In this document: positions 1 to 64,000 of the stretch, one piece after another
How positions within the stretch are numbered: the stretch's first letter is position 1
Layout of the letters: the number at the start of each line of letters is the position of its first letter
Source of the DNA: Candidatus Levyibacteriota bacterium
GTDB lineage: Bacteria; Patescibacteriota; Microgenomatia; Levybacterales; UBA12049
Assembly (NCBI GenBank): GCA_041906785.1
Contig: JAYRIM010000017.1
Coordinates: forward strand, 210-64,209
Direction: 5' to 3'
DNA length: 64,000 nucleotides
Notes under the pieces: model-generated
Seen by the model: only the letters and a program-made list of their open reading frames with translations
The model's database searches: none
What the model was told of the DNA's origin: nothing
Position numbers and translations under genes: made by a program

Positions 1-478
1 GAATCAGAACTATTCGGCCTATTATCTCCCATCACGAAATATGTATCTTTTTCCACAAGTATTTCTTTATGATCTGGTAAAAATGGACCTCCATATGTCA
101 TAACTGTTTTTTCTAGATATTTCTCTTCGTTAAGCTTTTCTCCATTTAAGAAAACACCTCCGTTCTCAAGTTTTATTTGATCCCCTTCCACACCAATAAT
201 TCTTTTTACATATAATTTGTCTTCTTCTACTGGAGATTGAAAAACGATGACATCACCATGCTTAAGAGAATGAAAACGGACATCCAGAAGCGAGCTTAGA
301 AGAATTTCATGATTTTTATATGTTGGGAACATCGAATTTCCGCTTACTTCGTGAGGACGAAAAACGAACATGTAAAGAAGAAGAAAAAAAGAAATAATAA
401 ATAGAAACGATTGAGCATTATCAAGAATTTTCAAATAAACACGACGTAAAAACTCTTTCGTTTCTTCAGAATTATTCA
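1..478 (-). CDS. lepB: Signal peptidase I (S26 family), partial; the C-terminus runs off the window start
   Basis: The minus-strand translation from the ATG near 478 gives MNNSEETKEFLRRVYLKIL..., a TM segment, then a GNSMFPT motif (catalytic Ser box) and a GDNR motif. This ORF is not in the ORF track because it is truncated by the window edge. Confidence 0.7.
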
Positions 479-535
479 TAGTCTTTCTATATCTATTCTT
501 TCGAAACTCTTGAAGCTTGTCAATGAAGGAATGTG

Positions 536-916
536 TTAATGAAGCGTGTGTTTTTTATTACAGCTTGAATCTACAATATGCAATAACTCTTCAATATCGA
601 AAGGTTTAGGCAAAAAAGCATCCGCACCGCATTCTTTAATAGTTCTCTCAGCATTCGGATGTGCAGAAATCATAATAATTGGAATATTCTTCGTTTTTTC
701 CTGAGATTTTAAACGTTTGGCAATTTCCCGACCATCCTCTCCAGATAAAAGGACATCCAAGACAATAACATCAGGAAGGTCTCCATTTAACTGTAGTAAA
801 GCTGTACCACGGGATGCAGTACGAACATCATACCCCTCTTCCTGAAGCATAAATTCGAGTGCTTCTAATATACTTCGCTCGTCATCTACAACAAACACCT
901 TCTTCATATGTTCCAA
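536..916 (-). CDS. Stand-alone response-regulator receiver (CheY-like) protein
   Basis: 126 aa. VFVVDDE acidic pocket, phospho-acceptor Asp in VIVLDVLL, conserved downstream Lys (FLPKPF). No output domain. The true start is probably MKKVF at about 907. Confidence 0.8.
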   Translation of the reverse strand: MEHMKKVFVVDDERSILEALEFMLQEEGYDVRTASRGTALLQLNGDLPDVIVLDVLLSGEDGREIAKRLKSQEKTKNIPIIMISAHPNAERTIKECGADAFLPKPFDIEELLHIVDSSCNKKHTLH

Positions 917-1146
917 CTAACAACTATTAAAATATCACTATACAAGTTTTTAACCGCAAAGACCCATATGTTGTACTTTACCCTGCATCATTATATGTGG
1001 TCTAGCGAAGCCTGAATTAAATAAAGAAGTTACCCTATTAATCACTATACGAGTCCAATGTTAAAAAAAAGTAAGAGTTTTCACGCGCGTTATTTCACAT
1101 CTCTTACACATCCCATATTTTCTCATTACACCTAGCGAGTATCATA

Positions 1147-1914
1147 TTGCTGAGTCTCTCGGATATGTCAGAACCACTTCTTGGAAAGAAAAAAGAACAA
1201 GCAGAAAAGTTTTACGATAAATTAATTGCAATTCTTATCAAAGAAAATCTCCCATTTATGATCGGGGGAACATTTGCGTTTAATGAATATACTGGCCTAG
1301 ATCGTCCAACAGGAGATATTGATATTAAAACAACATATGAAGATCATCCTGCCGTTTTAAAAACATTAAATAAATCAGGTTATAAAACAGAACTTGTGGA
1401 AGACAAATTTAACTGGCTTGCGAAAGTGTACGATGAAAATGGATTTTATACAGATATCATTTATGCCGAAGGAAATGGCTTACATAAAGTGGAAAGACAG
1501 TGGTTTACCTATGCCCGGGAAGGTACAGTTCTAGGTCATAAAATAAAACTAGAGCCTGTCGAAGAATTGATGCGATCGAAAATGTACGTAAAAGCTCGAG
1601 GCAGAAATGACTCAGGAGATGTAGTAAATTTAATACTCCGTCAAGGAAAAACGATGGATTGGAAACTTTTGATGAAGAAAATGGAACCCCATTGGGAGTT
1701 GTTAATGGCAACCTTACTACTTTTTTTATTTATTTATCCATCAGAACGCGCTTGTATACCAGCTTGGGTCATGAAGGAACTTGTAGAAAAATTAGAAAAG
1801 AAATTAATAGAAGAGCCACCAAAAGAGAAAATAACCCGAGGAATGTTATTATCACAAGAATATAAAGTTGGTGTATCAAATTGGGGTTTTAAACCGATAA
1901 CTGAACTAAAATGA
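1147..1914 (+). CDS. Nucleotidyltransferase-fold protein (ANT(2'')/DUF2204-like minimal NTase)
   Basis: NLPFMIGGTFAFNEYTGLDRPTGDIDI matches the GG-x-(A/F)-x(7-10)-R-x-T-x-D-(I/L)-D-(I/L) signature of aminoglycoside-2''-adenylyltransferase-like NTases (compare the AadB N-terminus NLPLWIGGGWAIDARLGRVTRKHDDIDL). Confidence 0.55.
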   Translation: MLSLSDMSEPLLGKKKEQAEKFYDKLIAILIKENLPFMIGGTFAFNEYTGLDRPTGDIDIKTTYEDHPAVLKTLNKSGYKTELVEDKFNWLAKVYDENGFYTDIIYAEGNGLHKVERQWFTYAREGTVLGHKIKLEPVEELMRSKMYVKARGRNDSGDVVNLILRQGKTMDWKLLMKKMEPHWELLMATLLLFLFIYPSERACIPAWVMKELVEKLEKKLIEEPPKEKITRGMLLSQEYKVGVSNWGFKPITELK

Positions 1915-1984
1915 CAAATATGTCATCCTGAACTTGATTCAGGATCTCCTACGATACTGTTGGGGATGCCGAAACAAGTTCGGC

Positions 1985-2743
1985 ATGACATCCACTCAAC
2001 CAACATCAAAACTACGAATAGCTGCTCTTGGTGATATCCATGTAAAAGATACGTCTCGAGGAGAGCTAACTTCCTTGTTTGAAGAAATCTCCCAAACGGC
2101 AGACGTATTAGTTCTTTGCGGAGATCTAACGAATTGGGGACTTCCCTCTGAAGCAGAAATATTAGTAAAAGAATTAGCCGCCTGTACTTTACCTATAGTT
2201 GCTGTATTAGGGAACCATGATTTTGAAAGCGATAAGCAGGATGAGGTTACTCATATGTTACAAGGTAATAAAGTACACATGCTCTATGGTACAGAGTTTA
2301 TCTTCGAAAAGGATGGAAAAAAGTATGGATTCACTGGCGTAAAGGGATTTGGAGGAGGATTCCGCCCAAGCATGTGGGGACGATTTGGTGAACCCGAACA
2401 AAAAGCGTTTTATGACGCAATCGCAGGAGAAGTTCAACATCTAGAAAATGGTTTAAATGTACTCATGAGAACTGCAGATCTTTATAAAATGATCGTTCTT
2501 CTCCATTTCTCACCTATCCGTGAAACGTTACATGGAGAGTTGCAAGAGTTGTACCCTTTTTTAGGATCAACACGTCTAGAAGAAGTAATTGACCGTTATC
2601 CTGTCTCAGCTGTTTTTCATGGACATGCACATTTCGGATATGTAAAAGGAAAAACAGAAAAGTCAATTCCTGTTTATAATGTCGCCTATCCGTTAATGCA
2701 AAAAATATATCCACAACAGCCATATGGCCTTGTAGAAATTTAA
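1985..2743 (+). CDS. Metallophosphoesterase (calcineurin-like phosphoesterase)
   Basis: Motifs GDIHV, GDLTNWG, GNHD and GHAHFG appear in canonical order. The ORF track starts at 1934, but Met at 1985 (MTSTQ...) is the more likely start. Confidence 0.8.
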   Translation: MTSTQPTSKLRIAALGDIHVKDTSRGELTSLFEEISQTADVLVLCGDLTNWGLPSEAEILVKELAACTLPIVAVLGNHDFESDKQDEVTHMLQGNKVHMLYGTEFIFEKDGKKYGFTGVKGFGGGFRPSMWGRFGEPEQKAFYDAIAGEVQHLENGLNVLMRTADLYKMIVLLHFSPIRETLHGELQELYPFLGSTRLEEVIDRYPVSAVFHGHAHFGYVKGKTEKSIPVYNVAYPLMQKIYPQQPYGLVEI

Positions 2744-2776
2744 TAATTTTCTATTCTTTGTGTATAATGCTGAGGT

Positions 2777-3208
2777 ATGTCAAAAGAAAATGGATATATT
2801 GCTCAGCATATTACCACCGACGGAATAATTATCCCTGAAGATCTCGACCATTTCCCTATTGTTCACCTTCACCGTGCTGGTACGCATCATGAAGAATGGT
2901 TAGCAGCACGTGAGCGAGGTAGGATGTTGGATACCAACGACGGGCAGGAATTTATACAACTTGAAGACGGAACAATAGCTCGTTTACTACGAGTAGAACC
3001 AGCAGTAACTTTTAATGGTGAACACGAAAATCTAAATAATTTTAGAACAACGGCTGAACTGAATGATCCATCCATAATCGAGGGAACAGATCGAGTTCCT
3101 CCAGAAGGAGAAATTTTTCTACCAACATCAGAACTATCACAACCTATAGAGCTTGATTCAAATCGATTTGCAGAAAATTGGGTTATTCAGTATATTAATA
3201 AACCGTAG
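2777..3208 (+). CDS. Hypothetical protein (143 aa)
   Basis: Clean ORF immediately downstream of the NTase and phosphoesterase genes. No recognisable motif. Confidence 0.4.
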   Translation: MSKENGYIAQHITTDGIIIPEDLDHFPIVHLHRAGTHHEEWLAARERGRMLDTNDGQEFIQLEDGTIARLLRVEPAVTFNGEHENLNNFRTTAELNDPSIIEGTDRVPPEGEIFLPTSELSQPIELDSNRFAENWVIQYINKP

Positions 3209-3922
3209 CTACTCTATCTCTTTATACGCCTTCCCACTCAAAAATTGGTATGCTATACCTGAAAAACTCCCCCAGGAAAAATACCATAAGAACTCAGTGA
3301 GTGGTATACCTAAAATGTCTCCTCCTGTGATTAACCAATATTTCTCTGCATAGTGTGGACTTATAAAATCAAATAAAAAAATATAAATTGGGGAAATATA
3401 TAACATCAGAAATAAGCCCGAAAGCAGAGAGGGACTAAGCAGGTCTTTACGCATGAATACCATAATAAAAGTAATAGCGACCATTGTGAATGAAGAAACA
3501 AAAATAGAATTTATATGAAGATAATTTGTAAAATAAATTAGCGAGAAAAAACCTACTAGAAAAAAGAATAAAAATGTTTTATCTCTTGTAGGATACAATA
3601 CTTTTCCAATCTTTTTTCTTAAAATGACGAGATAGAGAGTCGAACCTAAACCGACAACACCAGCCCCAAATAAAACATCTTCCAAAGAAACCACAGCTCT
3701 ACCAAAGAGAGATTGTGGGCGCCAATAATCTTGAAAGTACCATAGTTCTGAAAGTGGACCGAGTATACTTCCTAAAAAGAACATCTTTAAAAGTAAACTA
3801 CGTAAATCAGTTCGTCTCCAAAAAATATACATTGCGGTTAAAAACACAGATAAACTTAGTAGAAGATATATATATTTTTCCATATTACTTTCCAAATCGA
3901 CGGTTTCTATTGGCAAATTCAT
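3209..3922 (-). CDS. Integral membrane protein (about 7 TM), function unknown
   Basis: Multiple hydrophobic helices (YIYLLLSLSVFLTAMYIFW, FFFLVGFFSLIYF, and others). Overlaps uppS by 38 nt, so the real start is probably MEKYIYLL at about 3883. Confidence 0.5.
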   Translation of the reverse strand: MNLPIETVDLESNMEKYIYLLLSLSVFLTAMYIFWRRTDLRSLLLKMFFLGSILGPLSELWYFQDYWRPQSLFGRAVVSLEDVLFGAGVVGLGSTLYLVILRKKIGKVLYPTRDKTFLFFFLVGFFSLIYFTNYLHINSIFVSSFTMVAITFIMVFMRKDLLSPSLLSGLFLMLYISPIYIFLFDFISPHYAEKYWLITGGDILGIPLTEFLWYFSWGSFSGIAYQFLSGKAYKEIE

Positions 3923-4571
3923 TCAATGCCATATCAAATGCTTTTGAATCAAAGTCTGGCCAATACGTTTTCGTAAAGTATAATTCAGAATACACAGATT
4001 GCCACGGCAATAACCCACTTAATCGTTGTTCGCCACCGGTTCGGATAATGAAATCGGGGTCTGGTTGTCCTTTTGTGTATAAATATGATGAAAATAATTC
4101 TTCAGTTACTTCTTTTTTTTCTTCTTGGATTAATTGGTTTACAGCATGCAGGATTTCAGCACGGCCTCCATAACTAAGACCGAAATTTACGGTAATTGCA
4201 GTATTATTCTTTGTCTGTTCTATAGCAGATTTTGATTGCTCAACAATTTCATGAGGAAATCGTTCTAATTCGCCTATTACTTGAATTTTAACCCCTTTTT
4301 TATGTAACGAATCAACATCTTCTTTTAATAATGTACGAAATAAACCTAAAAGATATGACACTTCTTCTTTTTCACGATTCCAATTTTCAGTAGAAAATGC
4401 CCAAAAGGTCAGATATGATATACCCAAAGCAATCGCATGATCGACAATTGGTTCGATGGCTTTATATCCGTTTTTATGGCCGACGAGAGTTGGCAACCCT
4501 TTTTCCCGTGCCCATCGTCTATTCCCATCTAAAATAAAAGCTACGTGACGGGGTAGAATACGTGAATTCAT
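3885..4571 (-). CDS. uppS: Undecaprenyl-diphosphate synthase (cis-prenyltransferase)
   Basis: HVAFILDGNRRWA, then FSTENWNR, and the RTGGEQRLSGLLPWQ C-terminal motif. Confidence 0.9.
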   Translation of the reverse strand: MNSRILPRHVAFILDGNRRWAREKGLPTLVGHKNGYKAIEPIVDHAIALGISYLTFWAFSTENWNREKEEVSYLLGLFRTLLKEDVDSLHKKGVKIQVIGELERFPHEIVEQSKSAIEQTKNNTAITVNFGLSYGGRAEILHAVNQLIQEEKKEVTEELFSSYLYTKGQPDPDFIIRTGGEQRLSGLLPWQSVYSELYFTKTYWPDFDSKAFDMALNEFANRNRRFGK

Positions 4572-4609
4572 GTGTGCTTATTATACTGTTGAGGATGGTA
4601 CTTCGCAAA

Positions 4610-6004
4610 TCAGGCTATCTTTTTAATTCGTGTCCCTTCATCAGTATCGATTACGTCATATCCCATTTTTTTAATAGTATTTCGAAGGTGGTCTGATTTC
4701 GTGAACTGTTTATTTCTTCGAAGCATATCACGCTCTTTTATAAGTTCCTGGATATCCTGGGGAACCAGATGTAAGTCAATATATTGGTTTTTCTTTTTCC
4801 ATTCTTGTAATCCTAGTCCCAATATTTCATCCATCTTAAAAAGACTATTTGATTTCGCAGCAGTTGGGACATCAGCTTTTACTAAATTCCATACAGCAGC
4901 CAATGCTTCAGATGTATTGAGATCATTATTAATCGCTTGCAAAAATCCTTGTTCATGATCAATACTTCTTCCTTGCGGTTCATCCAACCCCAATACAGCT
5001 TCACGCAAGTGATTCAATGCATTCTGTGCTGCATCAAGAGCGGCAAATGTAAAGTTCATTTCTTGTCGATAATGTGTTTGCAAATATAAATATCGAAGTG
5101 CCATTGGATCAAAACCTTCTTTTTCTAGATCATATATTCGATACGTATTTCCTTTACTCTTACTCATCTTTTCACCATTTACGAGCATATGATTTGTGTG
5201 TATCCAATAATTAACAAACTTTTCCCCTGTCGCCCCTTCAGATTGAGCTATTTCATCTGGATGATGAATTGGAAGATGGTCCACGCCGCCAGTATGTATA
5301 TCAAAATGATTTCCTAAATATTTCATACTCATCGCGCTACACTCTATATGCCATCCAGGAAATCCTTTTCCCCAAGGACTATCCCATTCCATGTCTCTCT
5401 TCTGACCTAAGTTTGTAGAAGGACTAAATTTCCAAAGAGCAAAATCGCGAGGGTTTCTTTTCTCTAGATTTACCTCAACTCGAGCACCTTCTTTAATTTC
5501 ATCAAGAGTTGAGAGTTTTCCATAATCTTTTAGTTTCGCTGTATCAAAATAAACGCCATCTGTAATCACATACGTAAATCCTTTTTTTTCCAACCGTTTA
5601 ATAAGATCAATTTGTTCTGAGATATGATCAGTCGCTTTCGCGAGAGTTGTTGGCAGCGTAAAATGCAGTACTTCATAATCCTTTAAAAATGCCTCTGTAT
5701 AAAATTCTGCGACTTCCCAGGCAGTTTTTCCTTCTTTCTTCGCAGACTTCTCCAATTTATCTTCCCCAGTATCTGCATCACTGACTAAATGTCCCACATC
5801 AGTGATATTCATGACGAAGTTTACATCGTATTTGTTATAGCGCAACGTTCTTACTAGAAGATCTGCTGTCATATATGAACGGAAATTTCCGATATGTGCA
5901 AATTGATAAACTGTCGGTCCGCAGGTATACATGCCAACGTGGGGCGAATGAAGAGGTGTAAAATCTTCGATTTGACGGGAAAGAGAATTATAAAGTTTTA
6001 ACAT
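4610..6004 (-). CDS. cysS: Cysteinyl-tRNA synthetase
   Basis: Class I HIGH box (HIGNFRSY) and KMSKS box (KMSKSKGN). Zn-binding Cys near the N-terminus (TCGPT). Confidence 0.95.
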   Translation of the reverse strand: MLKLYNSLSRQIEDFTPLHSPHVGMYTCGPTVYQFAHIGNFRSYMTADLLVRTLRYNKYDVNFVMNITDVGHLVSDADTGEDKLEKSAKKEGKTAWEVAEFYTEAFLKDYEVLHFTLPTTLAKATDHISEQIDLIKRLEKKGFTYVITDGVYFDTAKLKDYGKLSTLDEIKEGARVEVNLEKRNPRDFALWKFSPSTNLGQKRDMEWDSPWGKGFPGWHIECSAMSMKYLGNHFDIHTGGVDHLPIHHPDEIAQSEGATGEKFVNYWIHTNHMLVNGEKMSKSKGNTYRIYDLEKEGFDPMALRYLYLQTHYRQEMNFTFAALDAAQNALNHLREAVLGLDEPQGRSIDHEQGFLQAINNDLNTSEALAAVWNLVKADVPTAAKSNSLFKMDEILGLGLQEWKKKNQYIDLHLVPQDIQELIKERDMLRRNKQFTKSDHLRNTIKKMGYDVIDTDEGTRIKKIA

Positions 6005-6082
6005 AAAGGTGTTATGAGGCTAATTATACTAAATACATAATACTAAATACTAGATACAGTAAGGATTTTTTTCTAGGGATAG

Positions 6083-6108
6083 GCGCGGGGTCGTGAGACC
6101 CCGCGCCC
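6083..6108 (-). terminator. GC-rich perfect hairpin (11-bp stem, GGCGCGGGGTC-GTGA-GACCCCGCGCC) downstream of the GC-rich secreted-protein gene
   Basis: Perfect inverted repeat in an AT-rich context. No U-tract, so it may be a protective stem or processing site rather than an intrinsic terminator. Confidence 0.45.
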
Positions 6109-6146
6109 GATGTGCTCCCCAGGCTTAAACCGAAAAAGCTAAACCT

Positions 6147-6644
6147 TTAGTCCGAAATCCACCACCACGCGTAAAACCGCTCAGGGTAGACTCGAAGACG
6201 GATCGTGGGCCAAATTTGGATAATACTGTTAGTCCAGCCCATGGAGACCAACAGCTCTGTTCTCGTCAACTGGTAGAGTCGGGGATCAATACGCGGCCGC
6301 CAATCACCACGCTGTACGCGGTACCACCCACCATAAGCCACATTGTATGTGTATGGGTGATCCCAATGGATGGAACCCTGCTTGACGTTGTAGAATCCGA
6401 CGGAGTAGTGATACTCCCCGTCGTATTCTTCGTAGATATAGTTCCCGGGCATCCATGACCACGCCCCCTGTTGATCTCTCGCTGCAGCACCAGGCGGATC
6501 CTTTGGAGGTGTGGGTGGTTCTTGCAGCAACACATGGTCCTTGGTGTCGCGAGGCCCGTCAGCCAGAGTTGTCTGCGGGACAAGCAGAAATGCCAGCCCA
6601 CAAACCACAAGCACGAGTAGCGCAAAATTGCGCAGTGTCTTCAT
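6147..6644 (-). CDS. Secreted Trp/Tyr-rich protein on a GC-rich islet (signal peptide plus 140-aa domain)
   Basis: The N-terminal signal peptide is MKTLRNFALLVLVVCGLAFLLVP. The DNA is about 55% GC against roughly 36% in the flanks. YNVAYGGWYRVQRGDWRPR-type aromatic motifs are present. Confidence 0.6.
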   Translation of the reverse strand: MKTLRNFALLVLVVCGLAFLLVPQTTLADGPRDTKDHVLLQEPPTPPKDPPGAAARDQQGAWSWMPGNYIYEEYDGEYHYSVGFYNVKQGSIHWDHPYTYNVAYGGWYRVQRGDWRPRIDPRLYQLTRTELLVSMGWTNSIIQIWPTIRLRVYPERFYAWWWISD

Positions 6645-6891
6645 CTCTTATCTCCTTGTGATCATCTGCGGCTGCTAATAGCCGCAAGTCGGTAAATAGT
6701 TTTTCGGCTTTCCTGGGGCACAGACAAAAAATAACAGTATTTACTTTCTCTCTGTACCACAGGAAATATGTAAAAGTGCCAAGAAGGTGTATATTATAGG
6801 ATAAACTCATCAATAAAACAAATAAGTGGTTAAGAAGTATAAATATACTTTCTGTGTTATCCTTTTATATTTTTCATTTTTTATATTGTTT

Positions 6892-7371
6892 TTATCCTGC
6901 TACTCCTCTATTCGTTTCTGCTTTCGTCTGAGCTCGACCTACTGCAATAGGTTGCTTTTTCTCTGCTTCTTGTAACTCCTCCATTTTCATAGCTTCTTTT
7001 TCCTGTTCTTCACGTTCAAGCCTATCGGATACATTCTCCTCTGGTTTCGGACGGTTAAATGTAGGGTCATAATAAGTCTTTTTATGTTGTTCTACATGCA
7101 GTTTTTCTCTAATTGCCTTTAACTGCTGATCTTCTGCTGCTTTTTTCTGTTCAGGAGGTAGGTTATCTGTCGCTTGAGCAATTGCATCTTTATCAAGTGG
7201 TTTGTTTGGATCCATGTTCTGTACACCATATAACCCTTTTGTAATATCTTCCGTAGTTACACCCTGTGTATCAGTAGGTTTAATAACTTGTTGGGTTTGA
7301 GAAGCAGTTTGTTGCTTTGTCACAACTCCTTGTTCTACTAACGCTTCCTCTGATGTGAAATTTTTATTCAT
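6892..7371 (-). CDS. Hypothetical low-complexity (Q/E/K/T-rich) protein
   Basis: 159-aa ORF with no TM segment and a charged coiled-coil-like C-terminal half. Confidence 0.4.
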   Translation of the reverse strand: MNKNFTSEEALVEQGVVTKQQTASQTQQVIKPTDTQGVTTEDITKGLYGVQNMDPNKPLDKDAIAQATDNLPPEQKKAAEDQQLKAIREKLHVEQHKKTYYDPTFNRPKPEENVSDRLEREEQEKEAMKMEELQEAEKKQPIAVGRAQTKAETNRGVAG

Positions 7372-7381
7372 ATACGAATTA

Positions 7382-7801
7382 CTACGAATGTAATCCTAAT
7401 CTATCCGAATCAGGCAGATTAAGAATCCTCTTATATTCTAGGCTACTTCCATAGAAATTAACAAGAATACCTAGCTCGAGACTGGTTGCATGCAAATATG
7501 CCTTTATCTGCTTATAATCATTTTTTGTAAATATGGGTTTTACTTTTAATTCAACAACTATTTTTTCATATAAAAGAAAATCTAAATAATATTTTCCAAT
7601 CCCCTCACCATCAATTTTTAGATCCACCATAATTTCCCTCTTGAAAGGAATTCTATATTTACGCAGTTTTACCTCGACGGCACGTTGATAATATTTCTCT
7701 TGGTACCTATTACCTAATTCATTATGAACTTCAAAAAAGATTCCTGTTATTATGTAACTCAACTCGGGATAAAGCACTTTTTTATCAATATTTGGATTCA
7801 T
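7382..7801 (-). CDS. GxxExxY family protein (PD-(D/E)XK-like 'IVS-type' protein)
   Basis: 139 aa. The family hallmark GxxExxY is present as YPELSYIITGIFFEVHNELG, followed by DFLLYEKIVVELK and GILVNF motifs. The gene is bounded by ATTCGGAT/ATCCGAAT inverted motifs. Confidence 0.8.
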   Translation of the reverse strand: MNPNIDKKVLYPELSYIITGIFFEVHNELGNRYQEKYYQRAVEVKLRKYRIPFKREIMVDLKIDGEGIGKYYLDFLLYEKIVVELKVKPIFTKNDYKQIKAYLHATSLELGILVNFYGSSLEYKRILNLPDSDRLGLHS

Positions 7802-7829
7802 TCGGATGTAATTTGTAGGAATTCGGATA

Positions 7830-8441
7830 TCAATAAACTGACCTTCCTTCTAAAGCTCTCGTTAATGTACTACTATCAGCATATTCTAAATCAGCACCAA
7901 TAGGCAAACCACGCCCAATTCTCGTAATTTTGAGATTTGAGTTTTGAGATTTGAGATTTTTTGCAATATACATAGCAGTTGCTTCACCTTCCATTGTCGG
8001 ATTCGTCGCCAATATAACTTCATTGACTCTTTGACTCCCTGTCTCTCTGACTCTCTGTATTAACTGTCCAATATAAATCTCATCAGGACCAATATTATTT
8101 AATGGATCGATTTTCCCATGCAGCACATGATATACTCCCTTATAATGACCGCTTTTTTCTAGAGCGAGCACATCTAACGGCTGTTCTACGACACAAATAG
8201 TAGTTTTATCTCGTTGTGAATCACTGCAAATTGAACACGGATCCATTTCATCTACTGAATAACAAGTAGAACATATAACGGTATTTTGTTTTAACTTTTG
8301 AACTGCAGAAGCAAATGAATCGAGCTCATGCTGTGGCACATGCAATAGGTAAAAAGTCAACCGTTGTGCAGATTTCGGTCCGATACCAGGCAATCTTTCA
8401 AATGATTCAATTGTGTTTTGTATTGCTTTAGGAATTTTCAT
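7830..8441 (-). CDS. recR: Recombination protein RecR
   Basis: HhH (LPGIGPKSAQRL), C4 zinc finger (CSTCYSVDEMDPCSIC) and Toprim (ILATNPTMEGEATAMY). Confidence 0.95.
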   Translation of the reverse strand: MKIPKAIQNTIESFERLPGIGPKSAQRLTFYLLHVPQHELDSFASAVQKLKQNTVICSTCYSVDEMDPCSICSDSQRDKTTICVVEQPLDVLALEKSGHYKGVYHVLHGKIDPLNNIGPDEIYIGQLIQRVRETGSQRVNEVILATNPTMEGEATAMYIAKNLKSQNSNLKITRIGRGLPIGADLEYADSSTLTRALEGRSVY

Positions 8442-8507
8442 AAAAATAAGCGTCTAGTAAAGTAGCGTTTAGCGTAAAGTCAAATTGTAAAAACTAAACG
8501 CTAATCT

Positions 8508-9464
8508 TTAAACGCTAGACGCTTTCAATTCTTCTGCTATCTTATCAGCTATAGATAAAATCTCAAACTTAGCAAATCGCCTCTCCGGTGGAACAACCAC
8601 AGCATCAGTTGCAAAAATATTTGTCACTTCTGACTCCTGTAAAATACTCACTGCTTTTTCAGAAAAAAGTGGGTGGGTTATGAAAATATATTGTTCTTCT
8701 ACTCCTAATTTTTTAATAAACTTTACAGTTTCGATAATCGAACCCCCGGAAATCATATCATCAACGATAAGTGCACGTTTCCCTTTCAGATTGGTTTGCG
8801 TTGGCCCAATCTCTCCTGATTCTTGTGGTCCTTCAAGATGATCGATTACTACCTTTCCTGTATCAAGGTTTCGATGTTTCAGTGTCGCAACCCATGGCAT
8901 GTTATTAAGCAGTTCTGATATCTTTTGAATTCTTCGTAACCCTCCCATGTCGGGAGAGATAAGAATCGAATTGGAATCATTCCATCCTCTTTTTTTAATT
9001 TCTTCTGCAAAAACTGGTAACCCAGACAGATGACTAACTGGAATAGAAAATAATTCTGGAACTTTTATTGTATGGAAATCAAAACTAATAAATCTATCAA
9101 CTCTCAATGTTTCTAAAATTTTTATAATTACTTCGAGAGATACAGCTTCTCCATCCCGAAATACATGATCTTGACGCATGTAACCCATATACGGCATAAC
9201 AACAGTTATACTGGTCGCGCCACTTCGTTTTAACGCATCAAGAATTAAGAATAACTCGACATAATGCTGATCAACGGGGGTATTTGTGCTTTGGATGACC
9301 ACAACATGCTCATCTACTACACGTTCTTGGATCTGAATTCGTCTCTCACCATCAGGAAAAATAAAAATTTCCATTGGAGAAATTTGTAAATCTAACGCCG
9401 CTACAACTTTTTCTGCGAGTGGTTTATTCGAACTCCCGCTAAAAATTTTCATGTTATAAGTCAA
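8508..9464 (-). CDS. prs: Ribose-phosphate pyrophosphokinase
   Basis: MKIFSGSSNKPLAEKV N-terminus, PYMGYMRQD, and the PRPP-binding loop LIVDDMISGGSI. Confidence 0.9.
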   Translation of the reverse strand: MTYNMKIFSGSSNKPLAEKVVAALDLQISPMEIFIFPDGERRIQIQERVVDEHVVVIQSTNTPVDQHYVELFLILDALKRSGATSITVVMPYMGYMRQDHVFRDGEAVSLEVIIKILETLRVDRFISFDFHTIKVPELFSIPVSHLSGLPVFAEEIKKRGWNDSNSILISPDMGGLRRIQKISELLNNMPWVATLKHRNLDTGKVVIDHLEGPQESGEIGPTQTNLKGKRALIVDDMISGGSIIETVKFIKKLGVEEQYIFITHPLFSEKAVSILQESEVTNIFATDAVVVPPERRFAKFEILSIADKIAEELKASSV

Positions 9465-10015
9465 TTAATTTTTTTAAACATCCAGATTTCATCCAAAAAT
9501 CCTTCTTGATAACGCACAGCTTGAGGCATCCTTCCTGCTTCTACAAATCCAAGTTTTTCATAAACATGATATGCTCTATCATTCGTACTATATACCTTCA
9601 AATCGACCATAGTAAAGCCTAACTTTTCTGCTTCCTTGAGTAAAAGACTTAATAATTCAGTACCAATACCCTGTCCTCTAAATTCCTTTGCAACTGAAAT
9701 GCCTATTCGTCCAATATGTTCATTTCTTTTTCCTCTTCGAGAAATTCCACAGTTTCCTATTAAAACACCATTAACAAATGCATATAAATGACAACCATTT
9801 CTCAGTTCCATCTCTTCAAGAACATGCGCTAAATATTCTGCTTCTTGTTGCTTCGTCATTACTTCACCACCTAATCGTAAAAATGTGTCTTCAGCACTCA
9901 GCAAATTGATATACCGCAAAATCTCATCAAGATCTTCCCACCTTGGGTAACGGACAATAACGTGATTATCCATTTTAGAGATGAAGGTATGTATAATTTT
10001 TCCAGTTTCAAGCAT
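9461..10015 (-). CDS. GNAT family N-acetyltransferase
   Basis: Acetyl-CoA motif A (RGQGIGTELL) and a GNAT beta-strand pattern. Confidence 0.8.
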   Translation of the reverse strand: MLETGKIIHTFISKMDNHVIVRYPRWEDLDEILRYINLLSAEDTFLRLGGEVMTKQQEAEYLAHVLEEMELRNGCHLYAFVNGVLIGNCGISRRGKRNEHIGRIGISVAKEFRGQGIGTELLSLLLKEAEKLGFTMVDLKVYSTNDRAYHVYEKLGFVEAGRMPQAVRYQEGFLDEIWMFKKIN

Positions 10016-10018
10016 GAC

Positions 10019-10303
10019 TTATTTCATCCCTCCGAGTAAGCCTCCGAGACCTCCGCTCATAGATGCCAGTTCTTTCGCTGCTACTTCTTGAGACTTTTTA
10101 ATAGCTTCATTTACTGCGTCTTTAATATCGTTATCAGATGCATTACTTGTTTCTAATGTTTTAATTTTTGAATCACCTGTTATCTCAATATGCACATTTT
10201 TTTTATCAACAGCGATAATTTTCGCTTGTAAAAGTCGTTGAATTTGCATCGCTTGATCCCGCATCTTTTTTAATTCACCAAGTTGTCCAAATGGATTCAT
10301 CAT
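10019..10303 (-). CDS. ybaB: Nucleoid-associated protein YbaB/EbfC
   Basis: 94 aa. Family-typical N-terminus (MMNPFGQLGELKKMRDQAMQIQ) and C-terminal GGLGGLLGGM tail. Sits in the conserved dnaX-ybaB-recR neighbourhood. Confidence 0.85.
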   Translation of the reverse strand: MMNPFGQLGELKKMRDQAMQIQRLLQAKIIAVDKKNVHIEITGDSKIKTLETSNASDNDIKDAVNEAIKKSQEVAAKELASMSGGLGGLLGGMK

Positions 10304-10359
10304 AATCTACACCTCCTCCCATATAATTCTATTTTAGCATGTTCTACAAAAATAATGTC

Positions 10360-10470
10360 TATTCTCACGAATCTTGCGAAATGTTTACGAAATATGCGAA
10401 AAGAACAATAGTTATTTCGCGATATTCGCAAATAGATTCGTGATTTTCGTGAAAGATATGATACTAAAAT
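10360..10470. promoter_or_regulatory. Dyad-symmetric array of (A/G)CGAAAT / ATTTCG(C/T) motifs between dnaX and ybaB
   Basis: Three direct GCGAAAT-like words are followed by four inverted ATTTCGNGA-like words (ttgcgaaat...acgaaat...gcgaaaag // atttcgcgat attcgcaaa gattcgtga ttttcgtga). Confidence 0.35.
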
Positions 10471-10498
10471 CAGTTATTTATAACACGCTAAAAAAACC

Positions 10499-12118
10499 TT
10501 ACGACTTCAGTACTACTTCAACCTTTATAGTATTTCCAGTAAGAACTTTACATGCTTCTTCGAGAATAGCACGTGTTTTTGCTTGATCTAACCGTTCTTT
10601 GTGAAACGTATAAGCAGTTTCAATAACTAATGTTTTTTTATCAAATTGTTTTATCATACATCCACGTAAAACCCCCGCAATAGTATGATTGTGCTTTTTC
10701 ATTTCTCCGATAAGCGCTTGCCAGAAGCTCCCCAACCATTCTGCTGTAATCTCTGTATTTGAAGTTTGTAATAAATCGATTGATGGTTTCACATCTCCTG
10801 CTTTTTGTTCATCTGTTGCTATTTTTTCTTCACCATATAACGCCTTTACCCGCGCCAAATCCCCAAGTTGTTTTCTCATGCTCGCCACTGTAACTCCGTT
10901 ACTAGAAGGTTTGCTAATAGTTACCTTCGTAGTCTCTGTAACTTCGACCTTTTCCGTTTCATGTAAAGTTGTATAATCAATAATTGCTAATTCTAAAGGC
11001 AGCTGCGGCACAACTGCATACTTCATCTCCTGTATCACTCTACCCAATAAATCAAGCAAAACTTTTATTTGTTCAATAGGTAATTCTGCATTCTGAATTC
11101 TAGATTCTGAACTCTGTAAGACTCCAACTTTTACTAATAACAGGCTATGCAACGTGTCGAACAACTGTTCTGTAAAAGTTTTTATGTCTACACCCTCAGC
11201 CACGACTTGTTCGATACGTTTTATTCCTTCTTTAGTATCCTTTTTCTGCAAACTTTCAATAATACTTAATACTTGATATTTGATACTTGATACCTTATAT
11301 CGTTTTTCTAGAAGATCAAGCGTTATATGTTTCTCTCCCATCGAGACTAATTCTTCGAGAATCTTATGAGCATCACGAAATCCTCCATCTGCCAAATGGA
11401 CAATTGATTCAATAGCAGCTTCATCAATATCCAATTTCTCATTCTCTGCAATTCGTTTGAAAGAGCGGGCAATCTCTTCTTTTGTGGCAGGAGAAAACTG
11501 TACTTGAAAACATCGAGAGATAATCGTTGCAGGTACCTTTTGCAATTCTGTCGTACAAAGAATAAACATCGCATGAGCTGGAGGCTCTTCTAGGGTTTTT
11601 AAAAGTGCATTAAATGCCTCAGTAGTAAGCATGTGAACTTCATCTATGATATATATTTTTTTTCGAGCTGAGAGTGGAGAGAGTTTTATTTTTTCCCGTA
11701 AATCCCGAATCTCATCAATCCCTCGATTCGATGCTGCATCTATTTCAAGAACATCCAAATTCGCACCGTTTGTTATAGAAATACATTGCTCACATGCATT
11801 ACACGGCTCCAATCGGTTGTCAGTTGTGGGTTGTGAGTTATCAGTTAACTCTTCAGAAGACTTTTTATTTTTGAGTTTTAATTTTGAGTTTTGACTTTTG
11901 AATTTTGAATTGTTTTCACAATTCACAACCTTCGCAACAATTCTCGCCGTAGATGTTTTTCCTAAACCTTTCGGACCAGTGAAGAGAAAAGCATGGGGTG
12001 GTTCCGGTAAAGATAAAACAGCTGTTAATGTCTTTCTAATATATTCACTATCTAAGTCATCTATTTTTTGTGGACGATATTTTCTGTAATAAACCATACT
12101 ATGAAAATTAAAAATCAA
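10499..12118 (-). CDS. dnaX: DNA polymerase III subunit gamma/tau
   Basis: Walker A (GPKGLGKTS), zinc module (C...PCNACEQC), IYIIDEVHML, SRC motif (SRCFQ). A roughly 33-aa low-complexity insert (NSKFKSQNSKLKLKNKKSSEE...) splits the Zn module. Confidence 0.9.
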   Translation of the reverse strand: MIFNFHSMVYYRKYRPQKIDDLDSEYIRKTLTAVLSLPEPPHAFLFTGPKGLGKTSTARIVAKVVNCENNSKFKSQNSKLKLKNKKSSEELTDNSQPTTDNRLEPCNACEQCISITNGANLDVLEIDAASNRGIDEIRDLREKIKLSPLSARKKIYIIDEVHMLTTEAFNALLKTLEEPPAHAMFILCTTELQKVPATIISRCFQVQFSPATKEEIARSFKRIAENEKLDIDEAAIESIVHLADGGFRDAHKILEELVSMGEKHITLDLLEKRYKVSSIKYQVLSIIESLQKKDTKEGIKRIEQVVAEGVDIKTFTEQLFDTLHSLLLVKVGVLQSSESRIQNAELPIEQIKVLLDLLGRVIQEMKYAVVPQLPLELAIIDYTTLHETEKVEVTETTKVTISKPSSNGVTVASMRKQLGDLARVKALYGEEKIATDEQKAGDVKPSIDLLQTSNTEITAEWLGSFWQALIGEMKKHNHTIAGVLRGCMIKQFDKKTLVIETAYTFHKERLDQAKTRAILEEACKVLTGNTIKVEVVLKS

Positions 12119-12198
12119 AATTCAAAAGCGTTTGAGGAAAAGAAGAGTCTTTAACTTTTTACTTGAAATTTTGACTTTTGACTTTTAACTTTTGACTT

Positions 12199-12591
12199 TT
12201 ATTCATGGTGTATTCCTAGTAAGTGCATCATTGAATGCCTTATTAACTCATCTATTTTTTCATCTACTAATACTTCATCCCTCGCTGCTTCTACAAGAAC
12301 TTGAGGATAAGAAATAATAATATCTCCAAGCCGGGTAATTGTAGTATCCTGGGGCATAACTGTTGCCTCACCTTCGCCTAAGGGAAATGATAAGACATTG
12401 GTTGTTTTATCGAGATTACGATATTTTTTATTTAAAGCCTTCATTTTCCGATCCCCGACCACAGCTAAAGAAACTTCAACAGCTGTTGAAACACTATTCT
12501 CACTCAGCACAGAAAGTACTGTTTTCTTCATCCTTTTCCTGTTTACTTTATATCTGCTCTCAACAAAAATGAGAACTTTAGAAGAATTCAT
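12199..12591 (-). CDS. ybeY: rRNA maturation endoribonuclease YbeY
   Basis: C-terminal metal-binding H-x-x-x-H-x-x-x-x-x-H motif (HSMMHLLGIHHE). About 130 aa. Confidence 0.8.
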   Translation of the reverse strand: MNSSKVLIFVESRYKVNRKRMKKTVLSVLSENSVSTAVEVSLAVVGDRKMKALNKKYRNLDKTTNVLSFPLGEGEATVMPQDTTITRLGDIIISYPQVLVEAARDEVLVDEKIDELIRHSMMHLLGIHHE

Positions 12592-12691
12592 ATACGAATT
12601 TCTACAAACTAGATCCGAATTGTTCCGAATTATGAAATATTATTCGTAGCAATTAGGATTAAAAACATTTTTATTCGGATTTATTCGTAGC

Positions 12692-12874
12692 TTAGTGTGT
12701 TCGACGTTTTAAACGACGTAAATGCTGTTCTGCAAGCTTCTTTTTCTCTTGCTTGTTTAAATGAAAACGTCTATCTTTCACTTCTTGAATGATATTCGAC
12801 TCAACAACTTTACGAGTAAAGTTTTTAATAAGTTGGTCATCACTTTGGCCTGGTACTTTTTTAACAAAAACCAT
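12692..12874 (-). CDS. rpsU: 30S ribosomal protein bS21
   Basis: 60 aa, very basic, with the RRLKRR C-terminus. Strong SD (AAAGGAGGTG) 8 nt upstream. Confidence 0.85.
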   Translation of the reverse strand: MVFVKKVPGQSDDQLIKNFTRKVVESNIIQEVKDRRFHLNKQEKKKLAEQHLRRLKRRTH

Positions 12875-12894
12875 ATATTAATACACCTCCTTTA

Positions 12895-12978
12895 GGAAAG
12901 AACCAAAAGAGACAAAAGAGCCATAAGAGCCAGAGGTAATCACATTTGTCTCATTTGGCTCCTTGGTCTCCTCTGGAA
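12895..12978 (-). repeat. Imperfect hairpin made of 9-nt periodic CTC(N)T(N)TGG / CCA(N)A(N)GAG words in the rpsU 5' leader (copy 1 of 2)
   Basis: Left arm ccaaaagag-acaaaagag-ccataagag-ccagagg. Right arm catttgtct-catttggct-ccttggtct-cctctgg. The same word family recurs at 31741-31850 in the glyA leader. Confidence 0.5.
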
Positions 12979-13104
12979 CCTTTAACTTCCTATTTTACTC
13001 CAAATGCCCTATAGGTGCAAACTGAAGAACTACAAAAGACGCAAAGTTGCATAGTTACAAAGTTTCACAGTAAAAACTCTGCATCTATGAATCTTTGCAA
13101 CTCT

Positions 13105-13506
13105 TCAAGCACTCTGGAGCTTCTCTTTAATCTTCTCCAAGGATTCACGTAGCGGATGTTTAACAACACCTTGTAACGCATGACCTCCATCTGTCTCCCA
13201 GCGTGGAATAAGATGAATATGGAGATGAGGAACTCCTCGTTTTTCTTTATGATTAATACCTATTGTGATAGAATCACATTCTAAAGCTTTTTCTAACTTC
13301 TGTACGACGATTTGCGCAGTAGCCATCGCTTTTCCTAATTCTTCTTGTGTATACTCTAAAATATTATTTCCGTGCTTTTTAAGAATTACAAGAGTATGAC
13401 CTGGCGCTGAGGGTGTAACATCAAGAAATGCCATTGTCTCCTCTGTTTCATAAATCGAACTAACTGGTATTTCTTTTTTGACTATTTTACAAAATATATC
13501 ATCCAT
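13105..13506 (-). CDS. HIT family hydrolase (Hint-like)
   Basis: Histidine-triad motif HLHIHLIP. Confidence 0.85.
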   Translation of the reverse strand: MDDIFCKIVKKEIPVSSIYETEETMAFLDVTPSAPGHTLVILKKHGNNILEYTQEELGKAMATAQIVVQKLEKALECDSITIGINHKEKRGVPHLHIHLIPRWETDGGHALQGVVKHPLRESLEKIKEKLQSA

Positions 13507-13615
13507 AATATAAAATTGTTATATTGCTATAGTGTTTTATTGTTAAGTTAAATTCCTTCCCCCAAGAGAGAAGGTCAGGATGAGGAAACAATAGAGCAAT
13601 AAAACAATATAACAA
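13507..13615. repeat. Inverted-repeat pair of about 28 nt (TTGTTATATTGCTATAGTGTTTTATTG // CAATAGAGCAATAAAACAATATAACAA) enclosing a 45-nt spacer
   Basis: Visible by reverse-complement reading. Sits between the DHH phosphoesterase stop and the HIT start. Same architecture as the IR pairs that bound the four-helix-bundle cassettes, but with no cargo. Confidence 0.5.
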
Positions 13616-14635
13616 TTACTGATAGAGTTTTTCAAGCACTTTTATTATTTGATCTAAAGATAAAGTCGTGGGTACCATTTTCGGATTTTTAACACTTCCA
13701 TTTAATAGCATTTTTTTACTGACATGAAGAAACCAAGTCGCCCCAGCATCCATCTTTTTTAATTGCTCATACGCAAGAGTCAAATCAATTCCTTGTGAGA
13801 TTTCCGCCTTTGACCCCTTTGGCTCTTCTGTCTCATATATCCCCTCTGCTCTATTTGGAAGTGTTTTAATCGATACATGACCTCTTCTCGGATCTTTTCT
13901 AATAACTAATACATATCCTTTCTTCTGTGCTAACTTTACGACCGACTCATTCGCACTTAACAAACCTATTGCTTTTCCATACTTTGTCTTAAATTCAATA
14001 GCATTTCCTGCTTCTTCTCCGTCAATTTTTGATTTTTGCTCTCGGCCTGAGCTCGAGCCGAAGGCATTTTTAATTTTTAATTCTCTTTCTGCCCATACTT
14101 TATTTTCAAAGTATGATAATAAATAATCTAAATTCGTACAGCCGAATTCTACATAATAGTCATCCTCCCCAGGTTTTTTATACTGTAACCCTTCGTTAAT
14201 ACCGAAAAGTGAAAAATCATGGTAATCAGCATCTGCTTGGGGACGAAAAACTTCTTGGAAATGGTCATACGCTACGACAAGGGATACAATTCGTGAAATT
14301 GCTTCTACTGCTTGCTCTTTTAATGGCTGTTCTGATACCTGACGCTGGCTTTGGACGAAATCCCAAGCACGCTTAGCACCGCAAGTGTTTTGATCAGGTG
14401 TTTGATGATGATCCAATGGTCCTAGACCAGTGTCTACATGGATAATCTCTGTATTCCCAATAGTAAGTACAGGCTCGGATTCAAATTCGGGATGATTTTT
14501 AACTCTATCGCTTCGCAGACCAGCAGGTACAAATTCTATATCTGCCTTTTCCCAGCCAGGTAAGAAACGTTTTAATACCCAAACTGATGTAATCGCATCA
14601 AGGTCTGGCGACATATGAGTGACAATAATTTTCAT
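13616..14635 (-). CDS. DHH-family phosphoesterase (NrnA-like)
   Basis: N-terminal HMSPDLDAITS (DHH motif I/II) and GLGPLDHHQ (DHH motif III). Confidence 0.75.
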   Translation of the reverse strand: MKIIVTHMSPDLDAITSVWVLKRFLPGWEKADIEFVPAGLRSDRVKNHPEFESEPVLTIGNTEIIHVDTGLGPLDHHQTPDQNTCGAKRAWDFVQSQRQVSEQPLKEQAVEAISRIVSLVVAYDHFQEVFRPQADADYHDFSLFGINEGLQYKKPGEDDYYVEFGCTNLDYLLSYFENKVWAERELKIKNAFGSSSGREQKSKIDGEEAGNAIEFKTKYGKAIGLLSANESVVKLAQKKGYVLVIRKDPRRGHVSIKTLPNRAEGIYETEEPKGSKAEISQGIDLTLAYEQLKKMDAGATWFLHVSKKMLLNGSVKNPKMVPTTLSLDQIIKVLEKLYQ

Positions 14636-14861
14636 AATGGCTTTAAGTATACCATACCATTATTTTTAGTTTAAACTCCTATTTCTAAAGCATCAAAATT
14701 AAAAATGAAAAGATAAAAGTTAAAAATTGGATTTTATATTTTTTAATTTTGAATTGTAACTTTTCATTTTTCACTTTTAACTTTTAATTCCTTCCTAGAA
14801 CTATTTTTACTTGACAAATGATTAATGATACGGGATCATAAATATATACCAAAGTTTTTTT

Positions 14862-15314
14862 ATGGACCAAAATCAGCTTAACAATCTCGATCCAAAACTT
14901 CGTGAGGCTTATGAACGTGTCATGGGCACAACTACACCTCCAGGAAATCAAACAACTTCGGAATTAACTGTTGAAGATAAGCCAGCTGAACCGCAAACGC
15001 AGACGTTCACTCCTGAACCGTCAACATCACAAACTGACCATCCTGTTTCTACCGAAGAAAAACCCGTAGAGATGCGAGCTCCAGTCATGCCGCAGCCGGC
15101 ACCACAGACACAAGAACCAACCACCACCAATATGTTTACGGGTAATCCCCAAGTAGCTGCAGCCGGAACACAAACATTTCTCGCAGAAGAAGTAGCAGGA
15201 GCGAAACAAAGCTTAAAAATGATTCAACTATTATATATTGCAGGTGGAATTATTTTCTTCGTGGTGTATGCGTTATTCTGGATGAAGTTCTTCCAAGTCA
15301 CCCCTTCATTCTAG
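14862..15314 (+). CDS. Pro/Thr/Gln-rich protein with a C-terminal TM anchor
   Basis: Low-complexity PQT-rich region followed by IQLLYIAGGIIFFVVYALFWM. Confidence 0.4.
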   Translation: MDQNQLNNLDPKLREAYERVMGTTTPPGNQTTSELTVEDKPAEPQTQTFTPEPSTSQTDHPVSTEEKPVEMRAPVMPQPAPQTQEPTTTNMFTGNPQVAAAGTQTFLAEEVAGAKQSLKMIQLLYIAGGIIFFVVYALFWMKFFQVTPSF

Positions 15315-15362
15315 AATTTGTTGTTTTATTTCTTTAAATCTCTGAAGCTTTGACTCTCTTCT

Positions 15363-17702
15363 TTATCCTCGTTGATTAAATGCAGCTCCTATACTATCTG
15401 CGTTTGCAGCTCCAAATGCTCCAAGCGCTCCAGCCCCAAGAGCATATGGCATTCCACCAGTCTGGAATGCCGTGTATAAGCCAAGCGCAGCCAGCAATCC
15501 CCAAAGGAATTTCGTCTTAACATCCAGAAGTACGCCTGCTTGTTCTAATGCAGCGATTCGGCCTTTGATAGCTTTATTATTCTCAACGGCACCCATCACC
15601 ATAGTGCTATACTTATCAGCTATTAACTTCCATTCATGATCTTTCAGAGTTAGTGGTCCACTTCCCATCATAAGGAATCCACCCAGCTTATCTCTCATTG
15701 TTCTTTCAGACACAAATGACATAAATAATTTATTTCGATATTGTTCTTGCATACCTGTTAGAACCTCACGAAGTCTTTGTTGCGTCTTTTCATCGTATTG
15801 AGTTAATTGAACATTTCTCCACCAATCCGCATCAGCAGTCGTATCAACTCCCTGTGGAGCCACACCTAAATCACGTAACATGAGACGCTGTAAAGCTAAA
15901 TCACCATCTTTAGAACTTGGATCACCATTATATGCAAGATATAGAATATCAGTTCGAATGTTATCATAACGAACTGTTTTACTTCTCGTTTCATCATTAA
16001 GAAGAACCCATCTATCGCGAATAACCTCTCCTAATGTCTCCATATTTTTCGCTTTTTCCTCTTCACCTTTCTTTCTCGCTTCTTCTGCCTGGTCTTTTAT
16101 ATATGCATCTTGGATTTTATTCATGTCATCAATTCTGGCATCTAAAACATCCAAGACAGATTCAGAAAGAACATTATCAAGTCCATCAATTAAATCTGTT
16201 TCTTGCTCAAGCCTTCTTGCCCTACTTGATTTTAAGTTTTTCTCTGCTTCATCCTTTCTCGCTTTTATCGTCTCATCTGCTGCCTTCTTCGTCTGAGCAG
16301 CTTCAACAGCTTTTGCTGTATCTCCTGCAAATGAACTTACATATGCACCTCTTTGATCTTTTGTGGTATTTGTCGCAGCCATGATCGTATCGTAATCTTG
16401 GGCTTTACCAGTAAATTCCTGTTCTGCAGCATTTTTCGCATCATCATCTGCTCCTTTTCGGATTTCCTCGTTCTTTATTTTATCTCTTGCAGCTTTCTTG
16501 TCATCAATTAACTTTTTTAAACGAACTTCCTCTAATTGTGTAGCTCTTCTATCACCTCTCTGTATTTCCTCAAGCCTTTTTTCTAAATCTGTAACCTCTT
16601 TCTCTGCATTTCTATATTTTGTAATAAGCTTTATATCCTCATCCTTTAAACCTTTATTCTCAAATGCTTGAGCGCGGAGACCATGAACGACATCTTCAAA
16701 TGTCGCACCTTCTTCTAATTTCTTCTTAATACTAGCTGTAAAATTCTCTACAGTAAGATCTACTTCATTTCCGGTAGCTGGATCTATTCCTTTCACTTCA
16801 ACAGGTTTCACTCCGAAAGTCATCGCTGCTTTCGCTATAGCAGCAGCTTTTTCATCTAATGTCTTATCTGCTTCTTTTTTATCTTCCTCTGCTTTTATAC
16901 TAGCTTCATCTTTCTTTTCTGCAGTGAGACGTCCAGCTGCTGTTTTCATCTCTGCCATTTTTTCAAGAAGTTTCTGTCTCACTGCCGGATCACTCATTAA
17001 ATATACGTCCACAAAAGTACGTTGAGCATTTTGGTCTCTTACCTCGTTTAGCTGCTTACCATACAATTGTTGAATTGCTGGAGTGTTAATGAGAAGATCT
17101 AAACTTTGATCACGAAGCTCATAAAACTCATCTTCTGTCATCTTACCATCTTTTGTTGGAGTTTCTAATGCAGTTTCTAATAAAACAACTAGATAATCCC
17201 GTCCTGTTTTTTCAGCTTCAGCTTGTGCCCTCTGGACGATATCTGTATATGTGAGAACTTTATTCAGATTTTCTACTTGCTTCTCTCCTGCTTTAATTTT
17301 ATCCTTTAACTCTTTCACCTCATCGGGTGTTAACCCCTCCTCATCGATAACTGGTTCATCATTAACTTTTTTAACTGTCCCATCCGCTTCGGTTTTCACT
17401 CTACCCCCACCGAAAGACGCCTTCATCTCTTTCTGGGCTTTATCATCAAATGTGGCTTCTTTATCTGCCTTTTCCTTTCTATTCTTCGCTCGAGCTGCTT
17501 CAATCTCCGCTTTTCCATCTCGAGGAGCATCTGGCTTTCTCCGTGATCTGATGCGCTCTGCTGCTTCGAGGCTCTCCTGAATCTGGCGGTCTCGCTGTAA
17601 TCTTTGGAGCAATGGACGATCTGCCTGTCTATCTGTATGATAAACAGCTTCTGCATGAGTAATTCTCGCTGAATCGGGTGACGCTGGTGCTGCTGCTGCC
17701 AT
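15363..17702 (-). CDS. Large K/E-rich coiled-coil protein (779 aa) with a C-terminal membrane anchor
   Basis: Hundreds of residues of heptad-like charged sequence. The C-terminus FLWGLLAALGLYTAFQTGGMPYALGAGALGAFGAA is hydrophobic and Gly-zipper-like. Confidence 0.5.
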   Translation of the reverse strand: MAAAAPASPDSARITHAEAVYHTDRQADRPLLQRLQRDRQIQESLEAAERIRSRRKPDAPRDGKAEIEAARAKNRKEKADKEATFDDKAQKEMKASFGGGRVKTEADGTVKKVNDEPVIDEEGLTPDEVKELKDKIKAGEKQVENLNKVLTYTDIVQRAQAEAEKTGRDYLVVLLETALETPTKDGKMTEDEFYELRDQSLDLLINTPAIQQLYGKQLNEVRDQNAQRTFVDVYLMSDPAVRQKLLEKMAEMKTAAGRLTAEKKDEASIKAEEDKKEADKTLDEKAAAIAKAAMTFGVKPVEVKGIDPATGNEVDLTVENFTASIKKKLEEGATFEDVVHGLRAQAFENKGLKDEDIKLITKYRNAEKEVTDLEKRLEEIQRGDRRATQLEEVRLKKLIDDKKAARDKIKNEEIRKGADDDAKNAAEQEFTGKAQDYDTIMAATNTTKDQRGAYVSSFAGDTAKAVEAAQTKKAADETIKARKDEAEKNLKSSRARRLEQETDLIDGLDNVLSESVLDVLDARIDDMNKIQDAYIKDQAEEARKKGEEEKAKNMETLGEVIRDRWVLLNDETRSKTVRYDNIRTDILYLAYNGDPSSKDGDLALQRLMLRDLGVAPQGVDTTADADWWRNVQLTQYDEKTQQRLREVLTGMQEQYRNKLFMSFVSERTMRDKLGGFLMMGSGPLTLKDHEWKLIADKYSTMVMGAVENNKAIKGRIAALEQAGVLLDVKTKFLWGLLAALGLYTAFQTGGMPYALGAGALGAFGAANADSIGAAFNQRG

Positions 17703-17706
17703 AGTA

Positions 17707-18015
17707 TTATTTTTGCAATTTTTGTAACTCTTCCTGCACTTTTTTCATTAACTCATCTTTTTCAAACTCTAAATAAACCGGTCGATATACTTCCCATTGA
17801 TCTGCAAGTTGCTTAAGAAATAAAAGTAATTCACTTTTTGTTTTTAATATATCCAGTTTTGTTGCGATGAGTTCGGCTGAATCTTCAGAATCTTGCGCGT
17901 TGAAAAATTCTGGATTCTTCATTTCTAAACCTTTTATCATCGCATCAGCCAGTAATTCATATACACGTGACCGTAATTCTTCACTTATTGGCTGATTCTG
18001 ATTATCATCTGACAT
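17707..18015 (-). CDS. Small conserved protein, paralog A (102 aa)
   Basis: Shares an 80-aa core with the next gene (SEELR..VYE(L/M)LADAMI.GLEM.NP..FN..DSE.SAELIAT.LD..KTK.ELLLFLK.L.D.WEVYRPVYLEF). Confidence 0.5.
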   Translation of the reverse strand: MSDDNQNQPISEELRSRVYELLADAMIKGLEMKNPEFFNAQDSEDSAELIATKLDILKTKSELLLFLKQLADQWEVYRPVYLEFEKDELMKKVQEELQKLQK

Positions 18016-18067
18016 ATACTATATGGTACCATGATTCAATAGAAATTTCTTACAATCCTTTTTCGTC

Positions 18068-18529
18068 TTATTTAGAATCTGAACTCATTTCTTTTAAGCG
18101 TTTCATTGCTTCTTCTATAGAGATATGTTCCATTGATTCACCCTTATTGCTTTTCCATTCAACAATAATACCAGCATGCCTCAACACATCATGATCTCCT
18201 CGAGCAAACGCTCTTTGTAAGTCATCTGAGTCTAAAGCCATATGAACAGGAACGAATTCGAGATAGACTGGTCTATATACTTCCCATCTGTCAGAGAGTT
18301 TTTTAAGAAAGAGGAGTAATTCATGTTTTGTCTTTATCTGATCAAGTGTTGTTGCTATAAGTTCAGCAGATACTTCCGAATCTTTAACATTAAAAATGTC
18401 TGGATTTAGCATCTCTAGACCTGTAATCATTGCATCTGCAAGCATTTCATATACTTTTTTTCGAAGCTCTTCACTAACAGAGTCATCAGGATTTATGGAA
18501 TGGTGAGCATGAATATGCGGATGCGCCAT
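18068..18529 (-). CDS. Small conserved protein, paralog B (153 aa) with a His-rich N-terminus and a C-terminal extension
   Basis: MAHPHIHAHHSINPDD N-terminus. Same core as 17707..18015, plus a 50-aa tail. Confidence 0.5.
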   Translation of the reverse strand: MAHPHIHAHHSINPDDSVSEELRKKVYEMLADAMITGLEMLNPDIFNVKDSEVSAELIATTLDQIKTKHELLLFLKKLSDRWEVYRPVYLEFVPVHMALDSDDLQRAFARGDHDVLRHAGIIVEWKSNKGESMEHISIEEAMKRLKEMSSDSK

Positions 18530-18565
18530 AGCTTTTTTAATAGTATAAGGTAGTACTATCTACTG

Positions 18566-20323
18566 TCAAGAGCTCATCTTCTTTAATTCTTCAATTGCTT
18601 CAGAGAGTGTAAGAAGTTTCGTATTGCTTTCCCTTCTTACTTTCCATTCAACTTTATCTTGCGTTTTAGTACTGATCACCAATCTAACAGGAATACCTAT
18701 CAAATCAGCATCTGCAAATTTTTCTCCAGCGCCGACATTCTCTCTATCATCATACAAAACCTCAATCCCAGCAGCTTGTAACTTTTCATAAATATCTTCT
18801 GTTTCAGATTTGAGATTTGAATATTGAGTTTTGAGATTTATCAAATGAACCTGGTATGGCGCAACTGTTTCCGGCCAGATTATTCCTCGATCATCATGGA
18901 ATTTCTCTACAATAACGCCCATTAAACGTGAAGGTCCTATTCCATATGAACCCATATATACTTCTTTTTTCTCTCCATTTTCGTCTGTATAGTAATAATT
19001 AATTGCTTTTGTAAATTTCGTATTTAAAGGGAAAATATTACCAACTTCTGCCGCACGGAAAACCTCATACCTTTCACCTGTTTCAGGATATATGTCGCCA
19101 TCTTTTGCAATTTTAAAATCATAAAATTTTTCAGGAAGCTGGATATCTCGACCCCAATTTACGTTAACCGTATGATAATCTGTTTTGTTTGCACCACATT
19201 CGAAATTTTTACGGTTCGCTGTAGACTCATCAAAAAATACTTTAACATCTGAAGAAAGATTTAAAACGCCTGCATACCCTACTTCAGCACCTGTTACTTT
19301 TTTAACAACATCTGCAGAAGCCAATTTGATCGCTTTACATCCAATAATTTTAATTAATTTTTCTTCATTAATATCGTATCCTCCTCGAACAGCAGCCGCG
19401 ACAACATTACCCGTATCTGTCTCAAACAGTAACGTCTTAGTAGTTTTTTCAACAGGGATTTTTAGAAAAGCTGCAAGTTCTTCAACACCCACAATCCCTA
19501 CGCCTAACACATCTTCTCTATCCTTCATTTCTTCATCAGTATCATTAAGAGCCGGTGCCTGAGAAGGAGCAATCTCTCTATTAAAAGCTATGTTTTTTGA
19601 TTTTACATAGAAAACAGTATCTTCACCCGTTTCACAACGAGTTTGAAATTCATGTGAGAAGTTTTTCGTAAAATCTCCTCCGGATGCTAACGTTATAAAT
19701 GTATCCTTACCTATACCAACACGACGGAATACGTTCATATACACTTCTTTCGCTTTTTCATAATAATCTAATAAATCTTCCTCAGACGTATGGAAACTAT
19801 ATAAATCTTTCATACGGAACTCTCGACCGCGCATTAAACCTGATTTAGCGCGTGCTTCATTTCGGAATTTAGTCTGGATTTGATAAAAAGCGAACGGAAA
19901 ATCTTTATAACTTGTATTAAACTCTTTTGCCAAAGGAGTTACCATGTCTTCATGTGTACAACTCAGAATATATTCATTTGTGTTTTTCGATTGGGAAAGT
20001 TTATTCGCACCTGATGTTTTCATTAAAACGTCAACAGTTTCCAACCGTCCTGTTTGCTCCCATATTTCCTTAGGCGCAAGTGACGTCATGAGAATTTCAG
20101 TACCGATCTTATCCATTTCTTCACGAACGATTTGTTCAATTTTATTTAAAACGCGCAATCCCAGATGAAGAAATGTATAAACACCAGCCATTTCTTGGTG
20201 AATAAATCCAGACTTCTGCAATAATGTAGCATTTATAGACTCGAATTCTTTTGCGTTTTTTCTCGTTTTTATATACAGTTTCGAATATCTCATATGAATA
20301 ATTTCTTGTGTTAAGTATAGCAA
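18566..20323 (-). CDS. proS: Prolyl-tRNA synthetase (bacterial type with INS editing domain)
   Basis: Class II motifs. Editing-domain signatures (KTLLFETD, GAEVGYAGV). C-terminal anticodon-binding domain. The true start is probably MRYSK at about 20293. Confidence 0.95.
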   Translation of the reverse strand: MLYLTQEIIHMRYSKLYIKTRKNAKEFESINATLLQKSGFIHQEMAGVYTFLHLGLRVLNKIEQIVREEMDKIGTEILMTSLAPKEIWEQTGRLETVDVLMKTSGANKLSQSKNTNEYILSCTHEDMVTPLAKEFNTSYKDFPFAFYQIQTKFRNEARAKSGLMRGREFRMKDLYSFHTSEEDLLDYYEKAKEVYMNVFRRVGIGKDTFITLASGGDFTKNFSHEFQTRCETGEDTVFYVKSKNIAFNREIAPSQAPALNDTDEEMKDREDVLGVGIVGVEELAAFLKIPVEKTTKTLLFETDTGNVVAAAVRGGYDINEEKLIKIIGCKAIKLASADVVKKVTGAEVGYAGVLNLSSDVKVFFDESTANRKNFECGANKTDYHTVNVNWGRDIQLPEKFYDFKIAKDGDIYPETGERYEVFRAAEVGNIFPLNTKFTKAINYYYTDENGEKKEVYMGSYGIGPSRLMGVIVEKFHDDRGIIWPETVAPYQVHLINLKTQYSNLKSETEDIYEKLQAAGIEVLYDDRENVGAGEKFADADLIGIPVRLVISTKTQDKVEWKVRRESNTKLLTLSEAIEELKKMSS

Positions 20324-20766
20324 GGCTCTTCTGCAATAACAATTGGTTCTTCTCTTCGTTGAAATTGATGGATAACAGCATCAGTAAAAATAACAATCTC
20401 TACTCCATCACGAATTTGCTGCTTTCCCATTTTTCGTTCTTGTCCTTCTTCTGTTACGAAAGCCGTGACAGGAATTCTTCGATTATTTCTATGCTGTCTC
20501 CCTCCTAATACTCTCTGTAAGATAGTATTTTGACCAAAATCTATCCTTACTTCCTGACCAGTTCCATCAGAATTCGCAGGTGCAAAGGCTAAATTGATAA
20601 AACCATTTCCTGTTTCATGTTTTCCTGCTACGTCAGGAAGTTTTGCAATTGTATATATTCCTTCTGTAGTACCATTCTTTGAGAAGGTATGAATATCCAA
20701 ACCTTTTTTTGCAAGGAGATCTTCAGCTTTTATTCCAGTAATCTTTATTTCAGTCGTCATATGCAC
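20311..20766 (-). CDS. Hypothetical 151-aa protein immediately upstream of and overlapping proS
   Basis: Protein-like composition. There is a weak N-terminal resemblance (LLAKKGLDIHTF) to YbaK/ProX deacylases, but the GGxSPxG motif is absent. Left unassigned. Confidence 0.4.
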   Translation of the reverse strand: MHMTTEIKITGIKAEDLLAKKGLDIHTFSKNGTTEGIYTIAKLPDVAGKHETGNGFINLAFAPANSDGTGQEVRIDFGQNTILQRVLGGRQHRNNRRIPVTAFVTEEGQERKMGKQQIRDGVEIVIFTDAVIHQFQRREEPIVIAEEPCYT

Positions 20767-20810
20767 AAAAAAACCGCCCTTAATCCCGATCTCATCGGAA
20801 CAAGGACGGA
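20767..20810 (-). terminator. Intrinsic-terminator-like hairpin plus U7 tract abutting the start codon of the 20311..20766 ORF
   Basis: On the minus strand, ccgtcctt-[gttccgatgagatcgggatt]-aagggcgg is followed by ttttttt, then gtgcat-ATG. Confidence 0.5.
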
Positions 20811-21112
20811 AATAATTCTGTAACTCAAATTTTTGACTTTTAACTTTTGAGCTTTGAATTAATTCGTGGTACCACCTTGCTTTCGCTTGCTACAAAAAAT
20901 CCACCTTTCGGTGGAACAACAGAACTATAGCAATTGCTTATTTCTGCGCTCCGTTGCCGACACGCTTTATCGTATTTCTTGTCCTCCGTAGTTTTAACGA
21001 AGGACGGATACGGTTGACTTCCGTATTGCTCATCGCAATCAGCTCATTTGGCGGGAAACCAAACTTCTTGTCCTCCAAAGCTTTAGCGAAGGAGGAATAA
21101 CGCTTTATTAAT

Positions 21113-21148
21113 GAATATAATAAAACAACTAGCTAGCCTTGTCAATAA
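21113..21148 (-). promoter_or_regulatory. Near-consensus sigma70-type promoter (TTGACA-N17-TATTAT) firing into the structured leader
   Basis: The minus-strand sequence is cttatTGACAaggctagctagttgtttTATTATattc, located just after the gnd stop. Confidence 0.5.
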
Positions 21149-21154
21149 GTTTTT

Positions 21155-22126
21155 CTACTTAGTCTTTACTGCATGTCCTCCGAATTCTCTTCGCAATGCA
21201 GCAACCATCCTTGCGGCAAATGATGAGGAAATTGTAGTATCAGTACTTGACCTTCTCCGGAAATCCAGTGATTGTTCGATATTTTCTACTGGTACATGTT
21301 CCTCTCTTCCCTGTTTCACTGTCCATTCAGCTTCACCCGTAGCACTAATTACACCATCCAAACCTTCTAATCGAGGATCTTTCTCCAACGCTTCTTTTGC
21401 ACAATCAAGCAGGAAACTGGAAACTATAGTTCCTTTTTGCCAAAGTTTTGCAACATCAACCAAACTGAAATTATATGGCGCTTTCTCTAATACACCGAAA
21501 CCTTCACCAATCGCTTGCATCATGCCATATTCAATACCATTATGAACCATTTTTACGAAGTGCCCAGCTCCATCTATGCCGAAATACGCATGCCCTCCAT
21601 TTGGCTTTTTAAGAGTCTCCAAAATTGGCTCAATGTGAAAATATGCTGTTCTGTCTCCACCGACCATTAACGGATACCCATTTTCTGCAGCTTTAATACC
21701 TCCACTAACTCCTATTCCTAAATATCTTACACCTTTATCTCCAGCAATCTTACTTCTCCGTTCAGTATCTTTATAAAAAGAGTTTCCACCGTCTATTATT
21801 ATGTCTCCCTTTTCAACAAACTTAAGGATCTCTTGGAAAAGAGTTTCTGTCGCTTCTCCAGCTGGAACCATCATCCATAAAACGCGAGGTATTGTAAGAC
21901 TCTTCACAAGTGCTTGAATATCTACTGGAGCGATAAACCGTTCCTCCAAATGTTTTTCGCCTAGAACCAAACGAAATTGCTCAGTTACCTCTCTGCTTCT
22001 ATTCCACGCGACTACTACATGACCGTCGAGCAATAATTTCTCAACCATTCTCGTTCCCATTTTTCCAAGCCCCATAAATCCTACTTGCATAATCTCATTA
22101 TAAATTTCTCCATTCTCATTTCTCAA
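21155..22126 (-). CDS. gnd: 6-phosphogluconate dehydrogenase (decarboxylating), short NAD-binding form
   Basis: MQVGFMGLGKMGTRMVEKLL Rossmann N-terminus. 6PGDH C-terminal domain motifs (GHFVKMVHNGIEYG). Confidence 0.85.
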   Translation of the reverse strand: MRNENGEIYNEIMQVGFMGLGKMGTRMVEKLLLDGHVVVAWNRSREVTEQFRLVLGEKHLEERFIAPVDIQALVKSLTIPRVLWMMVPAGEATETLFQEILKFVEKGDIIIDGGNSFYKDTERRSKIAGDKGVRYLGIGVSGGIKAAENGYPLMVGGDRTAYFHIEPILETLKKPNGGHAYFGIDGAGHFVKMVHNGIEYGMMQAIGEGFGVLEKAPYNFSLVDVAKLWQKGTIVSSFLLDCAKEALEKDPRLEGLDGVISATGEAEWTVKQGREEHVPVENIEQSLDFRRRSSTDTTISSSFAARMVAALRREFGGHAVKTK

Positions 22127-22136
22127 CTCTCAATCT

Positions 22137-23585
22137 TTACTCTATCCACTTCCTACCATCTTTCTCAATAAGTTCTACTGCTTCTATCGGACCACTCGAT
22201 CCATCTTCATAAAAAGGAATATTAAATCTCTTTTTTTTATTTTCCTTACCCCACCCTTCTAAAATCGTTGTAATAAACTCCCAGGAACTTGAAAGTTCGT
22301 CTGAACGATTAAAAAGCATCTGATCGCCTGAAAAAATATCCAGTAATATTTTTTCATAAGCGTCAAATTTGCTATTTCCAAATTCTGTTTCGTAAGTAAA
22401 TTTCATAGTAACAGTACTAAAAGCAAGTTCATTTCCAGGTTTCTTTATGAGCAATCGTAAATTAATTCCTTCATTTGGCTGAATATAAATCGTAAGAATA
22501 TTTGGTCGTTCCCGCGAACCAAATTCTTTAAAAAGCCTATGGTTTGTTTGTTTAAAAACAAGAGAAATTTGTACTGCATTATTTCGCAATCTCTTGCCAG
22601 CACGGATAAAAAAGGGAACATCCGAAAATCTACCAGTATCTACAGCTAATTTCATAGCAACAAACGTTTCAGTTTTACTGTTTTCATGCACATCCTTTTC
22701 CTGTAAATAACTTTTATATTGACCGCGAACAACTGAAGAAATAACGTCTTCATTAAAACATCGTAGTGATTTAATTGCTTGCGCTCTAGCATCACGAACT
22801 GCTTCTCTCGAAAAACTCCTCGGCTGTTCCATGACAACAGTCGCTATAAGTTGCATGAGATGATTCTGTGCAACATCCCGAAGCATGCCTACCCCTTCAA
22901 AGAACTTTCCCCGTGTTCCAATTCCTTTTGTTTCCGCCCATGTTATCTGCACATGGTCGATATAGTTTCTATGCCAAACTGGCTCGAAAATACTATTTGC
23001 GAAACGAAATGCAAGCATGTTCTGTACTGTCTCTTTACCCAGATAATGGTCAACACGAAATATTTGTTCCTCATCGAAAATACTCGCTAGTTTCTCATCT
23101 AAATGTTGTGCTGTGATAAGATCTTTACCGAATGGTTTTTCAATAGCTATCCTTGTCCACCTTCCAGATTCACGTTTTCTTCCTTCTGATAAACCTGTAT
23201 TCTCAAGAAAATTTAAAATATTTTCGTAGTTGTCTGGAGGTGTGGCTAAATAGAATATACGCATAAGACTCGCTTTAAACGTAGCATCGAGTGCGTTTAA
23301 TCTTTCAATAAGAGCTTTATATCCTGCTTCTTCATCAAAAAATCCTTGCTGGTATGAAACATGTTCCAAAAATTCTTTACAGTCTTTTTTATCAATCACC
23401 ATATCTTTACAAATAGCATCTCGATAGGCATCATCTGACAAGTCACGTCGAGAAAAACCAATGATAAAAAACTGTTTTGGTAACATGTTCTGTTTAAATA
23501 GCGAAAAGAGAGAAGGAAGTAATTTATTACGTGCGAGGTCGCCAGTTGCGCCAAAAATGACGATAATAAATGGCGTTTGAATCAT
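22137..23585 (-). CDS. zwf: Glucose-6-phosphate 1-dehydrogenase
   Basis: FGATGDLA NADP motif. RIAIEKPFGKDL and DHYLGKE active-site signatures. Confidence 0.9.
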   Translation of the reverse strand: MIQTPFIIVIFGATGDLARNKLLPSLFSLFKQNMLPKQFFIIGFSRRDLSDDAYRDAICKDMVIDKKDCKEFLEHVSYQQGFFDEEAGYKALIERLNALDATFKASLMRIFYLATPPDNYENILNFLENTGLSEGRKRESGRWTRIAIEKPFGKDLITAQHLDEKLASIFDEEQIFRVDHYLGKETVQNMLAFRFANSIFEPVWHRNYIDHVQITWAETKGIGTRGKFFEGVGMLRDVAQNHLMQLIATVVMEQPRSFSREAVRDARAQAIKSLRCFNEDVISSVVRGQYKSYLQEKDVHENSKTETFVAMKLAVDTGRFSDVPFFIRAGKRLRNNAVQISLVFKQTNHRLFKEFGSRERPNILTIYIQPNEGINLRLLIKKPGNELAFSTVTMKFTYETEFGNSKFDAYEKILLDIFSGDQMLFNRSDELSSSWEFITTILEGWGKENKKKRFNIPFYEDGSSGPIEAVELIEKDGRKWIE

Positions 23586-23657
23586 TTTCTAGTATACTAC
23601 TTCATCAATTCTAAACATGCAATAAGGAAATTGAAGACTATTTAAAGAATACGATTT

Positions 23658-24452
23658 CTATAAAATGTACTGCTCCAAGAATACAACTACTTCCTGATTT
23701 ACTCTTTTCATCTGTTCAGCATCTGTTCGATATTTATGCCTAATCGGAAGTTCTACGAAACTTTTTGGATTAGCTGCTTGATCGTATATTGTTCGTACAT
23801 GGCCAAGAGATATCATCCTATCAAATGTCCCTGCGATGAAGAGTTTAGGAGCAGCGATTTTCCTTGCTGCTTCTATAGTGTTATATTCTGGATCTTGTCC
23901 ATCATCATAAAAAGTCACTGGCACCGAAAATTCTTCCTGTTTTCCATCTATAGTCGGATGATCTACATGGAACATTAAAGCATTTTCTCTCCACTGAGTC
24001 TGTCTATCTTGTAAGCGTTGAGCTACTCGTTGCGATGGCATAATTGCACAAATTCCTGATATTGGATGTCTTGCTCCATCAACAAGTGCGAGAAAAGCAC
24101 CCAGACTATGGCCAACATTAATTGTTTTAGAACCTATACCAAATTGTTTATCTGACCATTGGTAAAGTTCCTTAATATCGGCAAGCATTCGGCTAATTGT
24201 ATACTGCGTCATATCTGCTTCCTTATACTTTTCTCTTCCCTTCCATGTACCATATGGTACAAAACCAATTGTCGTTAATCCCAATTCATTTAGTTCTTTT
24301 GCCAATAGGTCTATGTGAGCATGCCAAGGAGATTCTAAAAATCCAGGAAACATATATGCCCTACCTCTTGAAGTAAAGTCTGGATCATTAATGACAGCTG
24401 AAAAAGAAGTATTGTCTCCTGCACTTGAAGGAATTTCAACTTCTGCTTTCAT
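23658..24452 (-). CDS. Alpha/beta-hydrolase fold protein
   Basis: Nucleophile elbow GHSLGA. Lies inside the pentose-phosphate operon. Confidence 0.7.
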   Translation of the reverse strand: MKAEVEIPSSAGDNTSFSAVINDPDFTSRGRAYMFPGFLESPWHAHIDLLAKELNELGLTTIGFVPYGTWKGREKYKEADMTQYTISRMLADIKELYQWSDKQFGIGSKTINVGHSLGAFLALVDGARHPISGICAIMPSQRVAQRLQDRQTQWRENALMFHVDHPTIDGKQEEFSVPVTFYDDGQDPEYNTIEAARKIAAPKLFIAGTFDRMISLGHVRTIYDQAANPKSFVELPIRHKYRTDAEQMKRVNQEVVVFLEQYIL

Positions 24453-24553
24453 GGCTGGATTGTATCACATGAAAAGAACCATCGTTAGATAAGTGAAAGA
24501 ATTGTTTGTAATTGTATAGTAGAACGCACTATGCATATAGCAATATATCCAAC

Positions 24554-25318
24554 TTAATAGAGCGTCTGATCAGTAATTACAACAGTCTTTTTTGCTATTT
24601 CCGGCCTCAAAAAAAACCGTGCAGGTACTTCTTCTTCTTTTCCTTGCTCAAACATAGATCGTAATGCTTGAACTTTTTCTTTTCCAAAAACGAGAAGAAT
24701 ATATACGTCAAGCATTGATAATCCAAGAAACGTCATAGTAACTCTTTTTTTAAAGGTACCATTAGAATCATCAAACCAATCTACCATTGAACATGCGTGA
24801 CTTTTTTCAAACAATGGATTTTCAAAATCTGAACGATTTGGAGCGATTCCTGCTGTATGTCCATCAGCTCCAATTCCTAAAATTCCAACAGTCTTGGAAT
24901 ACACAGTTAATAATGAACGGACGAGCTGATCATATCGCTCTGCAGTTTCTTCAATGCTTAATCCATGTAAGATTGAGTAGTAAGGAAAATTGAGGAGTTT
25001 AAGATATCGAAGTAACCCTGTCTGAAAAATCATTTTTTCATTACTATGTTCATGCATTACCTCTCCATATCGTTCGTCAATTAATCCGATAGCACCTGGG
25101 GAAAATTTCTCTTCTTTTGCTAGTTGTTCATATAAAGGTTTAGGGGTTGATCCACCTGATAGATATACCATTGTCTTCATATCAACAATGGCATAGAGAA
25201 TTTCTTTTGCTATTGTAATTCCTTGATCTTTATCAGCAACTGCGCAGAACAAAATATTTGAATATTCATGGGGATATAAACCATATGTGGCCAGGGTGGA
25301 TATAACACTTTTTCGCAC
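24554..25318 (-). CDS. pgl: 6-phosphogluconolactonase
   Basis: YLSGGSTP, IDERY, and GIGADGHTAGIAP motifs of the NagB/Pgl family. Confidence 0.8.
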   Translation of the reverse strand: MRKSVISTLATYGLYPHEYSNILFCAVADKDQGITIAKEILYAIVDMKTMVYLSGGSTPKPLYEQLAKEEKFSPGAIGLIDERYGEVMHEHSNEKMIFQTGLLRYLKLLNFPYYSILHGLSIEETAERYDQLVRSLLTVYSKTVGILGIGADGHTAGIAPNRSDFENPLFEKSHACSMVDWFDDSNGTFKKRVTMTFLGLSMLDVYILLVFGKEKVQALRSMFEQGKEEEVPARFFLRPEIAKKTVVITDQTLY

Positions 25319-25425
25319 ATGTATATTGTAACAAATCTATTAGCTTAAAACATAACCGTTCATGATGGATTAATCGTCTGCCAGATACCAAACATACCTG
25401 ACTTTGACGAACACGGTTATATTTT

Positions 25426-25941
25426 TTATAACGGTGCTACCGGCGCTACTACTGCTGCCGTTAAACCTGCCTCTACAGCTGCTGCAGGCGCTATTCCTGC
25501 TACTGCCGGCTCAACAACTGCTGACTCAACCCCAATTCCAGCTACTTGAGGAGCTATACCAGCTACTTCAATTCCTGGAGTAATACTTGCTGTCTGTACA
25601 TTAAATACTTCTACTCCAGTTCCAACTCCAGAAACAGGATTTACAACCTCTCCTCCTACTCCTGGGATTTGGCCTCCTGTTTCTAATCCTGTAGGATTCC
25701 CAGCAATCTGAGTTGCGGGTGTATTATCTAATGTATGTCTGGCAATTATCCTTCTCGTTACTTCGCTAGTGGCTCCCTGAATTACTCCCCGTGCAATTGC
25801 ACCCGAGACATCATGCCCTTCTCTTTGAGCATTCTTAATTGCCATCTGTCTTGCTGCCGCTTCTTGTACCTCTATAGGAACTTGTGAATATTCTCCCATA
25901 TTTCTCACCTCCTTCGAGTGCCATAGTCTTGACGAAGGCAC
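25426..25941 (-). CDS. Gly/Ala/Val-rich hypothetical protein
   Basis: Low-complexity GVG/AGI repeats. The likely start is MGEYSQ at about 25896. Confidence 0.35.
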   Translation of the reverse strand: MPSSRLWHSKEVRNMGEYSQVPIEVQEAAARQMAIKNAQREGHDVSGAIARGVIQGATSEVTRRIIARHTLDNTPATQIAGNPTGLETGGQIPGVGGEVVNPVSGVGTGVEVFNVQTASITPGIEVAGIAPQVAGIGVESAVVEPAVAGIAPAAAVEAGLTAAVVAPVAPL

Positions 25942-25995
25942 TCTTCGGTCGCCTTAATTTTGATGTTGGCGGCCCTTCGTCCGCCGAAGCTTTAA
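25921..25995. repeat. Cluster of GC-rich small hairpins with a CCTTCG/CGAAGG and GAAGCTTTA core
   Basis: cgaaggcactcttcg, ggcggcccttcgtccgcc and ccgccgaagctttaagcgaaggcgga. The last one is about 80% identical to cctccaaagctttagcgaaggagga at 21075-21100. Confidence 0.45.
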
Positions 25996-26168
25996 GCGAA
26001 GGCGGATTTCGCTGTAGATCAATTACAGTCGTAGAATAACAAAAAGAGGCCAGCACCTTCTTGACGCTATAATGACAGCTAGCTAACAAGATGCTTACAA
26101 AACATTGTGCTTGTAACTTGTAATGCAAGAGATTTTACGTAATACGTTATACGCTACACGTTTCACGA

Positions 26169-27377
26169 CTATTTGAACAACTGTGTGAGGTCTTTAAATG
26201 TAATAAGAAGAATGAGGATCATCAGGACTGTCATTCCCACAGTATGAATCATTCCTTCAATGCGAGGAGATACTTTTTTCCCTGTTATTCCTTCAAAAAG
26301 TATAAAGAATAACCGTCCCCCATCAAGAGCAGGAATAGGCAAAACATTAAAGAACGCTAATGAAATCGAAAGAATTCCAGCCAAGTTTAGAAACTGTAGA
26401 AATTGCTCTCTTACATCTGGAATCTGGCTTATCATCCCGCCCAAAGATACGACACCTACTGGCCCTGAAACACTTTGGCTTAATGGCTCAACCGACTGTC
26501 TCTTAAATGCTTCAGAGATAAATGACCCAAGAACTGAAAAATTATATGACATAAGATTTATTGGGTGGGTTATTCCAGAAAACGTTTTTTGTAATGGTGT
26601 CTCATAAAATAAGTACGCAACTGGAAAAAAGGCAATACCTGTCGGTCCTTCGTAGTTTGAATGTTTGGCTCGGGGTGTAATAGTTATAGTATGTTCTTCC
26701 CCCGTAATAATTTTTGCATGTTCAATTCGTACAGGTGCCCAAGTCATCGGAAGAGGTTTCCCTTTATATGCATTTACAGTTTTAATAATTTCCTCTACAT
26801 CACGTAACTGTTTATTATTAATAGAAAGAATTTTTGCAGGTGCTTTTATACCGGCTTTATCTGCTGGTGAGCCAGGAGTAACGTAAGAGATTATAGGTTC
26901 AGTATTCCCTTTTACATCGTTTACATTTATTTGTGTTACACCAAAAAACGTATGGTCTGCCAATAATGGAAGTTCAACTTTAAATCCGCTCATTCCGAGA
27001 AAAATATAGTAAATAAGAAATGCGAGTAACGCATTCATTACTACACCAGCGACAACGACACTTGCCCGTTGCCAAACTGGACGGGCGAAAAAAGCACGCT
27101 GCAAATCTTCCCCTGAAATATTTTCTGATGGATCTTTTGTCGATAGTTTTCCACCACCCGCTTCATCTTCACCAAACAATTTTACAAATCCGCCGATTGG
27201 TAGCCAGTTAATCGAATACACAGTTTCACCAACTTTTTTAGCCCATGCTTTCGGAGGAAAACCAAATCCAAATTCCTCAACTTTTATACCAAGTTTTTTT
27301 GCTACGAGAAAATGACCAAGTTCGTGGATTAAAACCAGAACACTTAATATAAATAATGTAATCAGAATACCAACCAT
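26169..27377 (-). CDS. rseP: RIP zinc metalloprotease (site-2 protease) RseP
   Basis: HELGHFLVAKK HExxH in TM1, a PDZ domain, and the C-terminal LDGG motif. Confidence 0.9.
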   Translation of the reverse strand: MVGILITLFILSVLVLIHELGHFLVAKKLGIKVEEFGFGFPPKAWAKKVGETVYSINWLPIGGFVKLFGEDEAGGGKLSTKDPSENISGEDLQRAFFARPVWQRASVVVAGVVMNALLAFLIYYIFLGMSGFKVELPLLADHTFFGVTQINVNDVKGNTEPIISYVTPGSPADKAGIKAPAKILSINNKQLRDVEEIIKTVNAYKGKPLPMTWAPVRIEHAKIITGEEHTITITPRAKHSNYEGPTGIAFFPVAYLFYETPLQKTFSGITHPINLMSYNFSVLGSFISEAFKRQSVEPLSQSVSGPVGVVSLGGMISQIPDVREQFLQFLNLAGILSISLAFFNVLPIPALDGGRLFFILFEGITGKKVSPRIEGMIHTVGMTVLMILILLITFKDLTQLFK

Positions 27378-27397
27378 AATTTTATTTTACCATGTCT

Positions 27398-27428
27398 ATA
27401 GCTTAGAGCATAGAGCATAGAGCTTAGG
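27398..27428. repeat. Left inverted repeat of four-helix-bundle cassette 1 (tagcttagagcatagagcatagagcttaggg)
   Basis: Reverse-complement partner at 27794-27824 (ccctatgccctaagctctctgctcttagcta). Confidence 0.7.
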
Positions 27429-27783
27429 GTTTTAAAATGGATGCTTTAAAAGCTCTTATTTTTTTAGATAATATTTCTGCCTTGTTATATAAATCTTTAT
27501 ATGTCTGATGAGAGATATAGTGTAACTCTTTTGCAACAAATAAATGTGATACTGCTTCATATAAAGACTTAACTGAAACATCAAGAAAATATGCAAATTC
27601 TTTCTTTGAAGAGCTCCCACTTCCTTCCGAAATATTTGCAGCAATAGAAGTTGCTGCCCTTCTTAATTGATCAACTAATGAGAAGAATTCCTCACGGGGA
27701 AATGTTTTTGTAATTATATAAATATCTTTAATGAACAATACAGAATCTTTCCAAATATCCAAAGTTTCAAATCTAAATGCCAT
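27424..27783 (-). CDS. Four-helix-bundle protein (TIGR02436, '23S rRNA intervening-sequence protein' family)
   Basis: DQLRRAATSIAANISEG hallmark. About 120 aa. Confidence 0.85.
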   Translation of the reverse strand: MAFRFETLDIWKDSVLFIKDIYIITKTFPREEFFSLVDQLRRAATSIAANISEGSGSSSKKEFAYFLDVSVKSLYEAVSHLFVAKELHYISHQTYKDLYNKAEILSKKIRAFKASILKP

Positions 27784-27793
27784 ATATAATCTA

Positions 27794-27824
27794 CCCTATG
27801 CCCTAAGCTCTCTGCTCTTAGCTA
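27794..27824. repeat. Right inverted repeat of four-helix-bundle cassette 1; overlaps the frr stop codon
   Basis: See the left arm at 27398-27428. Confidence 0.7.
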
Positions 27825-28373
27825 AATTTGTAGTAATTCTTCTTCCTTTTGTTTCCCCATACCATCAATCTCTGCCATAGCTTCATCGATAAGTTTCTGT
27901 ACTTCTTTTTCCAATCGTTTCTCGTCATCTTCAGGTAATTCCATTTTCTTTACGTCTTCAAGACTTTTATGACGCGCTTGACGAACCATTACTTTTCCAT
28001 TCTCCAGCTTATGTTGCATTAATTTTATAAGTTCTTGACGTCGTTCCTGAGATAACGGTGGAATACTTATACGAATAACATGCCCATCAACAGTAGGATT
28101 CATGCCAGTATTCGCTTCCTGAATCCCCTTTCTCATTTCTTCTATGATTGATTGATCAAAAGGAGTAATTACCAGAGTCTGAGGATCACTCGCTCCGACT
28201 GTCGCTAATTCCATTATTTTTAATCTTGTAGAACCGCCATACACACTAACAACAATATTTTCTACTAAAGCTGGGGTCGCGCGTCCTGTACGAATTGTTC
28301 CTAAATCGCCTTTTAAAAGATCGAGGATTTTCTGAACTTGCTGTTTTACTTCATGTTGTACTTTCTGGTCCAT
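27822..28373 (-). CDS. frr: Ribosome recycling factor
   Basis: Full-length RRF (183 aa) with conserved arginines (RTGRATPAL). Confidence 0.95.
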   Translation of the reverse strand: MDQKVQHEVKQQVQKILDLLKGDLGTIRTGRATPALVENIVVSVYGGSTRLKIMELATVGASDPQTLVITPFDQSIIEEMRKGIQEANTGMNPTVDGHVIRISIPPLSQERRQELIKLMQHKLENGKVMVRQARHKSLEDVKKMELPEDDEKRLEKEVQKLIDEAMAEIDGMGKQKEEELLQI

Positions 28374-28406
28374 AACTTTATATTAACACAAGAAACGTAA
28401 TAAAGG

Positions 28407-28507
28407 TTGCGGGTGACGCGAAGTGAAGTTATACAGGAGCGCAGCTCGTTGAAGCTTTGCTTCCCTAGAACGAGCACTGTATAACGAACGAGCGGCAGGA
28501 CCCGCAA
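28407..28507. repeat. Roughly 100-nt perfectly nested multi-stem hairpin in the tsf-frr spacer, where pyrH normally sits
   Basis: Nested pairs are ttgcgggt/acccgcaa, gttatacag/ctgtataac, gctcgtt/aacgagc and gaagc-ttt-gcttc. The central GAAGCTTT core is shared with the 21075 and 25966 elements. Confidence 0.55.
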
Positions 28508-28515
28508 TCAAATAT

Positions 28516-29007
28516 TTACTCTCCAATCGCAAATCTCTGGAAACGTTTAACAGCAATATTCTCTCCTAATTTCCCAATAACACCTTTAATAACATCTTGA
28601 ATCGTTTGAGAAGGCTCTCGAATATATTCTTGTTTTAACAATGCTTCGACATTCTCAGGATTCATTGCAGCAATCTGCATACCTATTTCTTTCGCCAAAT
28701 GTTTAAATTCATCTGTTCGAGCGACGAAGTCCGTTTCACAAGAAATCTCTACGAGAACGCCAACTTTTCCTCCACCATGTATATATGATTCAATCAATCC
28801 TTGACCGGTCGTTCTATCTGCTTTCTTCTCTGCAATAGCAGCAGCTCGTTTTTTAAGCCATTCTAAAGCTTTTTTATAATCTCCTTCTGATTCTTCTAAT
28901 GCGCGTCTACAATCAGCGATAGAAGCAGATGTTTCTTCACGAAGTTTTTTTAATGTCTGTAAATCGTAGTTTGCCATACTTTGTATATAGAAAATGGCGA
29001 ATGGCAA
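28516..29007 (-). CDS. tsf: Elongation factor Ts (short form)
   Basis: N-terminal UBA-like LKKLREETSASIADCRRAL, then TDFVARTDEF. Confidence 0.9.
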   Translation of the reverse strand: MPFAIFYIQSMANYDLQTLKKLREETSASIADCRRALEESEGDYKKALEWLKKRAAAIAEKKADRTTGQGLIESYIHGGGKVGVLVEISCETDFVARTDEFKHLAKEIGMQIAAMNPENVEALLKQEYIREPSQTIQDVIKGVIGKLGENIAVKRFQRFAIGE

Positions 29008-29031
29008 ATAGAAACTATTCGCTATTATCTA

Positions 29032-29892
29032 TTAGCTATTCGCTTTTTTTGTGGTTGTCTTTTCTGCCTTTTTCTCTTCAGTCTTTTCTGTCTCCTTTTT
29101 CGCTTTTCCCTTTGATACTTTTGATACCTCTGATACTTTTCCCTCTTCTTCTTTCTTCGCCTCTGGCTCCTCCGTCCCTTTCGCTGCCTTCTTCTTTCCT
29201 TCAATCCATGCATCGACAATATATGATGTAATCAATTTAATACTCCCAGCCGCATCGTCATTTGCTGGAATTGGATATGTAATAGGATCTGGATCTGCAT
29301 TTGTATCAACCATTCCAACAACTGGAATGCTCATTGCATTCGCTTCTCTAACAGCTAAATCCTCCATATGAGTATCAATGATAAAAAGAACATCTGGCAT
29401 CTTCGCCATATCTTGCGTACCGCCATAATAGATATTCAATTTTTGTTTTTCTTTCTCCCATAGTGAAACTTCTTTTTTCGTATATTTCGCTTTTTCAGTG
29501 TCATTTTGCAAACGTTGTGTTAAATCTTTTAATTTTTTATAGTTTTTAAGCACTTCGCCAGCATTTGTTAATGTACCGCCTATCCATCGTGCGGTAACTG
29601 TATATATATTATTTACTCCTTCATCTTGTGCACGTTTCAATTCCTCTTTCACAACAATTGCAGCTTGGCGTTTCGTTCCTAAAAGAAGAATCGTACTTTC
29701 TGGTTTTTCAGCAATTTCCTTAATAAAAGCAGCAGCCTTCTCTAAGCCTTCTTTTGTTTTCTCAAGGTCAATAATGTGGATATTATCACGGGCCTCAAAT
29801 ACGAAATCACGAGATTTCGGATTCTGTCGTGTTACTTGGTGACCAAAATGGCAACCAGCTTCAAGAAGTTCTTCAAGTGTTATTGTTCTCAT
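29032..29892 (-). CDS. rpsB: 30S ribosomal protein uS2 with a K/E-rich C-terminal tail
   Basis: GCHFGHQ, and LLLGTKRQA. The tail is encoded by tandem gatacttttgatac repeats. Confidence 0.95.
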   Translation of the reverse strand: MRTITLEELLEAGCHFGHQVTRQNPKSRDFVFEARDNIHIIDLEKTKEGLEKAAAFIKEIAEKPESTILLLGTKRQAAIVVKEELKRAQDEGVNNIYTVTARWIGGTLTNAGEVLKNYKKLKDLTQRLQNDTEKAKYTKKEVSLWEKEKQKLNIYYGGTQDMAKMPDVLFIIDTHMEDLAVREANAMSIPVVGMVDTNADPDPITYPIPANDDAAGSIKLITSYIVDAWIEGKKKAAKGTEEPEAKKEEEGKVSEVSKVSKGKAKKETEKTEEKKAEKTTTKKANS

Positions 29893-30041
29893 ATGTTCCT
29901 TCTTCGGCTCGCCGTATCCCGACTCAATCAGGAGTAGGCGGCTCCCTCCATCTGAAAATCCAACTTTAATAAGTCAGGAACAAGTATCAGATGTGTGTGA
30001 TTCGAGCATTATACACTACTCAGAAGCTTCCATGCAATAGT

Positions 30042-30428
30042 TTATGCAGCTTTTCGGTCTTCCGTCTCTGATTCCACGTCTTCTGTAATCCATGGATCAA
30101 CTCGTTCGATATAACCACCTTGTGGCCCATTGTTTTTAAAGCGAATGAGCTTCACTTTCGCCCCTGCTTCTATTTGCTCTTTCCATCGCTCTATAGCAAA
30201 ATCACTAAATCCTTGTGCGCGTAATGCAGCTTCTGACTGGGGTTTGAATTTCTGAACAGTAGCTTGTGTTTGTTCACGGATTGATTCAGCTTTTTTTGCT
30301 CCTCTATGAGGGAATTGTTTTTCAACAGCCTTTGTCTCTTTTATTGTTAAAGGTTTTCTCTCAGACTTAGTAGTAACTACTTTAGATGAATGCTCTGTTA
30401 TTATTTCTCCTTCACCCATGAAAGTCAC
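30042..30428 (-). CDS. Hypothetical protein (128 aa)
   Basis: Sits between glyA and rpsB. No recognisable motif. Confidence 0.4.
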   Translation of the reverse strand: MTFMGEGEIITEHSSKVVTTKSERKPLTIKETKAVEKQFPHRGAKKAESIREQTQATVQKFKPQSEAALRAQGFSDFAIERWKEQIEAGAKVKLIRFKNNGPQGGYIERVDPWITEDVESETEDRKAA

Positions 30429-30453
30429 CTCCTTTCGATTAATTAAAAGATTT

Positions 30454-31716
30454 CTATTTAATTCCTGGTACTGGAAACTGAAGAGAAAACGTCTTTACTT
30501 CTTTCGCAACTTTTTTTAATTCTTTCTCACTATCTTTACTCATGAGTGCTTTATCGATTAATGCAGCAACCGTTTCCATATCCCTTACTTTCATGCCACG
30601 TGTCGTAATAGCTGGGGTACCTAAGCGAATCCCTGAAGGATCAAGAGGTTTTCTCGGATCAAAAGGAATCATATTTTTATTAATCGATATACCAACTTGC
30701 TCTAAAACATGTTCTCCTTGTTTACCAGTAATTTCCTTACTGCCATAAAGATCAACCAGCATTAAGTGATTATCTGTCCCACCTGAAATGATTCTATATC
30801 CTCTTTTTTCTAATGCCTGTGCCAATGCTTGTGCATTCTTTATTACCTGAGCAGCATATTTCTTAAAAGATGGTTTTAATGCCTCACCAAAAGAGACAGC
30901 TTTCGCAGCATTAATATGGTCATGAGGTCCCCCTTGCACTCCTGGAAAAACAGCTTTCGCTATAGCAGGACCGAACTGTTCTTTCGCCATGATCATCGCA
31001 CCACGTGGACCACGTAGTGTCTTATGAGTTGTAGTTGAAACAACATCAAAATACGGAACTGGACTTTCTAATTGTCCTCCAGCTATTAAGCCAGCAATAT
31101 GAGCAATGTCTGCAAAAGTATATGCACCTATCTTATCCGCTATCTTTTTAAAGCGCTTCCAATCCATATTCCTACTGTATGCAGAAAACCCTGCAAGAAT
31201 CATTTTCGGTTTTTCTTTTAATGCGATTTTTTCAACTTCATCCATGTCGATAATCTCAGTTTTCTTATCAGCAAAATATGGAATTATTGTGTAAAGAATT
31301 CCTGAGAAGTTAAGTGGATGACCATGTGATAAATGTCCTCCTTGATCGAGAGAAAAACCTAACACTTTATCACCAGGTTTTAAAAGGGCCATATAAACCG
31401 CTAGATTCGCTGGGCTTCCTGACAGAGGCTGAACATTTACGTATTCAGCGCCAAAAAGTTTTTTCGCCCGTTCAATAGCGAGAGACTCTGCTTCATCTAT
31501 TACTTGATTTCCACCATAATATCGTTTTCCGGGATAACCTTCTGAATATTTGTTTGTTAAAACAGTACCCATTGCTTCTAAAACTGCTGGAGATACATAA
31601 TTTTCTGAAGCGATGAGTTCAATTCCTTCTTTTTGTCGTTTTTCTTCTGCTTTTACAATCGCGTATAACCGAGGATCTTCTTTTTTGAGGTACATCATTG
31701 TAGAGTACAATAGCAA
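30454..31716 (-). CDS. glyA: Serine hydroxymethyltransferase
   Basis: PLP lysine motif TTHKTLRGPRG, and ELIASEN. Confidence 0.95.
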   Translation of the reverse strand: MLLYSTMMYLKKEDPRLYAIVKAEEKRQKEGIELIASENYVSPAVLEAMGTVLTNKYSEGYPGKRYYGGNQVIDEAESLAIERAKKLFGAEYVNVQPLSGSPANLAVYMALLKPGDKVLGFSLDQGGHLSHGHPLNFSGILYTIIPYFADKKTEIIDMDEVEKIALKEKPKMILAGFSAYSRNMDWKRFKKIADKIGAYTFADIAHIAGLIAGGQLESPVPYFDVVSTTTHKTLRGPRGAMIMAKEQFGPAIAKAVFPGVQGGPHDHINAAKAVSFGEALKPSFKKYAAQVIKNAQALAQALEKRGYRIISGGTDNHLMLVDLYGSKEITGKQGEHVLEQVGISINKNMIPFDPRKPLDPSGIRLGTPAITTRGMKVRDMETVAALIDKALMSKDSEKELKKVAKEVKTFSLQFPVPGIK

Positions 31717-31740
31717 ATGTATTTTAAGAATTCAATAGGG

Positions 31741-31850
31741 TAACCCAGGGAAGGGAAAGAAGAGACAGATGAGCCAAATGGGTCAAAGGTCATATTATAG
31801 TTTGCTTATCACCTTTGTCTCCTCTGGCTCCTTGGTTCCTTTTGACTCTT
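31741..31850 (-). repeat. Second copy of the 9-nt-periodic hairpin element, in the glyA 5' leader
   Basis: gagacagatgagccaaatgg ... cacctttgtctcctctggctccttggttcc. Shares the tggctccttggt and tctcctctgg words with 12940-12975. Confidence 0.5.
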
Positions 31851-31854
31851 CGAT

Positions 31855-32910
31855 TTATCTATACCTCATGTGCGGAGTACCTTCGAGGTGTGCTGCTTGC
31901 GAAACATGATTGAAAATAGCTTTTCCCTGGAATTCCTTAATCGTTCTCGCACCTGCATAACTCATGCTGCTTCGTAGTCCACCGGATAATTCTGCTAGCA
32001 CTTCTGATACAGGACCTTTCTCTTTAATTGGAACTTCTACTCCTTCAGCAGCACGAAATTCATTTACTTGGGTTTTATTGTCTTTCATGTAGCTTGCACT
32101 AGCTTGTCCACGATAAACCAAGTTTCCTTTTTCGTCTCTTATCTTTGGAGCTTCAGCAGTCCCTGCGAAGAGAGACCCAATCATGACTAAATCTGCTCCA
32201 GCAGCGATTGCTTTCGCTACATCTTTCGGACCTTTTATTCCTCCATCTGCGATGACAAACAAGCCGCTGGCAACTGTATCGAACACTGCAGCTAACTGAG
32301 GCACTCCTACTCCAGCTACTTCACGAGTTATACAAACAGCGCCACCGCCAACACCGACTCGAGCGAAGCGTAATCCGAGTGACTTATATGACATTGCTTG
32401 TGTATATGTCGCGATATTTCCTGTAATCACATATAAATCGAGTTTCTCCTTAATTTCTACTGCAGTTTGTTTTACTTTCTCCATTCCTCCATGAGCCACA
32501 TCAAGAAGAATCATTTTCGCACCTTTCTTTTTCAACATCTCTGCATCATGTAGTGCATTTTTCATTCCGATTGCATAAAGACAAGGAACATCGTCTGCTG
32601 ATAAACGCGCACAAATTTCTAGTGAAGTATCCATTTCGCCCGCACGTGCACGAGGTAAACAGCCTATCCCACCCTCTTTTGCTAAAGCTCGAATGAGCTC
32701 TTCACTACCGACGGTATCCATGGGTGCGTTAATAATTGGAAGTGTTAATTTGTATGGACCAAATTGTACTGAAGTATCTATTTCTTTACGGGAACTGACA
32801 TCACTATCTTGAGTGATCAATGTTACGTCATCGTAGGTAATAGAAGAAGCAGTTGGCAGTTTTTCCCACGGTATTGTTTTTCCTAATCCTTGATAAAATA
32901 AACGAGACAT
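31855..32910 (-). CDS. guaB: IMP dehydrogenase / GMP reductase family protein (no CBS pair)
   Basis: TIM-barrel motifs ([10 protein letters not shown]), catalytic Cys loop ([11 protein letters not shown]), and GQASASYM. 351 aa, which is GuaC/IMPDH-delta-CBS-like. Confidence 0.75.
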
Positions 32911-32981
32911 AGAGAAGTCCCGTAATTTAGTATAGAGAATTCATTAAGCAAAAAGCAAGAGTGAATGTGATTTTGCTCACA

Positions 32982-33569
32982 TTACTGAAAAGCTAGATAC
33001 TTCTTCATCTTTTTCTCAAAATCTTCAAACGAATAGTAATATTCTGCCTTAATGCCAAACTTTCTTGCTGCTTTTACATTCTCTTTAAAATCATCCCAAA
33101 AAATCACTTCATCTTTATCTAATTTCTGATCATCAATGATATACTGAAAAAACTTGTGATCTGGTTTCAAATGGCCTATATGTCCTGAACCATAAAATTT
33201 ATGAACGACTTTCCCAAGCCCCACCACATCCCGAAGATATTCTGTTCTATATTTCTCATTATTTGTACCCACATAAATGGTAATTCCTTTTTTTCTAAGT
33301 TTTTCTATATATGAAAGTAATTCCTGATTTAATTCTCGTTCTCCTTCAAACCATTCTTTTAAAAGTTCATCAACACTACCTTCCCAACCCCATTCATGCA
33401 TATATTTTGGAAGCTCTTCTTTCAAATCAGCTTTTCCGACCAAACATTCTTGAAATACCCCCTCAAAAAACTTCTTCATCACATCTTCAGACAAACCGAG
33501 CCGTTTACTGAAATATTCCTTCCGAAAAACTAACACTCCATCTGCATCAAAAATAATTGTTTTTATCAT
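32982..33569 (-). CDS. HAD-superfamily hydrolase
   Basis: Motif I IIFDADGVLV. Motif IV at about WDDF. Confidence 0.8.
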   Translation of the reverse strand: MIKTIIFDADGVLVFRKEYFSKRLGLSEDVMKKFFEGVFQECLVGKADLKEELPKYMHEWGWEGSVDELLKEWFEGERELNQELLSYIEKLRKKGITIYVGTNNEKYRTEYLRDVVGLGKVVHKFYGSGHIGHLKPDHKFFQYIIDDQKLDKDEVIFWDDFKENVKAARKFGIKAEYYYSFEDFEKKMKKYLAFQ

Positions 33570-33582
33570 AAATAAGTATTAT

Positions 33583-33604
33583 GTAGTAAGTAGTATGTAT
33601 TATG
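33583..33604. repeat. Left inverted repeat of four-helix-bundle cassette 2 (gtagtaagtagtatgtattatg), built from 7-nt AGTAKTW words
   Basis: Near-perfect 22-nt reverse complement of 33973-33994 (cataatacatactacttactac). Confidence 0.75.
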
Positions 33605-33968
33605 AATTATTTTTTAAACTTTTTAGTAATCCATTAATAAGTTTACTTACTAAAATAGTTCTCTCAGCCAATTCCTGGAATTTTTCATTTGAGATATACT
33701 CTAAATCTCGAGCAATTAAGAGCTGGTTCTGTAGTTCTGTTAATGATCCTAAAGCCATATAAAGAAACTGCGCTTTTTCTTTTTTCGTTTGTCGTGAAAA
33801 CCCTTCTGCGATATTACTTGTTATAGAAATAACACAGCGACGCATTTGGTCTACTAAGCCGAACTTCTCATAATTTGGAAAAGTAAATAATATCTTATGA
33901 ACTTCAAGCACTATTTTGTGTCCTTCCTTCCAAGCATTCAGATCTGTAAACGATCTTATTTTATTCAT
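33600..33968 (-). CDS. Four-helix-bundle protein (TIGR02436 family), copy 2
   Basis: DQMRRCVISITSNIAEG hallmark. Confidence 0.85.
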   Translation of the reverse strand: MNKIRSFTDLNAWKEGHKIVLEVHKILFTFPNYEKFGLVDQMRRCVISITSNIAEGFSRQTKKEKAQFLYMALGSLTELQNQLLIARDLEYISNEKFQELAERTILVSKLINGLLKSLKNNS

Positions 33969-33972
33969 ACTA

Positions 33973-33994
33973 CATAATACATACTACTTACTAC
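33973..33994. repeat. Right inverted repeat of four-helix-bundle cassette 2; overlaps the last codons and stop of the downstream HIT gene
   Basis: See 33583-33604. Confidence 0.75.
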
Positions 33995-34445
33995 TAAAGT
34001 ATTTCTTCAATCTATCAGCATACACTTTCCTCTCCTCTGGTGTCGTGGAGATTTTATGCAATATATTTCCGTACAAATCGTCATTTTCATACCGTGGAAA
34101 GACATGCATATGATAATGAAATGCATGTTGATTACCTGCGGGTTCGTTATGCTGCGCTGTAGATATTCCATCACACATATATGCCTCTTTCAAAGCAAAA
34201 GCAACTTTTTTCACTGCATCATAAATATGATGACCAATCTCGTTTGGCAGATCATAGATGTTTTCGAAGTGCTGATTCGGAACGATAATGACATGTCCAA
34301 GATTATTTTTAATGAAAAAAGATGAGATAAACGCGGTAACCCACTGATTGGCGTAAACAATATCAGATCGTTTAATCAATGTTTGTGGAATTTCTAAACC
34401 TGCAACAGCAGGACAAATCGGACATTTGTATCCTTGTTCATTCAT
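33984..34445 (-). CDS. HIT family protein (second paralog, Cys-containing N-terminus)
   Basis: HYHMHVFPR histidine triad. CPICPA N-terminus. Confidence 0.8.
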   Translation of the reverse strand: MNEQGYKCPICPAVAGLEIPQTLIKRSDIVYANQWVTAFISSFFIKNNLGHVIIVPNQHFENIYDLPNEIGHHIYDAVKKVAFALKEAYMCDGISTAQHNEPAGNQHAFHYHMHVFPRYENDDLYGNILHKISTTPEERKVYADRLKKYFSSK

Positions 34446-34860
34446 GGATTTTCTTTTTCAACATTTTTTGAGCTTTTTCTTTTAATAGTCCATGCACTTC
34501 CGCAATATTAGTATATTGATAAAAACTAAAGTCTTTACCTGTCATACCTTTTACCATATTTGAAACTTTTGCATCCTTTTGAGCAATTGCTAATATAGGT
34601 TTCCTTAAAGCGAAAGCGACACCTAGTTCTACCCCTAACCCAGTTGAAGGATATGTACATTCTGCTAAAAATAAATCACATTTCTTAACGCAGTTTATAT
34701 CGAAATTAAAAACTTCCTGTGGGTCCATCGTTAAACCAGCTAAACCAACAAAATCGAGGATTTTATACTCATTTCTGAGAGAATTTTTAAAAGATTCAAC
34801 ATTATCACGAAATTCTTGTGTAGCATGGAGTAATGAACAGCCAACGTATATTTTAATCAT
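34438..34860 (-). CDS. Nucleoside 2-deoxyribosyltransferase-like Rossmann protein
   Basis: IYVGCSL...FLAEC...GVELGVAF pattern typical of the NDT/YtoQ flavodoxin-like family. Low confidence. Confidence 0.4.
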   Translation of the reverse strand: MIKIYVGCSLLHATQEFRDNVESFKNSLRNEYKILDFVGLAGLTMDPQEVFNFDINCVKKCDLFLAECTYPSTGLGVELGVAFALRKPILAIAQKDAKVSNMVKGMTGKDFSFYQYTNIAEVHGLLKEKAQKMLKKKIHE

Positions 34861-36662
34861 TTTGATTCAAGGGCTCGCAATTTTTTATCTATTTTCTTTT
34901 CAGATTCCCGACGGGAAAGAGAATAATCGTTCCAATCTGTCATTAATACTTGGAATAATGCAGGCGTTGCCTCTGTTGCTGCGTGAGCAATATGCTGGCA
35001 AACTTCACGATAATGCGGTCGTCCTTGCGGTCCAGTTCGTAATTCAACCATCCAATAAATTTCTCTCGCCGTCATAGTGATATACCAATGCTGTAAGTAC
35101 GCATTCGCTACTGCGTACTGGGCGATATATGGAGAAATTTTTGCCAATTTTTTAAAGACTTTTTCCGACTGTTCAAATGCTTTTTCTATATCGCGGAGAA
35201 ATGGAGATTTTCTCACTTCTTTTTCTAAATCATAACCCCAAACGACAGTAAATGGTTGTCTTTCTTGTGTAAGCTGTCTATGTCGATGCAGATCTCTATA
35301 ATCTCCTCCCCTCGCCCATAGTTCAAAGGTATAATGCGAGTTTTCAAATGCTCGTGGCACTTTTCTGAATCGGACTTCTTGGCGAGGAGCATCTTCGTTA
35401 CCAAATTTCCTTTCTTTTAGAAGATCATGCAGTAATTCTTTACGCTTACGAACTCCAAGTTTCTTTACATATTTTTTAATCTCTACAAGGGATGCGCCTT
35501 CAATACCTGAAAATATATAAGATGATAAAACATCAATGTCTGCATCTGGATTATAGGAAACCAATTTTACCCATTTTGACGACTTAGAAACAGTTTTAAC
35601 AGGATACACTTTTTTTACAAGTTCCTCTCGGAAAGCTTGAATATTTCTTCGATATAATTGCATTTGTGCACCACGTGGAGTCTTCGGGCGTCGGACGAAT
35701 GATGGCACAACTTTTTCAAGTTCATTTGCCATGAGTTGTCCCCACCATCGAATTTCACCTAACGGATGACATAATAATCTATTGATAAGATCTTCAAACG
35801 CTCTTCCATTTCCGAAAAGTGCGAAACTTGTTTGCGTAGACATCGGTAAAAGATCTCGAATATCATCAAAACGCTTTGCACTTCTTGAATTCTCGAACGA
35901 ACGATCGGTCTCATCATTACCTTTCGGATACAATTCTTTAATATAATCTACATATGGACCTGAGATAGATGAGTACATCTGGAATAATGTATCCATTGCT
36001 TTTTTATATTCTATTTCGACTGGTGTTCCTTTTATTTCACCTGGAATAAGATACTGAAATTCTCCATCTGGTCGTTTATCCCAGAACTGGACATAACGCG
36101 TCGATTTTTCTAGAGGTGAGATTCCTACTCTTTTATCTTCTATCTCTTTTGTTAATACCAACGATCCACCTTCGATACATAAATGAATACCCCCCATTTC
36201 AGCTATCGAATCATCACCATATTGAGCTAGCCAGGTATCGAAAAATTTCCTACCACGTTGGAGGTTCACTACTGCATCGATACCCTCCCCTTTATTCAAT
36301 CGATCAATAACGCTATTAAATAAATCTCGTGTCTTTATAGCTTCCTTTCGTTCACGTTCTGATAAATCTGACCAATTTTTTTGTAGTTCTGGTTTTACAA
36401 TTGGATCAATGTATTCTTTTAAAAACAACCGTCTCAGACTTTGTGTAGCCCGACTATATCGAGATGAAAGAGCACCAATGACCTCTTCAGGAAGATGCTG
36501 GGCGACGAACAGAGGTTTATCAACATTACTAAAAAAAGGTTTTAAATAGTTAACTTCTTCTTTTGTAAATTTTTCTGGCGTGTAAGGAATCGCAAATCGG
36601 GAAAGATTTTCTTCAGAAGGAAGTGTCTCGAAAGTATACTGACGTTTTAATTTACTTGCCAT
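34857..36662 (-). CDS. thyX: Flavin-dependent thymidylate synthase ThyX, long two-domain form (601 aa)
   Basis: ThyX RHRxxxxxxxS/Q signature (LHRHRQLTQERQ) in the C-terminal domain. A degenerate copy (SSRYSRATQS) sits in the N-terminal domain. Confidence 0.75.
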   Translation of the reverse strand: MASKLKRQYTFETLPSEENLSRFAIPYTPEKFTKEEVNYLKPFFSNVDKPLFVAQHLPEEVIGALSSRYSRATQSLRRLFLKEYIDPIVKPELQKNWSDLSERERKEAIKTRDLFNSVIDRLNKGEGIDAVVNLQRGRKFFDTWLAQYGDDSIAEMGGIHLCIEGGSLVLTKEIEDKRVGISPLEKSTRYVQFWDKRPDGEFQYLIPGEIKGTPVEIEYKKAMDTLFQMYSSISGPYVDYIKELYPKGNDETDRSFENSRSAKRFDDIRDLLPMSTQTSFALFGNGRAFEDLINRLLCHPLGEIRWWGQLMANELEKVVPSFVRRPKTPRGAQMQLYRRNIQAFREELVKKVYPVKTVSKSSKWVKLVSYNPDADIDVLSSYIFSGIEGASLVEIKKYVKKLGVRKRKELLHDLLKERKFGNEDAPRQEVRFRKVPRAFENSHYTFELWARGGDYRDLHRHRQLTQERQPFTVVWGYDLEKEVRKSPFLRDIEKAFEQSEKVFKKLAKISPYIAQYAVANAYLQHWYITMTAREIYWMVELRTGPQGRPHYREVCQHIAHAATEATPALFQVLMTDWNDYSLSRRESEKKIDKKLRALESK

Positions 36663-36715
36663 GATAATCTGTTCTATATTACCAAAATTATTACGAACGT
36701 CAATAGAGATTCATA

Positions 36716-37408
36716 TTGATTCTTATAGTTCAGTATGTTATAAAGCCAACAAGATATATGTTTAAGATCGAAAAACTAGATTTTCTCATCGCATTCTATA
36801 TTTTTTGTATTGTAACTTCAGAACTGATGGGAGGAAAAACATTTCCATTATTAAACATTGGTAATTTTAAATTAAATGCAAATGTTGCTATTTTCCTTTT
36901 TCCATTTATTTTTACTATCAATGACATAATCACAGAGGTATATGGAAAAGAACGAACAAGAAGTCTTATACGATCAGGATTAGTGATAGTCACATTCCTT
37001 TTTCTTTTTACTATTCTTGCAACAAATCTACCAGCTTCAGGAAGGTTTGTAAAAACAGAAGGTGCATATGATGCTGTTTTTGGACTTTCTACACGTATCG
37101 CAGCTGCAAGTCTTACGGCATTTGCCTTAGCCGAATTTTTTGATGTTTTTATTTTTATTAAACTTCGTCAAAAATTTGGTAAAAAAGCATTATGGTTCAG
37201 AAATAATATATCTAATTTTATTTCACAGTTTTTAGATACTACAATATTTATGACTCTGGCATTCTATGCTCTTGATAAATCTTTCTCAAACAATATATCC
37301 TTTCTTAGTAGCCTTATCCTTCCATATTGGTTATTAAAATGTTTTATGTCTGTTATAGAAACTCCTTTCGTGTATATTGGAGTTAAATGGCTGAGAAGTA
37401 ACAAGTGA
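36716..37408 (+). CDS. yhhQ: YhhQ/DUF165 family queuosine-precursor transporter
   Basis: TINDIITEVYG motif. 6 TM segments. Confidence 0.7.
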   Translation: MILIVQYVIKPTRYMFKIEKLDFLIAFYIFCIVTSELMGGKTFPLLNIGNFKLNANVAIFLFPFIFTINDIITEVYGKERTRSLIRSGLVIVTFLFLFTILATNLPASGRFVKTEGAYDAVFGLSTRIAAASLTAFALAEFFDVFIFIKLRQKFGKKALWFRNNISNFISQFLDTTIFMTLAFYALDKSFSNNISFLSSLILPYWLLKCFMSVIETPFVYIGVKWLRSNK

Positions 37409-37485
37409 TTTAAGATAATAAGAATTACGATTTAAGAATAAACGCTAATTTCTTTCATAAATCTTAAATCATAAATCGTAAATCT

Positions 37486-38019
37486 ATGTTTATAAACCTC
37501 GCAATGGTCAGTTCGGTAGATGGAAAGATAACGAAAGGATCTATGTCTGATATCGCCGACTGGACTTCTGAAGAAGATAAAGAACATTTCGCTAGTTTAA
37601 TTAAAAAAAATGATCTTATCATTATGGGTAAAAACACGTATATTGCAGCAAAACCAATCATGAAGTTAACACCAAAAAAACTTCGCATAGTTATAACCAG
37701 TAAGCCTGAACAATACGCGAAAGAAACTATTCCGAACCAATTAGAGTTTACATCAGATTCACCTAACAAATTGATTAAAAAACTCGAAAAAAGAGGCTAC
37801 AAAAAAGCTCTTCTTGTCGGTGGAAGCCACACAAATGCAGCATTCTTGAAAAAAAATCTCGTCGATAAATTACTTCTCACAGTGGAACCGAAACTTTTTG
37901 CTGCTGGAAAACCGCTTATCGCAGAAGAAAATCTCAATATTAATCTTCAACTGAAACAAGGAAAAAAGTTAAATGCTAGAGGAACGCTACTGCTCACTTA
38001 CGATATCGTCAAGTCGTAA
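37486..38019 (+). CDS. Dihydrofolate reductase-like protein (RibD C-terminal domain family)
   Basis: MVSSVDGKITKGS, then IMGKNTY, then LLVGGSHTNAAF. Confidence 0.75.
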   Translation: MFINLAMVSSVDGKITKGSMSDIADWTSEEDKEHFASLIKKNDLIIMGKNTYIAAKPIMKLTPKKLRIVITSKPEQYAKETIPNQLEFTSDSPNKLIKKLEKRGYKKALLVGGSHTNAAFLKKNLVDKLLLTVEPKLFAAGKPLIAEENLNINLQLKQGKKLNARGTLLLTYDIVKS

Positions 38020-38710
38020 CTAAAATTCCTTTTTTATATAAAACGTTTTTTACTTCGTCATGAATAGCTTCTCTACTTTTCATATTCCCGTTTTTATCAA
38101 TACAATTAATCATTACCCAATGAGGAAATTTCTTTACCAACCATTTATATGTCTCTACGGCATTTTTAAGATATGCCACATCTTTTTCCACAATATCTTT
38201 ATTTCTTCCTTTAGTATATGCTCTTCCATGCCTATCTTTATTTTGCATTAACTTTATAGACGTTTGATATGGTACGTAAAAATAAAGCACAATATCTTCT
38301 TGGGGAATTTTATTATATGTATATTCCAATTCTGTATCCCATTTTAAAAATTTCAATCTCTGGCGTTTCGGTAATCTTCCACATTGGTGGGCCAAATTAG
38401 AAGGAACATATCTATCAAGTACAATATATTCCCCATTGTTTAACCATTTGTCCATTTTCTCTTTTTCTCCAGCGCGGTCCATAGCATAGAGAACAGATAC
38501 TAAATATGGATTTACATCTGACAATGGCCCAAACTCACCTCTAAGAAATTGGTCAACCATTTTACCGAAAAAAGATATTCCATGTTGAGGGAATTTCAAT
38601 GTATTAACTGGAATATCTATTTTTTTGAAATATTCCAATAGCAAATTCATTTGTGTAGATTTACCAGCGCCGTCAGAACCTTCAATAACAATTAATTTCC
38701 CTTTTTTCAT
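38009..38710 (-). CDS. tmk: Thymidylate kinase-like dNMP kinase (paralog 1)
   Basis: P-loop IVIEGSDGAGKST (compare E. coli Tmk IVIEGLEGAGKTT). DRY-like LDRY motif. Confidence 0.75.
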   Translation of the reverse strand: MKKGKLIVIEGSDGAGKSTQMNLLLEYFKKIDIPVNTLKFPQHGISFFGKMVDQFLRGEFGPLSDVNPYLVSVLYAMDRAGEKEKMDKWLNNGEYIVLDRYVPSNLAHQCGRLPKRQRLKFLKWDTELEYTYNKIPQEDIVLYFYVPYQTSIKLMQNKDRHGRAYTKGRNKDIVEKDVAYLKNAVETYKWLVKKFPHWVMINCIDKNGNMKSREAIHDEVKNVLYKKGILVTT

Positions 38711-38758
38711 ACTTTGTGATTTATACTCAATACCAAATACTAAATACTTTATACTACT
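38711..38758. repeat. AGTAT heptad-repeat block (ATACTAAATACT family) between dut and tmk
   Basis: aatactaaatactttatac. Related copies at 6021-6060 and 39975-40030. Related also to the IR of cassette 2. Confidence 0.45.
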
Positions 38759-39202
38759 TTATCCCGTCGATCCATATCCTCCTCTGCTTTTTTCGCTTAT
38801 TTTTTCAACCTCAATAAAATCCGCTTTTTCTATAGGAATTAAGCATCCTTGTGCTAACCGTTCACCTTTTTCGACCACAACTTCCTCATCAGAGAAATTT
38901 AAAACTTGTAATAATATTTCATCTTCTGGTCCGTTATAATCTTGGTCAATAATACCAATCCCATGTGGAATCAGTAAACTTTTTTTTCTAGGTGTACTGG
39001 ACCGAGGAACAACAATAAACATATATCCGGTAGGTACTTCAATAATAATATTCAGTGGAATAAGACCTAGCTGTCTAGATCGAATAGCAATTTTCTTTCT
39101 ACTTTGGAGATCGAAACAGCACGCCCCTGTTGTCGCATAACTCGGCAAAGGTAGTGTTTTATCAATTCTTTTAATCTTTATTTGCATTTTTTCACTTTTC
39201 AT
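38759..39202 (-). CDS. dut: dUTP diphosphatase
   Basis: GIGIIDQDYNGP (dUTPase motif III). C-terminal RGGYGSTG motif V. Confidence 0.9.
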   Translation of the reverse strand: MKSEKMQIKIKRIDKTLPLPSYATTGACCFDLQSRKKIAIRSRQLGLIPLNIIIEVPTGYMFIVVPRSSTPRKKSLLIPHGIGIIDQDYNGPEDEILLQVLNFSDEEVVVEKGERLAQGCLIPIEKADFIEVEKISEKSRGGYGSTG

Positions 39203-39246
39203 ACATTAGGCTCTGCTCAGTATGACCTTGAGTCTTATCGAATGGG

Positions 39247-39993
39247 TCATTTTTCATTTTTATTTTTTAATTTCCCTAGAATATCATCTGTCACTTGTTC
39301 TACAGGTTTTTCCCCATCTATTAGAACAAACTCCTTCTTAAATTCTTTTATTAACCAACGATATCCAGCCACAACTTTCTCGAGTTTTTCTTTTTTTTCG
39401 TAGACATCATTTTCTGCTTTTCTGTCTTTCTTTTTTAATGACCTCCGTAAACCTTCTTCAGGACTAATATCTATATAAAAAACAATATCAGGAATAATAA
39501 ATTGGTGGTAGTGGGATAATAAACCCTGTGTTATAAGCATTCGATCAGCTCCTTCACGCGTAAAATTAACACCTTTATCCATTAATCCATAGGGAATCGC
39601 TGACCAAAAACATCGGTCTGAAATCACGACATGTCCTTTTTTTAATGCAGGGATTACTATTTCATCCTGGTTTATCGCACGATTCGCAGACATCCAGTAT
39701 TGAAATGCTTGACCAGAGATTGCAATCTCTCCTCGAAAAAATTGCATAATCTGCTCTCCGCCTGGAAGAGTTACACGAGGCTCGCTTGTCATAGTCACTT
39801 TTTTTCTCTTTTTTATGAAATATGTTTCTAAAGCTTTTGCTTGAGTCGTTTTTCCCGAACCATCTATGCCTTCAAGGGCTATATAGAAACCCTTAAATGG
39901 GTTCTTTTTTAATGAGATATCTAATTCGATATGGTATTCCATGTTTCGTATCGAGTATAGAGTATTTTGTATTTTGTATATCATTATTATCAC
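39247..39993 (-). CDS. Thymidylate kinase-like dNMP kinase (paralog 2)
   Basis: P-loop IALEGIDGSGKTTQ. SDRC motif (for DRY) further on. Confidence 0.7.
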   Translation of the reverse strand: MIIMIYKIQNTLYSIRNMEYHIELDISLKKNPFKGFYIALEGIDGSGKTTQAKALETYFIKKRKKVTMTSEPRVTLPGGEQIMQFFRGEIAISGQAFQYWMSANRAINQDEIVIPALKKGHVVISDRCFWSAIPYGLMDKGVNFTREGADRMLITQGLLSHYHQFIIPDIVFYIDISPEEGLRRSLKKKDRKAENDVYEKKEKLEKVVAGYRWLIKEFKKEFVLIDGEKPVEQVTDDILGKLKNKNEK

Positions 39994-40028
39994 TTCATAC
40001 TAAATACTTAATACTAGATACTTTATAC

Positions 40029-40616
40029 TTATTTTGAGAGGTTTTTCCAGTATTGGCTTGCAATTGGTTTAGGATTTTTACTAAATGGATTTTTATATTT
40101 TTTAGTTCCAAGAACTGCCTCACCATATGTATGTTCTGCTGGAGATGACAATAATGAGAATCGTATTTGCCCAATCGGCATATAAGGATAAATGATCATT
40201 GGTTGTTCTGTTAAATTTGTTATTTCCAATGTTATATGTCCAGCCCACCCGGGATCGACAAATCCAGCCGTCGCATGGATTACTAACCCCAGCCGTCCAA
40301 GCGACGATTTTCCTTCTACATTTGCTAACAGTTGATTACTAAGAGCAAACCATTCCGACGTAACACCTAAGATAAACTCCCGCGGATGAATGACAGTCCC
40401 TTGCTTTTCATCCATCACTTCGTATTCCATATATTCATCCACAGGTTTTTTTAAATCGATTACTGCGTTCTTTATTCTTCTTCTAGCGAAGGTAAGAATT
40501 GTAGGGGCGATATGAACATCAAGCGATGATGGTTGAAATGTTAATTTGTATGGGGATTGTATCTCAAGTTTTTTTTCTTTTAAGGCTTTTTTAATATCTC
40601 TATCAGATAGAACCAT
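40029..40616 (-). CDS. dcd: dCTP deaminase
   Basis: MVLSDRDIKKAL N-terminus, then GLVIHATAGFVDPGW and the conserved E-containing strand. Confidence 0.9.
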   Translation of the reverse strand: MVLSDRDIKKALKEKKLEIQSPYKLTFQPSSLDVHIAPTILTFARRRIKNAVIDLKKPVDEYMEYEVMDEKQGTVIHPREFILGVTSEWFALSNQLLANVEGKSSLGRLGLVIHATAGFVDPGWAGHITLEITNLTEQPMIIYPYMPIGQIRFSLLSSPAEHTYGEAVLGTKKYKNPFSKNPKPIASQYWKNLSK

Positions 40617-40797
40617 ATCTCAGGAGTATAGCAAAAAATGTTTGAAAGTACATCATGGATTTACGCTCTAAAAATATATTAAGTGAACATTTGCATTTAC
40701 CTTCTTTTTTTGTAAACTCCTTATATTCAGATTTACAAATAATGTTTGATACCCGAGCTTCAGATTTGCTTACTATTCGTTGCAAATCTGAAGTGGA

Positions 40798-41442
40798 GTG
40801 GTATATGATGAAAGTATGATCTATATCCCAAAAAAATTACTTCTTCTGTTTACCATTATTTTTATTCTCATAGGTGTTAATGTTTATCTATATTTGAAAA
40901 CTCCAAAGCTTCAACCAGAACCACAAGCAATTCCTAAACCGTTTACAATTAAAGTTACCCCTTCTGCATCTTCTTATAAAACTATCTATGGGAAAGGAAC
41001 AAATATTATTTATACCTCAAAGACTCCATATGCTTTAAGTGGAAGTGGTTTAATCGAAACTGTAGCTCAGGATGGAAAAACATATATTGGATATATAGTT
41101 GGACTTTTCCAGGGTTTTGAATCGATCGCAAACAGCACAGATAAATATGCGCTCATTAGTGAATATGATACAAATAAAGTATATAAAGTCCGCACATTTT
41201 GGGGAACAGAAAATACTCTATTAACAAAAGTCCTTCTGGAAGATTTAAATCAAATTGGTGATGATGTAGTCGGAAGAGGTTATTTAAAAAAAATTGGGAC
41301 TATTGTTGATCAATCCTCAAGATTTACACATGGTAAAGTCATTATTACAATGCTTATGCCTGCCAAAAACAATGGTATAGATATAGGACCTTTAAAAGAT
41401 ATAAATGCAAATTACCAATCAGAATGGATTGTCATGCGCTAA
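40798..41442 (+). CDS. Secreted/membrane-anchored hypothetical protein
   Basis: N-terminal TM segment LLLLFTIIFILIGVNVYLYL. Confidence 0.4.
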   Translation: MVYDESMIYIPKKLLLLFTIIFILIGVNVYLYLKTPKLQPEPQAIPKPFTIKVTPSASSYKTIYGKGTNIIYTSKTPYALSGSGLIETVAQDGKTYIGYIVGLFQGFESIANSTDKYALISEYDTNKVYKVRTFWGTENTLLTKVLLEDLNQIGDDVVGRGYLKKIGTIVDQSSRFTHGKVIITMLMPAKNNGIDIGPLKDINANYQSEWIVMR

Positions 41443-43684
41443 TACTATGAATAAATCTATATTGCATATTAGTATTATCTTTATTTTTTCAGTAATAGCT
41501 TTTTTTATAGTAACCTCAAATAATGAAACAGTATTTGCACAAATGACATGTTGTAATGATTGTTTAGGAGGTGTTTGCCAACCAGACGCCAATTGTGTAC
41601 CTCCAGGTGTAATATGTACAAATACATGCAGTAATCCCTTTGGGAGTTGTAGTGCAGGCCAAGGATGTTCATACGACACAAACTGTCCTGGATATCCAAA
41701 TGAAACATGTGTAAATGGGCAATGCGTGCAAGTGCCGCCAACCAATACTCCAGCACCTACGAGTACCCCAGAGCCAACAATTGGCGGAGGTAGCACTCCT
41801 GTACCAACCTCTTCAGGCTTACTCGCAGATGGTGCATCGTGCACTGGGAGCCCTCAATGTCAATCGGGTTATTGTTCTAGTACCACCCGTACTTGTGCTC
41901 CATTACTATCTTCAGGTAGCTGCACAACAGATCAACAATGTACATCTGGTTTTTGTAATAACAGCACACGTCTATGTGAGCAACCGCGAGCGAATGGAGC
42001 TATTTGTAATGAAGGGAACGAATGCCAATCTGGATACTGTAATGATTTTAATAGATGTGCTACTCCCTCTTCAGGATCTGCTTGTTTCGATGGTGGCGGT
42101 TGTGGACCTAACTATTACTGCACATCAGAGTTAAGTGCAAATCCGAATGGTCTTTGTCAACCAAAATTAAATAACGGACAAACATGTTCTGTAAACGTCC
42201 AGTGTACTTCTGGGTATTGCAACGGAATATGTCAAAATGACCCAGGAAATGCAGTACGACAACCTAACGGGTTTGCTTGCTCTGTAAATGAGAACTGCGC
42301 ATCAGATTACTGCTTAAATGGTTTTTGCCGTACAAATCCTAATCCTCCAACAAATACACCGACTCCACTTCCGACTAACACACCATTACCGACGAATACA
42401 CCTACACCGTTGCCAACAAACACACCAACTCCTTTACCGACGAATACACCTACAGCTACACCTCTACCACGATATACTGTCTCAGGAAACGTTTTTGTTG
42501 ACTTAAATAAAAATGCGAGAAAAGATGCAGGTGAATCAAACTATGGTGGAACTATAACAATCGACTCCTCCCAACGACCTGATCAGACTATTTACGGCGG
42601 CGGCACGTATTCACTACTAGGAATTTTAGATGAATCCAGAAATTTTACTGTTTCACTGACAAGTGCAATCCCGGTCGGGTATCAATTGGTATATCCTCTC
42701 GGTACTCCTCCATCATTTAATATCGGCATAGGTGCATCATGTAATGTACCTGATACAACAACTGGAGGAAGATGTGACGGGACCGGAAACGTATTAGATC
42801 TTAATTTCGCTATTACGAATTCAATTACCTGGTATCAAGTAAGAGGATCTGATATCCGTATTGATTCTGGCTTTACAAATAATGTACCTTCTTCACCTGC
42901 CTGTTCAGGCCCATATGCATCTATTGCAGGATCAAACCCGGCAAATTCACAAGGTATAATTTTTGCTGGAGATCAAACAAGCACATTTGGAGCTGGCCAG
43001 TCTTCAGCCAATGGATGGCTTGCAGGAGGTACAGCATACCCTGAAGTTTTTCGAGCAAATAGGACAACTTTTTCTACATCGTATGCGTCTGTACTTTCCG
43101 CTGCACAACAAGGCGGGCTTACGATACATGATTTAGCAACAGATCCTCTCACTTCAAGTGGATGCAATAATCTTAACTTCTGCGCTCTCCCTTCAAATCT
43201 GCCGAGCGGTGTTTATCAAGCTAACGCAAATATGACTATCTCGAATGCATTTACTGTGGGAGCGAGTACAAATATTATTATTCTCGTGAATGGTACATCA
43301 GCCATACGCGCAGGCATAACAGTCCCAACCGGATCAACCCTTACATATATCACAAAAGATGATCTCCTTATCGATAGGACTGTGGGACAAGTTCCAGCAT
43401 GTAACGGAGCGAATAATGTCGAGGGTGTTTTCGTTGCAGGAAGAAATGTTCTTGTTGAAGGAAATAATAACTGCAGCGTAGGAGCAGATATACAACTCCG
43501 ACTTGGTGGAACTCTTATTGCAAATGCAAACCGCCAGGGAGGATCTTTTACCAATAACCGCGATCTTTGTGCGCAGAATCCCAGTTACCCATCAATTCTT
43601 TTTTCAGAAAGGCCAGATTTTATATTAAACGCCCCGAATATTCTAAAAAGAAAAAATCTTATTTATCAGGAAGTAGCCCCATAA
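41405..43684 (+). CDS. Large Cys-rich surface protein: signal anchor, 8 or more C-x-SG-(Y/F)-C modules, PT-linker, SdrD/CnaB-like domain, C-terminal beta-rich domain
   Basis: Repeated CQSGYC/CTSGFC/CTSGYC modules. (PTNTPTPL)n linker. GNVFVDLNKNARKDAGE, a Ca-binding B-type repeat. Confidence 0.5.
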   Translation: MQITNQNGLSCANTMNKSILHISIIFIFSVIAFFIVTSNNETVFAQMTCCNDCLGGVCQPDANCVPPGVICTNTCSNPFGSCSAGQGCSYDTNCPGYPNETCVNGQCVQVPPTNTPAPTSTPEPTIGGGSTPVPTSSGLLADGASCTGSPQCQSGYCSSTTRTCAPLLSSGSCTTDQQCTSGFCNNSTRLCEQPRANGAICNEGNECQSGYCNDFNRCATPSSGSACFDGGGCGPNYYCTSELSANPNGLCQPKLNNGQTCSVNVQCTSGYCNGICQNDPGNAVRQPNGFACSVNENCASDYCLNGFCRTNPNPPTNTPTPLPTNTPLPTNTPTPLPTNTPTPLPTNTPTATPLPRYTVSGNVFVDLNKNARKDAGESNYGGTITIDSSQRPDQTIYGGGTYSLLGILDESRNFTVSLTSAIPVGYQLVYPLGTPPSFNIGIGASCNVPDTTTGGRCDGTGNVLDLNFAITNSITWYQVRGSDIRIDSGFTNNVPSSPACSGPYASIAGSNPANSQGIIFAGDQTSTFGAGQSSANGWLAGGTAYPEVFRANRTTFSTSYASVLSAAQQGGLTIHDLATDPLTSSGCNNLNFCALPSNLPSGVYQANANMTISNAFTVGASTNIIILVNGTSAIRAGITVPTGSTLTYITKDDLLIDRTVGQVPACNGANNVEGVFVAGRNVLVEGNNNCSVGADIQLRLGGTLIANANRQGGSFTNNRDLCAQNPSYPSILFSERPDFILNAPNILKRKNLIYQEVAP

Positions 43685-43702
43685 CCCACAACTCACAACT
43701 AA

Positions 43703-43760
43703 ATTCGATCATGTGTGATCGAATTTACATTCTTGACAGTACATCTTTAAAATGTACATA
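43703..43760 (+). promoter_or_regulatory. Operator-like palindrome (ATTCGATCA-TGTG-TGATCGAAT) followed by a TTGACA-N17-(T)ACATAAT promoter and a second GTACA...TGTAC dyad
   Basis: Read directly from sequence, immediately upstream of the cohesin-like gene. Confidence 0.5.
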
Positions 43761-44351
43761 ATGGTTACAAGAGCTATGTCGAAAAATGTATTGCTTCTGT
43801 TACTTGGACTCTTTCTTATTACTGTTGTTCTCCTTATCGTGACATTACAACGAGGAACGCCTGAACCATCATTAAAGCCACAATTGACAAAAAAGCCAAG
43901 CGGGACAATAGTGCCAGCAAATGCAAAATCAATATTAACATTACAACCAAATCCAGTTACTCTGAATGCAAACGGTAGTGGCTCAATAAATGTGGAATTG
44001 AATACAAATGAAAATGCAGTAACAGCTGTACAGTTAGAGTTAGCATACGATCCAGCTGTGTTATCAAACGTTACTATCGCTGCAGGCCCATTTCTAGGAA
44101 AACCAATAGAACTTTTAAAAAACATAGATAAATCAAAAGGCACAGTCACACTCATGTTAGGAATTACACCTGCACAGGATCCGGTCCAAGGTAAAGGAAT
44201 CGTCGCAACCATTGAATTTATGAGACTCGGAGCGACTACAGAAAAAACGACTGAATTCCAATTACTCAATTCTAGTCTTGTAACTGCATCTGGAATAGAT
44301 AATAGTGTCCTCCGCTCAGCTAAAGGAACCACAGTCGTCCTCGAACAATAA
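43752..44351 (+). CDS. Cohesin-like domain protein (membrane-anchored)
   Basis: N-terminal TM. VQLELAYDPAVLSNVTIAAGPFL resembles the type-I cohesin strand pattern (V-x-hydrophobic-x-YDP-x-hydrophobic-L). Confidence 0.5.
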   Translation: MYIMVTRAMSKNVLLLLLGLFLITVVLLIVTLQRGTPEPSLKPQLTKKPSGTIVPANAKSILTLQPNPVTLNANGSGSINVELNTNENAVTAVQLELAYDPAVLSNVTIAAGPFLGKPIELLKNIDKSKGTVTLMLGITPAQDPVQGKGIVATIEFMRLGATTEKTTEFQLLNSSLVTASGIDNSVLRSAKGTTVVLEQ

Positions 44352-44413
44352 CTAAAATAACTATTTTCCTCTTCTGTCTCCTCTGTCCCATCTGGCTTTT
44401 TGGACCCTTTAAG

Positions 44414-47200
44414 TTGAGATTCTCTACGTACTTGACGAAATACAGTAAATGCCTCTACTATAGTGGTATGTCACCTTTTTTAGAAAAGTTACGCCATCAT
44501 AAAAGCCTAACGGTAAGTCTCTTTCTATTTTTATTTTTAACATTACCTCTTCTTATATATGTGTTACAACAGCGTCAAGACATCCGCCAAAGAGCTTCCG
44601 AACAAACAAGTGTAATAAATATTCAAGCTAAAGGTACACCTTGTGAGAATACCTATCCTACGTTAATACTTAAAACAGACGGTACTGAGATTAAAAGATG
44701 GGAAAATGTTGGAAATGTTTTACAAACGTACTCCTACAGCGGAAGTTTGCCAAGTAATATAAACAATATTGTTATAGAGTTTCCAAATGATTGTTATCAA
44801 GATACCAATGAGGATCGCAATCTTTATATAGAGTCTATAGAATTTAACAGTAAAAAAATCTCTGGCAACACAGCAGGTGTCATTAACACTGCCTCAGGGA
44901 CCGGTGAAAATAAAAAATGGCTTTTTACGAATGGAGCTTTGATTTTCCCCACACAATTATTTGCTGAATCTGAAGCTCCAGTACCAGTAGGTATATCATG
45001 CACTGCAACTCCTGCATCAGATACAATTCTTTCCATGAATATGACATCTCCATCCACTGATGATTCTAGACTTACTCCTGTTAAAAATGCTGGTAAAGCC
45101 TATGTCGATTATCTTGCCACTAATACCCAAAACTATGTAGGCCTAGTAAACTATTCAAGTGGACTTCTTACTCTTACTACTAATTATACAGAAGTGAAAC
45201 AAAGTATTGATTGGACACCAGCACGTACATATACGAATAATAAACTTGCAGATGCACTTGATTTAGCATTTCGTGTATTGATTACAAGCACCCGAACAAA
45301 TGTACCTAAAAAAGTAATACTATTTACTGCTGATAAACAAGATCCTGCTGATAATTCGAGATTAATTACAACAGCTGGCTATTTCCAAAATGGACGCGAT
45401 TGGCAAATTTATACAATCGGTCTTGGATCGAATATTGACGAAAACATTTTACAAACAATTGCTTCTACCACAAAAGGGAAATATTATCATGTAGACCAGA
45501 TTGATCAGCTACAGGATGCATACTTATCTATAGAAAAAGGTACTATAAGTGGATCGGTATTTAATGACCTAAATACCAATGGAATTCGCGACCAAGGTGA
45601 ACCTGGAGAGTTCAATTGGCCAGTACACGTTTACTCAACATCATCTCCAAATCAAGTCCTAGAAATTCTTAAAACTGATACCAATGGAAACTATTCATTT
45701 AAAAAGTTTTGCGCAGGTCAAACATATACCTTAAAACCTGTTCAGAAACCAGGTTGGCAACAAACCTTACCTGCAAATAATGAAGGGTATACAGTCGCAG
45801 TGACGAAAGATAGTGTGAATGCAGATAAGAATTTTGGATTTAAAGTTCTCCCTAGCCCTACACCATCGCCGACTATAACTCCAACACAAACTCCACAAAC
45901 AGGGTCTGTTGATGTTGATGTGAATATTATTGGCGGTACAATTCCCTCAGGAAAATATCTTAAACTTCTCGCATGTGATAAAGGTCCTAATGGACCGGAA
46001 TGCGGCACGGCAACGAGAGATATGAAAACTATCAATACTTCAGGAACCGTAATTCTTAGTAACATTCCAGCAGGACAGACTATAACTGATATGCGTATAG
46101 CATATTATAACCAGGCTGGAGACCAAAATTTGGGAACCTTACCGAATTGGGAGCAAGTATTCAGTGTTAGCAATTGTCCAAACGCCGGACAACTTACCTG
46201 TACTGTTGATGTACCTGCTGGGGGAAAATCTTTAACCAAACCACGGTATACAATTGATCTGTCAAAAACGCAAGTCTTTTCGAAAATTGAACCGATCAAT
46301 ACTGCTACAGTTACCTATGGTTCAACAAAGTTTTCCTGGACACAACATCAAAACACAATGTATCAGTTCTATATCATTGAATATTATAACGCAGCAGGTG
46401 TAAGAGTATACCAAACATCTACACCATCATTAACCCAAACAGAAACTACGATTGACCTTTCTACTGTTGTAAACCCTGAAACAAGTCAACGGGCGTTTGA
46501 AGCTGGTAAGGATTATTACTGGCAAGTGTTTGCTAATAATGGTGGCTCTTCACAGGATGTAGCAAATAATAATGAAAAATGGAAATTTACTATTCTTAAT
46601 GGAGAACCAACGAGAACTCCTACTGTAGATCCTTCACATAGTGTTACATTAAATATTAATCTTTATCTTCATGGTCTTGGTAATAGTGGAGATAATGTAA
46701 GTACCCAAAGTGCCTTAAGTAATAAAAATCCTAACCGTAAAGTTAGGCCTGCATTTGTCGAATTATTAAACAATCAGGGACAGGTAGTAACTGGAAACCA
46801 AGGGACGATAACATATGCTAGTGAAAGCGGAAGTTTCGCTGGTTCAGTCGTTGTAGGTATCCCTTCGACTACACAAACTGTAAATGGACCATATACAGTC
46901 AGAGTTAAGAGCGACCAATATGTCACAAATAGAGTTGCTGGTATATTCAGTTTTGATTCTGGACAATCATATACACTTCCAGATACCACGCTTACTACCG
47001 GTGATGTTATAAATGATAATAAATTAAATATTCTTGACTATAACGTGCTATATGGCTGCTATACAGGTAGTATTTTAACAGTCGCTCGAAATTGTAATGA
47101 AACGAAAAAAGCTGCTGCAGATCTTACTGATGAAGGTACTGTTAATCAATATGATTTAAATCTCTTCATACGAGAACTCTCCGTCCAATCCGGTTTCTAA
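44414..47200 (+). CDS. 928-aa surface protein: TM anchor, vWA-like, CnaB/SdrD-B-like, FN3-like, conserved C-terminal module and dockerin-like tail
   Basis: vWA-like ILFTADKQDPADNS...IYTIGLGSNID. GSVFNDLNTNGIRDQGEPGE. C-terminal LYLHGLGNSGDN...NKNP module. GDVINDNKLNILDYNVL...ADLTDEGTVNQYDLNLFIREL resembles two dockerin Ca-binding segments. Confidence 0.6.
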   Translation: MRFSTYLTKYSKCLYYSGMSPFLEKLRHHKSLTVSLFLFLFLTLPLLIYVLQQRQDIRQRASEQTSVINIQAKGTPCENTYPTLILKTDGTEIKRWENVGNVLQTYSYSGSLPSNINNIVIEFPNDCYQDTNEDRNLYIESIEFNSKKISGNTAGVINTASGTGENKKWLFTNGALIFPTQLFAESEAPVPVGISCTATPASDTILSMNMTSPSTDDSRLTPVKNAGKAYVDYLATNTQNYVGLVNYSSGLLTLTTNYTEVKQSIDWTPARTYTNNKLADALDLAFRVLITSTRTNVPKKVILFTADKQDPADNSRLITTAGYFQNGRDWQIYTIGLGSNIDENILQTIASTTKGKYYHVDQIDQLQDAYLSIEKGTISGSVFNDLNTNGIRDQGEPGEFNWPVHVYSTSSPNQVLEILKTDTNGNYSFKKFCAGQTYTLKPVQKPGWQQTLPANNEGYTVAVTKDSVNADKNFGFKVLPSPTPSPTITPTQTPQTGSVDVDVNIIGGTIPSGKYLKLLACDKGPNGPECGTATRDMKTINTSGTVILSNIPAGQTITDMRIAYYNQAGDQNLGTLPNWEQVFSVSNCPNAGQLTCTVDVPAGGKSLTKPRYTIDLSKTQVFSKIEPINTATVTYGSTKFSWTQHQNTMYQFYIIEYYNAAGVRVYQTSTPSLTQTETTIDLSTVVNPETSQRAFEAGKDYYWQVFANNGGSSQDVANNNEKWKFTILNGEPTRTPTVDPSHSVTLNINLYLHGLGNSGDNVSTQSALSNKNPNRKVRPAFVELLNNQGQVVTGNQGTITYASESGSFAGSVVVGIPSTTQTVNGPYTVRVKSDQYVTNRVAGIFSFDSGQSYTLPDTTLTTGDVINDNKLNILDYNVLYGCYTGSILTVARNCNETKKAAADLTDEGTVNQYDLNLFIRELSVQSGF

Positions 47201-47320
47201 TCTAAGATTGTTAGCTAGAGTTGCCAGATAAAAGTTACCACGTAAATGATATTCATACAAGGTAATAAACGATGGATGAAAAGCAAAAGTTGTTATCAGA
47301 CAATACTAAAAGTTTTGTAA

Positions 47321-47386
47321 CTTACTGACAACTGACCCGCTTCGACCTGTCGAAGACGAGGCGAGCAACCGACAACTGATAACTGC
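47321..47386. repeat. Solo copies of the cassette-3 IR word (ACCGACAACTGATAACT; GACAACTGA x2) plus a cttcg-acctgt-cgaag hairpin
   Basis: 17/18 match to accgactactgataact at 58303-58320. Confidence 0.5.
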
Positions 47387-47453
47387 TTCTTCTTGACACT
47401 CACCTCCGAACTCTCTACTATAAAAATAGAGCCTAGATAGGCGAAAATACTAT

Positions 47454-48071
47454 ATGAGAAAAACAGTTTTACTTATTGTGTTTTTAATGGTCGTTGCAAT
47501 GATACTATTATTCGTTGCATTAACTGCACCACGCCAGCAAAAAAAAACTACGGCAGAAAATACACCACCGACTCCAACTCCTATCGCTAGTACTGTTCTT
47601 ACATTTAATCCCAGAACAGTTACAGTAGACGAAAATGGCATTGGCTCTGTCTCTATTGAAATAGATACCGGCTATAACCAAGTCACAGGCGTTCAACTAG
47701 AATTAGGTTTTGATCAAAATACGTTAATAAATGTTAAAGCTACTCCAGGAACTTTTCTCCCCAAAGCGGTTGTTCTTTTAGAGAATACGTCTGTAGCTGG
47801 AAGATATTCATATATGCTTGGTTTGCCGCTTGCAGGTAACCCAGTTAACGGAAAAGGTACAGTAGCCACGGTTCAATTCCAGGCAAATCCTCTGAGAACG
47901 CCACAAGCACAAACGATATTAACTATTATGCCAAAAAGTCTTATTACCTCCCTTGGAGTTGAAGGTTCTGTTTTAAAAAAAGCTGATACATTGACTATAC
48001 TATTACCTCAACCTACCACAACCGTTCAGACACCTACCGGTACACTGGTCAATCCAACGACTCAACAATAA
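47454..48071 (+). CDS. Cohesin-like domain protein, paralog of 43752..44351
   Basis: VQLELGFDQNTLINVKATPGTFL, and GKGTVATVQFQ against GKGIVATIEFM in the paralog. Confidence 0.5.
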   Translation: MRKTVLLIVFLMVVAMILLFVALTAPRQQKKTTAENTPPTPTPIASTVLTFNPRTVTVDENGIGSVSIEIDTGYNQVTGVQLELGFDQNTLINVKATPGTFLPKAVVLLENTSVAGRYSYMLGLPLAGNPVNGKGTVATVQFQANPLRTPQAQTILTIMPKSLITSLGVEGSVLKKADTLTILLPQPTTTVQTPTGTLVNPTTQQ

Positions 48072-48075
48072 AGGT

Positions 48076-50109
48076 ATGAAATTACAATCATATGTAAACA
48101 GAAAGTTGATCTATGCTTCTCTATTGCTCCTTCCTCTGTTTCTTATTGTCTTTCAGTTAGTTACATTTCGCCAAGATCCACGAAGCCGCGCTACTGGTTC
48201 TGTCCGGTTATTTGTGAATCCTGAGTCTTCTTCATCAAATCCTATTAGAAAAAATTTGAATGAAACTGTCGAATTGAAGTTAATGCTCGATCCGGCACAA
48301 GCAAGCGTATCTGTTGTGAAGGTCGAACTTATATATAACACGACAAATTTGCAGCTAGCAGAGACAAACGGTGTACAGTTTAATACAAATGCTTTTCCCT
48401 CTATGATAGATGGACCAGTAGTCAGAGATGGAAAAGTAGCTTTTACCGTCAGTATCGGTGCTGATGCTACAAAAGCGATCACTTCACAAACAGAAGTCGC
48501 TACAGTGCGTCTAAAGACTCTCGCCACTACTACAAGTCCTTTAGAAATAAAGTATGGAGATAATAGTGTTGTTGTTTCAGTCGGACCAAGTGAAACATTA
48601 GATGATAATGTACTTGGCACAAAAGATTCTGCGTATATCGAAGTTGGAACAAATTTCCCGACAGGCGCTACCACACCAATTCCCCCACCTATTGGAGGTT
48701 GTCCTTATGACATCCCTGATGCTTCGGTTCCAATAAGTTTAGTTAATACAGGTTCTCAAGTCTGGGTAACAAATTATGACAATAATACTATTTCCAGAAT
48801 CGCATTGGATGGGTCAAAAGCAGGTGAAAGCCTTACTGAAAATGGTTTGAATGGACCTACAGGAATCGCTCTGATAGGAAACGAAGTATGGGTCGCAAAT
48901 TATGATAATAATACGATCTCTTTCTTTAATCTTGACGGTACGTCAGCAGCTTCTCCTTTGACACTTCCAAATAACTCAGATTCCCCTGAACAACGCGGTA
49001 TTTTAGGTTTCGCCAAAACAGATAATGAAGTTTGGTTAAGTGATCAAAAAAACAATGTCATTTTTAGACTCAAAACAGATAAACAGTTAGCTGGTGATCC
49101 TATTAAGATTCCAGGAATTGTAGGCATGAGATTTATTACAACAGTAGGCCAAGAAGTTTGGGTAGTCAGTAACCCGACATTAAACCCTTCAAGCGCTGAT
49201 GGAAAAATTTATCGATTAAAATTTGATGGGACAAGTGCTGGGTCACCAATTGTTAACAGCAAATTGATTAATCCAACACATATTCTCGCAGTAGGAAATG
49301 AGATTTGGGTAACAGATGAATTAGAAACCAATTTCGTTCGCTTTAAACAAAACGGTGATTTTATAGGGATCATAGATATGTATGAACTGGCATATGTAAA
49401 TAGTGGCATGGCTGTCGTAAATGGAAAAGTATGGATTATTGAAGGATTTGAAAATCTTATTAATATTCTTGATTCTCAGGGAAGAAACCTTTGCGGTAAT
49501 ATCGAACCGACAGTCTCCGTACGACCTACTCAGAATCCTGACAGAACAACACTTGAATTAAAACTCTTACTCCATGGCATTGGTAAAGCTGGAGATAATA
49601 CGAATCCCACCGGTAATTCATTTAGTAATAAGAATCCTGTTACACAAGAACGTACGATAAGTATTCAACTCGTAAATGAGGATAATGAAATTATTGCTAC
49701 GAAAATTGCACCAGCTTTTTATAGTAAAGACCAAGGGCTTTATTTTAGCAATGTGATTATAAATGATACTATTCCTACCGGTGACTATGTTGTAAAAGTA
49801 AAATCTGATGGATATTTACGGCAACTAATGCCTGGATTCTTTTCACTGCAGCCTGGTAAAAAGTTTGCTATGCCAGTTACACAACTTACAGCCGGAGATA
49901 TTAACGGAGATAATACGCTGAATGTGCTTGATTATAATGTACTCTATGATTGTGGGTACGGTAAAATTAATCCAAAACCGATGATTGATCCTGGATCAGC
50001 TTTTAAATCACCAGCTTGTCAATCACACGCCCAAAAAGAACTAGCAGATTTAACAGATAATGGTACGGTCGATAATAAAGATTATAATCTCTTCATCCGC
50101 GAGTTCTAG
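48076..50109 (+). CDS. 677-aa surface protein: TM anchor, cohesin-like domain, 6-bladed beta-propeller (YVTN/NHL-like), conserved C-terminal module and dockerin-like tail
   Basis: Six (V/I)W(V/L)(T/A/S)... blades (VWVTNYDNNTISR, VWVANYDNNTISF, VWLSDQKNNVIFR, VWVVSNP, IWVTDELETNFVR, VWIIEGFENLINI). LLLHGIGKAGDN...NKNP module. GDINGDNTLNVLDYNVL...ADLTDNGTVDNKDYNLFIREF. Confidence 0.6.
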   Translation: MKLQSYVNRKLIYASLLLLPLFLIVFQLVTFRQDPRSRATGSVRLFVNPESSSSNPIRKNLNETVELKLMLDPAQASVSVVKVELIYNTTNLQLAETNGVQFNTNAFPSMIDGPVVRDGKVAFTVSIGADATKAITSQTEVATVRLKTLATTTSPLEIKYGDNSVVVSVGPSETLDDNVLGTKDSAYIEVGTNFPTGATTPIPPPIGGCPYDIPDASVPISLVNTGSQVWVTNYDNNTISRIALDGSKAGESLTENGLNGPTGIALIGNEVWVANYDNNTISFFNLDGTSAASPLTLPNNSDSPEQRGILGFAKTDNEVWLSDQKNNVIFRLKTDKQLAGDPIKIPGIVGMRFITTVGQEVWVVSNPTLNPSSADGKIYRLKFDGTSAGSPIVNSKLINPTHILAVGNEIWVTDELETNFVRFKQNGDFIGIIDMYELAYVNSGMAVVNGKVWIIEGFENLINILDSQGRNLCGNIEPTVSVRPTQNPDRTTLELKLLLHGIGKAGDNTNPTGNSFSNKNPVTQERTISIQLVNEDNEIIATKIAPAFYSKDQGLYFSNVIINDTIPTGDYVVKVKSDGYLRQLMPGFFSLQPGKKFAMPVTQLTAGDINGDNTLNVLDYNVLYDCGYGKINPKPMIDPGSAFKSPACQSHAQKELADLTDNGTVDNKDYNLFIREF

Positions 50110-50112
50110 GAG

Positions 50113-51759
50113 TCAGCTGAGTCGTTCATCTGTATGGAGTTTATATGTCTGACGTGTTGCCCATGCTTGATCGGCATACTGAAAAGGCAATAATTGTAAT
50201 TGACTAGGTACAACTCTACTCCCAACTAAAACGTCTTTAGGAACAGTTAATCCAGCAAATATCCGATCTGCTTTTCTTCCCGCCATATCTTGATACCAAC
50301 TATCTAAAATCTCTTCAATATTACCATCTCTGGCTACTACATGAGGCTGCTGTTTTTCTAGAAAAACTTCTCTTCTCCCTCCATTTCTAGGATAAAAAGC
50401 TGCCTCACGTAAAATATACGCTTTTGGATCAGCCATTATATTATTTTCTCTAACAAAATCATTTAATAAACCTCTATCGAAATAGGCACGCACTCTATAG
50501 ATATCTTGAGCTGTTTTTACTCTATCTCTGACTAGCCCAAAAAAGTTTTCAATCTCACCTTCATCTGCTCCATTAAAATGTAAAAGTAATAAATGACTTA
50601 ATGCATGTAGACGTTCTCGAATAGCAACATAGTACAAATCATGATCTAACAATGAGAGAGATTCATCAATAGCTTCTCCTTCAGACTGTCCCACGTTTCT
50701 CAGGGTAAATCCGCCTCGGAACGAATCGCGATAAGTAGCTATTAAATTCATTAAAGCTGCATCAACATCTTTTTGTCGTAAGACTTTCTCTAAAACTCCG
50801 CGTACACTTTTAGGAACTGCCTCCTGGGCTGCGATAGCGGTTTGGGCATCTGGAAAAAAATTCCCAGCTCGTAAAGCAGTACCCTGCCTAAAACGCTTAT
50901 TATAGTCAGACTCTCTTGTAACTTCCCCTAAAATGTTGTTACCAAATAAAAAAACAGGTGACGAAACATCACGAAGAAAAAAATCCTGGCTCATCGTCAC
51001 CATTTTCGCCCAGTATTCTCTATATCGAATATCCTCTGGGGTTAATACTCTATTCGGAGGGAATTCAGCATATGTTGCTTGTACGACAAGACGCTCTAAC
51101 TCACCAATCATAAATGGCGAAGCCATAGCACCTTGCGCACGAACTGTATGGTTCACAGCTCTATATGCTGTATTTTTCGCAATTGTATATATAGGTAATC
51201 CCAATGGTGTATATGGATGATATTCTGTAAACGCTCGGAGATCTCTTCTGTTATATATAGTCACACGCGAATTATGAATATCTTCTAGAAATGTTTCAAA
51301 AGATACTTCACTTTCATCCATTCTCAAAGCACCCTTTACACGATTGACAAGCCCAATCATATCTGCAGCTTGTGCATGGAAGCTTCGGAATTGGCGTTCC
51401 GTCGGTACATCTGCAATATTCTCGTCCAAAATATTTGCAGATACTGCTTCAGCAAGCCCATATGCAAAAGCAGCTTTTCCAACTGTATATCCATCGTTCC
51501 CATTAGTAGTTATTTCGTTCAGGCGAAAACAGAATGAAGCAAGTGAGTCCAAGTATCTCCTTTCTGATTCAGAAAAAGCTAATCGAGCAATTGAACCTTC
51601 GAGAGCATCAACAGTTGCCATTGCATCTTGTTTAAAACTAACCTGTGCTGCTTCAATATCAGCATTCTCTGGGGGTTTAAATAATGACGCGTCTCTTTGT
51701 AATAAATCATGCGGTAATGCTGATTCATCACCTTGTTGTATTCTTTCACTGATACTCAT
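50113..51759 (-). CDS. Hypothetical 548-aa protein (ORFan island gene A)
   Basis: Long clean ORF with slightly elevated GC. No recognisable motif. Confidence 0.4.
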   Translation of the reverse strand: MSISERIQQGDESALPHDLLQRDASLFKPPENADIEAAQVSFKQDAMATVDALEGSIARLAFSESERRYLDSLASFCFRLNEITTNGNDGYTVGKAAFAYGLAEAVSANILDENIADVPTERQFRSFHAQAADMIGLVNRVKGALRMDESEVSFETFLEDIHNSRVTIYNRRDLRAFTEYHPYTPLGLPIYTIAKNTAYRAVNHTVRAQGAMASPFMIGELERLVVQATYAEFPPNRVLTPEDIRYREYWAKMVTMSQDFFLRDVSSPVFLFGNNILGEVTRESDYNKRFRQGTALRAGNFFPDAQTAIAAQEAVPKSVRGVLEKVLRQKDVDAALMNLIATYRDSFRGGFTLRNVGQSEGEAIDESLSLLDHDLYYVAIRERLHALSHLLLLHFNGADEGEIENFFGLVRDRVKTAQDIYRVRAYFDRGLLNDFVRENNIMADPKAYILREAAFYPRNGGRREVFLEKQQPHVVARDGNIEEILDSWYQDMAGRKADRIFAGLTVPKDVLVGSRVVPSQLQLLPFQYADQAWATRQTYKLHTDERLS

Positions 51760-51791
51760 GAGTTTATTGTATAATAAACCACAAAGAAGAT

Positions 51792-52877
51792 ATGGAAGAA
51801 AACATAGTACTTACACCCTCTGTACCGATTCTTTGTATGAACCGAGATAAGGAAGCAATAAGGTTTGCTCTCGAACGTTTACGCTCAAGTGAACCTTCTT
51901 CAATTATTGGATTAGCTGGTTCAGGAAAGGATATTATTTTCTCTTCTTTAGTTGAAACTTTACAAAATCAACCATCGCATTACAAACTTATTGCAAAACA
52001 CTGTACATCAGTAGAAGACCTTCATGCACTTCTTAATGAAATAGAACAAGTAACTGCCTTTATAATTTGTATCATCAATTTTTCTCTGCAAGAAGATGCA
52101 TCCTGGTTTATTGAAAAATTGAATGAAATCCGTGAAAAAAGAGAGACACAATTTGTGAGTATCATTATCTCGTATATAAAACCAGTGCTCATATCTCTTC
52201 AACAAAAATCAAAAATCCTACTACGGTCTACGTACATCCTCACACCGATAACACAAGAAGATGCTGATTTTTTATTACGCGATTTCCAGCGTCGTTTTAC
52301 TTACAAACCTTCAGAAGAAGAAAAAAAAGAAATCTATTTTTGGAGTACCGGTTATGTGGGGTTATTTAAATCACTCTACCTTACAGCAAAGGACAATAAT
52401 TTTAAAAAATTTGATGAAGAATTTCTTATAAAGCAAGAACCTGTCTTAGTAAGGCTACAAAATATTTTTGATGATGTCTCTGAAGAACAATTTAGAAACG
52501 TTTTACAAAAACGTCTTTCAGAACAAGATGGATTCTTTCTTCAAAAGATAGGATTGATAGATGAATCATGTGAAATATATAATAAATTATTGAGACATTT
52601 CATTCTAGATAAAGTTCATTTGTCTCATAATGATCTTTCTTTATTACTAACTGAGAAGGAGTCACAAATATTTGCTTATTTTAAGCAACACGAAAATATT
52701 TTGGTAAAAAGAAGTAGTATTGCTGAAGTTATATGGAACGACTCTATTGAAGAGCATTACTCGGATTGGGCTATTGATCAATTTATTCATAAAATAAGAG
52801 AAAAAATGGTAAAAACAGCAAATCCATTTAAAATTATTACTAAAAAAGGCCAGGGTTTTATTTTTGTAGCTACATAG
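51792..52877 (+). CDS. Putative regulator: degenerate P-loop NTPase N-domain plus C-terminal OmpR/PhoB-type winged helix (island gene B)
   Basis: Walker-A-like IIGLAGSGKD. The C-terminal segment AEVIWNDSIEEHYSDWAIDQFIHKIREKM...IITKKGQGFIFV matches the trans_reg_C pattern (...VW....R.VD.HI..LR.K......I.TVRG.GY.F). Confidence 0.55.
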   Translation: MEENIVLTPSVPILCMNRDKEAIRFALERLRSSEPSSIIGLAGSGKDIIFSSLVETLQNQPSHYKLIAKHCTSVEDLHALLNEIEQVTAFIICIINFSLQEDASWFIEKLNEIREKRETQFVSIIISYIKPVLISLQQKSKILLRSTYILTPITQEDADFLLRDFQRRFTYKPSEEEKKEIYFWSTGYVGLFKSLYLTAKDNNFKKFDEEFLIKQEPVLVRLQNIFDDVSEEQFRNVLQKRLSEQDGFFLQKIGLIDESCEIYNKLLRHFILDKVHLSHNDLSLLLTEKESQIFAYFKQHENILVKRSSIAEVIWNDSIEEHYSDWAIDQFIHKIREKMVKTANPFKIITKKGQGFIFVAT

Positions 52878-52883
52878 TGACAA

Positions 52884-54602
52884 TTATTTAAGGGGTTCGG
52901 AGCCGTAACCAAGTTTAACAAATGGTATAACACACCAATTTCTTCTCAATTTATCAGCTAGTACAGGTAAAGCGACTGAGTACTGTTCTATCAATCGAGA
53001 CGAAATAGAATAATAGGGATAATATAATATCGCCATCCGTTTCCGAAGGTTATTAATACCTATACCTACGCTAAAATTTTCTACACCTTTTGATCGTAAG
53101 TATTGAAAAAACTCATCATCCGTTAATAATCCCCATTTTATGGGTAAATCATCCCACTCGATTTTAGCAATTTCTCTCCACTCTTCTTCAGAAAGAGGAT
53201 CACGAACGATTTCTTGAACGATAATTGGTAATGCTGCACCTGTAAATTGTTGTGGATCAGTAAAATTACCAGAAGAATCTACCACTCTACCTTCTTTTCT
53301 ATTTTTCCGTATCAAGCTAGCAGAGAGTTCTATGCTCCCAGGAAGATTTGCTTCTTCATATGAAAAAACAGTAAATGTTGGGATTTTATAGGGAGGATAC
53401 CCACCTTCTGAAACACGAATACATTCTTCGTCATGCTCACCATATGGATAGGTATGAACTGGGTTGTCAGATTCTAGCTTACCAGTTTTCTGTTTTTCTG
53501 TTTGCTCAACTGATTGACTGATGACTGACTCACTGCTTGCTGACAGCTGAGAACTGAAAACTGATGACTGATCAGGATGCATATTATTTAAGAACCCACT
53601 AAATGTACTTGTTAATAACAACATAAATCGAGTTTCCAACTCCTCTTCTGCTTGTTTGTTTCGTTCTTCCAAATATGGATAAACATTTTTAATTCTGCGT
53701 GCTATAGATGGATGCAGTTGCTCTTTCATGTCAGCAATTGCTTTCCAGAACGCTTTCGCAGAGTTTATATAATTTCTTCTCCAATCAAGTATAAATGCAC
53801 GTTTTTCAAATAGTTCCTTCACTTTTTCATCTCGTGCAATCTCTTCTGTTGAAATAATTTTTCCTTCTTTGACAAATCGTTCGATCGTATCAGATAAAAA
53901 TTCCTTCCCATTCTTCATTACATAATCGAAGACCCTATCGGTTTCTAAACCCATATACATATATCCAGTATGCGGATCAAAACTTATTTGGATTGCATGA
54001 ATTCGTTTTTCTTTTCCATATGTATTCTCCACAAAAAGCTTTGTCGCTTTTGCCATCTGCAACTTATGTGATACATCTGCAAATAATCCGGCATCTTGAG
54101 GATCACGGCCTTTTAATTGTTCTTCCTGGAAACGAGCTGCACAGCCGAGATGACTGTCAAATACTTCAACAATAGAATCGAGGTTAAAATCTGTATATGC
54201 GCGTTGAATATACCGAGCGAAGTCTGACTCTTCTTTTAGTTTCAATTGTCCATCTGTTCCTCGAACAAATTCCCGCAGAATACCGCCAGGAACCTTAATA
54301 CTACTTCCTATACCTGCTGATGCACCATGCATCAATACACGTAGTACACGGCCATCAATACAGAGATTCCAAAATATTTTAACCGGTAATAAACTATTTG
54401 CGAATTTCTTAATTTTTATATAGTCTTCAGAAGAAACTTCTTCCGCTCTTGCATTATTATCTTTTATAAAATCTTTGAAAAAATGACGGAGATAATCATA
54501 ATTCTCCTTAGCACGTGGATTTGGAAGAAGTTTATTATATGCCTCAAGCCGATCTATAAGCTGATCTATTTGTTTAAATAATGTTGACCCACCAGTAAGC
54601 AT
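52884..54602 (-). CDS. Hypothetical 572-aa protein (island gene C) with a beta-carbonic-anhydrase-like CxDxR...HxxC signature
   Basis: Cys81-Ile-Asp-Gly-Arg85 (NLCIDGRV), then about 70 aa on, IVEVFDSH151LGC154AA. The spacing and flanking beta-strand are consistent with the beta-CA zinc site. The rest of the protein is unassignable. Confidence 0.4.
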   Translation of the reverse strand: MLTGGSTLFKQIDQLIDRLEAYNKLLPNPRAKENYDYLRHFFKDFIKDNNARAEEVSSEDYIKIKKFANSLLPVKIFWNLCIDGRVLRVLMHGASAGIGSSIKVPGGILREFVRGTDGQLKLKEESDFARYIQRAYTDFNLDSIVEVFDSHLGCAARFQEEQLKGRDPQDAGLFADVSHKLQMAKATKLFVENTYGKEKRIHAIQISFDPHTGYMYMGLETDRVFDYVMKNGKEFLSDTIERFVKEGKIISTEEIARDEKVKELFEKRAFILDWRRNYINSAKAFWKAIADMKEQLHPSIARRIKNVYPYLEERNKQAEEELETRFMLLLTSTFSGFLNNMHPDQSSVFSSQLSASSESVISQSVEQTEKQKTGKLESDNPVHTYPYGEHDEECIRVSEGGYPPYKIPTFTVFSYEEANLPGSIELSASLIRKNRKEGRVVDSSGNFTDPQQFTGAALPIIVQEIVRDPLSEEEWREIAKIEWDDLPIKWGLLTDDEFFQYLRSKGVENFSVGIGINNLRKRMAILYYPYYSISSRLIEQYSVALPVLADKLRRNWCVIPFVKLGYGSEPLK

Positions 54603-54786
54603 AACTCTACCAATTGTTTATTATAGCAGCTTTTGTCTAAAACAGATAGACAAATCGGTCAGAATTAATTCAGAATCTGCTCAAGCTAATAGCTCAACTA
54701 TAGGTTATAGTACTCAAAAATAAAGATACTATTCTTACCATCCTGACATTTAAAGGGAAATTTAGTATACTTTACGTTTGTGAAAT

Positions 54787-56478
54787 ATGGCGCTACCAGA
54801 TCTAGAACGAATAATTCTTAGAAGAACTCAAGCTGAACATTTAAGAATTCACCAAAATGGTAAAGCTCGACTTGAAATCTCTGAGATTGGAGAAGCTACT
54901 CCTACAGGACACGAATTCCATGTGGCATTAGCGCAAGCTCTTGGTGAAGCTGTTCGTACAGATATAACAGCTGAGAATAGATATGAAGAGCAAATTATTG
55001 ATGGGCGGATGCAAAAACGACCCGGAGGGTTAGCTGCTTCATATTATCAAGAAGACAAAGTATTCGCTGAATCACTACCTGTACAACCCGATGGTAAACC
55101 CGCAGAATTTGCCGTAGCAGCACATTCAGATCTTCGAGGACCTGAAGTTGATGCTCTTATTGGTCTTGACTTCACTGTTAACGCAGGTAATGTACTGCTT
55201 GAGGCTCAACGTCACCGAATAAATATAGCTAGTATTGTCGGTGATGACTTCTATGATGTTGATGATGCTACACGCCAGAAGAAACTCGACGCTGTTCGAA
55301 CAGCAGTTATTACCCGAAAAGCGGAAGTGTTTACACAAAGGACCATTGACCATAGCCCAAGTGGAAATAGTAGGCTTGCAGAAGTTCGTGCACATGCAGG
55401 TCATTTGGAATGTGGCCGGTCGGATGGAGATAGAGCTCGTACACTCGCAGAATATATTGATTATGCAAATAGAGTTGTTGAGGATGGCGTTCAGAATATC
55501 TCTCCCTTTATAGATGCACGTGGCGGAAACGTTCTTGGCCTTGATCCAATCTACCGTGAACAAGGTAGAGCAGTTTTTAGAAGATACCCTTCAACCCAAG
55601 CTTATTATGAGGCTCATTGTGTCGATGATAATATGCCTAACGAAGCAGCAAGAGTAACAGGACAGTCAAAAAAAGCTAGACGGTTTAATGTAGACCATGA
55701 TTTCCCAAAGGATCCATCACTCCATGAAGGAACTGAAAACCGAACAATCTCTCATGAACATCATGTAGCAGTAATGGTCATCGCAGATAAAGATAGTGAG
55801 GCAGACCGAAAATTAGCTGCTGCAGCCGCAGCGAGAACAAATATGAGAACTAGCAGGGTAAATGATGGCTCGCAAGAAGAACAAGAAGCAGGATCAGCTG
55901 CTCTAGTCTTCCTTGACAGTGTAAAAAACCTGGAAGGGTATATGGCTGGCCTGCCAGGTTTAGCTCATGCAGTAGGTGCTGGCGGTGATACAAATAGACT
56001 AGGTCTATTAGCTTGGGGGGGTTCAGATATTTATGCCGCGCAAACAAAAGGAAAATGGAATACAGTTAGATGGCCACATATGACAGGTGTTGTCATCCAA
56101 GATAGGACTGAAGAAAAAGTGATATCTGTCGAGAGTAAAGAAGAACAACCAAAAATGCCTCTTGTCCTTGTCACAAGACAGGTTGTCGAAAAAATGGGTG
56201 GAAGAACAGCATTCCTCAATAGTATTGGCGTTGTTGACCCAGAACATCCTGAGGAAAATGAATACTTACAGACAGTTATGATAATTGATTCTGAAACAGG
56301 TGAAACACATAATTTATATACTGATCCACGAAAACCCACAAGAAATACAAACGAATTTCAACGGCAAACTGATCCAAATGTGACGGGAAGAGTATTTAGG
56401 GTATCACCTTATTTTCCTGATGAAATTGTAGTAGCTGATCCACGTAGGGCGCAACCTCGACAAATATTTGGAAGATAA
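54787..56478 (+). CDS. Hypothetical 563-aa protein (island gene D)
   Basis: Long clean ORF with higher GC than the flanks. No recognisable motif. Confidence 0.4.
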   Translation: MALPDLERIILRRTQAEHLRIHQNGKARLEISEIGEATPTGHEFHVALAQALGEAVRTDITAENRYEEQIIDGRMQKRPGGLAASYYQEDKVFAESLPVQPDGKPAEFAVAAHSDLRGPEVDALIGLDFTVNAGNVLLEAQRHRINIASIVGDDFYDVDDATRQKKLDAVRTAVITRKAEVFTQRTIDHSPSGNSRLAEVRAHAGHLECGRSDGDRARTLAEYIDYANRVVEDGVQNISPFIDARGGNVLGLDPIYREQGRAVFRRYPSTQAYYEAHCVDDNMPNEAARVTGQSKKARRFNVDHDFPKDPSLHEGTENRTISHEHHVAVMVIADKDSEADRKLAAAAAARTNMRTSRVNDGSQEEQEAGSAALVFLDSVKNLEGYMAGLPGLAHAVGAGGDTNRLGLLAWGGSDIYAAQTKGKWNTVRWPHMTGVVIQDRTEEKVISVESKEEQPKMPLVLVTRQVVEKMGGRTAFLNSIGVVDPEHPEENEYLQTVMIIDSETGETHNLYTDPRKPTRNTNEFQRQTDPNVTGRVFRVSPYFPDEIVVADPRRAQPRQIFGR

Positions 56479-56540
56479 GTACTTTATAATTCTCTCCACG
56501 TAAAAAGTAATTAAAAATTGCTATAATACTTCTACATGGC

Positions 56541-57941
56541 ATGAAAGAATATCTCGTAACGCTTATTGTTCTCTATCTTCGTTTCTTTGCAGTTAAAACA
56601 CTAAAAAATCACCGACCTACAATCATCGGTATTACTGGTACAGCAGGAAAATCTTCAGCCCGCGATATGATCAACGGGATATTAAAAGACCACTATGCGA
56701 CAAAAGTCGTGCATGGAAACTCTGAGACAGGCATTCCTCTCGGAATCATGGGTATTAAACCGAAGAGTCTGGGATTTGAAACATTTACAAAGAGTGTTTT
56801 TGATTGGCTAACTATTATTTTTCGCGCACCCTTCTCTACGCACCACCTGAAAGGTGTCAAATATCTGATCGTAGAAATGGGAATCGATGATCCTTTTCCA
56901 CCAAAAAATATGGAGTATCTCCTCTCAATAGTAAAACCCGATATCAGTATTTTTCTTAATGTGGGTGCGATGCATACCATGCAATTTGAAAAATTACTTC
57001 CAAATTCTTCAAAAGGAACAAGAAGTTGGTTTAATAATGATCAGGAAAAAACTGAATATCTTATCGGACGAATAGCTGATGAAAAAGCGAAAATCATTAC
57101 TGAATCTGGGTGTAAAATCGGTATTTATAATGCTGATAATTCCTACATCTTAGAAACTATCCGTCAATATGCAAATAAAGCTACAACCCTTCTAACGTTC
57201 GGCAGTAAACCCAACAATTCATTAACATATAAAAAATATGCAGTTGATCTACATGGTACAACCTTTACATTTGAGTACGCTAACGGCGAAATTATCATAC
57301 AAATTTTAGGCTATCTTCTACCAGAAACCTATAGAGAGACTATCGCTGCAGCTATTCTAGCCGGATTACAAACAGGATTAACTATAAAACAAATAATTGA
57401 GTCTCTCGAAAAGAATTTCTCATTACCGAAAGGGAGAGCGACATTACTAAAAGGCATACATGATAGTATACTTATCGATTCTTCATATAATGCCTCGCGG
57501 ATAGCAGTAGAAGGTATGTTAGGACTCGTCTCTGTGTTAAAAAAAGAAACGAAACGACCTACTGTATTCATTATGGGTGATATGCGGGAACTTGGTAGTG
57601 AGACACAATACGAACATGAAACAGTGGCAGAGAAAATTATTGGAACTGTAGATTATCTCTATTTGGTAGGACCTCAAACCAGAAGGTATGTGCTTCCGGT
57701 TATTCAACAACGTGAAGACACATTTAGAGAAATACGCTGGTTTGAATCATCAACACGCGCTGGAGATCATGTAAAAGAAACGCTTCCCGAACACGCTATT
57801 GTATTAATAAAAGGTTCCCAAAATACAATATTTCTCGAAGAAGCAGTGAAATTATTACTAAATGATAAAAGTGATGAATCTAAACTTTGTCGACAAGAAG
57901 ACTTTTGGATGAAGAGAAAAAAAGTGATCAGTAATCAGTAG
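56541..57941 (+). CDS. murF: Mur ligase family protein, probably UDP-MurNAc-tripeptide--D-Ala-D-Ala ligase
   Basis: IIGITGTAGKSS P-loop, DSSYNAS, and a Mur ligase C-terminal domain. Its stop codon lies inside the left IR of the adjacent cassette. Confidence 0.75.
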   Translation: MKEYLVTLIVLYLRFFAVKTLKNHRPTIIGITGTAGKSSARDMINGILKDHYATKVVHGNSETGIPLGIMGIKPKSLGFETFTKSVFDWLTIIFRAPFSTHHLKGVKYLIVEMGIDDPFPPKNMEYLLSIVKPDISIFLNVGAMHTMQFEKLLPNSSKGTRSWFNNDQEKTEYLIGRIADEKAKIITESGCKIGIYNADNSYILETIRQYANKATTLLTFGSKPNNSLTYKKYAVDLHGTTFTFEYANGEIIIQILGYLLPETYRETIAAAILAGLQTGLTIKQIIESLEKNFSLPKGRATLLKGIHDSILIDSSYNASRIAVEGMLGLVSVLKKETKRPTVFIMGDMRELGSETQYEHETVAEKIIGTVDYLYLVGPQTRRYVLPVIQQREDTFREIRWFESSTRAGDHVKETLPEHAIVLIKGSQNTIFLEEAVKLLLNDKSDESKLCRQEDFWMKRKKVISNQ

Positions 57942-57952
57942 TCAGTTATCAG
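57926..57952. repeat. Left inverted repeat of four-helix-bundle cassette 3 (gatcagtaatcagtagtcagttatcag); overlaps the murF stop
   Basis: Partner at 58290-58319 (ctgataactgattaccgactactgataact). Confidence 0.7.
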
Positions 57953-58280
57953 CTAAGGAACGCGAAAAAGCATTTATTTGCCTACCTAAAAATTTAAAAT
58001 CTTCTTGAAGGAGATCCGTATTAATTCCATATACAATTGCCACAACTTGAAGTAATGCAACCGTTTCATTTGCAGAACCTGAAGCAATTTGGAGATAATT
58101 TTGAAATTGCTTAGTTGACCTGCAGTACCCTTCAGTAATATTTGCAGCAACTGAAATTGCCGCTCGACGTATTTGATCAATCAGCGCAAAGTCTTTAAGT
58201 AACTGAGGATTGTTACGAGTTAAAATATATACTTCTGCGACTAACGCTAGAGCTTTCTTGTATATCTTCAACTTTTCCAT
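57942..58280 (-). CDS. Four-helix-bundle protein (TIGR02436 family), copy 3
   Basis: DQIRRAAISVAANITEG hallmark. Confidence 0.85.
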   Translation of the reverse strand: MEKLKIYKKALALVAEVYILTRNNPQLLKDFALIDQIRRAAISVAANITEGYCRSTKQFQNYLQIASGSANETVALLQVVAIVYGINTDLLQEDFKFLGRQINAFSRSLADN

Positions 58281-58289
58281 CTGTTTTCA

Positions 58290-58319
58290 CTGATAACTGA
58301 TTACCGACTACTGATAACT
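58290..58319. repeat. Right inverted repeat of four-helix-bundle cassette 3; reaches the stop codon of 58318..59424
   Basis: See 57926-57952. Confidence 0.7.
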
Positions 58320-59424
58320 ACCTTCCTCCCTGGACTGACAATTCACGAATAAAGAGATTATAATCATAGTGATTTACTGTTCCCTCATCTGTTAAATCAG
58401 CCATATTCTTCTGCTCTGTTGTACAAGCTCTTGCTCGTGTAATAATCGTTCCAGTGTAACATCCATAAAGAATATTATAATCGAGAATATTTAGTTGGTT
58501 ATCAGTCACTACGTCACCTGTTACAAGAGTCATCGCAGGTAAAGAAACTGTTTGACCTGGGGTGAGAAGTTGTATTCCTGGAAAAGCATTTCGTAAATAC
58601 TGATCAGACTTCAATGTCACGATATAGTTTCCTTGTGTAATATCTGTGCCCAAATCTGCACTTCCTGTAAACGAACCGCTTTCTGAAGCATATTGCATCC
58701 GAGATGTAGCTATAGCGATACGTCTGTTTGCACTATCTAATACTTCTATCGAAACAGCCCTATCTTTTCTTCGAGGATTTTTATTACTTAAACTATTGGC
58801 ATTAGGGTTCGCATTATCTCCACTGTTCCCTAATCCATGAAGAAATATATTGTAATTTATCTGCACTAGCGGGCGCGGTGTAGGCGTAGCAGTCGGTTGC
58901 GGTGTCGATGATGGGTTTGGTGTTACTGTCGCTGATGGCCGAGGTGTGGCTGTTGGAATAGCTGTTGGCTGTGGAATATCTCTATCGTTTACATATGGGG
59001 TAGGAGTTGCTGACGGTTCACAACGGGTTTGAGTACAATCACTTGGGCAACTGCATGCATCTTCATTAAAGTCACATGTTCTATCACCACAATACGGAGC
59101 ACATGCATTTGATGTGCATGTACATATTACATCCCAACATCTCCAATCATATCCGCCGCACGGTGTAAATGAACACTGTACACCATAACTAATATGCCCT
59201 AGGGTTGAACAAGAGTTACCAGTATTACCTGAATCACCATCAGTTGAAATGTTTGTCTCTGAACAACGAGGGTTATCACCACCTACACAGCTATAGTATT
59301 TTGTTCCGCACGCTTGAGCAAAAACTGAAGGAATATTTTGAAATACAAAAATAAACAGGATAATAAAAAAAACTACAAATCTCATGCTTTCTTCCACTGT
59401 AGCATTGAGGAAAAGAAGTGTCAA
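58318..59424 (-). CDS. Secreted Cys-rich protein with PT linker, conserved C-terminal module and dockerin-like tail
   Basis: Signal/TM at the N-terminus. A 30-Cys N-domain. The (TPxPSAT)n linker. IFLHGLGNSGDN...NKNP module. GDVVTDNQLNILDYNIL...ADLTDEGTVNHYDYNLFIREL. Confidence 0.55.
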   Translation of the reverse strand: MTLLFLNATVEESMRFVVFFIILFIFVFQNIPSVFAQACGTKYYSCVGGDNPRCSETNISTDGDSGNTGNSCSTLGHISYGVQCSFTPCGGYDWRCWDVICTCTSNACAPYCGDRTCDFNEDACSCPSDCTQTRCEPSATPTPYVNDRDIPQPTAIPTATPRPSATVTPNPSSTPQPTATPTPRPLVQINYNIFLHGLGNSGDNANPNANSLSNKNPRRKDRAVSIEVLDSANRRIAIATSRMQYASESGSFTGSADLGTDITQGNYIVTLKSDQYLRNAFPGIQLLTPGQTVSLPAMTLVTGDVVTDNQLNILDYNILYGCYTGTIITRARACTTEQKNMADLTDEGTVNHYDYNLFIRELSVQGGR

Positions 59425-59512
59425 ACAGCATCGCTAAACGTGTAACTTGTCGCGCAAATCATATAGTTAGAACTTTTCTTGCGTTATAAGTTATACGCTA
59501 CAGGTTTTACGT

Positions 59513-60325
59513 TTATAAGGTGGCAAAAATCATAGAGCAAGATTTTCCTGAACAGGCAATCCCGGCTTTTGTATAAGAAGCGTTTTGAATAATACCTCTA
59601 TGGATTGGTGAATTTAACCACCACTGCACTGCACCTTCTTCAGTATTGTAGTAGATAATAATTTCAGAAGAAGGATAAGAGAGGTTTTTGGCATAAAAAC
59701 CAGCATGCATATTACCATTTACGAAAATCTCATCGAAGAGCTCAGGAGCGCGTTCCTTGGCTATCTGCATGATAGATTCATTTCTCTCGACAGGTTGTAA
59801 TCCGATAGAAATTCTATGCTGATTCACAAGATTAAAAATGACATCTGAGTTAAGAGTATAATCTTCGGTATCTGGTGTAATAGTTGAGGCTGAAGCTACT
59901 TCCTGCATGGGTGTCACATATGCTATAGTTATAACCTCATTTGATACGGCCATCACGGTTTGGTCATCTGACATGTCCTCTCTCATATCTTCATTTGCTG
60001 CAGCAGCATATATACCTTTATCTTGGTTGAATATAAGAGAAGGTTCTTTTCGTATGGTATATACGAACTCGTTTCTTTCTTTAAACGAGGCTATCTTCAC
60101 TGTTCGCAAATAAGGTGGTATAAGTTGAGGCTGGTTATTTTTATTCACTGCTTCGCCAGATACCGTCTGGTGTCTGGCTTCGCTCTGCTTGTCCGCCGTA
60201 GCCTCGGCGGAGGCGGAACCGTCAACATCCGAATAAGAAGCACTAACCAACGAAGGCTGAATAAGGGGAAATATAGTATTTACTGCGAGAAACGCAGTAA
60301 GTACGTTTTTTCCTGCCTGAAACAT
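59513..60325 (-). CDS. Secreted CAP/SCP/PR-1-like domain protein
   Basis: Signal peptide. C-terminal VQWWLNSPIHRGIIQNASYTKAGIA resembles the CAP3/CAP4 motifs (W.NS..H..N.L....VGCA). Confidence 0.6.
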   Translation of the reverse strand: MFQAGKNVLTAFLAVNTIFPLIQPSLVSASYSDVDGSASAEATADKQSEARHQTVSGEAVNKNNQPQLIPPYLRTVKIASFKERNEFVYTIRKEPSLIFNQDKGIYAAAANEDMREDMSDDQTVMAVSNEVITIAYVTPMQEVASASTITPDTEDYTLNSDVIFNLVNQHRISIGLQPVERNESIMQIAKERAPELFDEIFVNGNMHAGFYAKNLSYPSSEIIIYYNTEEGAVQWWLNSPIHRGIIQNASYTKAGIACSGKSCSMIFATL

Positions 60326-60427
60326 AAATATCGTGGTATATTATCAAAAAACAGAGGAAATGTCAAATATTATAGGGCTGGGCCTTGAGGATAATACATA
60401 TTATTTAGTCATAAACTATAGGCTTAC

Positions 60428-61582
60428 TTAACTTCGAAGTACTGCACCAATTGCTGCACCCTGCGCACACGCGTATGGAACACTCTCTTTTGTAGTAAAA
60501 GAATTGATACGACGTCCTACATTCTTTTCTAATAAATCGTCTACCCTTTTTCTAAAACCCGGTACTTCACAAACAACTCCCCCGTGGTAGACTATTGTAC
60601 TTGGGTTATTTACTTCCCATATACCCATAATTTGTCCCGCAACTTTTGCACCAAATGCTACATTCTGAGCAGCTTGATCATATAAAGCTGCTGCAAGTGC
60701 ATCTCCACCTGCCATCCTCTTTGCGATTTCTCGTCCTGATAAATATTCACCTCTATGCTTCATCCATTGATGTTCTATCCCCTTACCTGCTCCTACCATT
60801 TCAATACATGTATCAGTATTTCCGAACATTCCACACTGTCCTTTTTCCCCATAATTATTCAATGCTTTAGGTACTGAAACATGTCCTGTTTCTGAAGCTA
60901 CTATATAAGACTCACCTTCTTTTCCATCGGGGACGTTATCAGTAAATCCAGCAATACCTAATCCAGTACCGACAATAATGTATTCTACCCGCTGATTTAC
61001 TCCTGTCTCTCGAGCTAAATGAACTAAACTAGCTCGCAATCCTGAAGCTGCATCATTTCCGAATGCTCTCAGTGTAGGAAAAAGTCTTAAAAAATCTCCT
61101 CCATACTCTGAAACTAAAGCCTCATATAGTGCTTTCATATTAGGAGCATCCTGAGGACGAGTTCCAATTGCGGGTCCGGCAAATGAAATTCCAACAGGGA
61201 TACCGTCTTGTACGGCTTCATTTGCAATTCTCTCTAAACGCGTCAAATATCCATGTCCTCCAGAACTTTTATATATTTCAACTGTTTTTTCATCGGGTTC
61301 TAAGACGCCCTCTTTATTTACTGTCCAACCTACTTTTGTAAAGTTTGTTCCTCCAAGGTCAATACTTACGGCCTGCACTCCTGAACGTTGTCTTAAAAGA
61401 TCTACCTCATTTACTGGGTCGAGTGCAGGGCCTTTCTGTGCGTGAATAGTTTCCCACGTATAGTGATCAGTAGGAGGCAGCTCAACTGCTCGCCGAAGAG
61501 TAAGTATATCTCCAGTATATGGAGGATCAAAATCTGGCTTTGCCATTTTTTTGGATTGTACCATATCTCTCTTCTGTGTCAA
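60428..61582 (-). CDS. ROK family sugar kinase (glucokinase-like)
   Basis: IDLGGTN, GNDAA, GTGLG. Zinc motif CGMFGNTDTCIE (C-x-C-G-x2-G-C-x-E). Confidence 0.8.
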   Translation of the reverse strand: MTQKRDMVQSKKMAKPDFDPPYTGDILTLRRAVELPPTDHYTWETIHAQKGPALDPVNEVDLLRQRSGVQAVSIDLGGTNFTKVGWTVNKEGVLEPDEKTVEIYKSSGGHGYLTRLERIANEAVQDGIPVGISFAGPAIGTRPQDAPNMKALYEALVSEYGGDFLRLFPTLRAFGNDAASGLRASLVHLARETGVNQRVEYIIVGTGLGIAGFTDNVPDGKEGESYIVASETGHVSVPKALNNYGEKGQCGMFGNTDTCIEMVGAGKGIEHQWMKHRGEYLSGREIAKRMAGGDALAAALYDQAAQNVAFGAKVAGQIMGIWEVNNPSTIVYHGGVVCEVPGFRKRVDDLLEKNVGRRINSFTTKESVPYACAQGAAIGAVLRS

Positions 61583-61635
61583 TTATAGAACACTAACAGA
61601 CAATAAGCTAAGTAGTTTTGATACAATAATTCTAT

Positions 61636-62346
61636 ATGGCGTCCCAACTTATGAAACCTTTAATAAATGATTTTATCATGGTCTTTCTTGCAATTGTTAG
61701 TATTGGACTTTTAATTTATGACTTTACAGCAACAAATGCAGTAAAAAACCAACAGCTTATCCATACTATTGACCTTATTATTGCATGTGTATTTTTAGTT
61801 GAATTCCTCTTCCATTTTACTAGGGCAAAAGATAAAAAAGTTTTTTTTCGAAAACGCTGGTGGGAGCTTTTAGCAGCCATCCCCATATCAACGACAACAA
61901 CCCAATTTTTAAGAACACTAAAAATCGTCAGAATAATTCCTCTACTAGAAAGTTTACGGTTTGTCCGTCTGGCTGTACGGCTTCGACTATTACTGGATGC
62001 ATCACAGTACTTCACTCATCATGCCTACCCAATTTATGCTGCAACGATAGCGTTTTCAGTCATTACACTCGGTGCACTGGGTTTCCATTATTTTGAGTAT
62101 GGAACAAATCCTCATGTTAAAACTTTTTTTGACAGCGTTTGGTGGGCTATCGTTACGACAACAACAATAGGATATGGTGATATTTATCCTATTACTGTAG
62201 GAGGAAGAGTTGTTGCTATTTTCCTTATCTTTACCGGAATCAGTGCGCTCGGAGCATTCATAGCTGCGGTAGATGCCTATTTCGTAAATAAAAATAAAAA
62301 AGAAATACTTGAGAAGATAACAGAAACGATTGAAGAAAAAGGGTAA
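61636..62346 (+). CDS. Potassium channel (S4-like helix plus pore domain)
   Basis: Selectivity filter TTTIGYGD. Preceding helix with Arg every third residue ([26 protein letters not shown]). Two TM segments flank the P-loop. Confidence 0.8.
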
Positions 62347-62564
62347 TTTTGTTATGCAACTCCAAGTGTGGGTTCGGATGGAATCGGACCATCTACTTCT
62401 TCATTATCAGTGAAGCGTTCTACCGGTGAACTACGAACCCATGATGAACACATAGTATTTTACCAAATTTGAGGACAAAGGCCAATGCGCTTTAAAAAGC
62501 TATCAGTTATCGGTCATTAGTCGTCAGAAACTCATAACCTACAACTTACAACTATAACTAGATA

Positions 62565-62786
62565 CTATTTACTTCCTGCAGCTTTTCTCCCTACCTCTCC
62601 TACACCAGCTCCCACTAATCCTACTTCGAACAATGTCTCTCCAATTGTTAATCCTGCTAACGCGCCAATAATGCCGACAAGGCCCACCACAGTACCTGCG
62701 TTTCTAATGAAAAGTCCTGTTTTTTCTGCAAAATTTTTTTGTTCTGGACCTGCCATATTACTGAAGAGGTACCTTTCCTCTTTCAA
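62565..62786 (-). CDS. Small Gly-zipper membrane protein (73 aa)
   Basis: VVGLVGIIGALAGLTIG. Confidence 0.3.
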   Translation of the reverse strand: MKEERYLFSNMAGPEQKNFAEKTGLFIRNAGTVVGLVGIIGALAGLTIGETLFEVGLVGAGVGEVGRKAAGSK

Positions 62787-63108
62787 AAATCACTTTTGCA
62801 ACACTTCTTCCTACTTTTTCCGCTCCTCTCAAAACTTTTCCAGTTTCCTGCTGAACAATATATTTACCGACTCCATTCCAAACTTCTGTAACCGTTGAAC
62901 CAATAACGAGATTTACTGCTTTTATGCCTACACCAAGTGCTTCAGCAGAAGATTTTACCATTGCATCAGCGATATCATAACCTTTTTGTTTTTCCATATT
63001 TCTGTTTTCATTATATGGAAATAGAGAAAAAATAACTTGATAAAAACTTAACAAAATACTTTCATTAAGCTGGTTGGGCAGCTGAACCCCTTCCTTGTAA
63101 TCGTTCAA
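62758..63108 (-). CDS. Small hypothetical protein (the start may be the internal Met at about 62998)
   Basis: ORF only. Confidence 0.3.
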   Translation of the reverse strand: MNDYKEGVQLPNQLNESILLSFYQVIFSLFPYNENRNMEKQKGYDIADAMVKSSAEALGVGIKAVNLVIGSTVTEVWNGVGKYIVQQETGKVLRGAEKVGRSVAKVIFERGKVPLQ

Positions 63109-63274
63109 TTATTTTTACTTGTGCATGATCAATAGCAGCCGCAACAGCTAATACACCTGCCCACCCCCACTGGCCGAATAAAGCAAGTACTCCAGCACCA
63201 ACAGCTTCAACATTTCTAAGCTTTGTATTTATATCTTTATACCATCCTGTAAATCCTTCTTTTCCTCTACTCAT
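63065..63274 (-). CDS. Small membrane protein (69 aa)
   Basis: AVGAGVLALFGQWGWAGVLAVAAAI hydrophobic segment. Confidence 0.3.
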   Translation of the reverse strand: MSRGKEGFTGWYKDINTKLRNVEAVGAGVLALFGQWGWAGVLAVAAAIDHAQVKIIERLQGRGSAAQPA

Positions 63275-63388
63275 AGATCTTTGAAAAGAATTATAACATA
63301 AATATTCACTATAGGCTCAGCTATTACTATTGTCTTATTGATGCCTAGATTCGTATATGGTAAGATTGACGAAGCTAATTTTCTCTTT

Positions 63389-63461
63389 GGCGCAGTGGCG
63401 AAGTAGCTAACGCAGCTGTCTGCAGAACAGCCATTCAGGGGTGCAACTCCCCTCTGCGCCT
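63389..63461 (+). tRNA. tRNA-Cys (anticodon GCA), 73 nt, no encoded CCA
   Basis: The cloverleaf folds by hand. The acceptor GGCGCAG/CTGCGCC is 7/7. The anticodon stem GCTGT/ACAGC is 5/5, with loop C-U-GCA-G-A. The variable loop is 5 nt. The T stem AGGGG/CCCCT is 5 bp. The discriminator U73 is the Cys identity element. T-loop TGCAACT (G55) and C19 are unusual. Confidence 0.7.
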
Positions 63462-63485
63462 CAAGCAAGTAGCAAGTAGCAAGTT
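63462..63485 (+). repeat. Tandem heptamer (AGCAAGT)x3 immediately 3' of tRNA-Cys
   Basis: caagcaagtagcaagtagcaagttgc. Confidence 0.6.
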
Positions 63486-63501
63486 GCAAAAGGATTAAAC
63501 G

Positions 63502-63927
63502 TTATCTGAAGAATCGTTTGCGGGTAACCAGAAGACCCAAACCGAGGGTTAAGAATAACGCTGATTGACTCATATCATTAATTTTTGCCTGTTCACGTGC
63601 CTCACGGACTCCATCCAGACAATTTTGTTTCATTATCTTTTCCTGTTCTTTTTCTTCTTTTGAAGGCGTACGAGATTTACCATCAGGTGTAAAGTATGGT
63701 TGAGGATATGTACAATCCTGCTCACGTGGACCATAAAATCCTGGCATCATGAAACTAAACGCATAAACACCAGTAGAAGGGTACTTTTCGAATGCCATCA
63801 TATTAATCGCCGTGCGTACTGCCCCAAAAATACCAAGTAAAAGCAGAACAATGGCGATAAAAGTAACCCAAGGATAAACGCGAGATTCACTTGTTTTCTT
63901 ATCCATAACTTTTAAAGAATACCACAT
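63502..63927 (-). CDS. Membrane protein, hypothetical (141 aa)
   Basis: Two TM segments flank a charged loop. Confidence 0.4.
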   Translation of the reverse strand: MWYSLKVMDKKTSESRVYPWVTFIAIVLLLLGIFGAVRTAINMMAFEKYPSTGVYAFSFMMPGFYGPREQDCTYPQPYFTPDGKSRTPSKEEKEQEKIMKQNCLDGVREAREQAKINDMSQSALFLTLGLGLLVTRKRFFR

Positions 63928-64000
63928 CAGCTTACAACTTACAACTAAAGATTATCTCCCTGGCTGCACTTTCAATTCTCGAAGGAATAAATTGTAATCA

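Follow-up and report, generated by a model that had tools for sequence, protein, structure and literature searches.

T-box riboswitches of the canonical transcriptional type (RF00230; B. subtilis tyrS and glyQS) carry a K-turn below Stem I, a specifier codon followed by a purine, an F-box and a Stem IIA/B pseudoknot, and between their antiterminator helices A1 and A2 lies a bulge of 7 nt, UGGNACC. They set an antiterminator against an intrinsic terminator, and control aminoacyl-tRNA synthetase genes together with cognate biosynthesis genes. The proBA and proI leaders of B. subtilis are proline T-boxes. Transcriptional T-boxes have been said to need a distal Stem I platform (PMC7583486). Ultrashort Stem I, as far as Sherwood et al. 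(2015) are relayed in PMC7583486 and PMC11297988, has been described mainly for the translational ileS T-boxes of actinobacteria.

We analyzed the leader upstream of proS in a 64,000-nt stretch of DNA (the window), and found it to share the specifier, F-box, pseudoknot, bulge and competing hairpins of the canonical type, and the K-turn as a sequence pattern. We conclude that this leader is very likely a T-box riboswitch specific for tRNA-Pro, which controls an operon of an orphan ORF and proS in a CPR (candidate phyla radiation)/Patescibacteria genome that is Microgenomates-like. This conclusion draws on what was observed and computed: homology of sequence, the architecture, covariation, the association of codons with genes, and folds that exclude each other. 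An earlier note on this DNA had described a promoter, a structured leader, repeats, a T-box-like motif and a terminator, all of which were present on the minus strand at 20767-21145, and its central idea of a T-box-type leader which recognizes tRNA-Pro through UGGU:ACCA pairing and controls proS was backed by comparative and profile evidence. Its Firmicute framing was not borne out, as every proS relative came from a CPR/Patescibacteria MAG.

The whole T-box leader, consisting of decoding module, linker module, discriminator and terminator, spans 20767-21109 (~343 nt; all features below are on the minus strand). A sigma-70-type promoter (TTGACA-N17-TATTAT, 21117-21145, 11 of 12 consensus matches) was the top promoter-like site within 20300-21600, and equivalent promoters were located at the same distance 5' of the leader in L004, L009, L041 and other related loci (numbered here with the prefix L). 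Transcription would start near 21109, a few nucleotides ahead of the K-turn, and likewise in the relatives. The GC content of the leader was 0.39-0.45 compared with 0.33-0.39 in its flanks, and the folds of 21112-20893 and 20899-20764 were more stable than those of shuffled sequence (z = -4.57 and z = -3.22 respectively). RNA from the plus strand folded more weakly (z = -2.36) and gave no matches to the covariance model R1 described below, and was rejected as a candidate.

Rfam scanning of the window gave no T-box match at the gathering threshold or at E<=10, and matches to snoR17, Ysr49, PinT and sroH were rejected as noise. The window copy is missed by standard RNA-family scans because of several inserted hairpins. 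The lack of an Rfam hit, which the earlier note had proposed among its grounds for refutation, would have wrongly discarded an element whose insertion-free relatives do match. Insertion-poor relatives matched RF00230 over the full model, and the scores of relatives were between 34 and 71 bits, all below the gathering threshold of 93. L004 scored 70.9 bits (E=9.6e-16), L099 57.3 bits, L041, which belongs to the subgroup of the window, 38.4 bits (E=2.2e-7), and L008 34.1 bits. T-box copies in CPR are invisible to standard annotation because every copy falls below the Rfam threshold.

We built a covariance model, R1, from nine compact relatives only, with the window left out. R1 gave a single match in the 64-kb window, at full length over 20801-21087 (36.2 bits, E=1.2e-5), and this single match at the leader is more than chance. 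The model also matched 17 of 59 CPR proS loci, where nothing else rose above noise, and nhmmer tied the window to L001, L006, L041 and L029 (E 1e-37 to 8e-8). When 19 sequences were aligned through the model, 97.6% of cells paired and 12 of 18 pairs changed on both sides, a level reached by none of 500 shuffles, while slid controls paired at 33-48%. The corresponding values in a hand-curated alignment including the pseudoknot were 99.3% of cells and 19 of 25 pairs. Judged on these alignments of sequence, covariation supports every helix tested. A whole-leader MAFFT alignment was rejected after misaligning L008, L026 and L099, as was a regular expression for short Stem I that proved too noisy. 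The T-boxes returned by a pattern scan of metagenomes were mostly canonical, with a long Stem I, and came from other phyla; the short type was found only in L099 and L163, and perhaps L153.

From its sequence, the predicted order of elements from 5' to 3' is K-turn, ultrashort Stem I, 4-bp Stem II, IIA/B pseudoknot and antiterminator/terminator, and the leader appears to be an unusually stripped-down T-box type of CPR bacteria. The 5' strand of the K-turn GA motif (AAAGC-GUUA) lies at 21098-21106, and its C-stem AGC pairs with GCU at 21041-21043. This C-stem covaries across relatives (AGC/GCU, UGC/GCA, CAC/GUG, AUC/GAU). The K-turn pattern of C-stem, 3-4-nt bulge, GA...GA and C-stem was present in the sequence, with the bulge in the window holding a 30-nt hairpin; four members have AA in place of the 3' GA, and L008 lacks the 5' GA. 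The G.A pairs of the K-turn and the ultrashort Stem I (GUUUGG/CCAAAU), which covaries, occupy 21044-21067. Its apical specifier loop UUUCCCG (21058-21052) presents the codon CCC (21055-21053) followed by the purine G (21052). A Stem I specifier loop presenting a CCN codon had been predicted and does exist, but it closes an ultrashort Stem I at its apex and is not an internal loop. Across members Stem I has 4-7 bp and the codon lies in its apical loop; the long Stem I with AG bulge and distal loop that forms the platform for the tRNA elbow is absent, with 74 positions of Stem I deleted in the Rfam alignment.

Stem II is a minimal 4-bp hairpin with a pentaloop (UUGC-GAUGA-GCAA, 21026-21038), aligned to the Rfam Stem II in L004, and all four of its pairs show double-sided changes across relatives. 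A Stem II with S-turn is absent, most members having 4-5 bp and a loop of GAUGA, GAUAA or GAAAA, with longer forms in L099 and L014. It is followed by the Stem IIA hairpin (ACGG-AAGUCAA-CCGU-A, 21009-21024) with an F-box-like CCGUA, in a region which Rfam aligns to IIA and the F-box. Loop nucleotides GUC (21018-21016) pair with GAU (20971-20969) as the IIA/B pseudoknot. The IIA hairpin with CCGU(U)A was present in the relatives, and the loop-linker pairs covary and were 96% paired, in a hand-curated alignment that leans towards pairing. The pseudoknot alignment, picked by hand, gave the loop:linker combinations GUC:GAU, GUU:GAC, AUC:GAU, GAU:AUC, CCA:UGG, CCU:AGG, UGU:ACA, AUG:CAU and others.

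Two direct repeats in the leader, previously given as 32 nt, are real, but their length is 35 nt; they are 83% identical and 89 nt apart (21065-21099 and 20976-21010). Copy 1 forms the 30-nt hairpin UCCUCC...GGAGGA in the K-turn bulge (21068-21097), and copy 2 a 32-nt hairpin, GUCCUUCGU...ACGGAGGAC, between Stem IIA and the 3' strand of the pseudoknot (20977-21008). L001 has neither. At the K-turn site occupied by repeat copy 1 in the window, L006 has an unrelated hairpin, and this, together with the linker module common to relatives, indicates that these sites tolerate insertions. The insertions in the window are lineage-specific and located at structurally permissive sites, two of them deriving from a dispersed GC-rich hairpin.

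A three-hairpin linker module, ending in a terminator-like hairpin and U6, is conserved in the subgroup of the window. Its hairpins P-a and P-b (20920-20965) are kept in the window, L001, L006, L029 and L041. P-a (GCGUGUCG-GCAA-CGGAGCGC, 20965-20946) is similar to Stem III of L008 and has GCG/CGC versus GUG/CAC. P-b (CAGAA...UUCUG, 20946-20920) covaries by eye (CAGAA/UUCUG, AGAU/AUCU, CUCAA/UUGAG, UAAC/GUUA). The third hairpin, P-c, is the ccacc-tttc-ggtgg hairpin noticed earlier and reads UCCACC-GAAA-GGUGGA followed by U6 (20894-20915, -10.3 kcal/mol); across five genomes its stem is invariant and its loop GNRA. P-c with U6 sits 5' of the discriminator, and premature transcript ends there are possible. 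In the Rfam alignment of L041 the U-run after P-c pairs with downstream purines, and most members have a stretch rich in purines (GAAAG and similar) ahead of A1. P-c may act as a pause or a partial terminator, or its U-run may form a Stem III-like helix with downstream GAAAG. A Stem III-type hairpin adjoins A1 in L004, L008, L014 and L037 and none was seen in L009, L043 and L050, with the three-hairpin module in this place in the subgroup of the window.

The T-box sequence itself lies at 20865-20879 and comprises the A1 5' strand CAAGG, the 7-nt bulge UGGUACC and the A2 5' strand ACG, with A1 and A2 both covarying. The motif AAGGUGGUACCACG (20878-20865) is real, but matches 11 of the 13 specified positions of AGGGUGGNACCGCG and not 12 as had been claimed. 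Both mismatches fall in helices, and each is compensated on the partner strand. [quoted passage not shown] A1 and A2 paired in 100% of cells, with compensatory changes at the outer A1 pair (CG/UA/AU) and the first A2 pair (AU/GC). Where A2 adjoins the bulge, 13 sequences have an A-U pair and five a G-C pair, and the conserved G.U wobble is absent.

Helix A2 is lengthened in the window by an A/U-rich 56-nt hairpin (AAUUAAUUC...GAAUUAUUUC, 20809-20864), which had been taken for ~80 nt of simple repeat separating the motif from the terminator. The insertion at this site is longer in L001 and shorter in L046 and L050. The 3' strands of A2 (CGU) and A1 (CCUUG) follow at 20801-20808, as judged by folding and the model match, and double as the 5' arm of the terminator. 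The overlap of antiterminator and terminator, previously described as not evident, is thus present, these eight positions being common to both structures, and relatives have the same layout. The intrinsic terminator, CCGUCCUU-[UUCCGAU GAG AUCGGGA]-AAGGGCGG followed by U7 (20809-20767, hairpin -18.7 kcal/mol), was found as claimed; a simple terminator scan missed it only because the apical part is larger than the loop that the scan allows. The terminator form folded at -36.0 kcal/mol compared with -26.0 kcal/mol for the forced antiterminator.

In each of the 18 Pro members the apical loop ends in CCC or CCU followed by a purine (CCC+G in the window), and the genes following these leaders encode ProS, a glutamate-5-kinase-like (ProB-like) protein, P5C reductase, ornithine aminotransferase and ornithine cyclodeaminase. 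L099, with the codon AUC+A, precedes ileS and is the sole such member. No tRNA-Pro gene was found in the 64-kb window, where only tRNA-Ile and tRNA-Cys were present, or in the 59 related loci. [quoted passage not shown] Uncharged tRNA ending in ACCA-3' would pair with UGGU of the UGGUACC bulge and stabilize the antiterminator (A1 CAAGG/CCUUG, A2 ACG/CGU), allowing RNA polymerase to go on and transcribe the ORF and proS. If the tRNA is charged, the terminator, which is the more stable fold, would form with its U7 instead. Both tRNA binding and the response to charging are what we infer from homology, as is a role of the internal hairpin P-c in pausing or termination.

A decayed T-box, put out of action here by its inserted hairpins and internal terminator so that proS is constitutive or expressed from another promoter, would fit with the missing Rfam match and with the interruption of both the K-turn bulge and the pseudoknot linker. 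The first ORF downstream of the leader (20311-20766; 151 aa if started at GTG 20766, 149 aa if at ATG 20760) stands where syntenic L001 has ornithine cyclodeaminase, which suggests local rearrangement. This ORF is an orphan of uncertain coding status: among 5.8 billion proteins its only homolog was itself, and searches found no Pfam or NCBIfam match and nothing left of the ornithine cyclodeaminase of L001. It had been thought to overlap proS, but ends 17 nt ahead of it, as the true start of proS, which encodes a prolyl-tRNA synthetase with editing domain (18566-20293), is ATG 20293 (MRYSKLYIKT). However, the codon loop, the bulge, the terminator overlap and every core helix are intact, the promoter is near consensus, and the linker module is common to L001, L006, L029 and L041. 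In the 68-nt core from K-turn to IIA the window differs from L001 by five substitutions, all five in paired positions and compensatory, with pairing kept, and the flanking genes of the two have only ~75% DNA identity. Decay, which had been raised earlier as a hedge, is therefore improbable.

A regulator acting mainly on translation, with the final hairpin chiefly sequestering the Shine-Dalgarno sequence and termination secondary, would agree with the ultrashort Stem I known otherwise from translational T-boxes (PMC7583486). In the window the 3' arm of the terminator is G-rich and Shine-Dalgarno-like and a start codon follows immediately. Nine of the 18 leaders with a U-run terminator have their start codon 0-1 nt past the U-run and GGAGG, GAGG or AAGG in the 3' arm, and L163 lacks any U-run. 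A stable hairpin followed by a U-run is, however, the signature of intrinsic termination, and 18 of the 19 compiled leaders, with L034 as well, have U5-U7 directly after the hairpin, at any distance from the start codon (0-28 nt), the Shine-Dalgarno-like 3' arm being present in about half. Where proS is directly downstream (L004, L008, L014, L026) the start codon lies 15-26 nt past the hairpin and is unsequestered. We consider a mainly translational mechanism quite unlikely. For the T-box acting by termination, the Shine-Dalgarno-like 3' arm and the start codon directly past the U-run indicate that the same terminator hairpin probably also blocks translation initiation.

It is highly improbable that the region consists of two units, a free-standing small RNA of ~215 nt (promoter to the hairpin at 20915-20894) and an independent short attenuator. 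P-c was the only site returned by the simple terminator scan, its stem does not vary in the five genomes, and the 5' 220 nt fold strongly alone, as the z-score of -4.57 indicates. However, the 5' part is exactly a T-box decoding module (Stem I, Stem II and pseudoknot) and the 3' part exactly a discriminator, the two are adjacent in compact relatives that have no internal hairpin, and no second promoter was found between them. We know of no function for a decoding module without a discriminator. The free-standing ncRNA entertained earlier is thus one half of a single unit. 6S, SRP and RNase P RNA, raiA, type III toxin-antitoxin repeat RNA and retron RNA were rejected, having no Rfam support and with the repeats not in tandem, and an exact GGTGGTACCGCG at 6317-6328 was a chance match inside a 165-aa ORF, with no leader features.

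The CPR is a very large group of uncultured bacteria whose genomes are tiny. In our incomplete coverage of the literature we found nothing linking T-boxes to CPR, Patescibacteria or Microgenomates. Taken jointly, the T-box features of these leaders could represent a distinct and undescribed class in CPR, a proposal we make tentatively and hold at somewhat below even chances. Such a class would terminate transcription co-transcriptionally through a minimal module of K-turn, apical-loop codon, 4-bp Stem II and pseudoknot, without elbow platform, S-turn or G.U sensor pair. The linker hairpin with its U-run and the A2 insertion would serve as delays in the subgroup of the window, and the terminator would double as a Shine-Dalgarno sequestrator. 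If true, this would contradict the need of transcriptional T-boxes for a long Stem I in fast tRNA capture, and the delays would give a slower-binding tRNA built-in time to act. The combination of ultrashort Stem I, minimal Stem II and terminator would offer a natural test of the minimal RNA for fast tRNA recognition. For gene regulation in CPR, the leaders point to control of proline supply (proS, proB-like, proC and ornithine-to-proline enzymes) by a tRNA-sensing riboswitch. There is also a lesson of method, in that lineage-specific hairpin insertions, two of them from a dispersed repeat, broke the model match, and insertion-free relatives rescued the identification.

Compared with canonical T-boxes, the CPR leaders lack the long Stem I with AG bulge and distal loop (74 model positions are reduced to 6 nt in L004), their Stem II, reduced to a hairpin of 4-5 bp, is too small for an S-turn, and A-U or G-C takes the place of G.U where A2 adjoins the bulge. 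Several members have no Stem III or another structure in its place, scores are below Rfam gathering, and the hosts are CPR and not Firmicutes. The platform said to be needed by transcriptional T-boxes is absent from the CPR leaders, an observation that counts against the T-box reading. So do the missing or sub-threshold Rfam scores, the short Stem II, the loss of the G.U pair, the hairpin in the K-turn bulge of the window and the position of P-c with its U6.

Lineage-specific elaboration has a parallel in "stem Sa" of the staphylococcal glyS T-box, a helix in the antiterminator/terminator domain of a T-box that is otherwise functional (PMC9177973). The insertion in the window differs from stem Sa in site and sequence, and the window adds insertions in the K-turn bulge and pseudoknot linker and a three-hairpin linker module. 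The hairpins at the K-turn site can be set beside the k-junction. A k-junction is a K-turn elaborated into a three-way junction, and in it, as in the window and L006, a helix emerges from the K-turn bulge; the likeness is one of topological analogy only.

Among the described systems, the actinobacterial ileS T-boxes (M. tuberculosis, M. smegmatis, N. farcinica), in so far as the sources above relay them, share with the window an apical-loop specifier, a short Stem I above a K-turn motif, the lack of an elbow platform, a Stem IIA/B pseudoknot with linker and an equal discriminator core. Unlike the window, they are Ile-specific, act by Shine-Dalgarno sequestration and, in the same relayed accounts, depend on the S-turn of a full Stem II. 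Set against that description, the CPR leaders combine a hairpin and U-run terminator with a minimal Stem II and a specificity for Pro, with one Ile member (L099).

The leader lies between a gene of the 6-phosphogluconate dehydrogenase family (gnd, 21155-22126, preceded by zwf) and proS, with all of its features on the minus strand. A near-consensus promoter, TTGACA-N17-TATTAT (21145-21117), is followed by approximately 343 nt which fold far above shuffled sequence (z=-4.57 and -3.22). This region contains two copies of a direct repeat (35 nt, 83% identity) present as hairpins at 21068-21097 and 20977-21008, a hairpin UCCACC-GAAA-GGUGGA followed by U6 (20915-20894), the T-box motif AAGGUGGUACCACG (20878-20865), and a long terminator hairpin with U7 that ends at 20767. 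Sequence and folding confirmed the promoter, structured leader, repeats, internal hairpin, T-box-like motif and terminator proposed in the earlier note, including the proximity of the motif to the T-box consensus, although the match is to 11 of the 13 specified positions rather than 12. A second exact GGTGGTACCGCG at 6317-6328 (minus strand) was rejected as a chance match, as it lies inside a 165-aa ORF (6147-6644) encoding an apparently secreted protein and has no leader features.

The segment CAAGG-UGGUACC-ACG (20879-20865) can pair with CGU-CCUUG (20808-20801), so that helices A1 and A2 flank a 7-nt bulge, the exact layout of a T-box antiterminator. The 56 nt between the two strands, previously described as a repeat stretch separating the motif from the terminator, were predicted by folding to form an A/U-rich hairpin that extends A2. 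The sequence CCGUCCUU (20809-20802) includes the 3' strands of A2 and A1 and is also the 5' arm of the terminator, where its partner is AAGGGCGG. The antiterminator/terminator overlap that had not been evident is thus present and, since bases are shared, the two folds are mutually exclusive. Computed energies were -36.0 kcal/mol for the terminator form and -26.0 kcal/mol for the forced antiterminator, the order expected of a switch that would need tRNA to stabilise the weaker fold. A U-run follows the hairpin in 18 of 19 compiled leaders at any distance from the start codon, and likewise in the related CPR proS locus L034, which argues for intrinsic termination as the expression platform. The start codon is 0-1 nt 3' of the U-run in 9/18 U-run leaders, among them those of the window and of the related locus L001, and in these nine the terminator 3' arm is GGAGG-, GAGG- or AAGG-like. 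From these sequences we infer a dual action, in which the terminator hairpin would also hide the ribosome-binding site.

The proS T-box had been framed as a Firmicute element. This frame was wrong, because the 59 nearest proS loci among species-representative genomes all came from CPR/Patescibacteria MAGs (Levyibacteria, Daviesbacteria, Gottesmanbacteria, Roizmanbacteria and the 'Microgenomates group'). The best proS match, L001 (80% protein identity), has the gene order of the window: zwf, gnd, leader, one gene, proS. The records of L001, L040, L042 and others group with CPR/Microgenomates on proS similarity and on the type of leader, yet bear the title 'uncultured Gammaproteobacteria' or 'Pseudomonadales', probably an automatic mislabel. 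Searches with nhmmer and blastn using the intergenic region as query identified homologous leaders 5' of proS in L001, L006, L041 and L029, and the T-box motif by itself was present in many further loci. A covariance model, R1, trained on nine compact relatives with the window and its closest subgroup excluded, gave a single match in the window (20801-21087, minus strand; full model, 36.2 bits, E=1.2e-5) and matched 17/59 CPR proS loci, including L034, which had been overlooked by eye.

An Rfam search of the window gave no match, even at E<=10, and there was none at gathering level in 13 relatives. The earlier note listed such a result, together with the lack of a covariation-supported Stem I, as refutation; however, insertion-poor relatives searched singly matched the Rfam T-box family RF00230 from end to end. 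Scores were 70.9 bits (E=9.6e-16) for L004, 57.3 bits (E=2.5e-12) for the metagenome-scan locus L099, 38.4 bits (E=2.2e-7) for L041, which has the window's extra linker module, and 34.1 bits (E=2.7e-6) for L008. The K-turn, Stem II, IIA/F-box region, Stem III and T-box/antiterminator were all aligned, while approximately 74 Stem I positions gave way to a handful of bases. None of these scores reaches the gathering score of 93, and such elements would therefore go unannotated. The missing match in the window is explained by its inserted repeat hairpins, linker module and 56-nt A2 hairpin.

The CPR leaders share an architecture that begins with a K-turn-like GA motif (AGC-NNN-GA ... GA-GCU) and a Stem I reduced to 4-7 bp; the last bases of its 5-9-nt apical loop are CCC or CCU and then a purine. 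These are followed by a Stem II cut to 4-5 bp with the loop GAUGA, GAUAA or GAAAA, a IIA hairpin that contains CCGU(U)A and forms a pseudoknot between its loop and the linker 3' of it, a variable linker or Stem III, an antiterminator with the bulge UGGUA(C/U/A)C, and a terminator with U5-U7. In a model-derived alignment of 19 sequences, 97.6% of cells were paired and 12/18 pairs changed on both sides; 0/500 shuffles equalled this, and slid controls were 33-48% paired. A condensed hand-made alignment that adds IIA and the pseudoknot, and is biased towards pairing as its segments were picked by the analyst, had 99.3% of cells paired and both-sided change in 19/25 pairs. Covariation was seen in the K-turn C-stem (AGC/GCU, UGC/GCA, CAC/GUG, AUC/GAU), in Stem II (UUGC/GCAA, CUGC/GCAG, CUAC/GUAG, AUAC/GUAU, GUGC/GCAC) and, in the hand-made alignment, in the pseudoknot (GUC:GAU in the window, GUU:GAC in L001, AUC:GAU, GAU:AUC, CCA:UGG, CCU:AGG, UGU:ACA).

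The earlier suggestion of a decayed T-box was not supported by comparison with L001. Over the 68-nt core from K-turn to IIA the two leaders have five differences, all in helices (G.U vs G-C at the Stem I base, U-A vs C-G in Stem II, GUC:GAU vs GUU:GAC in the pseudoknot), and pairing is kept in 5/5, while the flanking genes have only ~75% DNA identity. This pattern indicates a structure under selection and not a relic. Relative to L001, the window has two additional ~30-nt hairpins, which are the direct repeats: that at 21068-21097 interrupts the K-turn bulge, and that at 20977-21008 separates Stem IIA from the 3' strand of the pseudoknot. The K-turn site tolerates a helix, as L006 also has a hairpin there, unrelated to the repeat. 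The repeats belong to a small dispersed GC-rich family, roughly CCNCC-UUCGCUNAAGCUUCGG-NGGACAAG, with further minus-strand copies in the window at 25976-26006 (intergenic) and ~60188-60222 (inside ORF 59513-60325); L048 has copies at 6092-6238. Hairpins of similar type also occur in the T-box leaders of other CPR loci: at the tip of Stem II in L008, in Stem III of L037 and 3' of Stem I in L034. The family may represent a REP-like or miniature mobile element. A ~90-nt linker module of three hairpins is common to the window, L001, L006, L029 and L041, and its last hairpin is an invariant UCCACC-GNRA-GGUGGA followed by U5-U6. This hairpin may pause or partly terminate transcription and so leave time for tRNA binding. 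Another possibility, suggested by the L041 Rfam alignment, is that its U-run stands in for Stem III by pairing with GAAAG, the purine-rich stretch 5' of A1. A precedent for insertions in the antiterminator domain is known from staphylococcal glyS (PMC9177973).

The earlier note proposed a search for a Stem I loop presenting a CCN codon, and every proline-type leader has a Pro codon, as CCC or CCU plus purine, placed in the apical loop of the short Stem I. Downstream of these leaders are proS alone, ornithine cyclodeaminase and proS, ornithine aminotransferase, P5C reductase and proS, a glutamate-5-kinase-like gene (in L037 then proS), GNAT and proS, or a tRNA-binding-domain protein and proS. 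L099 (metagenome contig Ga0208872_1000054, 10042-10226) has the same short-Stem-I and terminator architecture with the apical loop CAAUCA (AUC+A), and the best NCBIfam match of its downstream gene is ileS, so the class is not restricted to proline. This IleRS has an apparent histidine-phosphatase-like insertion. The bulge reads UGGU in all leaders, as would suit a tRNA with A73, the usual base 73 of bacterial tRNA-Pro and tRNA-Ile. No tRNA-Pro gene was present in the window or in the 59 related loci. Two other metagenome-scan loci differ in form. L163 (minus strand, ~8811-8979 in reverse-complement coordinates) has a short-Stem-I proline T-box without a U-run terminator, 5' of an ORF starting MADKLKDFNTDLAGWFNDIVL, which we take to resemble an archaeal-type ProRS N-terminus, and may be a translational version. 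L153 (8249-8337, minus strand) has a very short leader with T-box motif and terminator 5' of a gene starting MKFSIDKKVFEQFPNL, and may be a further minimal T-box with a different specifier.

ORF151 (20311-20766, minus strand), the reading frame immediately downstream of the window's leader, had no Pfam or NCBIfam match, and in a set of 5.8 billion proteins it matched only itself. In syntenic L001 its place is taken by ornithine cyclodeaminase, to which ORF151 has no residual similarity. Its start position matches that of the first L001 gene; its status as a putative protein-coding gene is uncertain. The mechanical ORF start of proS is TTG 20323, whereas ATG 20293 (MRYSKLYIKT) is the start supported by homologues and by an independent gene call. 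This leaves a 17-nt gap behind ORF151 in place of the previously reported overlap, with no obvious Shine-Dalgarno before the ATG. Three ORFs 3' of proS (153, 102 and 779 aa; 15363-18529, minus strand) have no Pfam match, and the regions of the 153- and 102-aa ORFs are conserved at the DNA level in L001.

Homology, architecture, covariation and codon-gene logic together identify the leader as a T-box, and we infer that it binds tRNA and responds to its charging. We found no literature on T-boxes together with CPR, Patescibacteria or Microgenomates, which is weak evidence of novelty as coverage was incomplete. The TBDB short-Stem-I model was run only on Actinobacteria and Rfam-detected sequences (PMC7778990). 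According to a T-box review, the transcriptional members generally depend on a long Stem I with an elbow-binding platform, whereas an apical specifier on an ultrashort Stem I typifies translational T-boxes, most of them actinobacterial, for which the full Stem II S-turn becomes essential (PMC7583486). Unlike canonical T-boxes, the window leader has no long Stem I platform, S-turn, G.U pair or Rfam-threshold score, and unlike the actinobacterial ultrashort-Stem-I class it does not have that class's defining expression platform. It is therefore a plain member of neither described class.

Follow-up and report, generated by a model that had tools for sequence, protein, structure and literature searches.

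The four genes c1 to c4 of the 64-kb window (the whole stretch of 64,000 nucleotides that was analyzed) are probably the cargo of stem-loop cassettes of the intervening sequence (IVS) type, which lie in operon junctions, would be co-transcribed with their neighbors and are likely to be excised by RNase III. For approximately 35 years, IVSs have been regarded as a peculiarity of rRNA genes, with cargo of unknown function, and we found no prior description of IVS-type cassettes in mRNA operon junctions within the literature searched. According to the model that we favor, each ORF would form the loop of a hairpin that has short, G-rich tandem repeats as its 5′ arm and the complementary array as its 3′ arm. 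The cassette would be transcribed with the host operon, and its stem of 22 to 40 bp would serve as a substrate of RNase III, as predicted by homology with the IVSs of Coxiella, Leptospira, and Salmonella. By this cleavage, the polycistronic transcript would be rid of the cassette RNA, so that essential genes could tolerate an insertion between them, and the start region of the cargo might also become free for translation.

A first-pass annotation, made from the sequence alone, had assigned c1, c2, and c3 to the four-helix-bundle family TIGR02436 and c4 to the GxxExxY family TIGR04256. All four ORFs were found where it had placed them (Table 1), every one on the minus strand, and HMM searches bore out the families, with full-length TIGR02436 scores of 109.3, 120, and 80.1 bits for c1, c2, and c3 (cutoff 24) and a TIGR04256 score of 93.7 bits for c4 (cutoff 35). 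The corresponding PF05635 scores were 114.2, 124.8, and 82.9 bits (cutoff 33.8), and c4 matched PF13366 (PDDEXK_3) with 97.1 bits (cutoff 22). The annotation had also stated that both families are known mainly as 23S rRNA IVS cargo. This was incorrect, as most members of both reside outside rRNA (more than 5,000 cellular relatives), and the "IVS cargo" label reflects the name of the family and not the actual whereabouts of its members. The c1, c2, and c3 proteins are only 32-35% identical in pairwise comparison, no further paralogs of the cargo genes were present within the window, and c2 has 5,423 relatives, with which it forms a large CPR subfamily. The cargo proteins are basic (pI 9.1-9.6), and the four-helix-bundle proteins have a strongly conserved core with invariant motifs and 55-77% identity across CPR classes, indicating that they are themselves under selection. 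Their nearest solved structures, 2GSC and 2RLD, contain five chains each. A comparison of the cassettes with the PADLOC models gave a single marginal match (E = 0.0097) and no membership in a defense system, and no four-helix-bundle relatives were found on viral contigs.

Table 1. Cargo genes, arms, lone hairpins, and single arrays, in positions of the window
Feature	Position	Strand	Remarks
c1 cargo, 119-aa four-helix-bundle protein (TIGR02436/PF05635)	27424..27783	-	pI 9.3; HMM
c1 5′ arm (RNA sense), degenerate (AGCNNAG)n heptamer array	27793..27824	-	adjoins/overlaps frr stop (27822-27824)
c1 3′ arm, complementary heptamer array	27400..27431	-	overlaps cargo stop codon
c2 cargo, 122-aa four-helix-bundle protein	33600..33968	-	HMM
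c2 5′ arm, (GTAGTAW/GTATTAT)n	33963..34002	-	overlaps last codons and stop (33984-33986) of HIT gene
c2 3′ arm, complementary heptamer array	33568..33610	-	overlaps cargo stop
c3 cargo, 112-aa four-helix-bundle protein	57942..58280	-	HMM
c3 5′ arm, (ATCAGTA/GTCAGTT)n type	58289..58330	-	overlaps last codons and stop of dockerin-domain protein
c3 3′ arm	57912..57955	-	opposite strand holds last ~8 codons and stop of murF
c4 cargo, 139-aa GxxExxY/PD-(D/E)XK_3 protein	7382..7801	-	HMM
c4 5′ arm, CGAAT/CAAAT motifs 10-11 nt apart (ATCCGAATTCCTACAAATTACATCCGAATG)	7794..7837	-	begins just past recR stop (7830-7832)
c4 3′ arm, ATTCG motifs	7361..7402	-	ends in ...ATTCGTATATGAAT
Cargo-less hairpin, arm motifs as in c4	12592..12695	-	fold z -2.2
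Cargo-less intergenic hairpin, tandem repeats of period 8	13514..13617	-	arms 31 nt, 84% complementary; z -5.0
Cargo-less hairpin	14686..14786		at other junction
Single (NTGAGAA)n heptamer array, ORF 22137-23585/gnd junction	22104..22133	-	four-helix-bundle cassettes there in L001 and L059
Single (AAGTATN)n heptamer array filling dcd/tmk spacer	39992..40031	-	counterpart junction of L002 holds c2-like cassette

Each of the four-helix-bundle genes was claimed to be enclosed by an inverted-repeat pair of its own, and for all three the arms were located and found to be complementary. The repeats are 27407-27429/27801-27823 in c1 (23 nt, 87% complementary), 33583-33610/33967-33994 in c2 (28 nt, 93%), and 57914-57952/58290-58328 in c3 (39 nt, 79%). 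The c2 repeat includes the 22-mer that had been reported for it, a perfect 22-bp core in which 33973-33994 pairs with 33584-33605. The arms of c1, c2, and c3 are mutually unrelated in sequence. What the annotation did not contain is that the arms are tandem-repeat arrays, each paired with its complement, and that the repeat unit differs with the cargo, being 7 nt in the four-helix-bundle cassettes and a CGAAT motif recurring approximately every 10-12 nt in the GxxExxY cassette. The window holds 18 tracts of period 7, against 0-3 at each other period from 4 to 12, and the TRF repeats gave the same picture. Folding of the whole-cassette RNAs closed each in a terminal stem of approximately 22-40 bp, with z-scores of -3.6, -3.7, and -4.1 for c1, c2, and c3, as the annotation had predicted; the c4 stem is weaker (z -0.8). 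When flanking inverted repeats were scored for 70 non-overlapping ORFs of the window, the four cargo genes were the top four (22, 18, 17, and 15), the next best ORF scored 10, and the median was 6. An Rfam scan of the window identified one tRNA only, with no rRNA and no family matching the hairpins.

The arms fit closely between the flanking genes. The c1 cassette sits exactly between frr and rseP, as had been proposed, its arms running from the frr stop codon to 22 nt before the rseP start (27377), and the c2 3′ arm extends to the start codon of the HAD gene at 33569. On one side of c3 is the gene of the dockerin-domain protein (58318-59424), and on the other is the convergent murF (56541-57941, plus strand). 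In c4, the ATTCGTATATGAAT at the 3′ end contains the start codon (7371) of the downstream gene. The assertion that in every case an arm overlaps the stop or last codons of a neighboring gene holds for frr (stop only), HIT, murF (approximately eight codons), and the dockerin protein, but at recR the arm starts just past the stop.

The window also contains hairpins and arrays with no cargo gene. The 3′ end of the 12592-12695 hairpin is identical to that of c4 at 21 of 23 positions, and the downstream gene, ybeY, has its ATG AAT there. We read this hairpin as a paralogous or decayed copy; the kinship of the 13514-13617 hairpin with the cassettes is putative. Heptamer arrays stand alone as well, some of them inside unrelated ORFs.

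The association of cargo and arms extends far beyond the window. Among relatives, 77 of 89 four-helix-bundle genes had a flanking inverted-repeat score of at least 12, compared with 11 of 558 control ORFs. A strong period-7 tract was present in 39 of 83 5′ flanks and 49 of 83 3′ flanks, and the only other period observed was a single case of period 8. The position of the arms is regular, in that a median of 10 nt separates the end of the 5′ arm from the start codon and the 3′ arm sets in within the final codons of the ORF. In 76 of 78 cassettes, the 5′ arm contains more G than C, which amounts to an orientation-specific geometry. Arms pair better within a cassette (median -41 kcal/mol) than between cassettes (-29 kcal/mol). 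Inverted arrays with a 7-nt period were found in six of eight examples located on plasmids or chromids of Cyanobacteria, Bacteroidota, and Alphaproteobacteria (7-8 nt in Picosynechococcus), and inverted repeats were absent from two, both cyanobacterial. Nostoc and Riemerella have the same architecture, and in Xanthomonas a four-helix-bundle gene lies between accB and accC with GGGAATC arrays on both flanks. In total, the association holds in five phyla. The CGAAT core of the GxxExxY arms recurs in a Treponema cassette, and distant phage PDDEXK_3 homologs, which served as a negative control, lacked inverted repeats. Within the limited collection of literature searched, no paper linked PF05635/TIGR02436 genes outside rRNA with inverted heptamer arrays.

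The proposed location in operon junctions was supported by the orientation of the upstream neighbor, which matches that of the cassette in 82 of 86 cases among relatives, with median gaps of 43 and 26 nt. Around c1 and c2, the two cassettes scanned, no promoter or terminator was suitably placed, and promoter-like matches were fewer than in shuffled sequence. Because of this co-orientation and the absence of flanking signals, we read the cassettes as part of the host operon. Arm mismatches showed no excess of RNA-specific wobble (68 of the G:U type versus 71 of the A:C type), and the sense RNA duplex had no more than a marginal advantage in stability over the antisense duplex (48 versus 31 cassettes, p = 0.09); in the absence of such strand bias, the inverted repeat could be maintained at the level of DNA. 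Shine-Dalgarno complementarity is depleted upstream of the downstream genes, for which the longest-ORF start calls are a possible confounder, and the insertion may thus affect the host. The 64-kb window contains no RNase III gene.

RNase III cleavage leaves the period of 7, and its change with the type of cargo, without explanation. One hypothesis, which we offer as a tentative possibility, is that the cargo protein recognizes, or helps to generate or maintain, its own periodic arms, with the hairpin as a putative binding or autoregulatory site and not just a substrate of RNase III. The target of the four-helix-bundle protein, which is basic, Avd-like, and probably pentameric, would be nucleic acid with a 7-nt periodicity, and that of the PD-(D/E)XK protein of the GxxExxY family would be motifs approximately one helical turn apart. 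Consistent with this hypothesis, period 7 accompanies four-helix-bundle cargo in CPR, Cyanobacteria, Bacteroidota, and Proteobacteria despite unrelated units, and the GxxExxY arms of the same genome differ in spacing, although the GxxExxY periodicity comes from essentially one lineage. The basic pI, the five chains of the two crystal structures, and the conserved core motif point in the same direction. However, unit sequences differ widely even among close relatives, so that the protein could recognize only shape or periodicity, if it recognizes the arms at all. The solitary arrays and those inside unrelated ORFs also argue against such coupling, as does the finding that heptamers are over-represented in many bacteria, for which polymerase slippage was proposed as the cause (PMC4692102), and heptamer tract density had no clear relation to the number of four-helix-bundle genes in a small sample of 14 loci. 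Coupling of protein and repeat can coexist with RNase III processing of the IVS type. A bolder proposal, which we consider doubtful, is that TIGR02436 proteins and heptamer repeats constitute one system, in which the protein would read arrays of 7-nt period or contribute to their creation and maintenance. The cassettes would then be where the unexplained heptamer microsatellites come from that are scattered over gene junctions and even coding regions of the CPR genome, of heterocystous cyanobacteria (STRR), and of Xanthomonas (GGGAATC repeats), and GxxExxY nucleases would form a parallel system with motifs approximately one helical turn apart.

The comparison of orthologous junctions, which the first-pass annotation had suggested, revealed a patchy pattern: some junctions hold a cassette, others are empty, and still others keep the arms of a decayed one. 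At frr/rseP, a cassette is present in the window and in the relative L002, and L001, L003, L004, L008, and L009 have no four-helix-bundle ORF. The L002 ortholog of c1 is frameshifted, and its arms are unlike those of the window, yet they are 95% self-complementary. In L001, a c2 cassette has decayed with intact arms (site B), and the frr/rseP junction has a significant cargo-less hairpin. Such a hairpin is not a general property of empty frr/rseP junctions, as those of L004 and L008 are unstructured by folding.

That arms outlast their cargo at L001 site B and in L002 could mean that the hairpin is a domesticated host module, selected for mRNA processing, stability, or translational coupling, with the ORF as dispensable baggage. 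The cargo-less hairpins of the window and of L001 frr/rseP and the long-term synteny of c4 at recR agree with this proposal, and a similar view of IVS RNA was taken by the authors of the Coxiella study (PMC4990558). We nevertheless judge it unlikely. The L004 and L008 junctions and the single arrays of the window have no significant structure, so that a hairpin is not required at these junctions, and conservation across CPR classes indicates that the cargo is selected in its own right.

The annotation had suggested a mobile or selfish cassette that targets operon junctions. The junction location and patchiness stood up. Signs of recent transposition were not seen: an all-versus-all comparison of approximately 90 cassettes with their flanks detected near-identical cassettes only in identical contexts. 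Cassettes like c2 occupy HIT/HAD, dcd/tmk, thyA/folA, and zwf/gnd; the protein P0031 is found on 24 contigs, at thyA/folA every time; and c4 orthologs occupy the recR junction in at least four relatives, a pattern that suggests a stable resident more than it does a selfish element. The presence of two different cassette lineages at zwf/gnd is compatible with targeting. As judged from these comparisons, the data show that cassettes are inherited vertically over long periods, keep their arms after losing the cargo, and occasionally appear at new junctions, and that arm complementarity is maintained while the repeat units change. We regard the cassettes as probably semi-selfish passengers of low activity, and not as active transposons. 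It is very unlikely, in our estimation, that the inverted repeats are termini for a trans-acting transposase and that the cassette jumps as DNA in the manner of a MITE or IS element. The presence/absence polymorphism, the related cassettes at different junctions, and the occurrence of c4-type arms twice in one genome, once with no cargo, would fit such a transposon. However, c1, c2, and c3 share no terminal repeats and encode divergent proteins, inspection of the cassette flanks revealed no convincing target-site duplications, no transposase adjoins any of the cassettes examined, and the arms are variable-length arrays, not defined termini. The remaining explanation, that a heptamer-rich genome yields inverted pairs around small genes by coincidence, might draw on the frequency of heptamer arrays at junctions and even inside ORFs of the window, but it is scarcely credible and already contradicted by the controls, namely the top four ranks among 70 ORFs, the 77 of 89 versus 11 of 558 in relatives, the better pairing within cassettes, the association in five phyla, and the phage homologs with no inverted repeats.

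If our preferred reading, an IVS-type cassette excised at the RNA level, is true, then a hairpin-plus-ORF element resides between essential genes (frr/rseP, thyA/folA, accB/accC, cmr2/cmr3, and others) in CPR, Cyanobacteria, Bacteroidota, and Proteobacteria. IVSs would then represent a general class of RNA-level-excised insertions, with a logic analogous to that of introns and inteins, and operons would be predicted to contain RNase III processing points on a wide scale. The heptamer tandem repeats of bacteria, which have long lacked an explanation, would also be tied to a very large uncharacterized protein family. The arms alter the C-termini and start regions of neighboring genes, which matters for the annotation of CPR genomes.

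Several known systems resemble the cassettes in part. MITE and REP-BIME elements are likewise small, intergenic, and bounded by inverted repeats, with cargo-less derivatives such as the 12592-12695 hairpin, but the cassettes have no family-wide termini, target-site duplications, or recent copies, and their arms are variable tandem arrays. Membership among MITE/IS transposons was rejected on account of the unrelated arms and missing duplications, the duplicated c4-type arms being a partial exception. Intercistronic mRNA hairpins processed by RNase III are known from phage T7 early transcripts, the lambda N leader, and rpsO-pnp. Like the cassettes, they have a long imperfect dsRNA stem between cistrons, cleavage of which would part the cistrons and could alter translation or stability; unlike the cassettes, they are not known to have an ORF in the loop or periodic repeats. 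Avd, the accessory protein of diversity-generating retroelements (DGRs; bAvd, PF22296/NF033474), has a distantly related basic four-helix-bundle fold, and solved relatives crystallize with five chains. The identity of the cargo with Avd was rejected, as HMM scores were below the cutoffs (30.1 and 31.2 versus 80 bits; 23.7 and 33.8 versus 40 bits) and the immediate neighbors are housekeeping genes. In an unsystematic inspection, neither a reverse transcriptase nor a TR/VR (template/variable repeat) pair was noticed near the cassettes, and to our knowledge Avd genes have not been described as hairpin-enclosed.

The arrays of the window, with 7-nt units and a mostly intergenic position, belong with the heptamer tandem repeats. 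The cyanobacterial STRR and GGGGA(T/C)T arrays and the GGGAATC repeats of Xanthomonas are also intergenic and, like the arms, often form inverted pairs between conserved genes. The latter, described as "G-quadruplex" repeats, include 70-75 convergent pairs (Rehm et al. 2015, PMC4692102), and exactly these arrays flank the Xanthomonas accB/accC cassette. That study regarded the repeats as sequence elements in their own right and made no mention of S23/four-helix-bundle genes, its text containing neither "S23" nor "hypothetical protein", whereas the arrays of the window are arms of a gene cassette.

The closest likeness is to the ORF-carrying 23S rRNA IVSs of Coxiella burnetii (S23p) and Leptospira, with which the cassettes share PF05635 cargo. 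The architecture had been proposed to be that of a classical 23S rRNA IVS, and an Azospirillum example (L109) agrees, being a genuine 23S rRNA IVS with a four-helix-bundle ORF inside the LSU rRNA and heptamer-array arms. The C. burnetii IVS matches as well, having a 28-bp stem with RNase III cleavage mapped in it and tandem GACAGAT heptamers before the ATG (PMC4990558). Cleavage is mapped in Coxiella, and excision from the primary transcript with no religation, a defining trait of IVS elements, is predicted by homology for the window cassettes. Unlike the 23S rRNA IVSs, the cassettes sit in protein-coding operons (frr/rseP, HIT/HAD, murF/dockerin, and recR), and their arms overlap stop or start codons of the neighbors. 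As in the rRNA IVSs, where the ORF-enclosing stem is approximately 28 bp, the cassette stems measure at least approximately 20 bp, that of c4 being weaker. Heptamers of the Coxiella type between the stem base and the ATG are found in c1, c2, and c3 but not in c4 (10-11 nt), and cassettes and 23S rRNA IVSs alike have a patchy phylogenetic distribution.

The first-pass annotation had claimed that four genes of the window, three encoding four-helix-bundle proteins and one a GxxExxY protein, are each bracketed by their own inverted repeat. Both the ORF positions and the repeats were borne out, and all four genes lie on the minus strand. The first three genes (cargo of cassettes c1 to c3) scored well above the cutoffs of TIGR02436 and PF05635, and the fourth (cargo of c4) well above those of TIGR04256 and PDDEXK_3; phmmer, run against every ORF of the window, detected no further paralogs. 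When 70 non-overlapping ORFs of the window were scored for flanking inverted repeats, the cargo genes took the top four places (22, 18, 17 and 15; next score 10, median 6), and a window-wide scan that made no use of annotation placed c1 to c3 among the few inverted repeats at least 79% complementary. On folding of the transcribed strand, a terminal stem of 22-40 bp closed each of c1 to c3 (z of -3.6 to -4.1), and the stem of c4 was weaker (z -0.8). As claimed, frr, the HIT gene, murF and the dockerin protein gene each have an arm overlapping their stop or last codons. The original observation is thus confirmed overall, and the results below extend it considerably.

Cassettes and other repeat features of the window
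Feature	Position	Inverted repeat	Complementarity	Unit or motif	Neighbours
c1	27424-27783	27407-27429 / 27801-27823	87%	AGCATAG	frr; M50 protease rseP
c2	33600-33968	33583-33610 / 33967-33994	93%; perfect 22-bp core	GTAGTAW	HIT protein; HAD protein
c3	57942-58280	57914-57952 / 58290-58328	79%	ATCAGTA	murF (convergent); dockerin-domain protein
c4	7382-7801			CGAAT/CAAAT, 10-11 nt spacing	recR; unknown protein
In-frame array, recR	7926-7961
In-frame arrays, dnaX	11082-11116; 11258-11301; 11816-11839; 11874-11914
In-frame arrays, further genes	53508-53572; 63461-63493
Hairpin with c4-type motifs	12592-12695				ybeY (downstream)
Tandem-repeat hairpin (z -5.0)	13514-13617
Tandem-repeat hairpin (z -2.3)	14686-14786
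Tandem-repeat hairpin (z -2.7)	37421-37485
Spacer, ~850 nt	25319-26168				rseP; next gene
GC-richer 12-15-nt repeats in spacer	25449-25530
tRNA gene, minus strand	62369-62440

A feature absent from the first-pass annotation is the periodicity of the arms. Those of c1 to c3, unrelated in sequence from one cassette to another, are degenerate arrays of a 7-nt unit, each paired with a complementary array, unlike the c4 arms with their wider motif spacing. Eighteen strong tracts of period 7 were counted in the window, as opposed to 0-3 of any other period from 4 to 12; the period-7 tracts lie mainly at gene junctions, some being in frame within recR and dnaX. The recR array encodes a K/S/Q/N-rich insert (for example, KSQNSNLK), dnaX carries four separate arrays, and further protein-coding genes contain others. 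Three cargo-less intergenic hairpins of short tandem repeats may be cassette relics or independent elements. The tRNA gene is the sole Rfam match in the window.

The same architecture was seen in relatives. Loci were drawn from a scan of frr relatives (13 loci, 11 from Levyibacteriota-like relatives) and from metagenomes scanned with a four-helix-bundle alignment (80 loci). A flanking-repeat score of at least 12 was reached by 77 of 89 four-helix-bundle genes versus 11 of 558 control ORFs, and a score of at least 16 by 39 versus 2. Strong periodic tracts in the flanks almost all had period 7. A median of 10 nt separates the end of the 5′ arm from the ATG, and this arm contains more G than C (76/78 cassettes); the 3′ arm starts inside the last cargo codons. 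The upstream neighbour shares the cassette's orientation in 82 of 86 cases, and the gaps to the neighbours have medians of 43 and 26 nt. Distant phage PDDEXK_3 genes, the negative control, had no flanking repeats. A GxxExxY gene on a Fusobacteria plasmid (CP102406.1, 519-893) is flanked by a 22-nt direct, not inverted, repeat, CAGATTTAATCCGTGTACCTAT.

Arm complementarity is maintained as the repeat units change, and cargo decays while the arms stay. The frr|rseP junction is occupied in the window and in another genome, L002, where the gene is orthologous and apparently frameshifted and the arms differ from those of the window, yet are 95% self-complementary; no four-helix-bundle ORF was found there in L001, L003, L004, L008 or L009. 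At HIT|HAD the closest relative, L001 (85% identity in frr), has a decayed c2 that carries a 126-nt internal deletion and other lesions but retains its start codon and the two arms. The spacer beyond rseP has no convincing ORF in the window, and L001 carries a 184-aa ORF at the matching position. Where L002 has a cassette at dcd|tmk and L001 one at zwf|gnd, the window has just one heptamer array at each junction. Because the latter junction, between a 482-aa protein gene and gnd, holds cassettes of very different lineages in L001 (15245-15601) and the distant L059 (2483-2860), the sequences suggest that particular junctions are used recurrently.

Cassettes resembling c2 occur at HIT|HAD, dcd|tmk and thyA|folA and in pilin-gene contexts. 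In the cassette comparison, near-identical copies were found in identical contexts only, c1 to c3 share no arms, and their proteins are at most 35% identical, all of which argues that movement is rare or ancient. Orthologs of the c4 gene (64-74% identity) lie directly downstream of recR in four relatives. The hairpin upstream of ybeY has no cargo; its 3′ end matches that of c4 at 21 of 23 positions, including the downstream ATG AAT. Ten thyA|folA contigs (L014-L023), chosen by exact protein identity and thus a biased comparison, share ~456 nt of 100% identical cassette DNA within thyA/folA sequence differing by up to 3-5%, a pattern that a recent sweep or spread by recombination could explain.

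The first-pass interpretation, an rRNA intervening sequence (IVS) architecture set in operons as either a mobile or selfish cassette or an RNase III processing module, is partly supported: the architecture is identical to that of rRNA IVSs, and the cassettes are embedded in operons with an orientation bias. Since no promoter or terminator signals flank c1 or c2, the cassettes would be co-transcribed with the host operon. By analogy with Coxiella, RNase III would cut the stem, and excision from the RNA would make insertion between essential genes tolerable. RNase III leaves the 7-nt period and its dependence on cargo type unexplained. Among the mismatches in the arms there is no wobble bias towards the sense strand (68 versus 71), so that the repeat may be maintained in the DNA itself, for instance through conversion of one arm by the other. 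The pyrimidine-rich 3′ arm takes the place of the downstream gene's usual Shine-Dalgarno region; strong anti-SD complementarity occurs in 3% of downstream neighbours versus 14% of other genes (p = 7e-13, with start-codon calls a possible confounder), a depletion hinting that translation may be coupled through the cargo ORF. With their basic character (pI 9.1-9.6) and strong conservation, the cargo proteins are probably functional nucleic-acid binders.

Outside close relatives, 6 of 8 plasmid or chromid examples had inverted heptamer arrays of unrelated unit sequence: (TAGGGAG)n in Nostoc edaphicum, antisense between nrdB and nrdA; (GAGTCAG)n in N. punctiforme; a cassette between cmr2 and cmr3 in Picosynechococcus; (GGTTTAA)n in Riemerella; (AAGGGAA)n in Geminocystis; and (GAGGACG/GATGACA)n in Azospirillum, a genuine IVS within LSU rRNA (Rfam model positions 668-1868). 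Four cyanobacterial plasmids (L104, L105, L106, L108) carry four-helix-bundle genes within cas operons (cas6|cas4, cmr2|cmr3), antisense at nrdB/nrdA, or between the genes for a secretion protein and the ABC transporter that serves it. The co-orientation rule of CPR is not universal. The solved structure closest to the c2 protein is XCC0516 (2GSC, five chains), whose homolog in X. campestris lies between accB and accC, flanked by (GGGAATC)n and near-complementary (CATTCCC)n. These GGGAATC arrays are the Xanthomonas 'G-quadruplex' heptamer repeats, described as 70-75 convergent pairs without mention of the four-helix-bundle gene family (PMC4692102).

As for known systems, DGR Avd genes (the cargo scores below cutoff), PADLOC defence genes and typical MITEs were rejected. 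The Coxiella IVS has a 28-bp stem with mapped RNase III cleavage and tandem GACAGAT heptamers, varying in copy number among strains, ahead of the S23p start codon (PMC4990558). Those heptamers and stand-alone heptamer repeats are already in the literature; in the literature searched we found no link between non-rRNA PF05635 genes and inverted heptamer arrays, although curated family descriptions may say more. The cassettes share every sequence-level feature of ORF-carrying IVSs except location in rRNA. Because that defining location is missing, we do not class them as rRNA IVSs but as a variant of the same kind of element, residing in mRNA operons.

Follow-up and report, generated by a model that had tools for sequence, protein, structure and literature searches.

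A gene cluster in a 64,000-nt stretch of DNA from a Candidatus Levyibacteriota bacterium (the whole stretch analysed, hereafter the window) probably encodes a non-cellulosomal cohesin/X-dockerin (X-Doc) system by which proteins are tethered to the cell surface. Parts known from cellulosomes seem here, in a tiny-genome bacterium of the candidate phyla radiation (CPR), to display binding proteins rather than to digest cellulose. Our best reading is a calcium-dependent surface attachment that could be extended into chains; the underlying cohesin-X-Doc binding is our inference. CPR bacteria are presumed to live fixed to other cells, and to our knowledge little has been learned of the attachment machinery outside Saccharibacteria. 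The locus (Table 1) offers a concrete and testable attachment candidate, with few membrane sockets and one conserved plug.

Table 1. Features of the locus, with coordinates in the window
Feature	Coordinates	Strand	Parts and basis
p214	40798-41442		
p759	41405..43684	+	Probable start Met15 at 41447; signal peptide with VFA/Q site
Palindrome	43700..43727	.	TAAATTCGATCA-TGTG-TGATCGAATTTA; perfect, 12+12 nt with 4-nt spacer
Sigma-70-like promoter site	43733..43762	+	TTGACA-18-CATAAT, just upstream of c199
c199, anchoring cohesin	43752..44351	+	Probable true start ATG 43776 (MSKNVLL...); one N-terminal transmembrane helix, Pro-rich linker, single cohesin (residues 60-195, nt 43929-44336)
p928, passenger-XDoc	44414..47200	+	From Pfam, module profile and N-terminal motif; h-region then QQRQDIRQRA; Pfam CBM60 44615-44884, VWA 45047-45520, SdrD_B 45545-45781; ~280 aa between SdrD_B and X module without domain assignment; X 46637-46990, dockerin 46991-47197
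Promoter-like site	47393..47421	+	TTGACA-17-TACTAT upstream of c205; 10/12 match
c205, anchoring cohesin, c199 paralog	47454..48071	+	From identity to c199 and family profile; N-terminal transmembrane helix, Pro/Thr linker, cohesin (residues 47-182, nt 47592-47999)
p677, cohesin-passenger-XDoc (adaptor class)	48076..50109	+	From AF2 fold, profiles and Pfam; h-region then RQDPRSRA; cohesin 48190-48654; six-bladed-type propeller about 48718-49440 (Pfam Vgb_lyase/NHL); X 49540-49884, dockerin 49885-50106
p368, passenger-XDoc	58318..59424	-	8 kb away on the other strand; from Pfam Dockerin_1 and AF2; ordinary signal peptide VFA/QA, probable start 59385; Cys-rich region (about 16/18 Cys), Pro/Thr linker, X 58528-58872, dockerin 58321-58527

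A reading of this DNA from its sequence only had proposed that p928, p677 and p368 end in one common module of about 150 aa with a two-segment dockerin tail. The sharing is borne out, since a profile of the three copies, scanned against the six-frame translated window, recovers exactly these three proteins (E 6e-104 to 4e-95). The length needs correction: a conserved 'LHG(L/I)G..GDN...SNKNP' domain of ~115 aa, a beta-sandwich, is followed by an extra 68-74 aa of two-segment dockerin, giving 184-189 aa in total (~185 aa). Pairwise identity to the p368 copy is 56% for p928 and 43% for p677 (43-56% overall). The AF2 model of the p368 module is confident over its whole 184 aa (pLDDT 89.6, pTM 0.83; helices at 129-138, 152-158 and 168-180), and with Foldseek it shows the dockerin immediately preceded by an Ig-like X module, the two packed as one unit. 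At E<=1e-3 this model matches only three PDB chains, 2b59_B, 5m0y_B and 5k39_B, each a type II X-Doc dyad; the alignments span 181-186 columns, TM is 0.61-0.62 per target, and sequence identity is only 13-16%. A profile of 18 modules matches 2b59_B, the type II X-Doc of CipA, with E 2.2e-7, and the alignment takes in the final strands of the X module and both segments of the dockerin. By profile and predicted fold, then, the shared module belongs with the type II X-module-dockerin dyads and is not a new domain joined to a dockerin. X and dockerin occur together in 152 of 157 module-bearing ORFs, and the X-Doc always lies at the extreme C-terminus of its protein.

Pfam Dockerin_1 (PF00404, curated cut-off 22.9 bits) scores p368 above its cut-off (23.2 bits) and p928 (21.1) and p677 (15.3) below it, while 75 of 86 family homologs match at E<=1e-3 (best E 4.1e-16). 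We took as the dockerin criterion two loop-helix segments with Asp/Asn at ligand positions 1, 3, 5, 9 and 12 of each 12-residue loop. Among 146 modules, the first segment has D1 in 142, N/D3 in 127, D/N5 in 144, N/D9 in 136 and D12 in 146, and the second has D1 in 143, N/D/T3 in 136, D/N5 in 136, N/D9 in 141 and D12 in 142. The tails also align to dockerin profiles, so that the dockerin assignment came through the check that had been named for it beforehand. Exceptions at segment 1 position 3 are p368 and p928, with V and I (V is found in only seven of the 146 members), so the first calcium site of these two dockerins may be weakened. Calcium loops and the helix residues DYN(I/L)(L/F) are nearly invariant across the family. 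The linker between the two segments has an invariant Cys pair; further hallmarks are a conserved RELSVQxG terminus and, in the X module, a conserved 'LHGxGxxGDNxNP...SNxNP' loop.

The two small paralogs, c199 and c205, and the N-domain of p677 had been called cohesin-like. c199 scores 33.3 bits against Pfam Cohesin (PF00963, curated cut-off 24.1 bits), and its six database homologs (five of ~180-200 aa and one 117-aa fragment) all carry PF00963; c205 and the p677 N-domain have no Pfam match at E<=1. With c199, c205 shares 37% identity (E 2e-30, c205 Met1 aligning to c199 residue 9), and the family cohesin profile finds it at E 1.4e-30. The p677 N-domain, the least certain of the candidates, shows weak similarity in pairwise comparison (E 0.008), but an iterated family profile recovers it at E 3e-33, and a family profile matches PDB cohesins at E 9e-7 and ScaB type II cohesins at 1.7e-3. 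We judged the fold criterion, a nine-stranded jelly-roll beta-sandwich, on the AF2 model of p677 residues 39-193 (pLDDT 94.9, pTM 0.89). It has a cohesin fold, and its best 50 PDB matches are all cohesins, with 6kgf_C at the top (E 7e-10, TM 0.74-0.77). The check named beforehand for the cohesin fold was thus passed as well: c199 and c205 are single cohesins behind an N-terminal membrane anchor, and the p677 N-domain is a cohesin by predicted fold. Type I cohesins rank first against this model (6kgf, 4dh2, 1g1k; TM 0.70-0.77) and type II cohesins next (5k39_A, 2y3n_A, 1qzn; TM 0.56-0.71). Because the cohesin model is nearest to type I but the X-Doc to type II, the predicted pairing has no exact solved precedent. 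Cohesins and X-Docs are balanced in the window, three to three.

N-terminal sequences divide the proteins computationally into predicted anchors and predicted secreted cargo. The most hydrophobic N-terminal helices are those of the small cohesin proteins, which continue into P/T-rich linkers with no cleavage-type motif. The single hydrophobic segment of c199 (KD score 3.21) comes without the QQxQExRSRA motif; that of c205, also single and N-terminal, scores 3.46. X-Doc proteins have an h-region and then a conserved Q-x-x-[QEDN]-x-R-x-[RKHQ]-A motif; their signal peptides are presumably cleaved. If instead the cargo helices stay uncleaved, all components would be membrane-tethered and their contacts lateral rather than stacked.

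The X-Doc family comprises ~1,100 protein clusters in public data and, in genomes, is essentially restricted to Levybacteria (Microgenomates). Source genomes among the 80 matches listed are labelled Levybacteria, Levyibacteriota or Patescibacteria, and none among those 80 is labelled Roizmanbacteria or Shapirobacteria. This distribution, within the CPR, fits the term 'episymbiont-like' used in the sequence-only reading. In 78 related stretches, gathered via the X-Doc module, we find co-directional clusters of the same three gene classes (passenger-XDoc, cohesin-XDoc and small anchored cohesins), usually ending in a small cohesin gene. With duplicates removed, we counted 86 genes for X-Doc, 58 for cohesin-X-Doc and 45 for small cohesin proteins in them; the way the loci were gathered biases the X-Doc counts but not the cohesin counts. 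Together with the N-terminal anchors, this like clustering supports the earlier idea of a scaffold-and-passenger system.

We propose the following arrangement. c199 and c205 would stay in the cytoplasmic membrane through their uncleaved N-terminal helices, each presenting one cohesin on a Pro/Thr-rich stalk. The X-Doc of the secreted proteins would form a calcium-loaded two-helix plug braced by the Ig-like domain, and binding of this plug to a cohesin would tether the passenger to the cell. p928 (CBM60-VWA-SdrD_B) and p368 (Cys-rich) would be terminal cargo, while p677, which has its own cohesin as well as an X-Doc, could sit on an anchor, offer a further socket and so extend or branch the assembly. 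X-Doc modules group by protein class: 86% of them have their nearest neighbour from another locus in their own class, where permutations give 51%. The cohesins fall into two subfamilies with differing indels; the p677 domain has 28-41% identity with cohesins of the cohesin-X-Doc type and 23-24% with those of the anchors. These groupings make a two-tier assembly plausible.

The same adaptors can also be read as a structural product, in which cohesin-X-Doc protomers would join head to tail, each X-Doc in the cohesin of its neighbour, into non-covalent fibres or a surface lattice on the membrane cohesins, and passenger-X-Doc proteins would be caps or decorations. Cohesin-X-Doc genes are indeed abundant in the 78 loci, often with two or three in tandem before the small anchor. 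Their modal form of ~410 aa (signal, cohesin, short linker, X-Doc) leaves no task beyond connecting. Against this, the partly separate X-Doc classes and the two cohesin subfamilies fit a fixed two-tier hierarchy equally well or better than open-ended polymerisation, such linkers also allow intramolecular cohesin-dockerin closure, and the sole cohesin-X-Doc of the window, p677, has a 300-aa propeller and is not a bare connector. We consider this reading unlikely as an account of the locus. A broader conjecture, that Levybacteria build a calcium-dependent non-covalent surface fibre or lattice of bare cohesin-X-Doc proteins chained head to tail from transmembrane cohesin roots, with adhesin-X-Doc caps and with export marked by the lineage-specific h-region and QQxQ(E/D)xRSRA, as a pilus- or S-layer-like organelle for host contact that consists entirely of cellulosome parts, is likewise unlikely.

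Surface attachment of separate cargo remains our preferred reading, and the nature of that cargo suggests its use. Of the passenger domains recognised from the letters, Pfam bears out VWA and SdrD_B in p928 and a Vgb-lyase/NHL-type propeller in p677; the FN3-like domain also named there has no Pfam support at E<=1. CBM60 in p928 was absent from that list. Among the 86 family members the commonest passengers are VWA, SdrD_B, CarboxypepD_reg, lectins and CARDB, which are binding or adhesion modules. As the cargo is mostly of this kind, the system probably serves adhesion, be it to a host cell, a surface or glycans.

A true cellulosome, a polysaccharide-degrading complex with dockerin enzymes gathered on scaffoldins, has precedents in annotation, for cohesin/dockerin genes are already known in other Microgenomates and have been read as cellulosomes. 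Bell et al. 2022 (PMC9123182) report expressed cohesin/dockerin proteins, termed cellulosome components, in Ca. Shapirobacterales, which belong to the same superphylum-level group, and cite a like reading of such genes in Ca. Roizmanbacterium (Geesink et al. 2020), of the same group. The basis of these reports is domain annotation, from which cellulose degradation is inferred. In favour of this reading are the CBM60 of p928, CBM_4_9 in 10 of 86 family members and a few hydrolase-type domains (BD-FAE in two, GH99 in one, pectate-lyase-like in one and peptidase S9 in two). Such hydrolase-type domains are rare, however, and binding modules prevail; in Pfam, p928, p677 and p368 match no glycoside hydrolase family. 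The window and the 78 related loci have 109 cohesin-bearing ORFs, each with a single cohesin, so there is no enzyme-collecting scaffoldin in the sampled stretches. Of 59 cohesin-X-Doc proteins, 39 lack any passenger and have just a linker of 8-80 aa, which is Pro/Thr-rich in the dozen inspected. Window proteins also have no CBM3, SLH domain or sortase signal in Pfam or NCBIfam; the small cohesins have their single hydrophobic helix instead. In the stretches sampled, the system thus fails the tests of a cellulosome sensu stricto on multi-cohesin scaffoldin, hydrolase cargo and SLH/sortase anchoring, and we regard a true cellulosome as quite improbable. A further idea is that the cohesin-like and dockerin-like domains are unpaired, independent adhesion or ligand-binding modules (recognising host or environmental molecules) whose clustering reflects co-regulated surface proteins. 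Lone cohesin or dockerin domains with no evident partner are indeed reported from non-cellulolytic organisms, such as an essential dockerin protein in a Saccharibacterium (PMC10633639) and giant Omnitrophota proteins with nine dockerins, interpreted as adhesins (PMC10066038). Here the idea is very improbable: the two partners occur side by side in operon-like clusters of dozens of genomes, a single lineage has expanded both, the X-Doc is invariably terminal like known plug modules, and its loops and helix residues are conserved as expected of a protein-protein interface.

p759 is a conserved accessory gene of the cluster. After its signal peptide come a Cys-rich region, a Pro/Thr linker and an SdrD_B-like start, and the protein closes with a conserved domain of ~400 aa whose end reads ...RPDFILNAP...QEVAP; it has no cohesin or dockerin, no Pfam or NCBIfam family and no PDB sequence match. 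The Cys-rich region holds five to six 4-Cys modules with a C-x-S-G-Y-C motif. Such modules had been listed as numerous passengers of the locus; they are present, with five occurrences of C-x-[ST]-[GD]-[YF]-C, but confined to p759. About a dozen of the 78 related stretches have a full, co-directional match to its C-terminal domain next to the cluster, mostly on the 5′ side, and a few more have a partial match. Some of its 55 homologs carry SdrD_B, CarboxypepD_reg or VWA Pfam domains. p214, which opens the range first described, matches no Pfam family, and none of the related loci has a homolog of it; it is probably outside the system.

Upstream of c199, the sequence-only reading had seen a strong promoter with a palindromic operator under repressor control. 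The promoter-like part finds support, as the site matches a sigma-70-like consensus at 11 of 12 positions and TTGACA-(18/19)-CATAAT recurs in the three most comparable loci (L007, L009 and L047). A site with at least 10 of 12 matches precedes small-cohesin genes in 58% of cases and cohesin-XDoc genes in 61%, whereas 12.6% of random windows contain one. From its position just before c199, a very short 5′ leader would follow. The palindrome is unique in the window (0.01 expected by chance), but it is missing from the equivalent intergenic regions of those three loci and starts 16 nt past the p759 stop codon, so the operator and repressor claim lacks support. As an RNA hairpin it has -12.6 kcal/mol (z -2.56) and no U-tract, and we list it as a candidate operator or terminator-like hairpin.

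The locus has a bearing on annotation: Microgenomates cohesin/dockerin matches have been read as signs of cellulose degradation, whereas the architecture here favours adhesion or display. The ~1,100 plug-bearing protein clusters would amount to a list of what Levybacteria display on their surface. A compact X-Doc/cohesin pair of such remote origin, as predicted here, could also give protein engineers a new orthogonal connector.

In the literature searched we found no X-Doc dyads on >1,000 protein clusters in one CPR lineage, no transmembrane-anchored mono-cohesins and no bare cohesin-X-Doc connectors in syntenic clusters; several known systems share single traits. The CipA X-Doc of Clostridium (Acetivibrio) thermocellum, solved with SdbA, OlpB and Orf2p cohesins (2B59, 5K39, 5M0Y), has the same C-terminal Ig-like X and two-segment calcium dockerin. 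It is both the best sequence match and the sole significant fold match over the whole dyad, and its proposed role is alike, a secreted protein plugged into a cell-fixed cohesin. However, only the present family has the Cys pair, the LHGxGxxGDNxNP...SNxNP loop and the RELSVQxG end; its X-Doc is on many different cargo proteins, whereas that of CipA is on one primary scaffoldin; its anchors combine an N-terminal transmembrane helix with one cohesin instead of SLH domains; and, in contrast to type II pairing in C. thermocellum, the p677 cohesin model is structurally closest to type I.

Ruminococcus flavefaciens (5LXV, 4IU2, 4WKZ, 4N2O), whose cohesins the p677 cohesin model also matches in fold, likewise has single cohesin plus dockerin adaptors of the ScaC/ScaH type, and several unrelated proteins of it reach the surface via an X-Doc dyad that binds ScaE or the autonomous ScaG (review PMC12484212). 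It differs in anchors that are sortase-linked or free, in a multi-cohesin ScaA/ScaB core and in a large glycoside hydrolase set, whereas in the window and the 78 loci the single-cohesin adaptor is dominant and multi-cohesin proteins are absent.

Non-cellulosomal cohesin and dockerin modules were surveyed by Peer et al. in 2009, as cited in PMC10066038. Those of Archaeoglobus fulgidus (2XDH), Clostridium perfringens (2VO8) and the Ruminococcus bromii amylosome (PMC4611034) resemble the Levybacteria system in extracellular assembly outside cellulose degradation, and the p677 cohesin model matches both 2XDH and 2VO8 in fold.

Three proteins of the locus (p928, p677 and p368) end in one shared module, as the sequence-only reading had claimed. 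A profile of the three copies, scanned against six-frame translations of the 64 kb, recovers these proteins only, at E 6e-104 to 4e-95, which confirms the observation at a level far above chance. In residues, the module spans 742-928 of p928, 489-677 of p677 and 185-368 of p368. Over the final 60-70 residues Pfam Dockerin_1 scores 23.2 bits in p368 (cut-off 22.9), 21.1 in p928 and 15.3 in p677. The ~115 residues before the dockerin, with the signature LHG(L/I)G..GDN.NP...SNKNP..., are, judged by profile and model comparisons, no separate new domain and belong to an X-module-dockerin dyad (X-Doc). Alignment A1, of 18 modules, was turned into a profile and compared with all PDB sequences: the type of dyad found in C. 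thermocellum CipA, X module plus dockerin, came first (2b59_B, E 2.2e-7), followed by 3kcp and 5g5d, and the CipA alignment covers the last X-module strands and both dockerin segments. AlphaFold2 models the p368 module as a beta-sandwich followed by three helices (pLDDT 89.6, pTM 0.83), and Foldseek matches this model in the PDB at E<=1e-3 solely to type II X-Doc dyads (2b59_B, 5m0y_B and 5k39_B, over 181-186 columns).

The two halves of the module travel together: X and dockerin co-occur in 152 of the 157 module-bearing ORFs of related DNA. Of 146 modules, 87-100% carry Asp or Asn at calcium-ligand positions 1, 3, 5, 9 and 12 of both loops; conservation of two cysteines in the linker is 95-100%, and the family C-terminal end is RELS(V/T/N)QxG. 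Position 3 of loop 1 is V in p368 and I in p928, a rare departure within the family. The best-conserved X-module stretch is LHG(I/L)GxxGDNxNP....SNxNP, whose G, D, N and P residues are found in 85-99% of the 146 modules; in the p368 model it forms the least confident loop (pLDDT 60-76). Such conservation at that place suggests that the stretch serves a function, as an interface or in metal or glycan binding, and is not part of a structural core.

The reading of the 200-aa proteins and of the p677 N-domain as cohesin-like was borne out. The small protein c199 passes Pfam Cohesin (33.3 bits, cut-off 24.1) and c205, a paralog, shares 37% identity with it (E 2e-30). Pairwise cohesin similarity is barely there for the p677 N-domain, which the iterated family profile finds at E 3e-33; a 25-sequence alignment led by this domain matches PDB cohesins at 9e-7. 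Its model (residues 39-193, pLDDT 94.9) has only cohesins among its best 50 PDB matches, type I cohesins ranking first (TM 0.70-0.77). The cohesins form two subfamilies, one made up of the small anchors and one of the N-domains that X-Doc-bearing proteins carry. The p677 domain shares 28-41% identity with the second and 23-24% with the first, and indels differ.

Features of the locus and its surroundings in the window
Feature	Coordinates	Strand	Size or residues	Remark
dCTP deaminase and two adjacent thymidylate kinase paralogs	38009-40616	minus		divergent, upstream of cluster
p214	40798-41442		214 aa	
p759	41405-43684		759 aa	Cys-rich accessory protein
Palindrome	43700-43727			
c199	43752-44351		199 aa	small cohesin
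p928	44414-47200		928 aa	cargo (Pfam): CBM60, VWA, SdrD_B
N-terminal motif of p928	44540-44569		residues 43-52	QQRQDIRQRA
c205	47454-48071		205 aa	small cohesin
p677	48076-50109		677 aa	cohesin and X-Doc; cargo (Pfam): beta-propeller
N-terminal motif of p677	48166-48189		residues 31-38	RQDPRSRA
ORF	50113-51759	minus	548 aa	
OmpR-type protein	51792-52877	plus	361 aa	
572-aa protein	52884-54602	minus	572 aa	
ORF	54787-56478	plus	563 aa	
p368	58318-59424	minus	368 aa	cargo: Cys-rich domain
LHG..GDN stretch of p368	58780-58848		residues 193-215	
CAP/SCP-domain gene	59513-60325	minus		adjoins p368

Six ORFs occupy 40.8-50.1 kb, all in one direction, and a seventh ORF, also related, is encoded on the minus strand (see table). 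Each protein of the set has exactly one strongly hydrophobic segment, at its N-terminus, and the type of N-terminus differs by class. The small cohesins have the most hydrophobic helices (KD scores 3.2-3.5), which are followed by P/T-rich linkers. In X-Doc proteins the h-region precedes a conserved motif, Q-x-x-[QEDN]-x-R-x-[RKHQ]-A, also written Q-Q-x-Q-(E/D)-x-R-(S/G/T)-(R/K/H)-A and seen in many related loci (e.g. L008, L017 and L055). The strict pattern is present in 34 of 92 X-Doc ORFs and 35 of 60 cohesin-X-Doc ORFs, against 6 of 48 'small' cohesins (most of these resembling truncated adaptors) and 10 of 5,513 other ORFs. No NCBIfam model matches the motif, and the search of all components against that collection gave nothing useful. 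The motif may represent a signal-peptidase site of unusual conservation, or else a signal particular to this lineage that directs sorting or processing. In p368 and p759 the signal peptide is of the ordinary VFA|Q type. From these N-terminal sequences we infer that small cohesins are kept in the membrane and X-Doc proteins released, with cleavage expected behind ...RSRA in the latter.

Family profiles applied to the fetched loci and the window, with duplicates removed, counted 88 passenger-X-Doc, 59 cohesin-X-Doc and 47 small cohesin-only proteins, and no protein with two cohesins. Clusters are co-directional, typically with several X-Doc or cohesin-X-Doc genes and then a small cohesin. In 39 of the 59 cohesin-X-Doc proteins just 8-80 aa of linker separate the two modules, and the dozen linkers examined are Pro/Thr-rich. 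Among 86 relatives the cargo includes CBM_4_9 (10), SdrD_B (8), VWA-type (7-8) and CarboxypepD_reg (7) domains, as well as lectins, CARDB and a few hydrolase-type domains.

The core of the sequence-only reading, a scaffold-and-passenger display system, holds. Membrane cohesins c199 and c205 would retain secreted X-Doc proteins on the surface, and p677, having both modules, would extend or branch the assembly. X-Doc modules group according to the class of their protein: for 86% of them the nearest neighbour outside their own locus shares that class, compared with a mean of 51% and a maximum of 64% in permutations. Such grouping is compatible with two-tier specificity. Cohesin-X-Doc binding, its calcium dependence and its function are proposed by analogy with established cohesin-dockerin pairs (review PMC12484212).

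The accessory protein p759 has neither cohesin nor dockerin. Its N-terminus is variable, with Cys-rich modules, and its C-terminal domain of ~400 aa ends ...RPDFILNAP...(E/Q)E(V/A)AP. Such a neighbour is seen in L007, L009, L015, L025, L047, L053, L078 and others, usually at the cluster 5′ edge. The conserved C-terminal domain has full matches beside clusters in about a dozen related stretches; no PDB sequence matches it, and Pfam labels on its homologs are SdrD_B-type only.

Clusters neighbour genes for dCTP deaminase (31 loci), thymidylate kinase (25) and a ThyA-like protein (18), and the window is no exception. ThyA-, DHFR- and NDK-like genes also occur at this position in relatives. These conserved neighbours give the surface-protein cluster a fixed chromosomal address; it is a vertically inherited core locus. 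The opposite-strand ORF 43709-44332 and the recurrent minus-strand ORF families were checked as possible antisense artefacts, and the recurrent ones proved to be real neighbour genes (dcd, tmk). The CAP/SCP-domain gene (cysteine-rich secretory protein family) beside p368 has homologs, at E 1e-36 to 1e-50, close to cohesin/X-Doc clusters of L006, L009 and L016. Very close homologs of the 572-aa protein (E<=1e-149) lie beside clusters in L003, L019, L040 and L071; it matches no Pfam family, and in NCBIfam only a polysaccharide-deacetylase-like model, faintly (E 0.01). The 548-aa and 563-aa ORFs match neither a Pfam nor an NCBIfam family, and none of the 78 related loci holds a homolog of either.

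A palindromic operator with a strong promoter had been proposed at 43703-43760; the operator is not supported, and the promoter-like site recurs in relatives. The palindrome, tested as a candidate conserved operator, is perfect, folds at -12.6 kcal/mol with no U-tract and has no second copy in the window; L007, L009 and L047 lack it at the corresponding place. The TTGACA-18-CATAAT site beside it recurs in these same three loci. Some 60% of cohesin-bearing genes have a promoter-like site upstream, compared with 12.6% for random windows; over 40.5-50.3 kb such sites number 30, against 31.9 expected after shuffling, and since this total shows no excess only positional recurrence in relatives counts as promoter evidence. 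The first ATG of c199 overlaps the -10 element, and alignment with c205 favours ATG 43776 as the start. The 361-aa protein, with a C-terminal OmpR-type winged-helix DNA-binding domain (Trans_reg_C, E 6e-11), no detected receiver domain and no homolog in related loci, is the candidate regulator that lies nearest the cluster.

Word-based protein searches returned few relatives; an exhaustive profile search returned 4,044 representative proteins at E<=1e-3 (1,113 at E<=1e-30), and in nearly all of them the module forms the very C-terminal end. Species-representative genomes gave 111 confirmed matches, often several per genome, and all informative record titles name Levybacteria, Levyibacteriota, Microgenomates or Patescibacteria. 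Placing the window in this lineage is based on where its relatives occur, on neighbour genes held in common and on similar GC. Many contigs with a Levybacteria-type cluster (L003, L006, L007, L009, L017 and others) were deposited as 'uncultured Gammaproteobacteria', 'Acidiferrales', 'Limnocylindrales', 'Lysobacterales' or 'Saccharimonadales'. Their GC (0.36-0.45) and cluster layout equal those of Levybacteria-labelled contigs, so we treat these labels, which look like placeholders or binning errors, as unreliable and reject a wide taxonomic distribution.

Literature searches found no description of the Levybacteria-type X-Doc family or architecture. Cohesin and dockerin proteins of other Microgenomates were reported earlier and interpreted as cellulosomes (PMC9123182), and in a Saccharibacterium a dockerin protein is essential (PMC10633639). 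Unlike a cellulosome, the window and sampled relatives have no multi-cohesin scaffoldin, no glycoside hydrolase cargo and no SLH or sortase anchor, and a cellulosome proper is unlikely for them. The component parts are already known; among solved systems, type II X-Doc anchoring comes closest.
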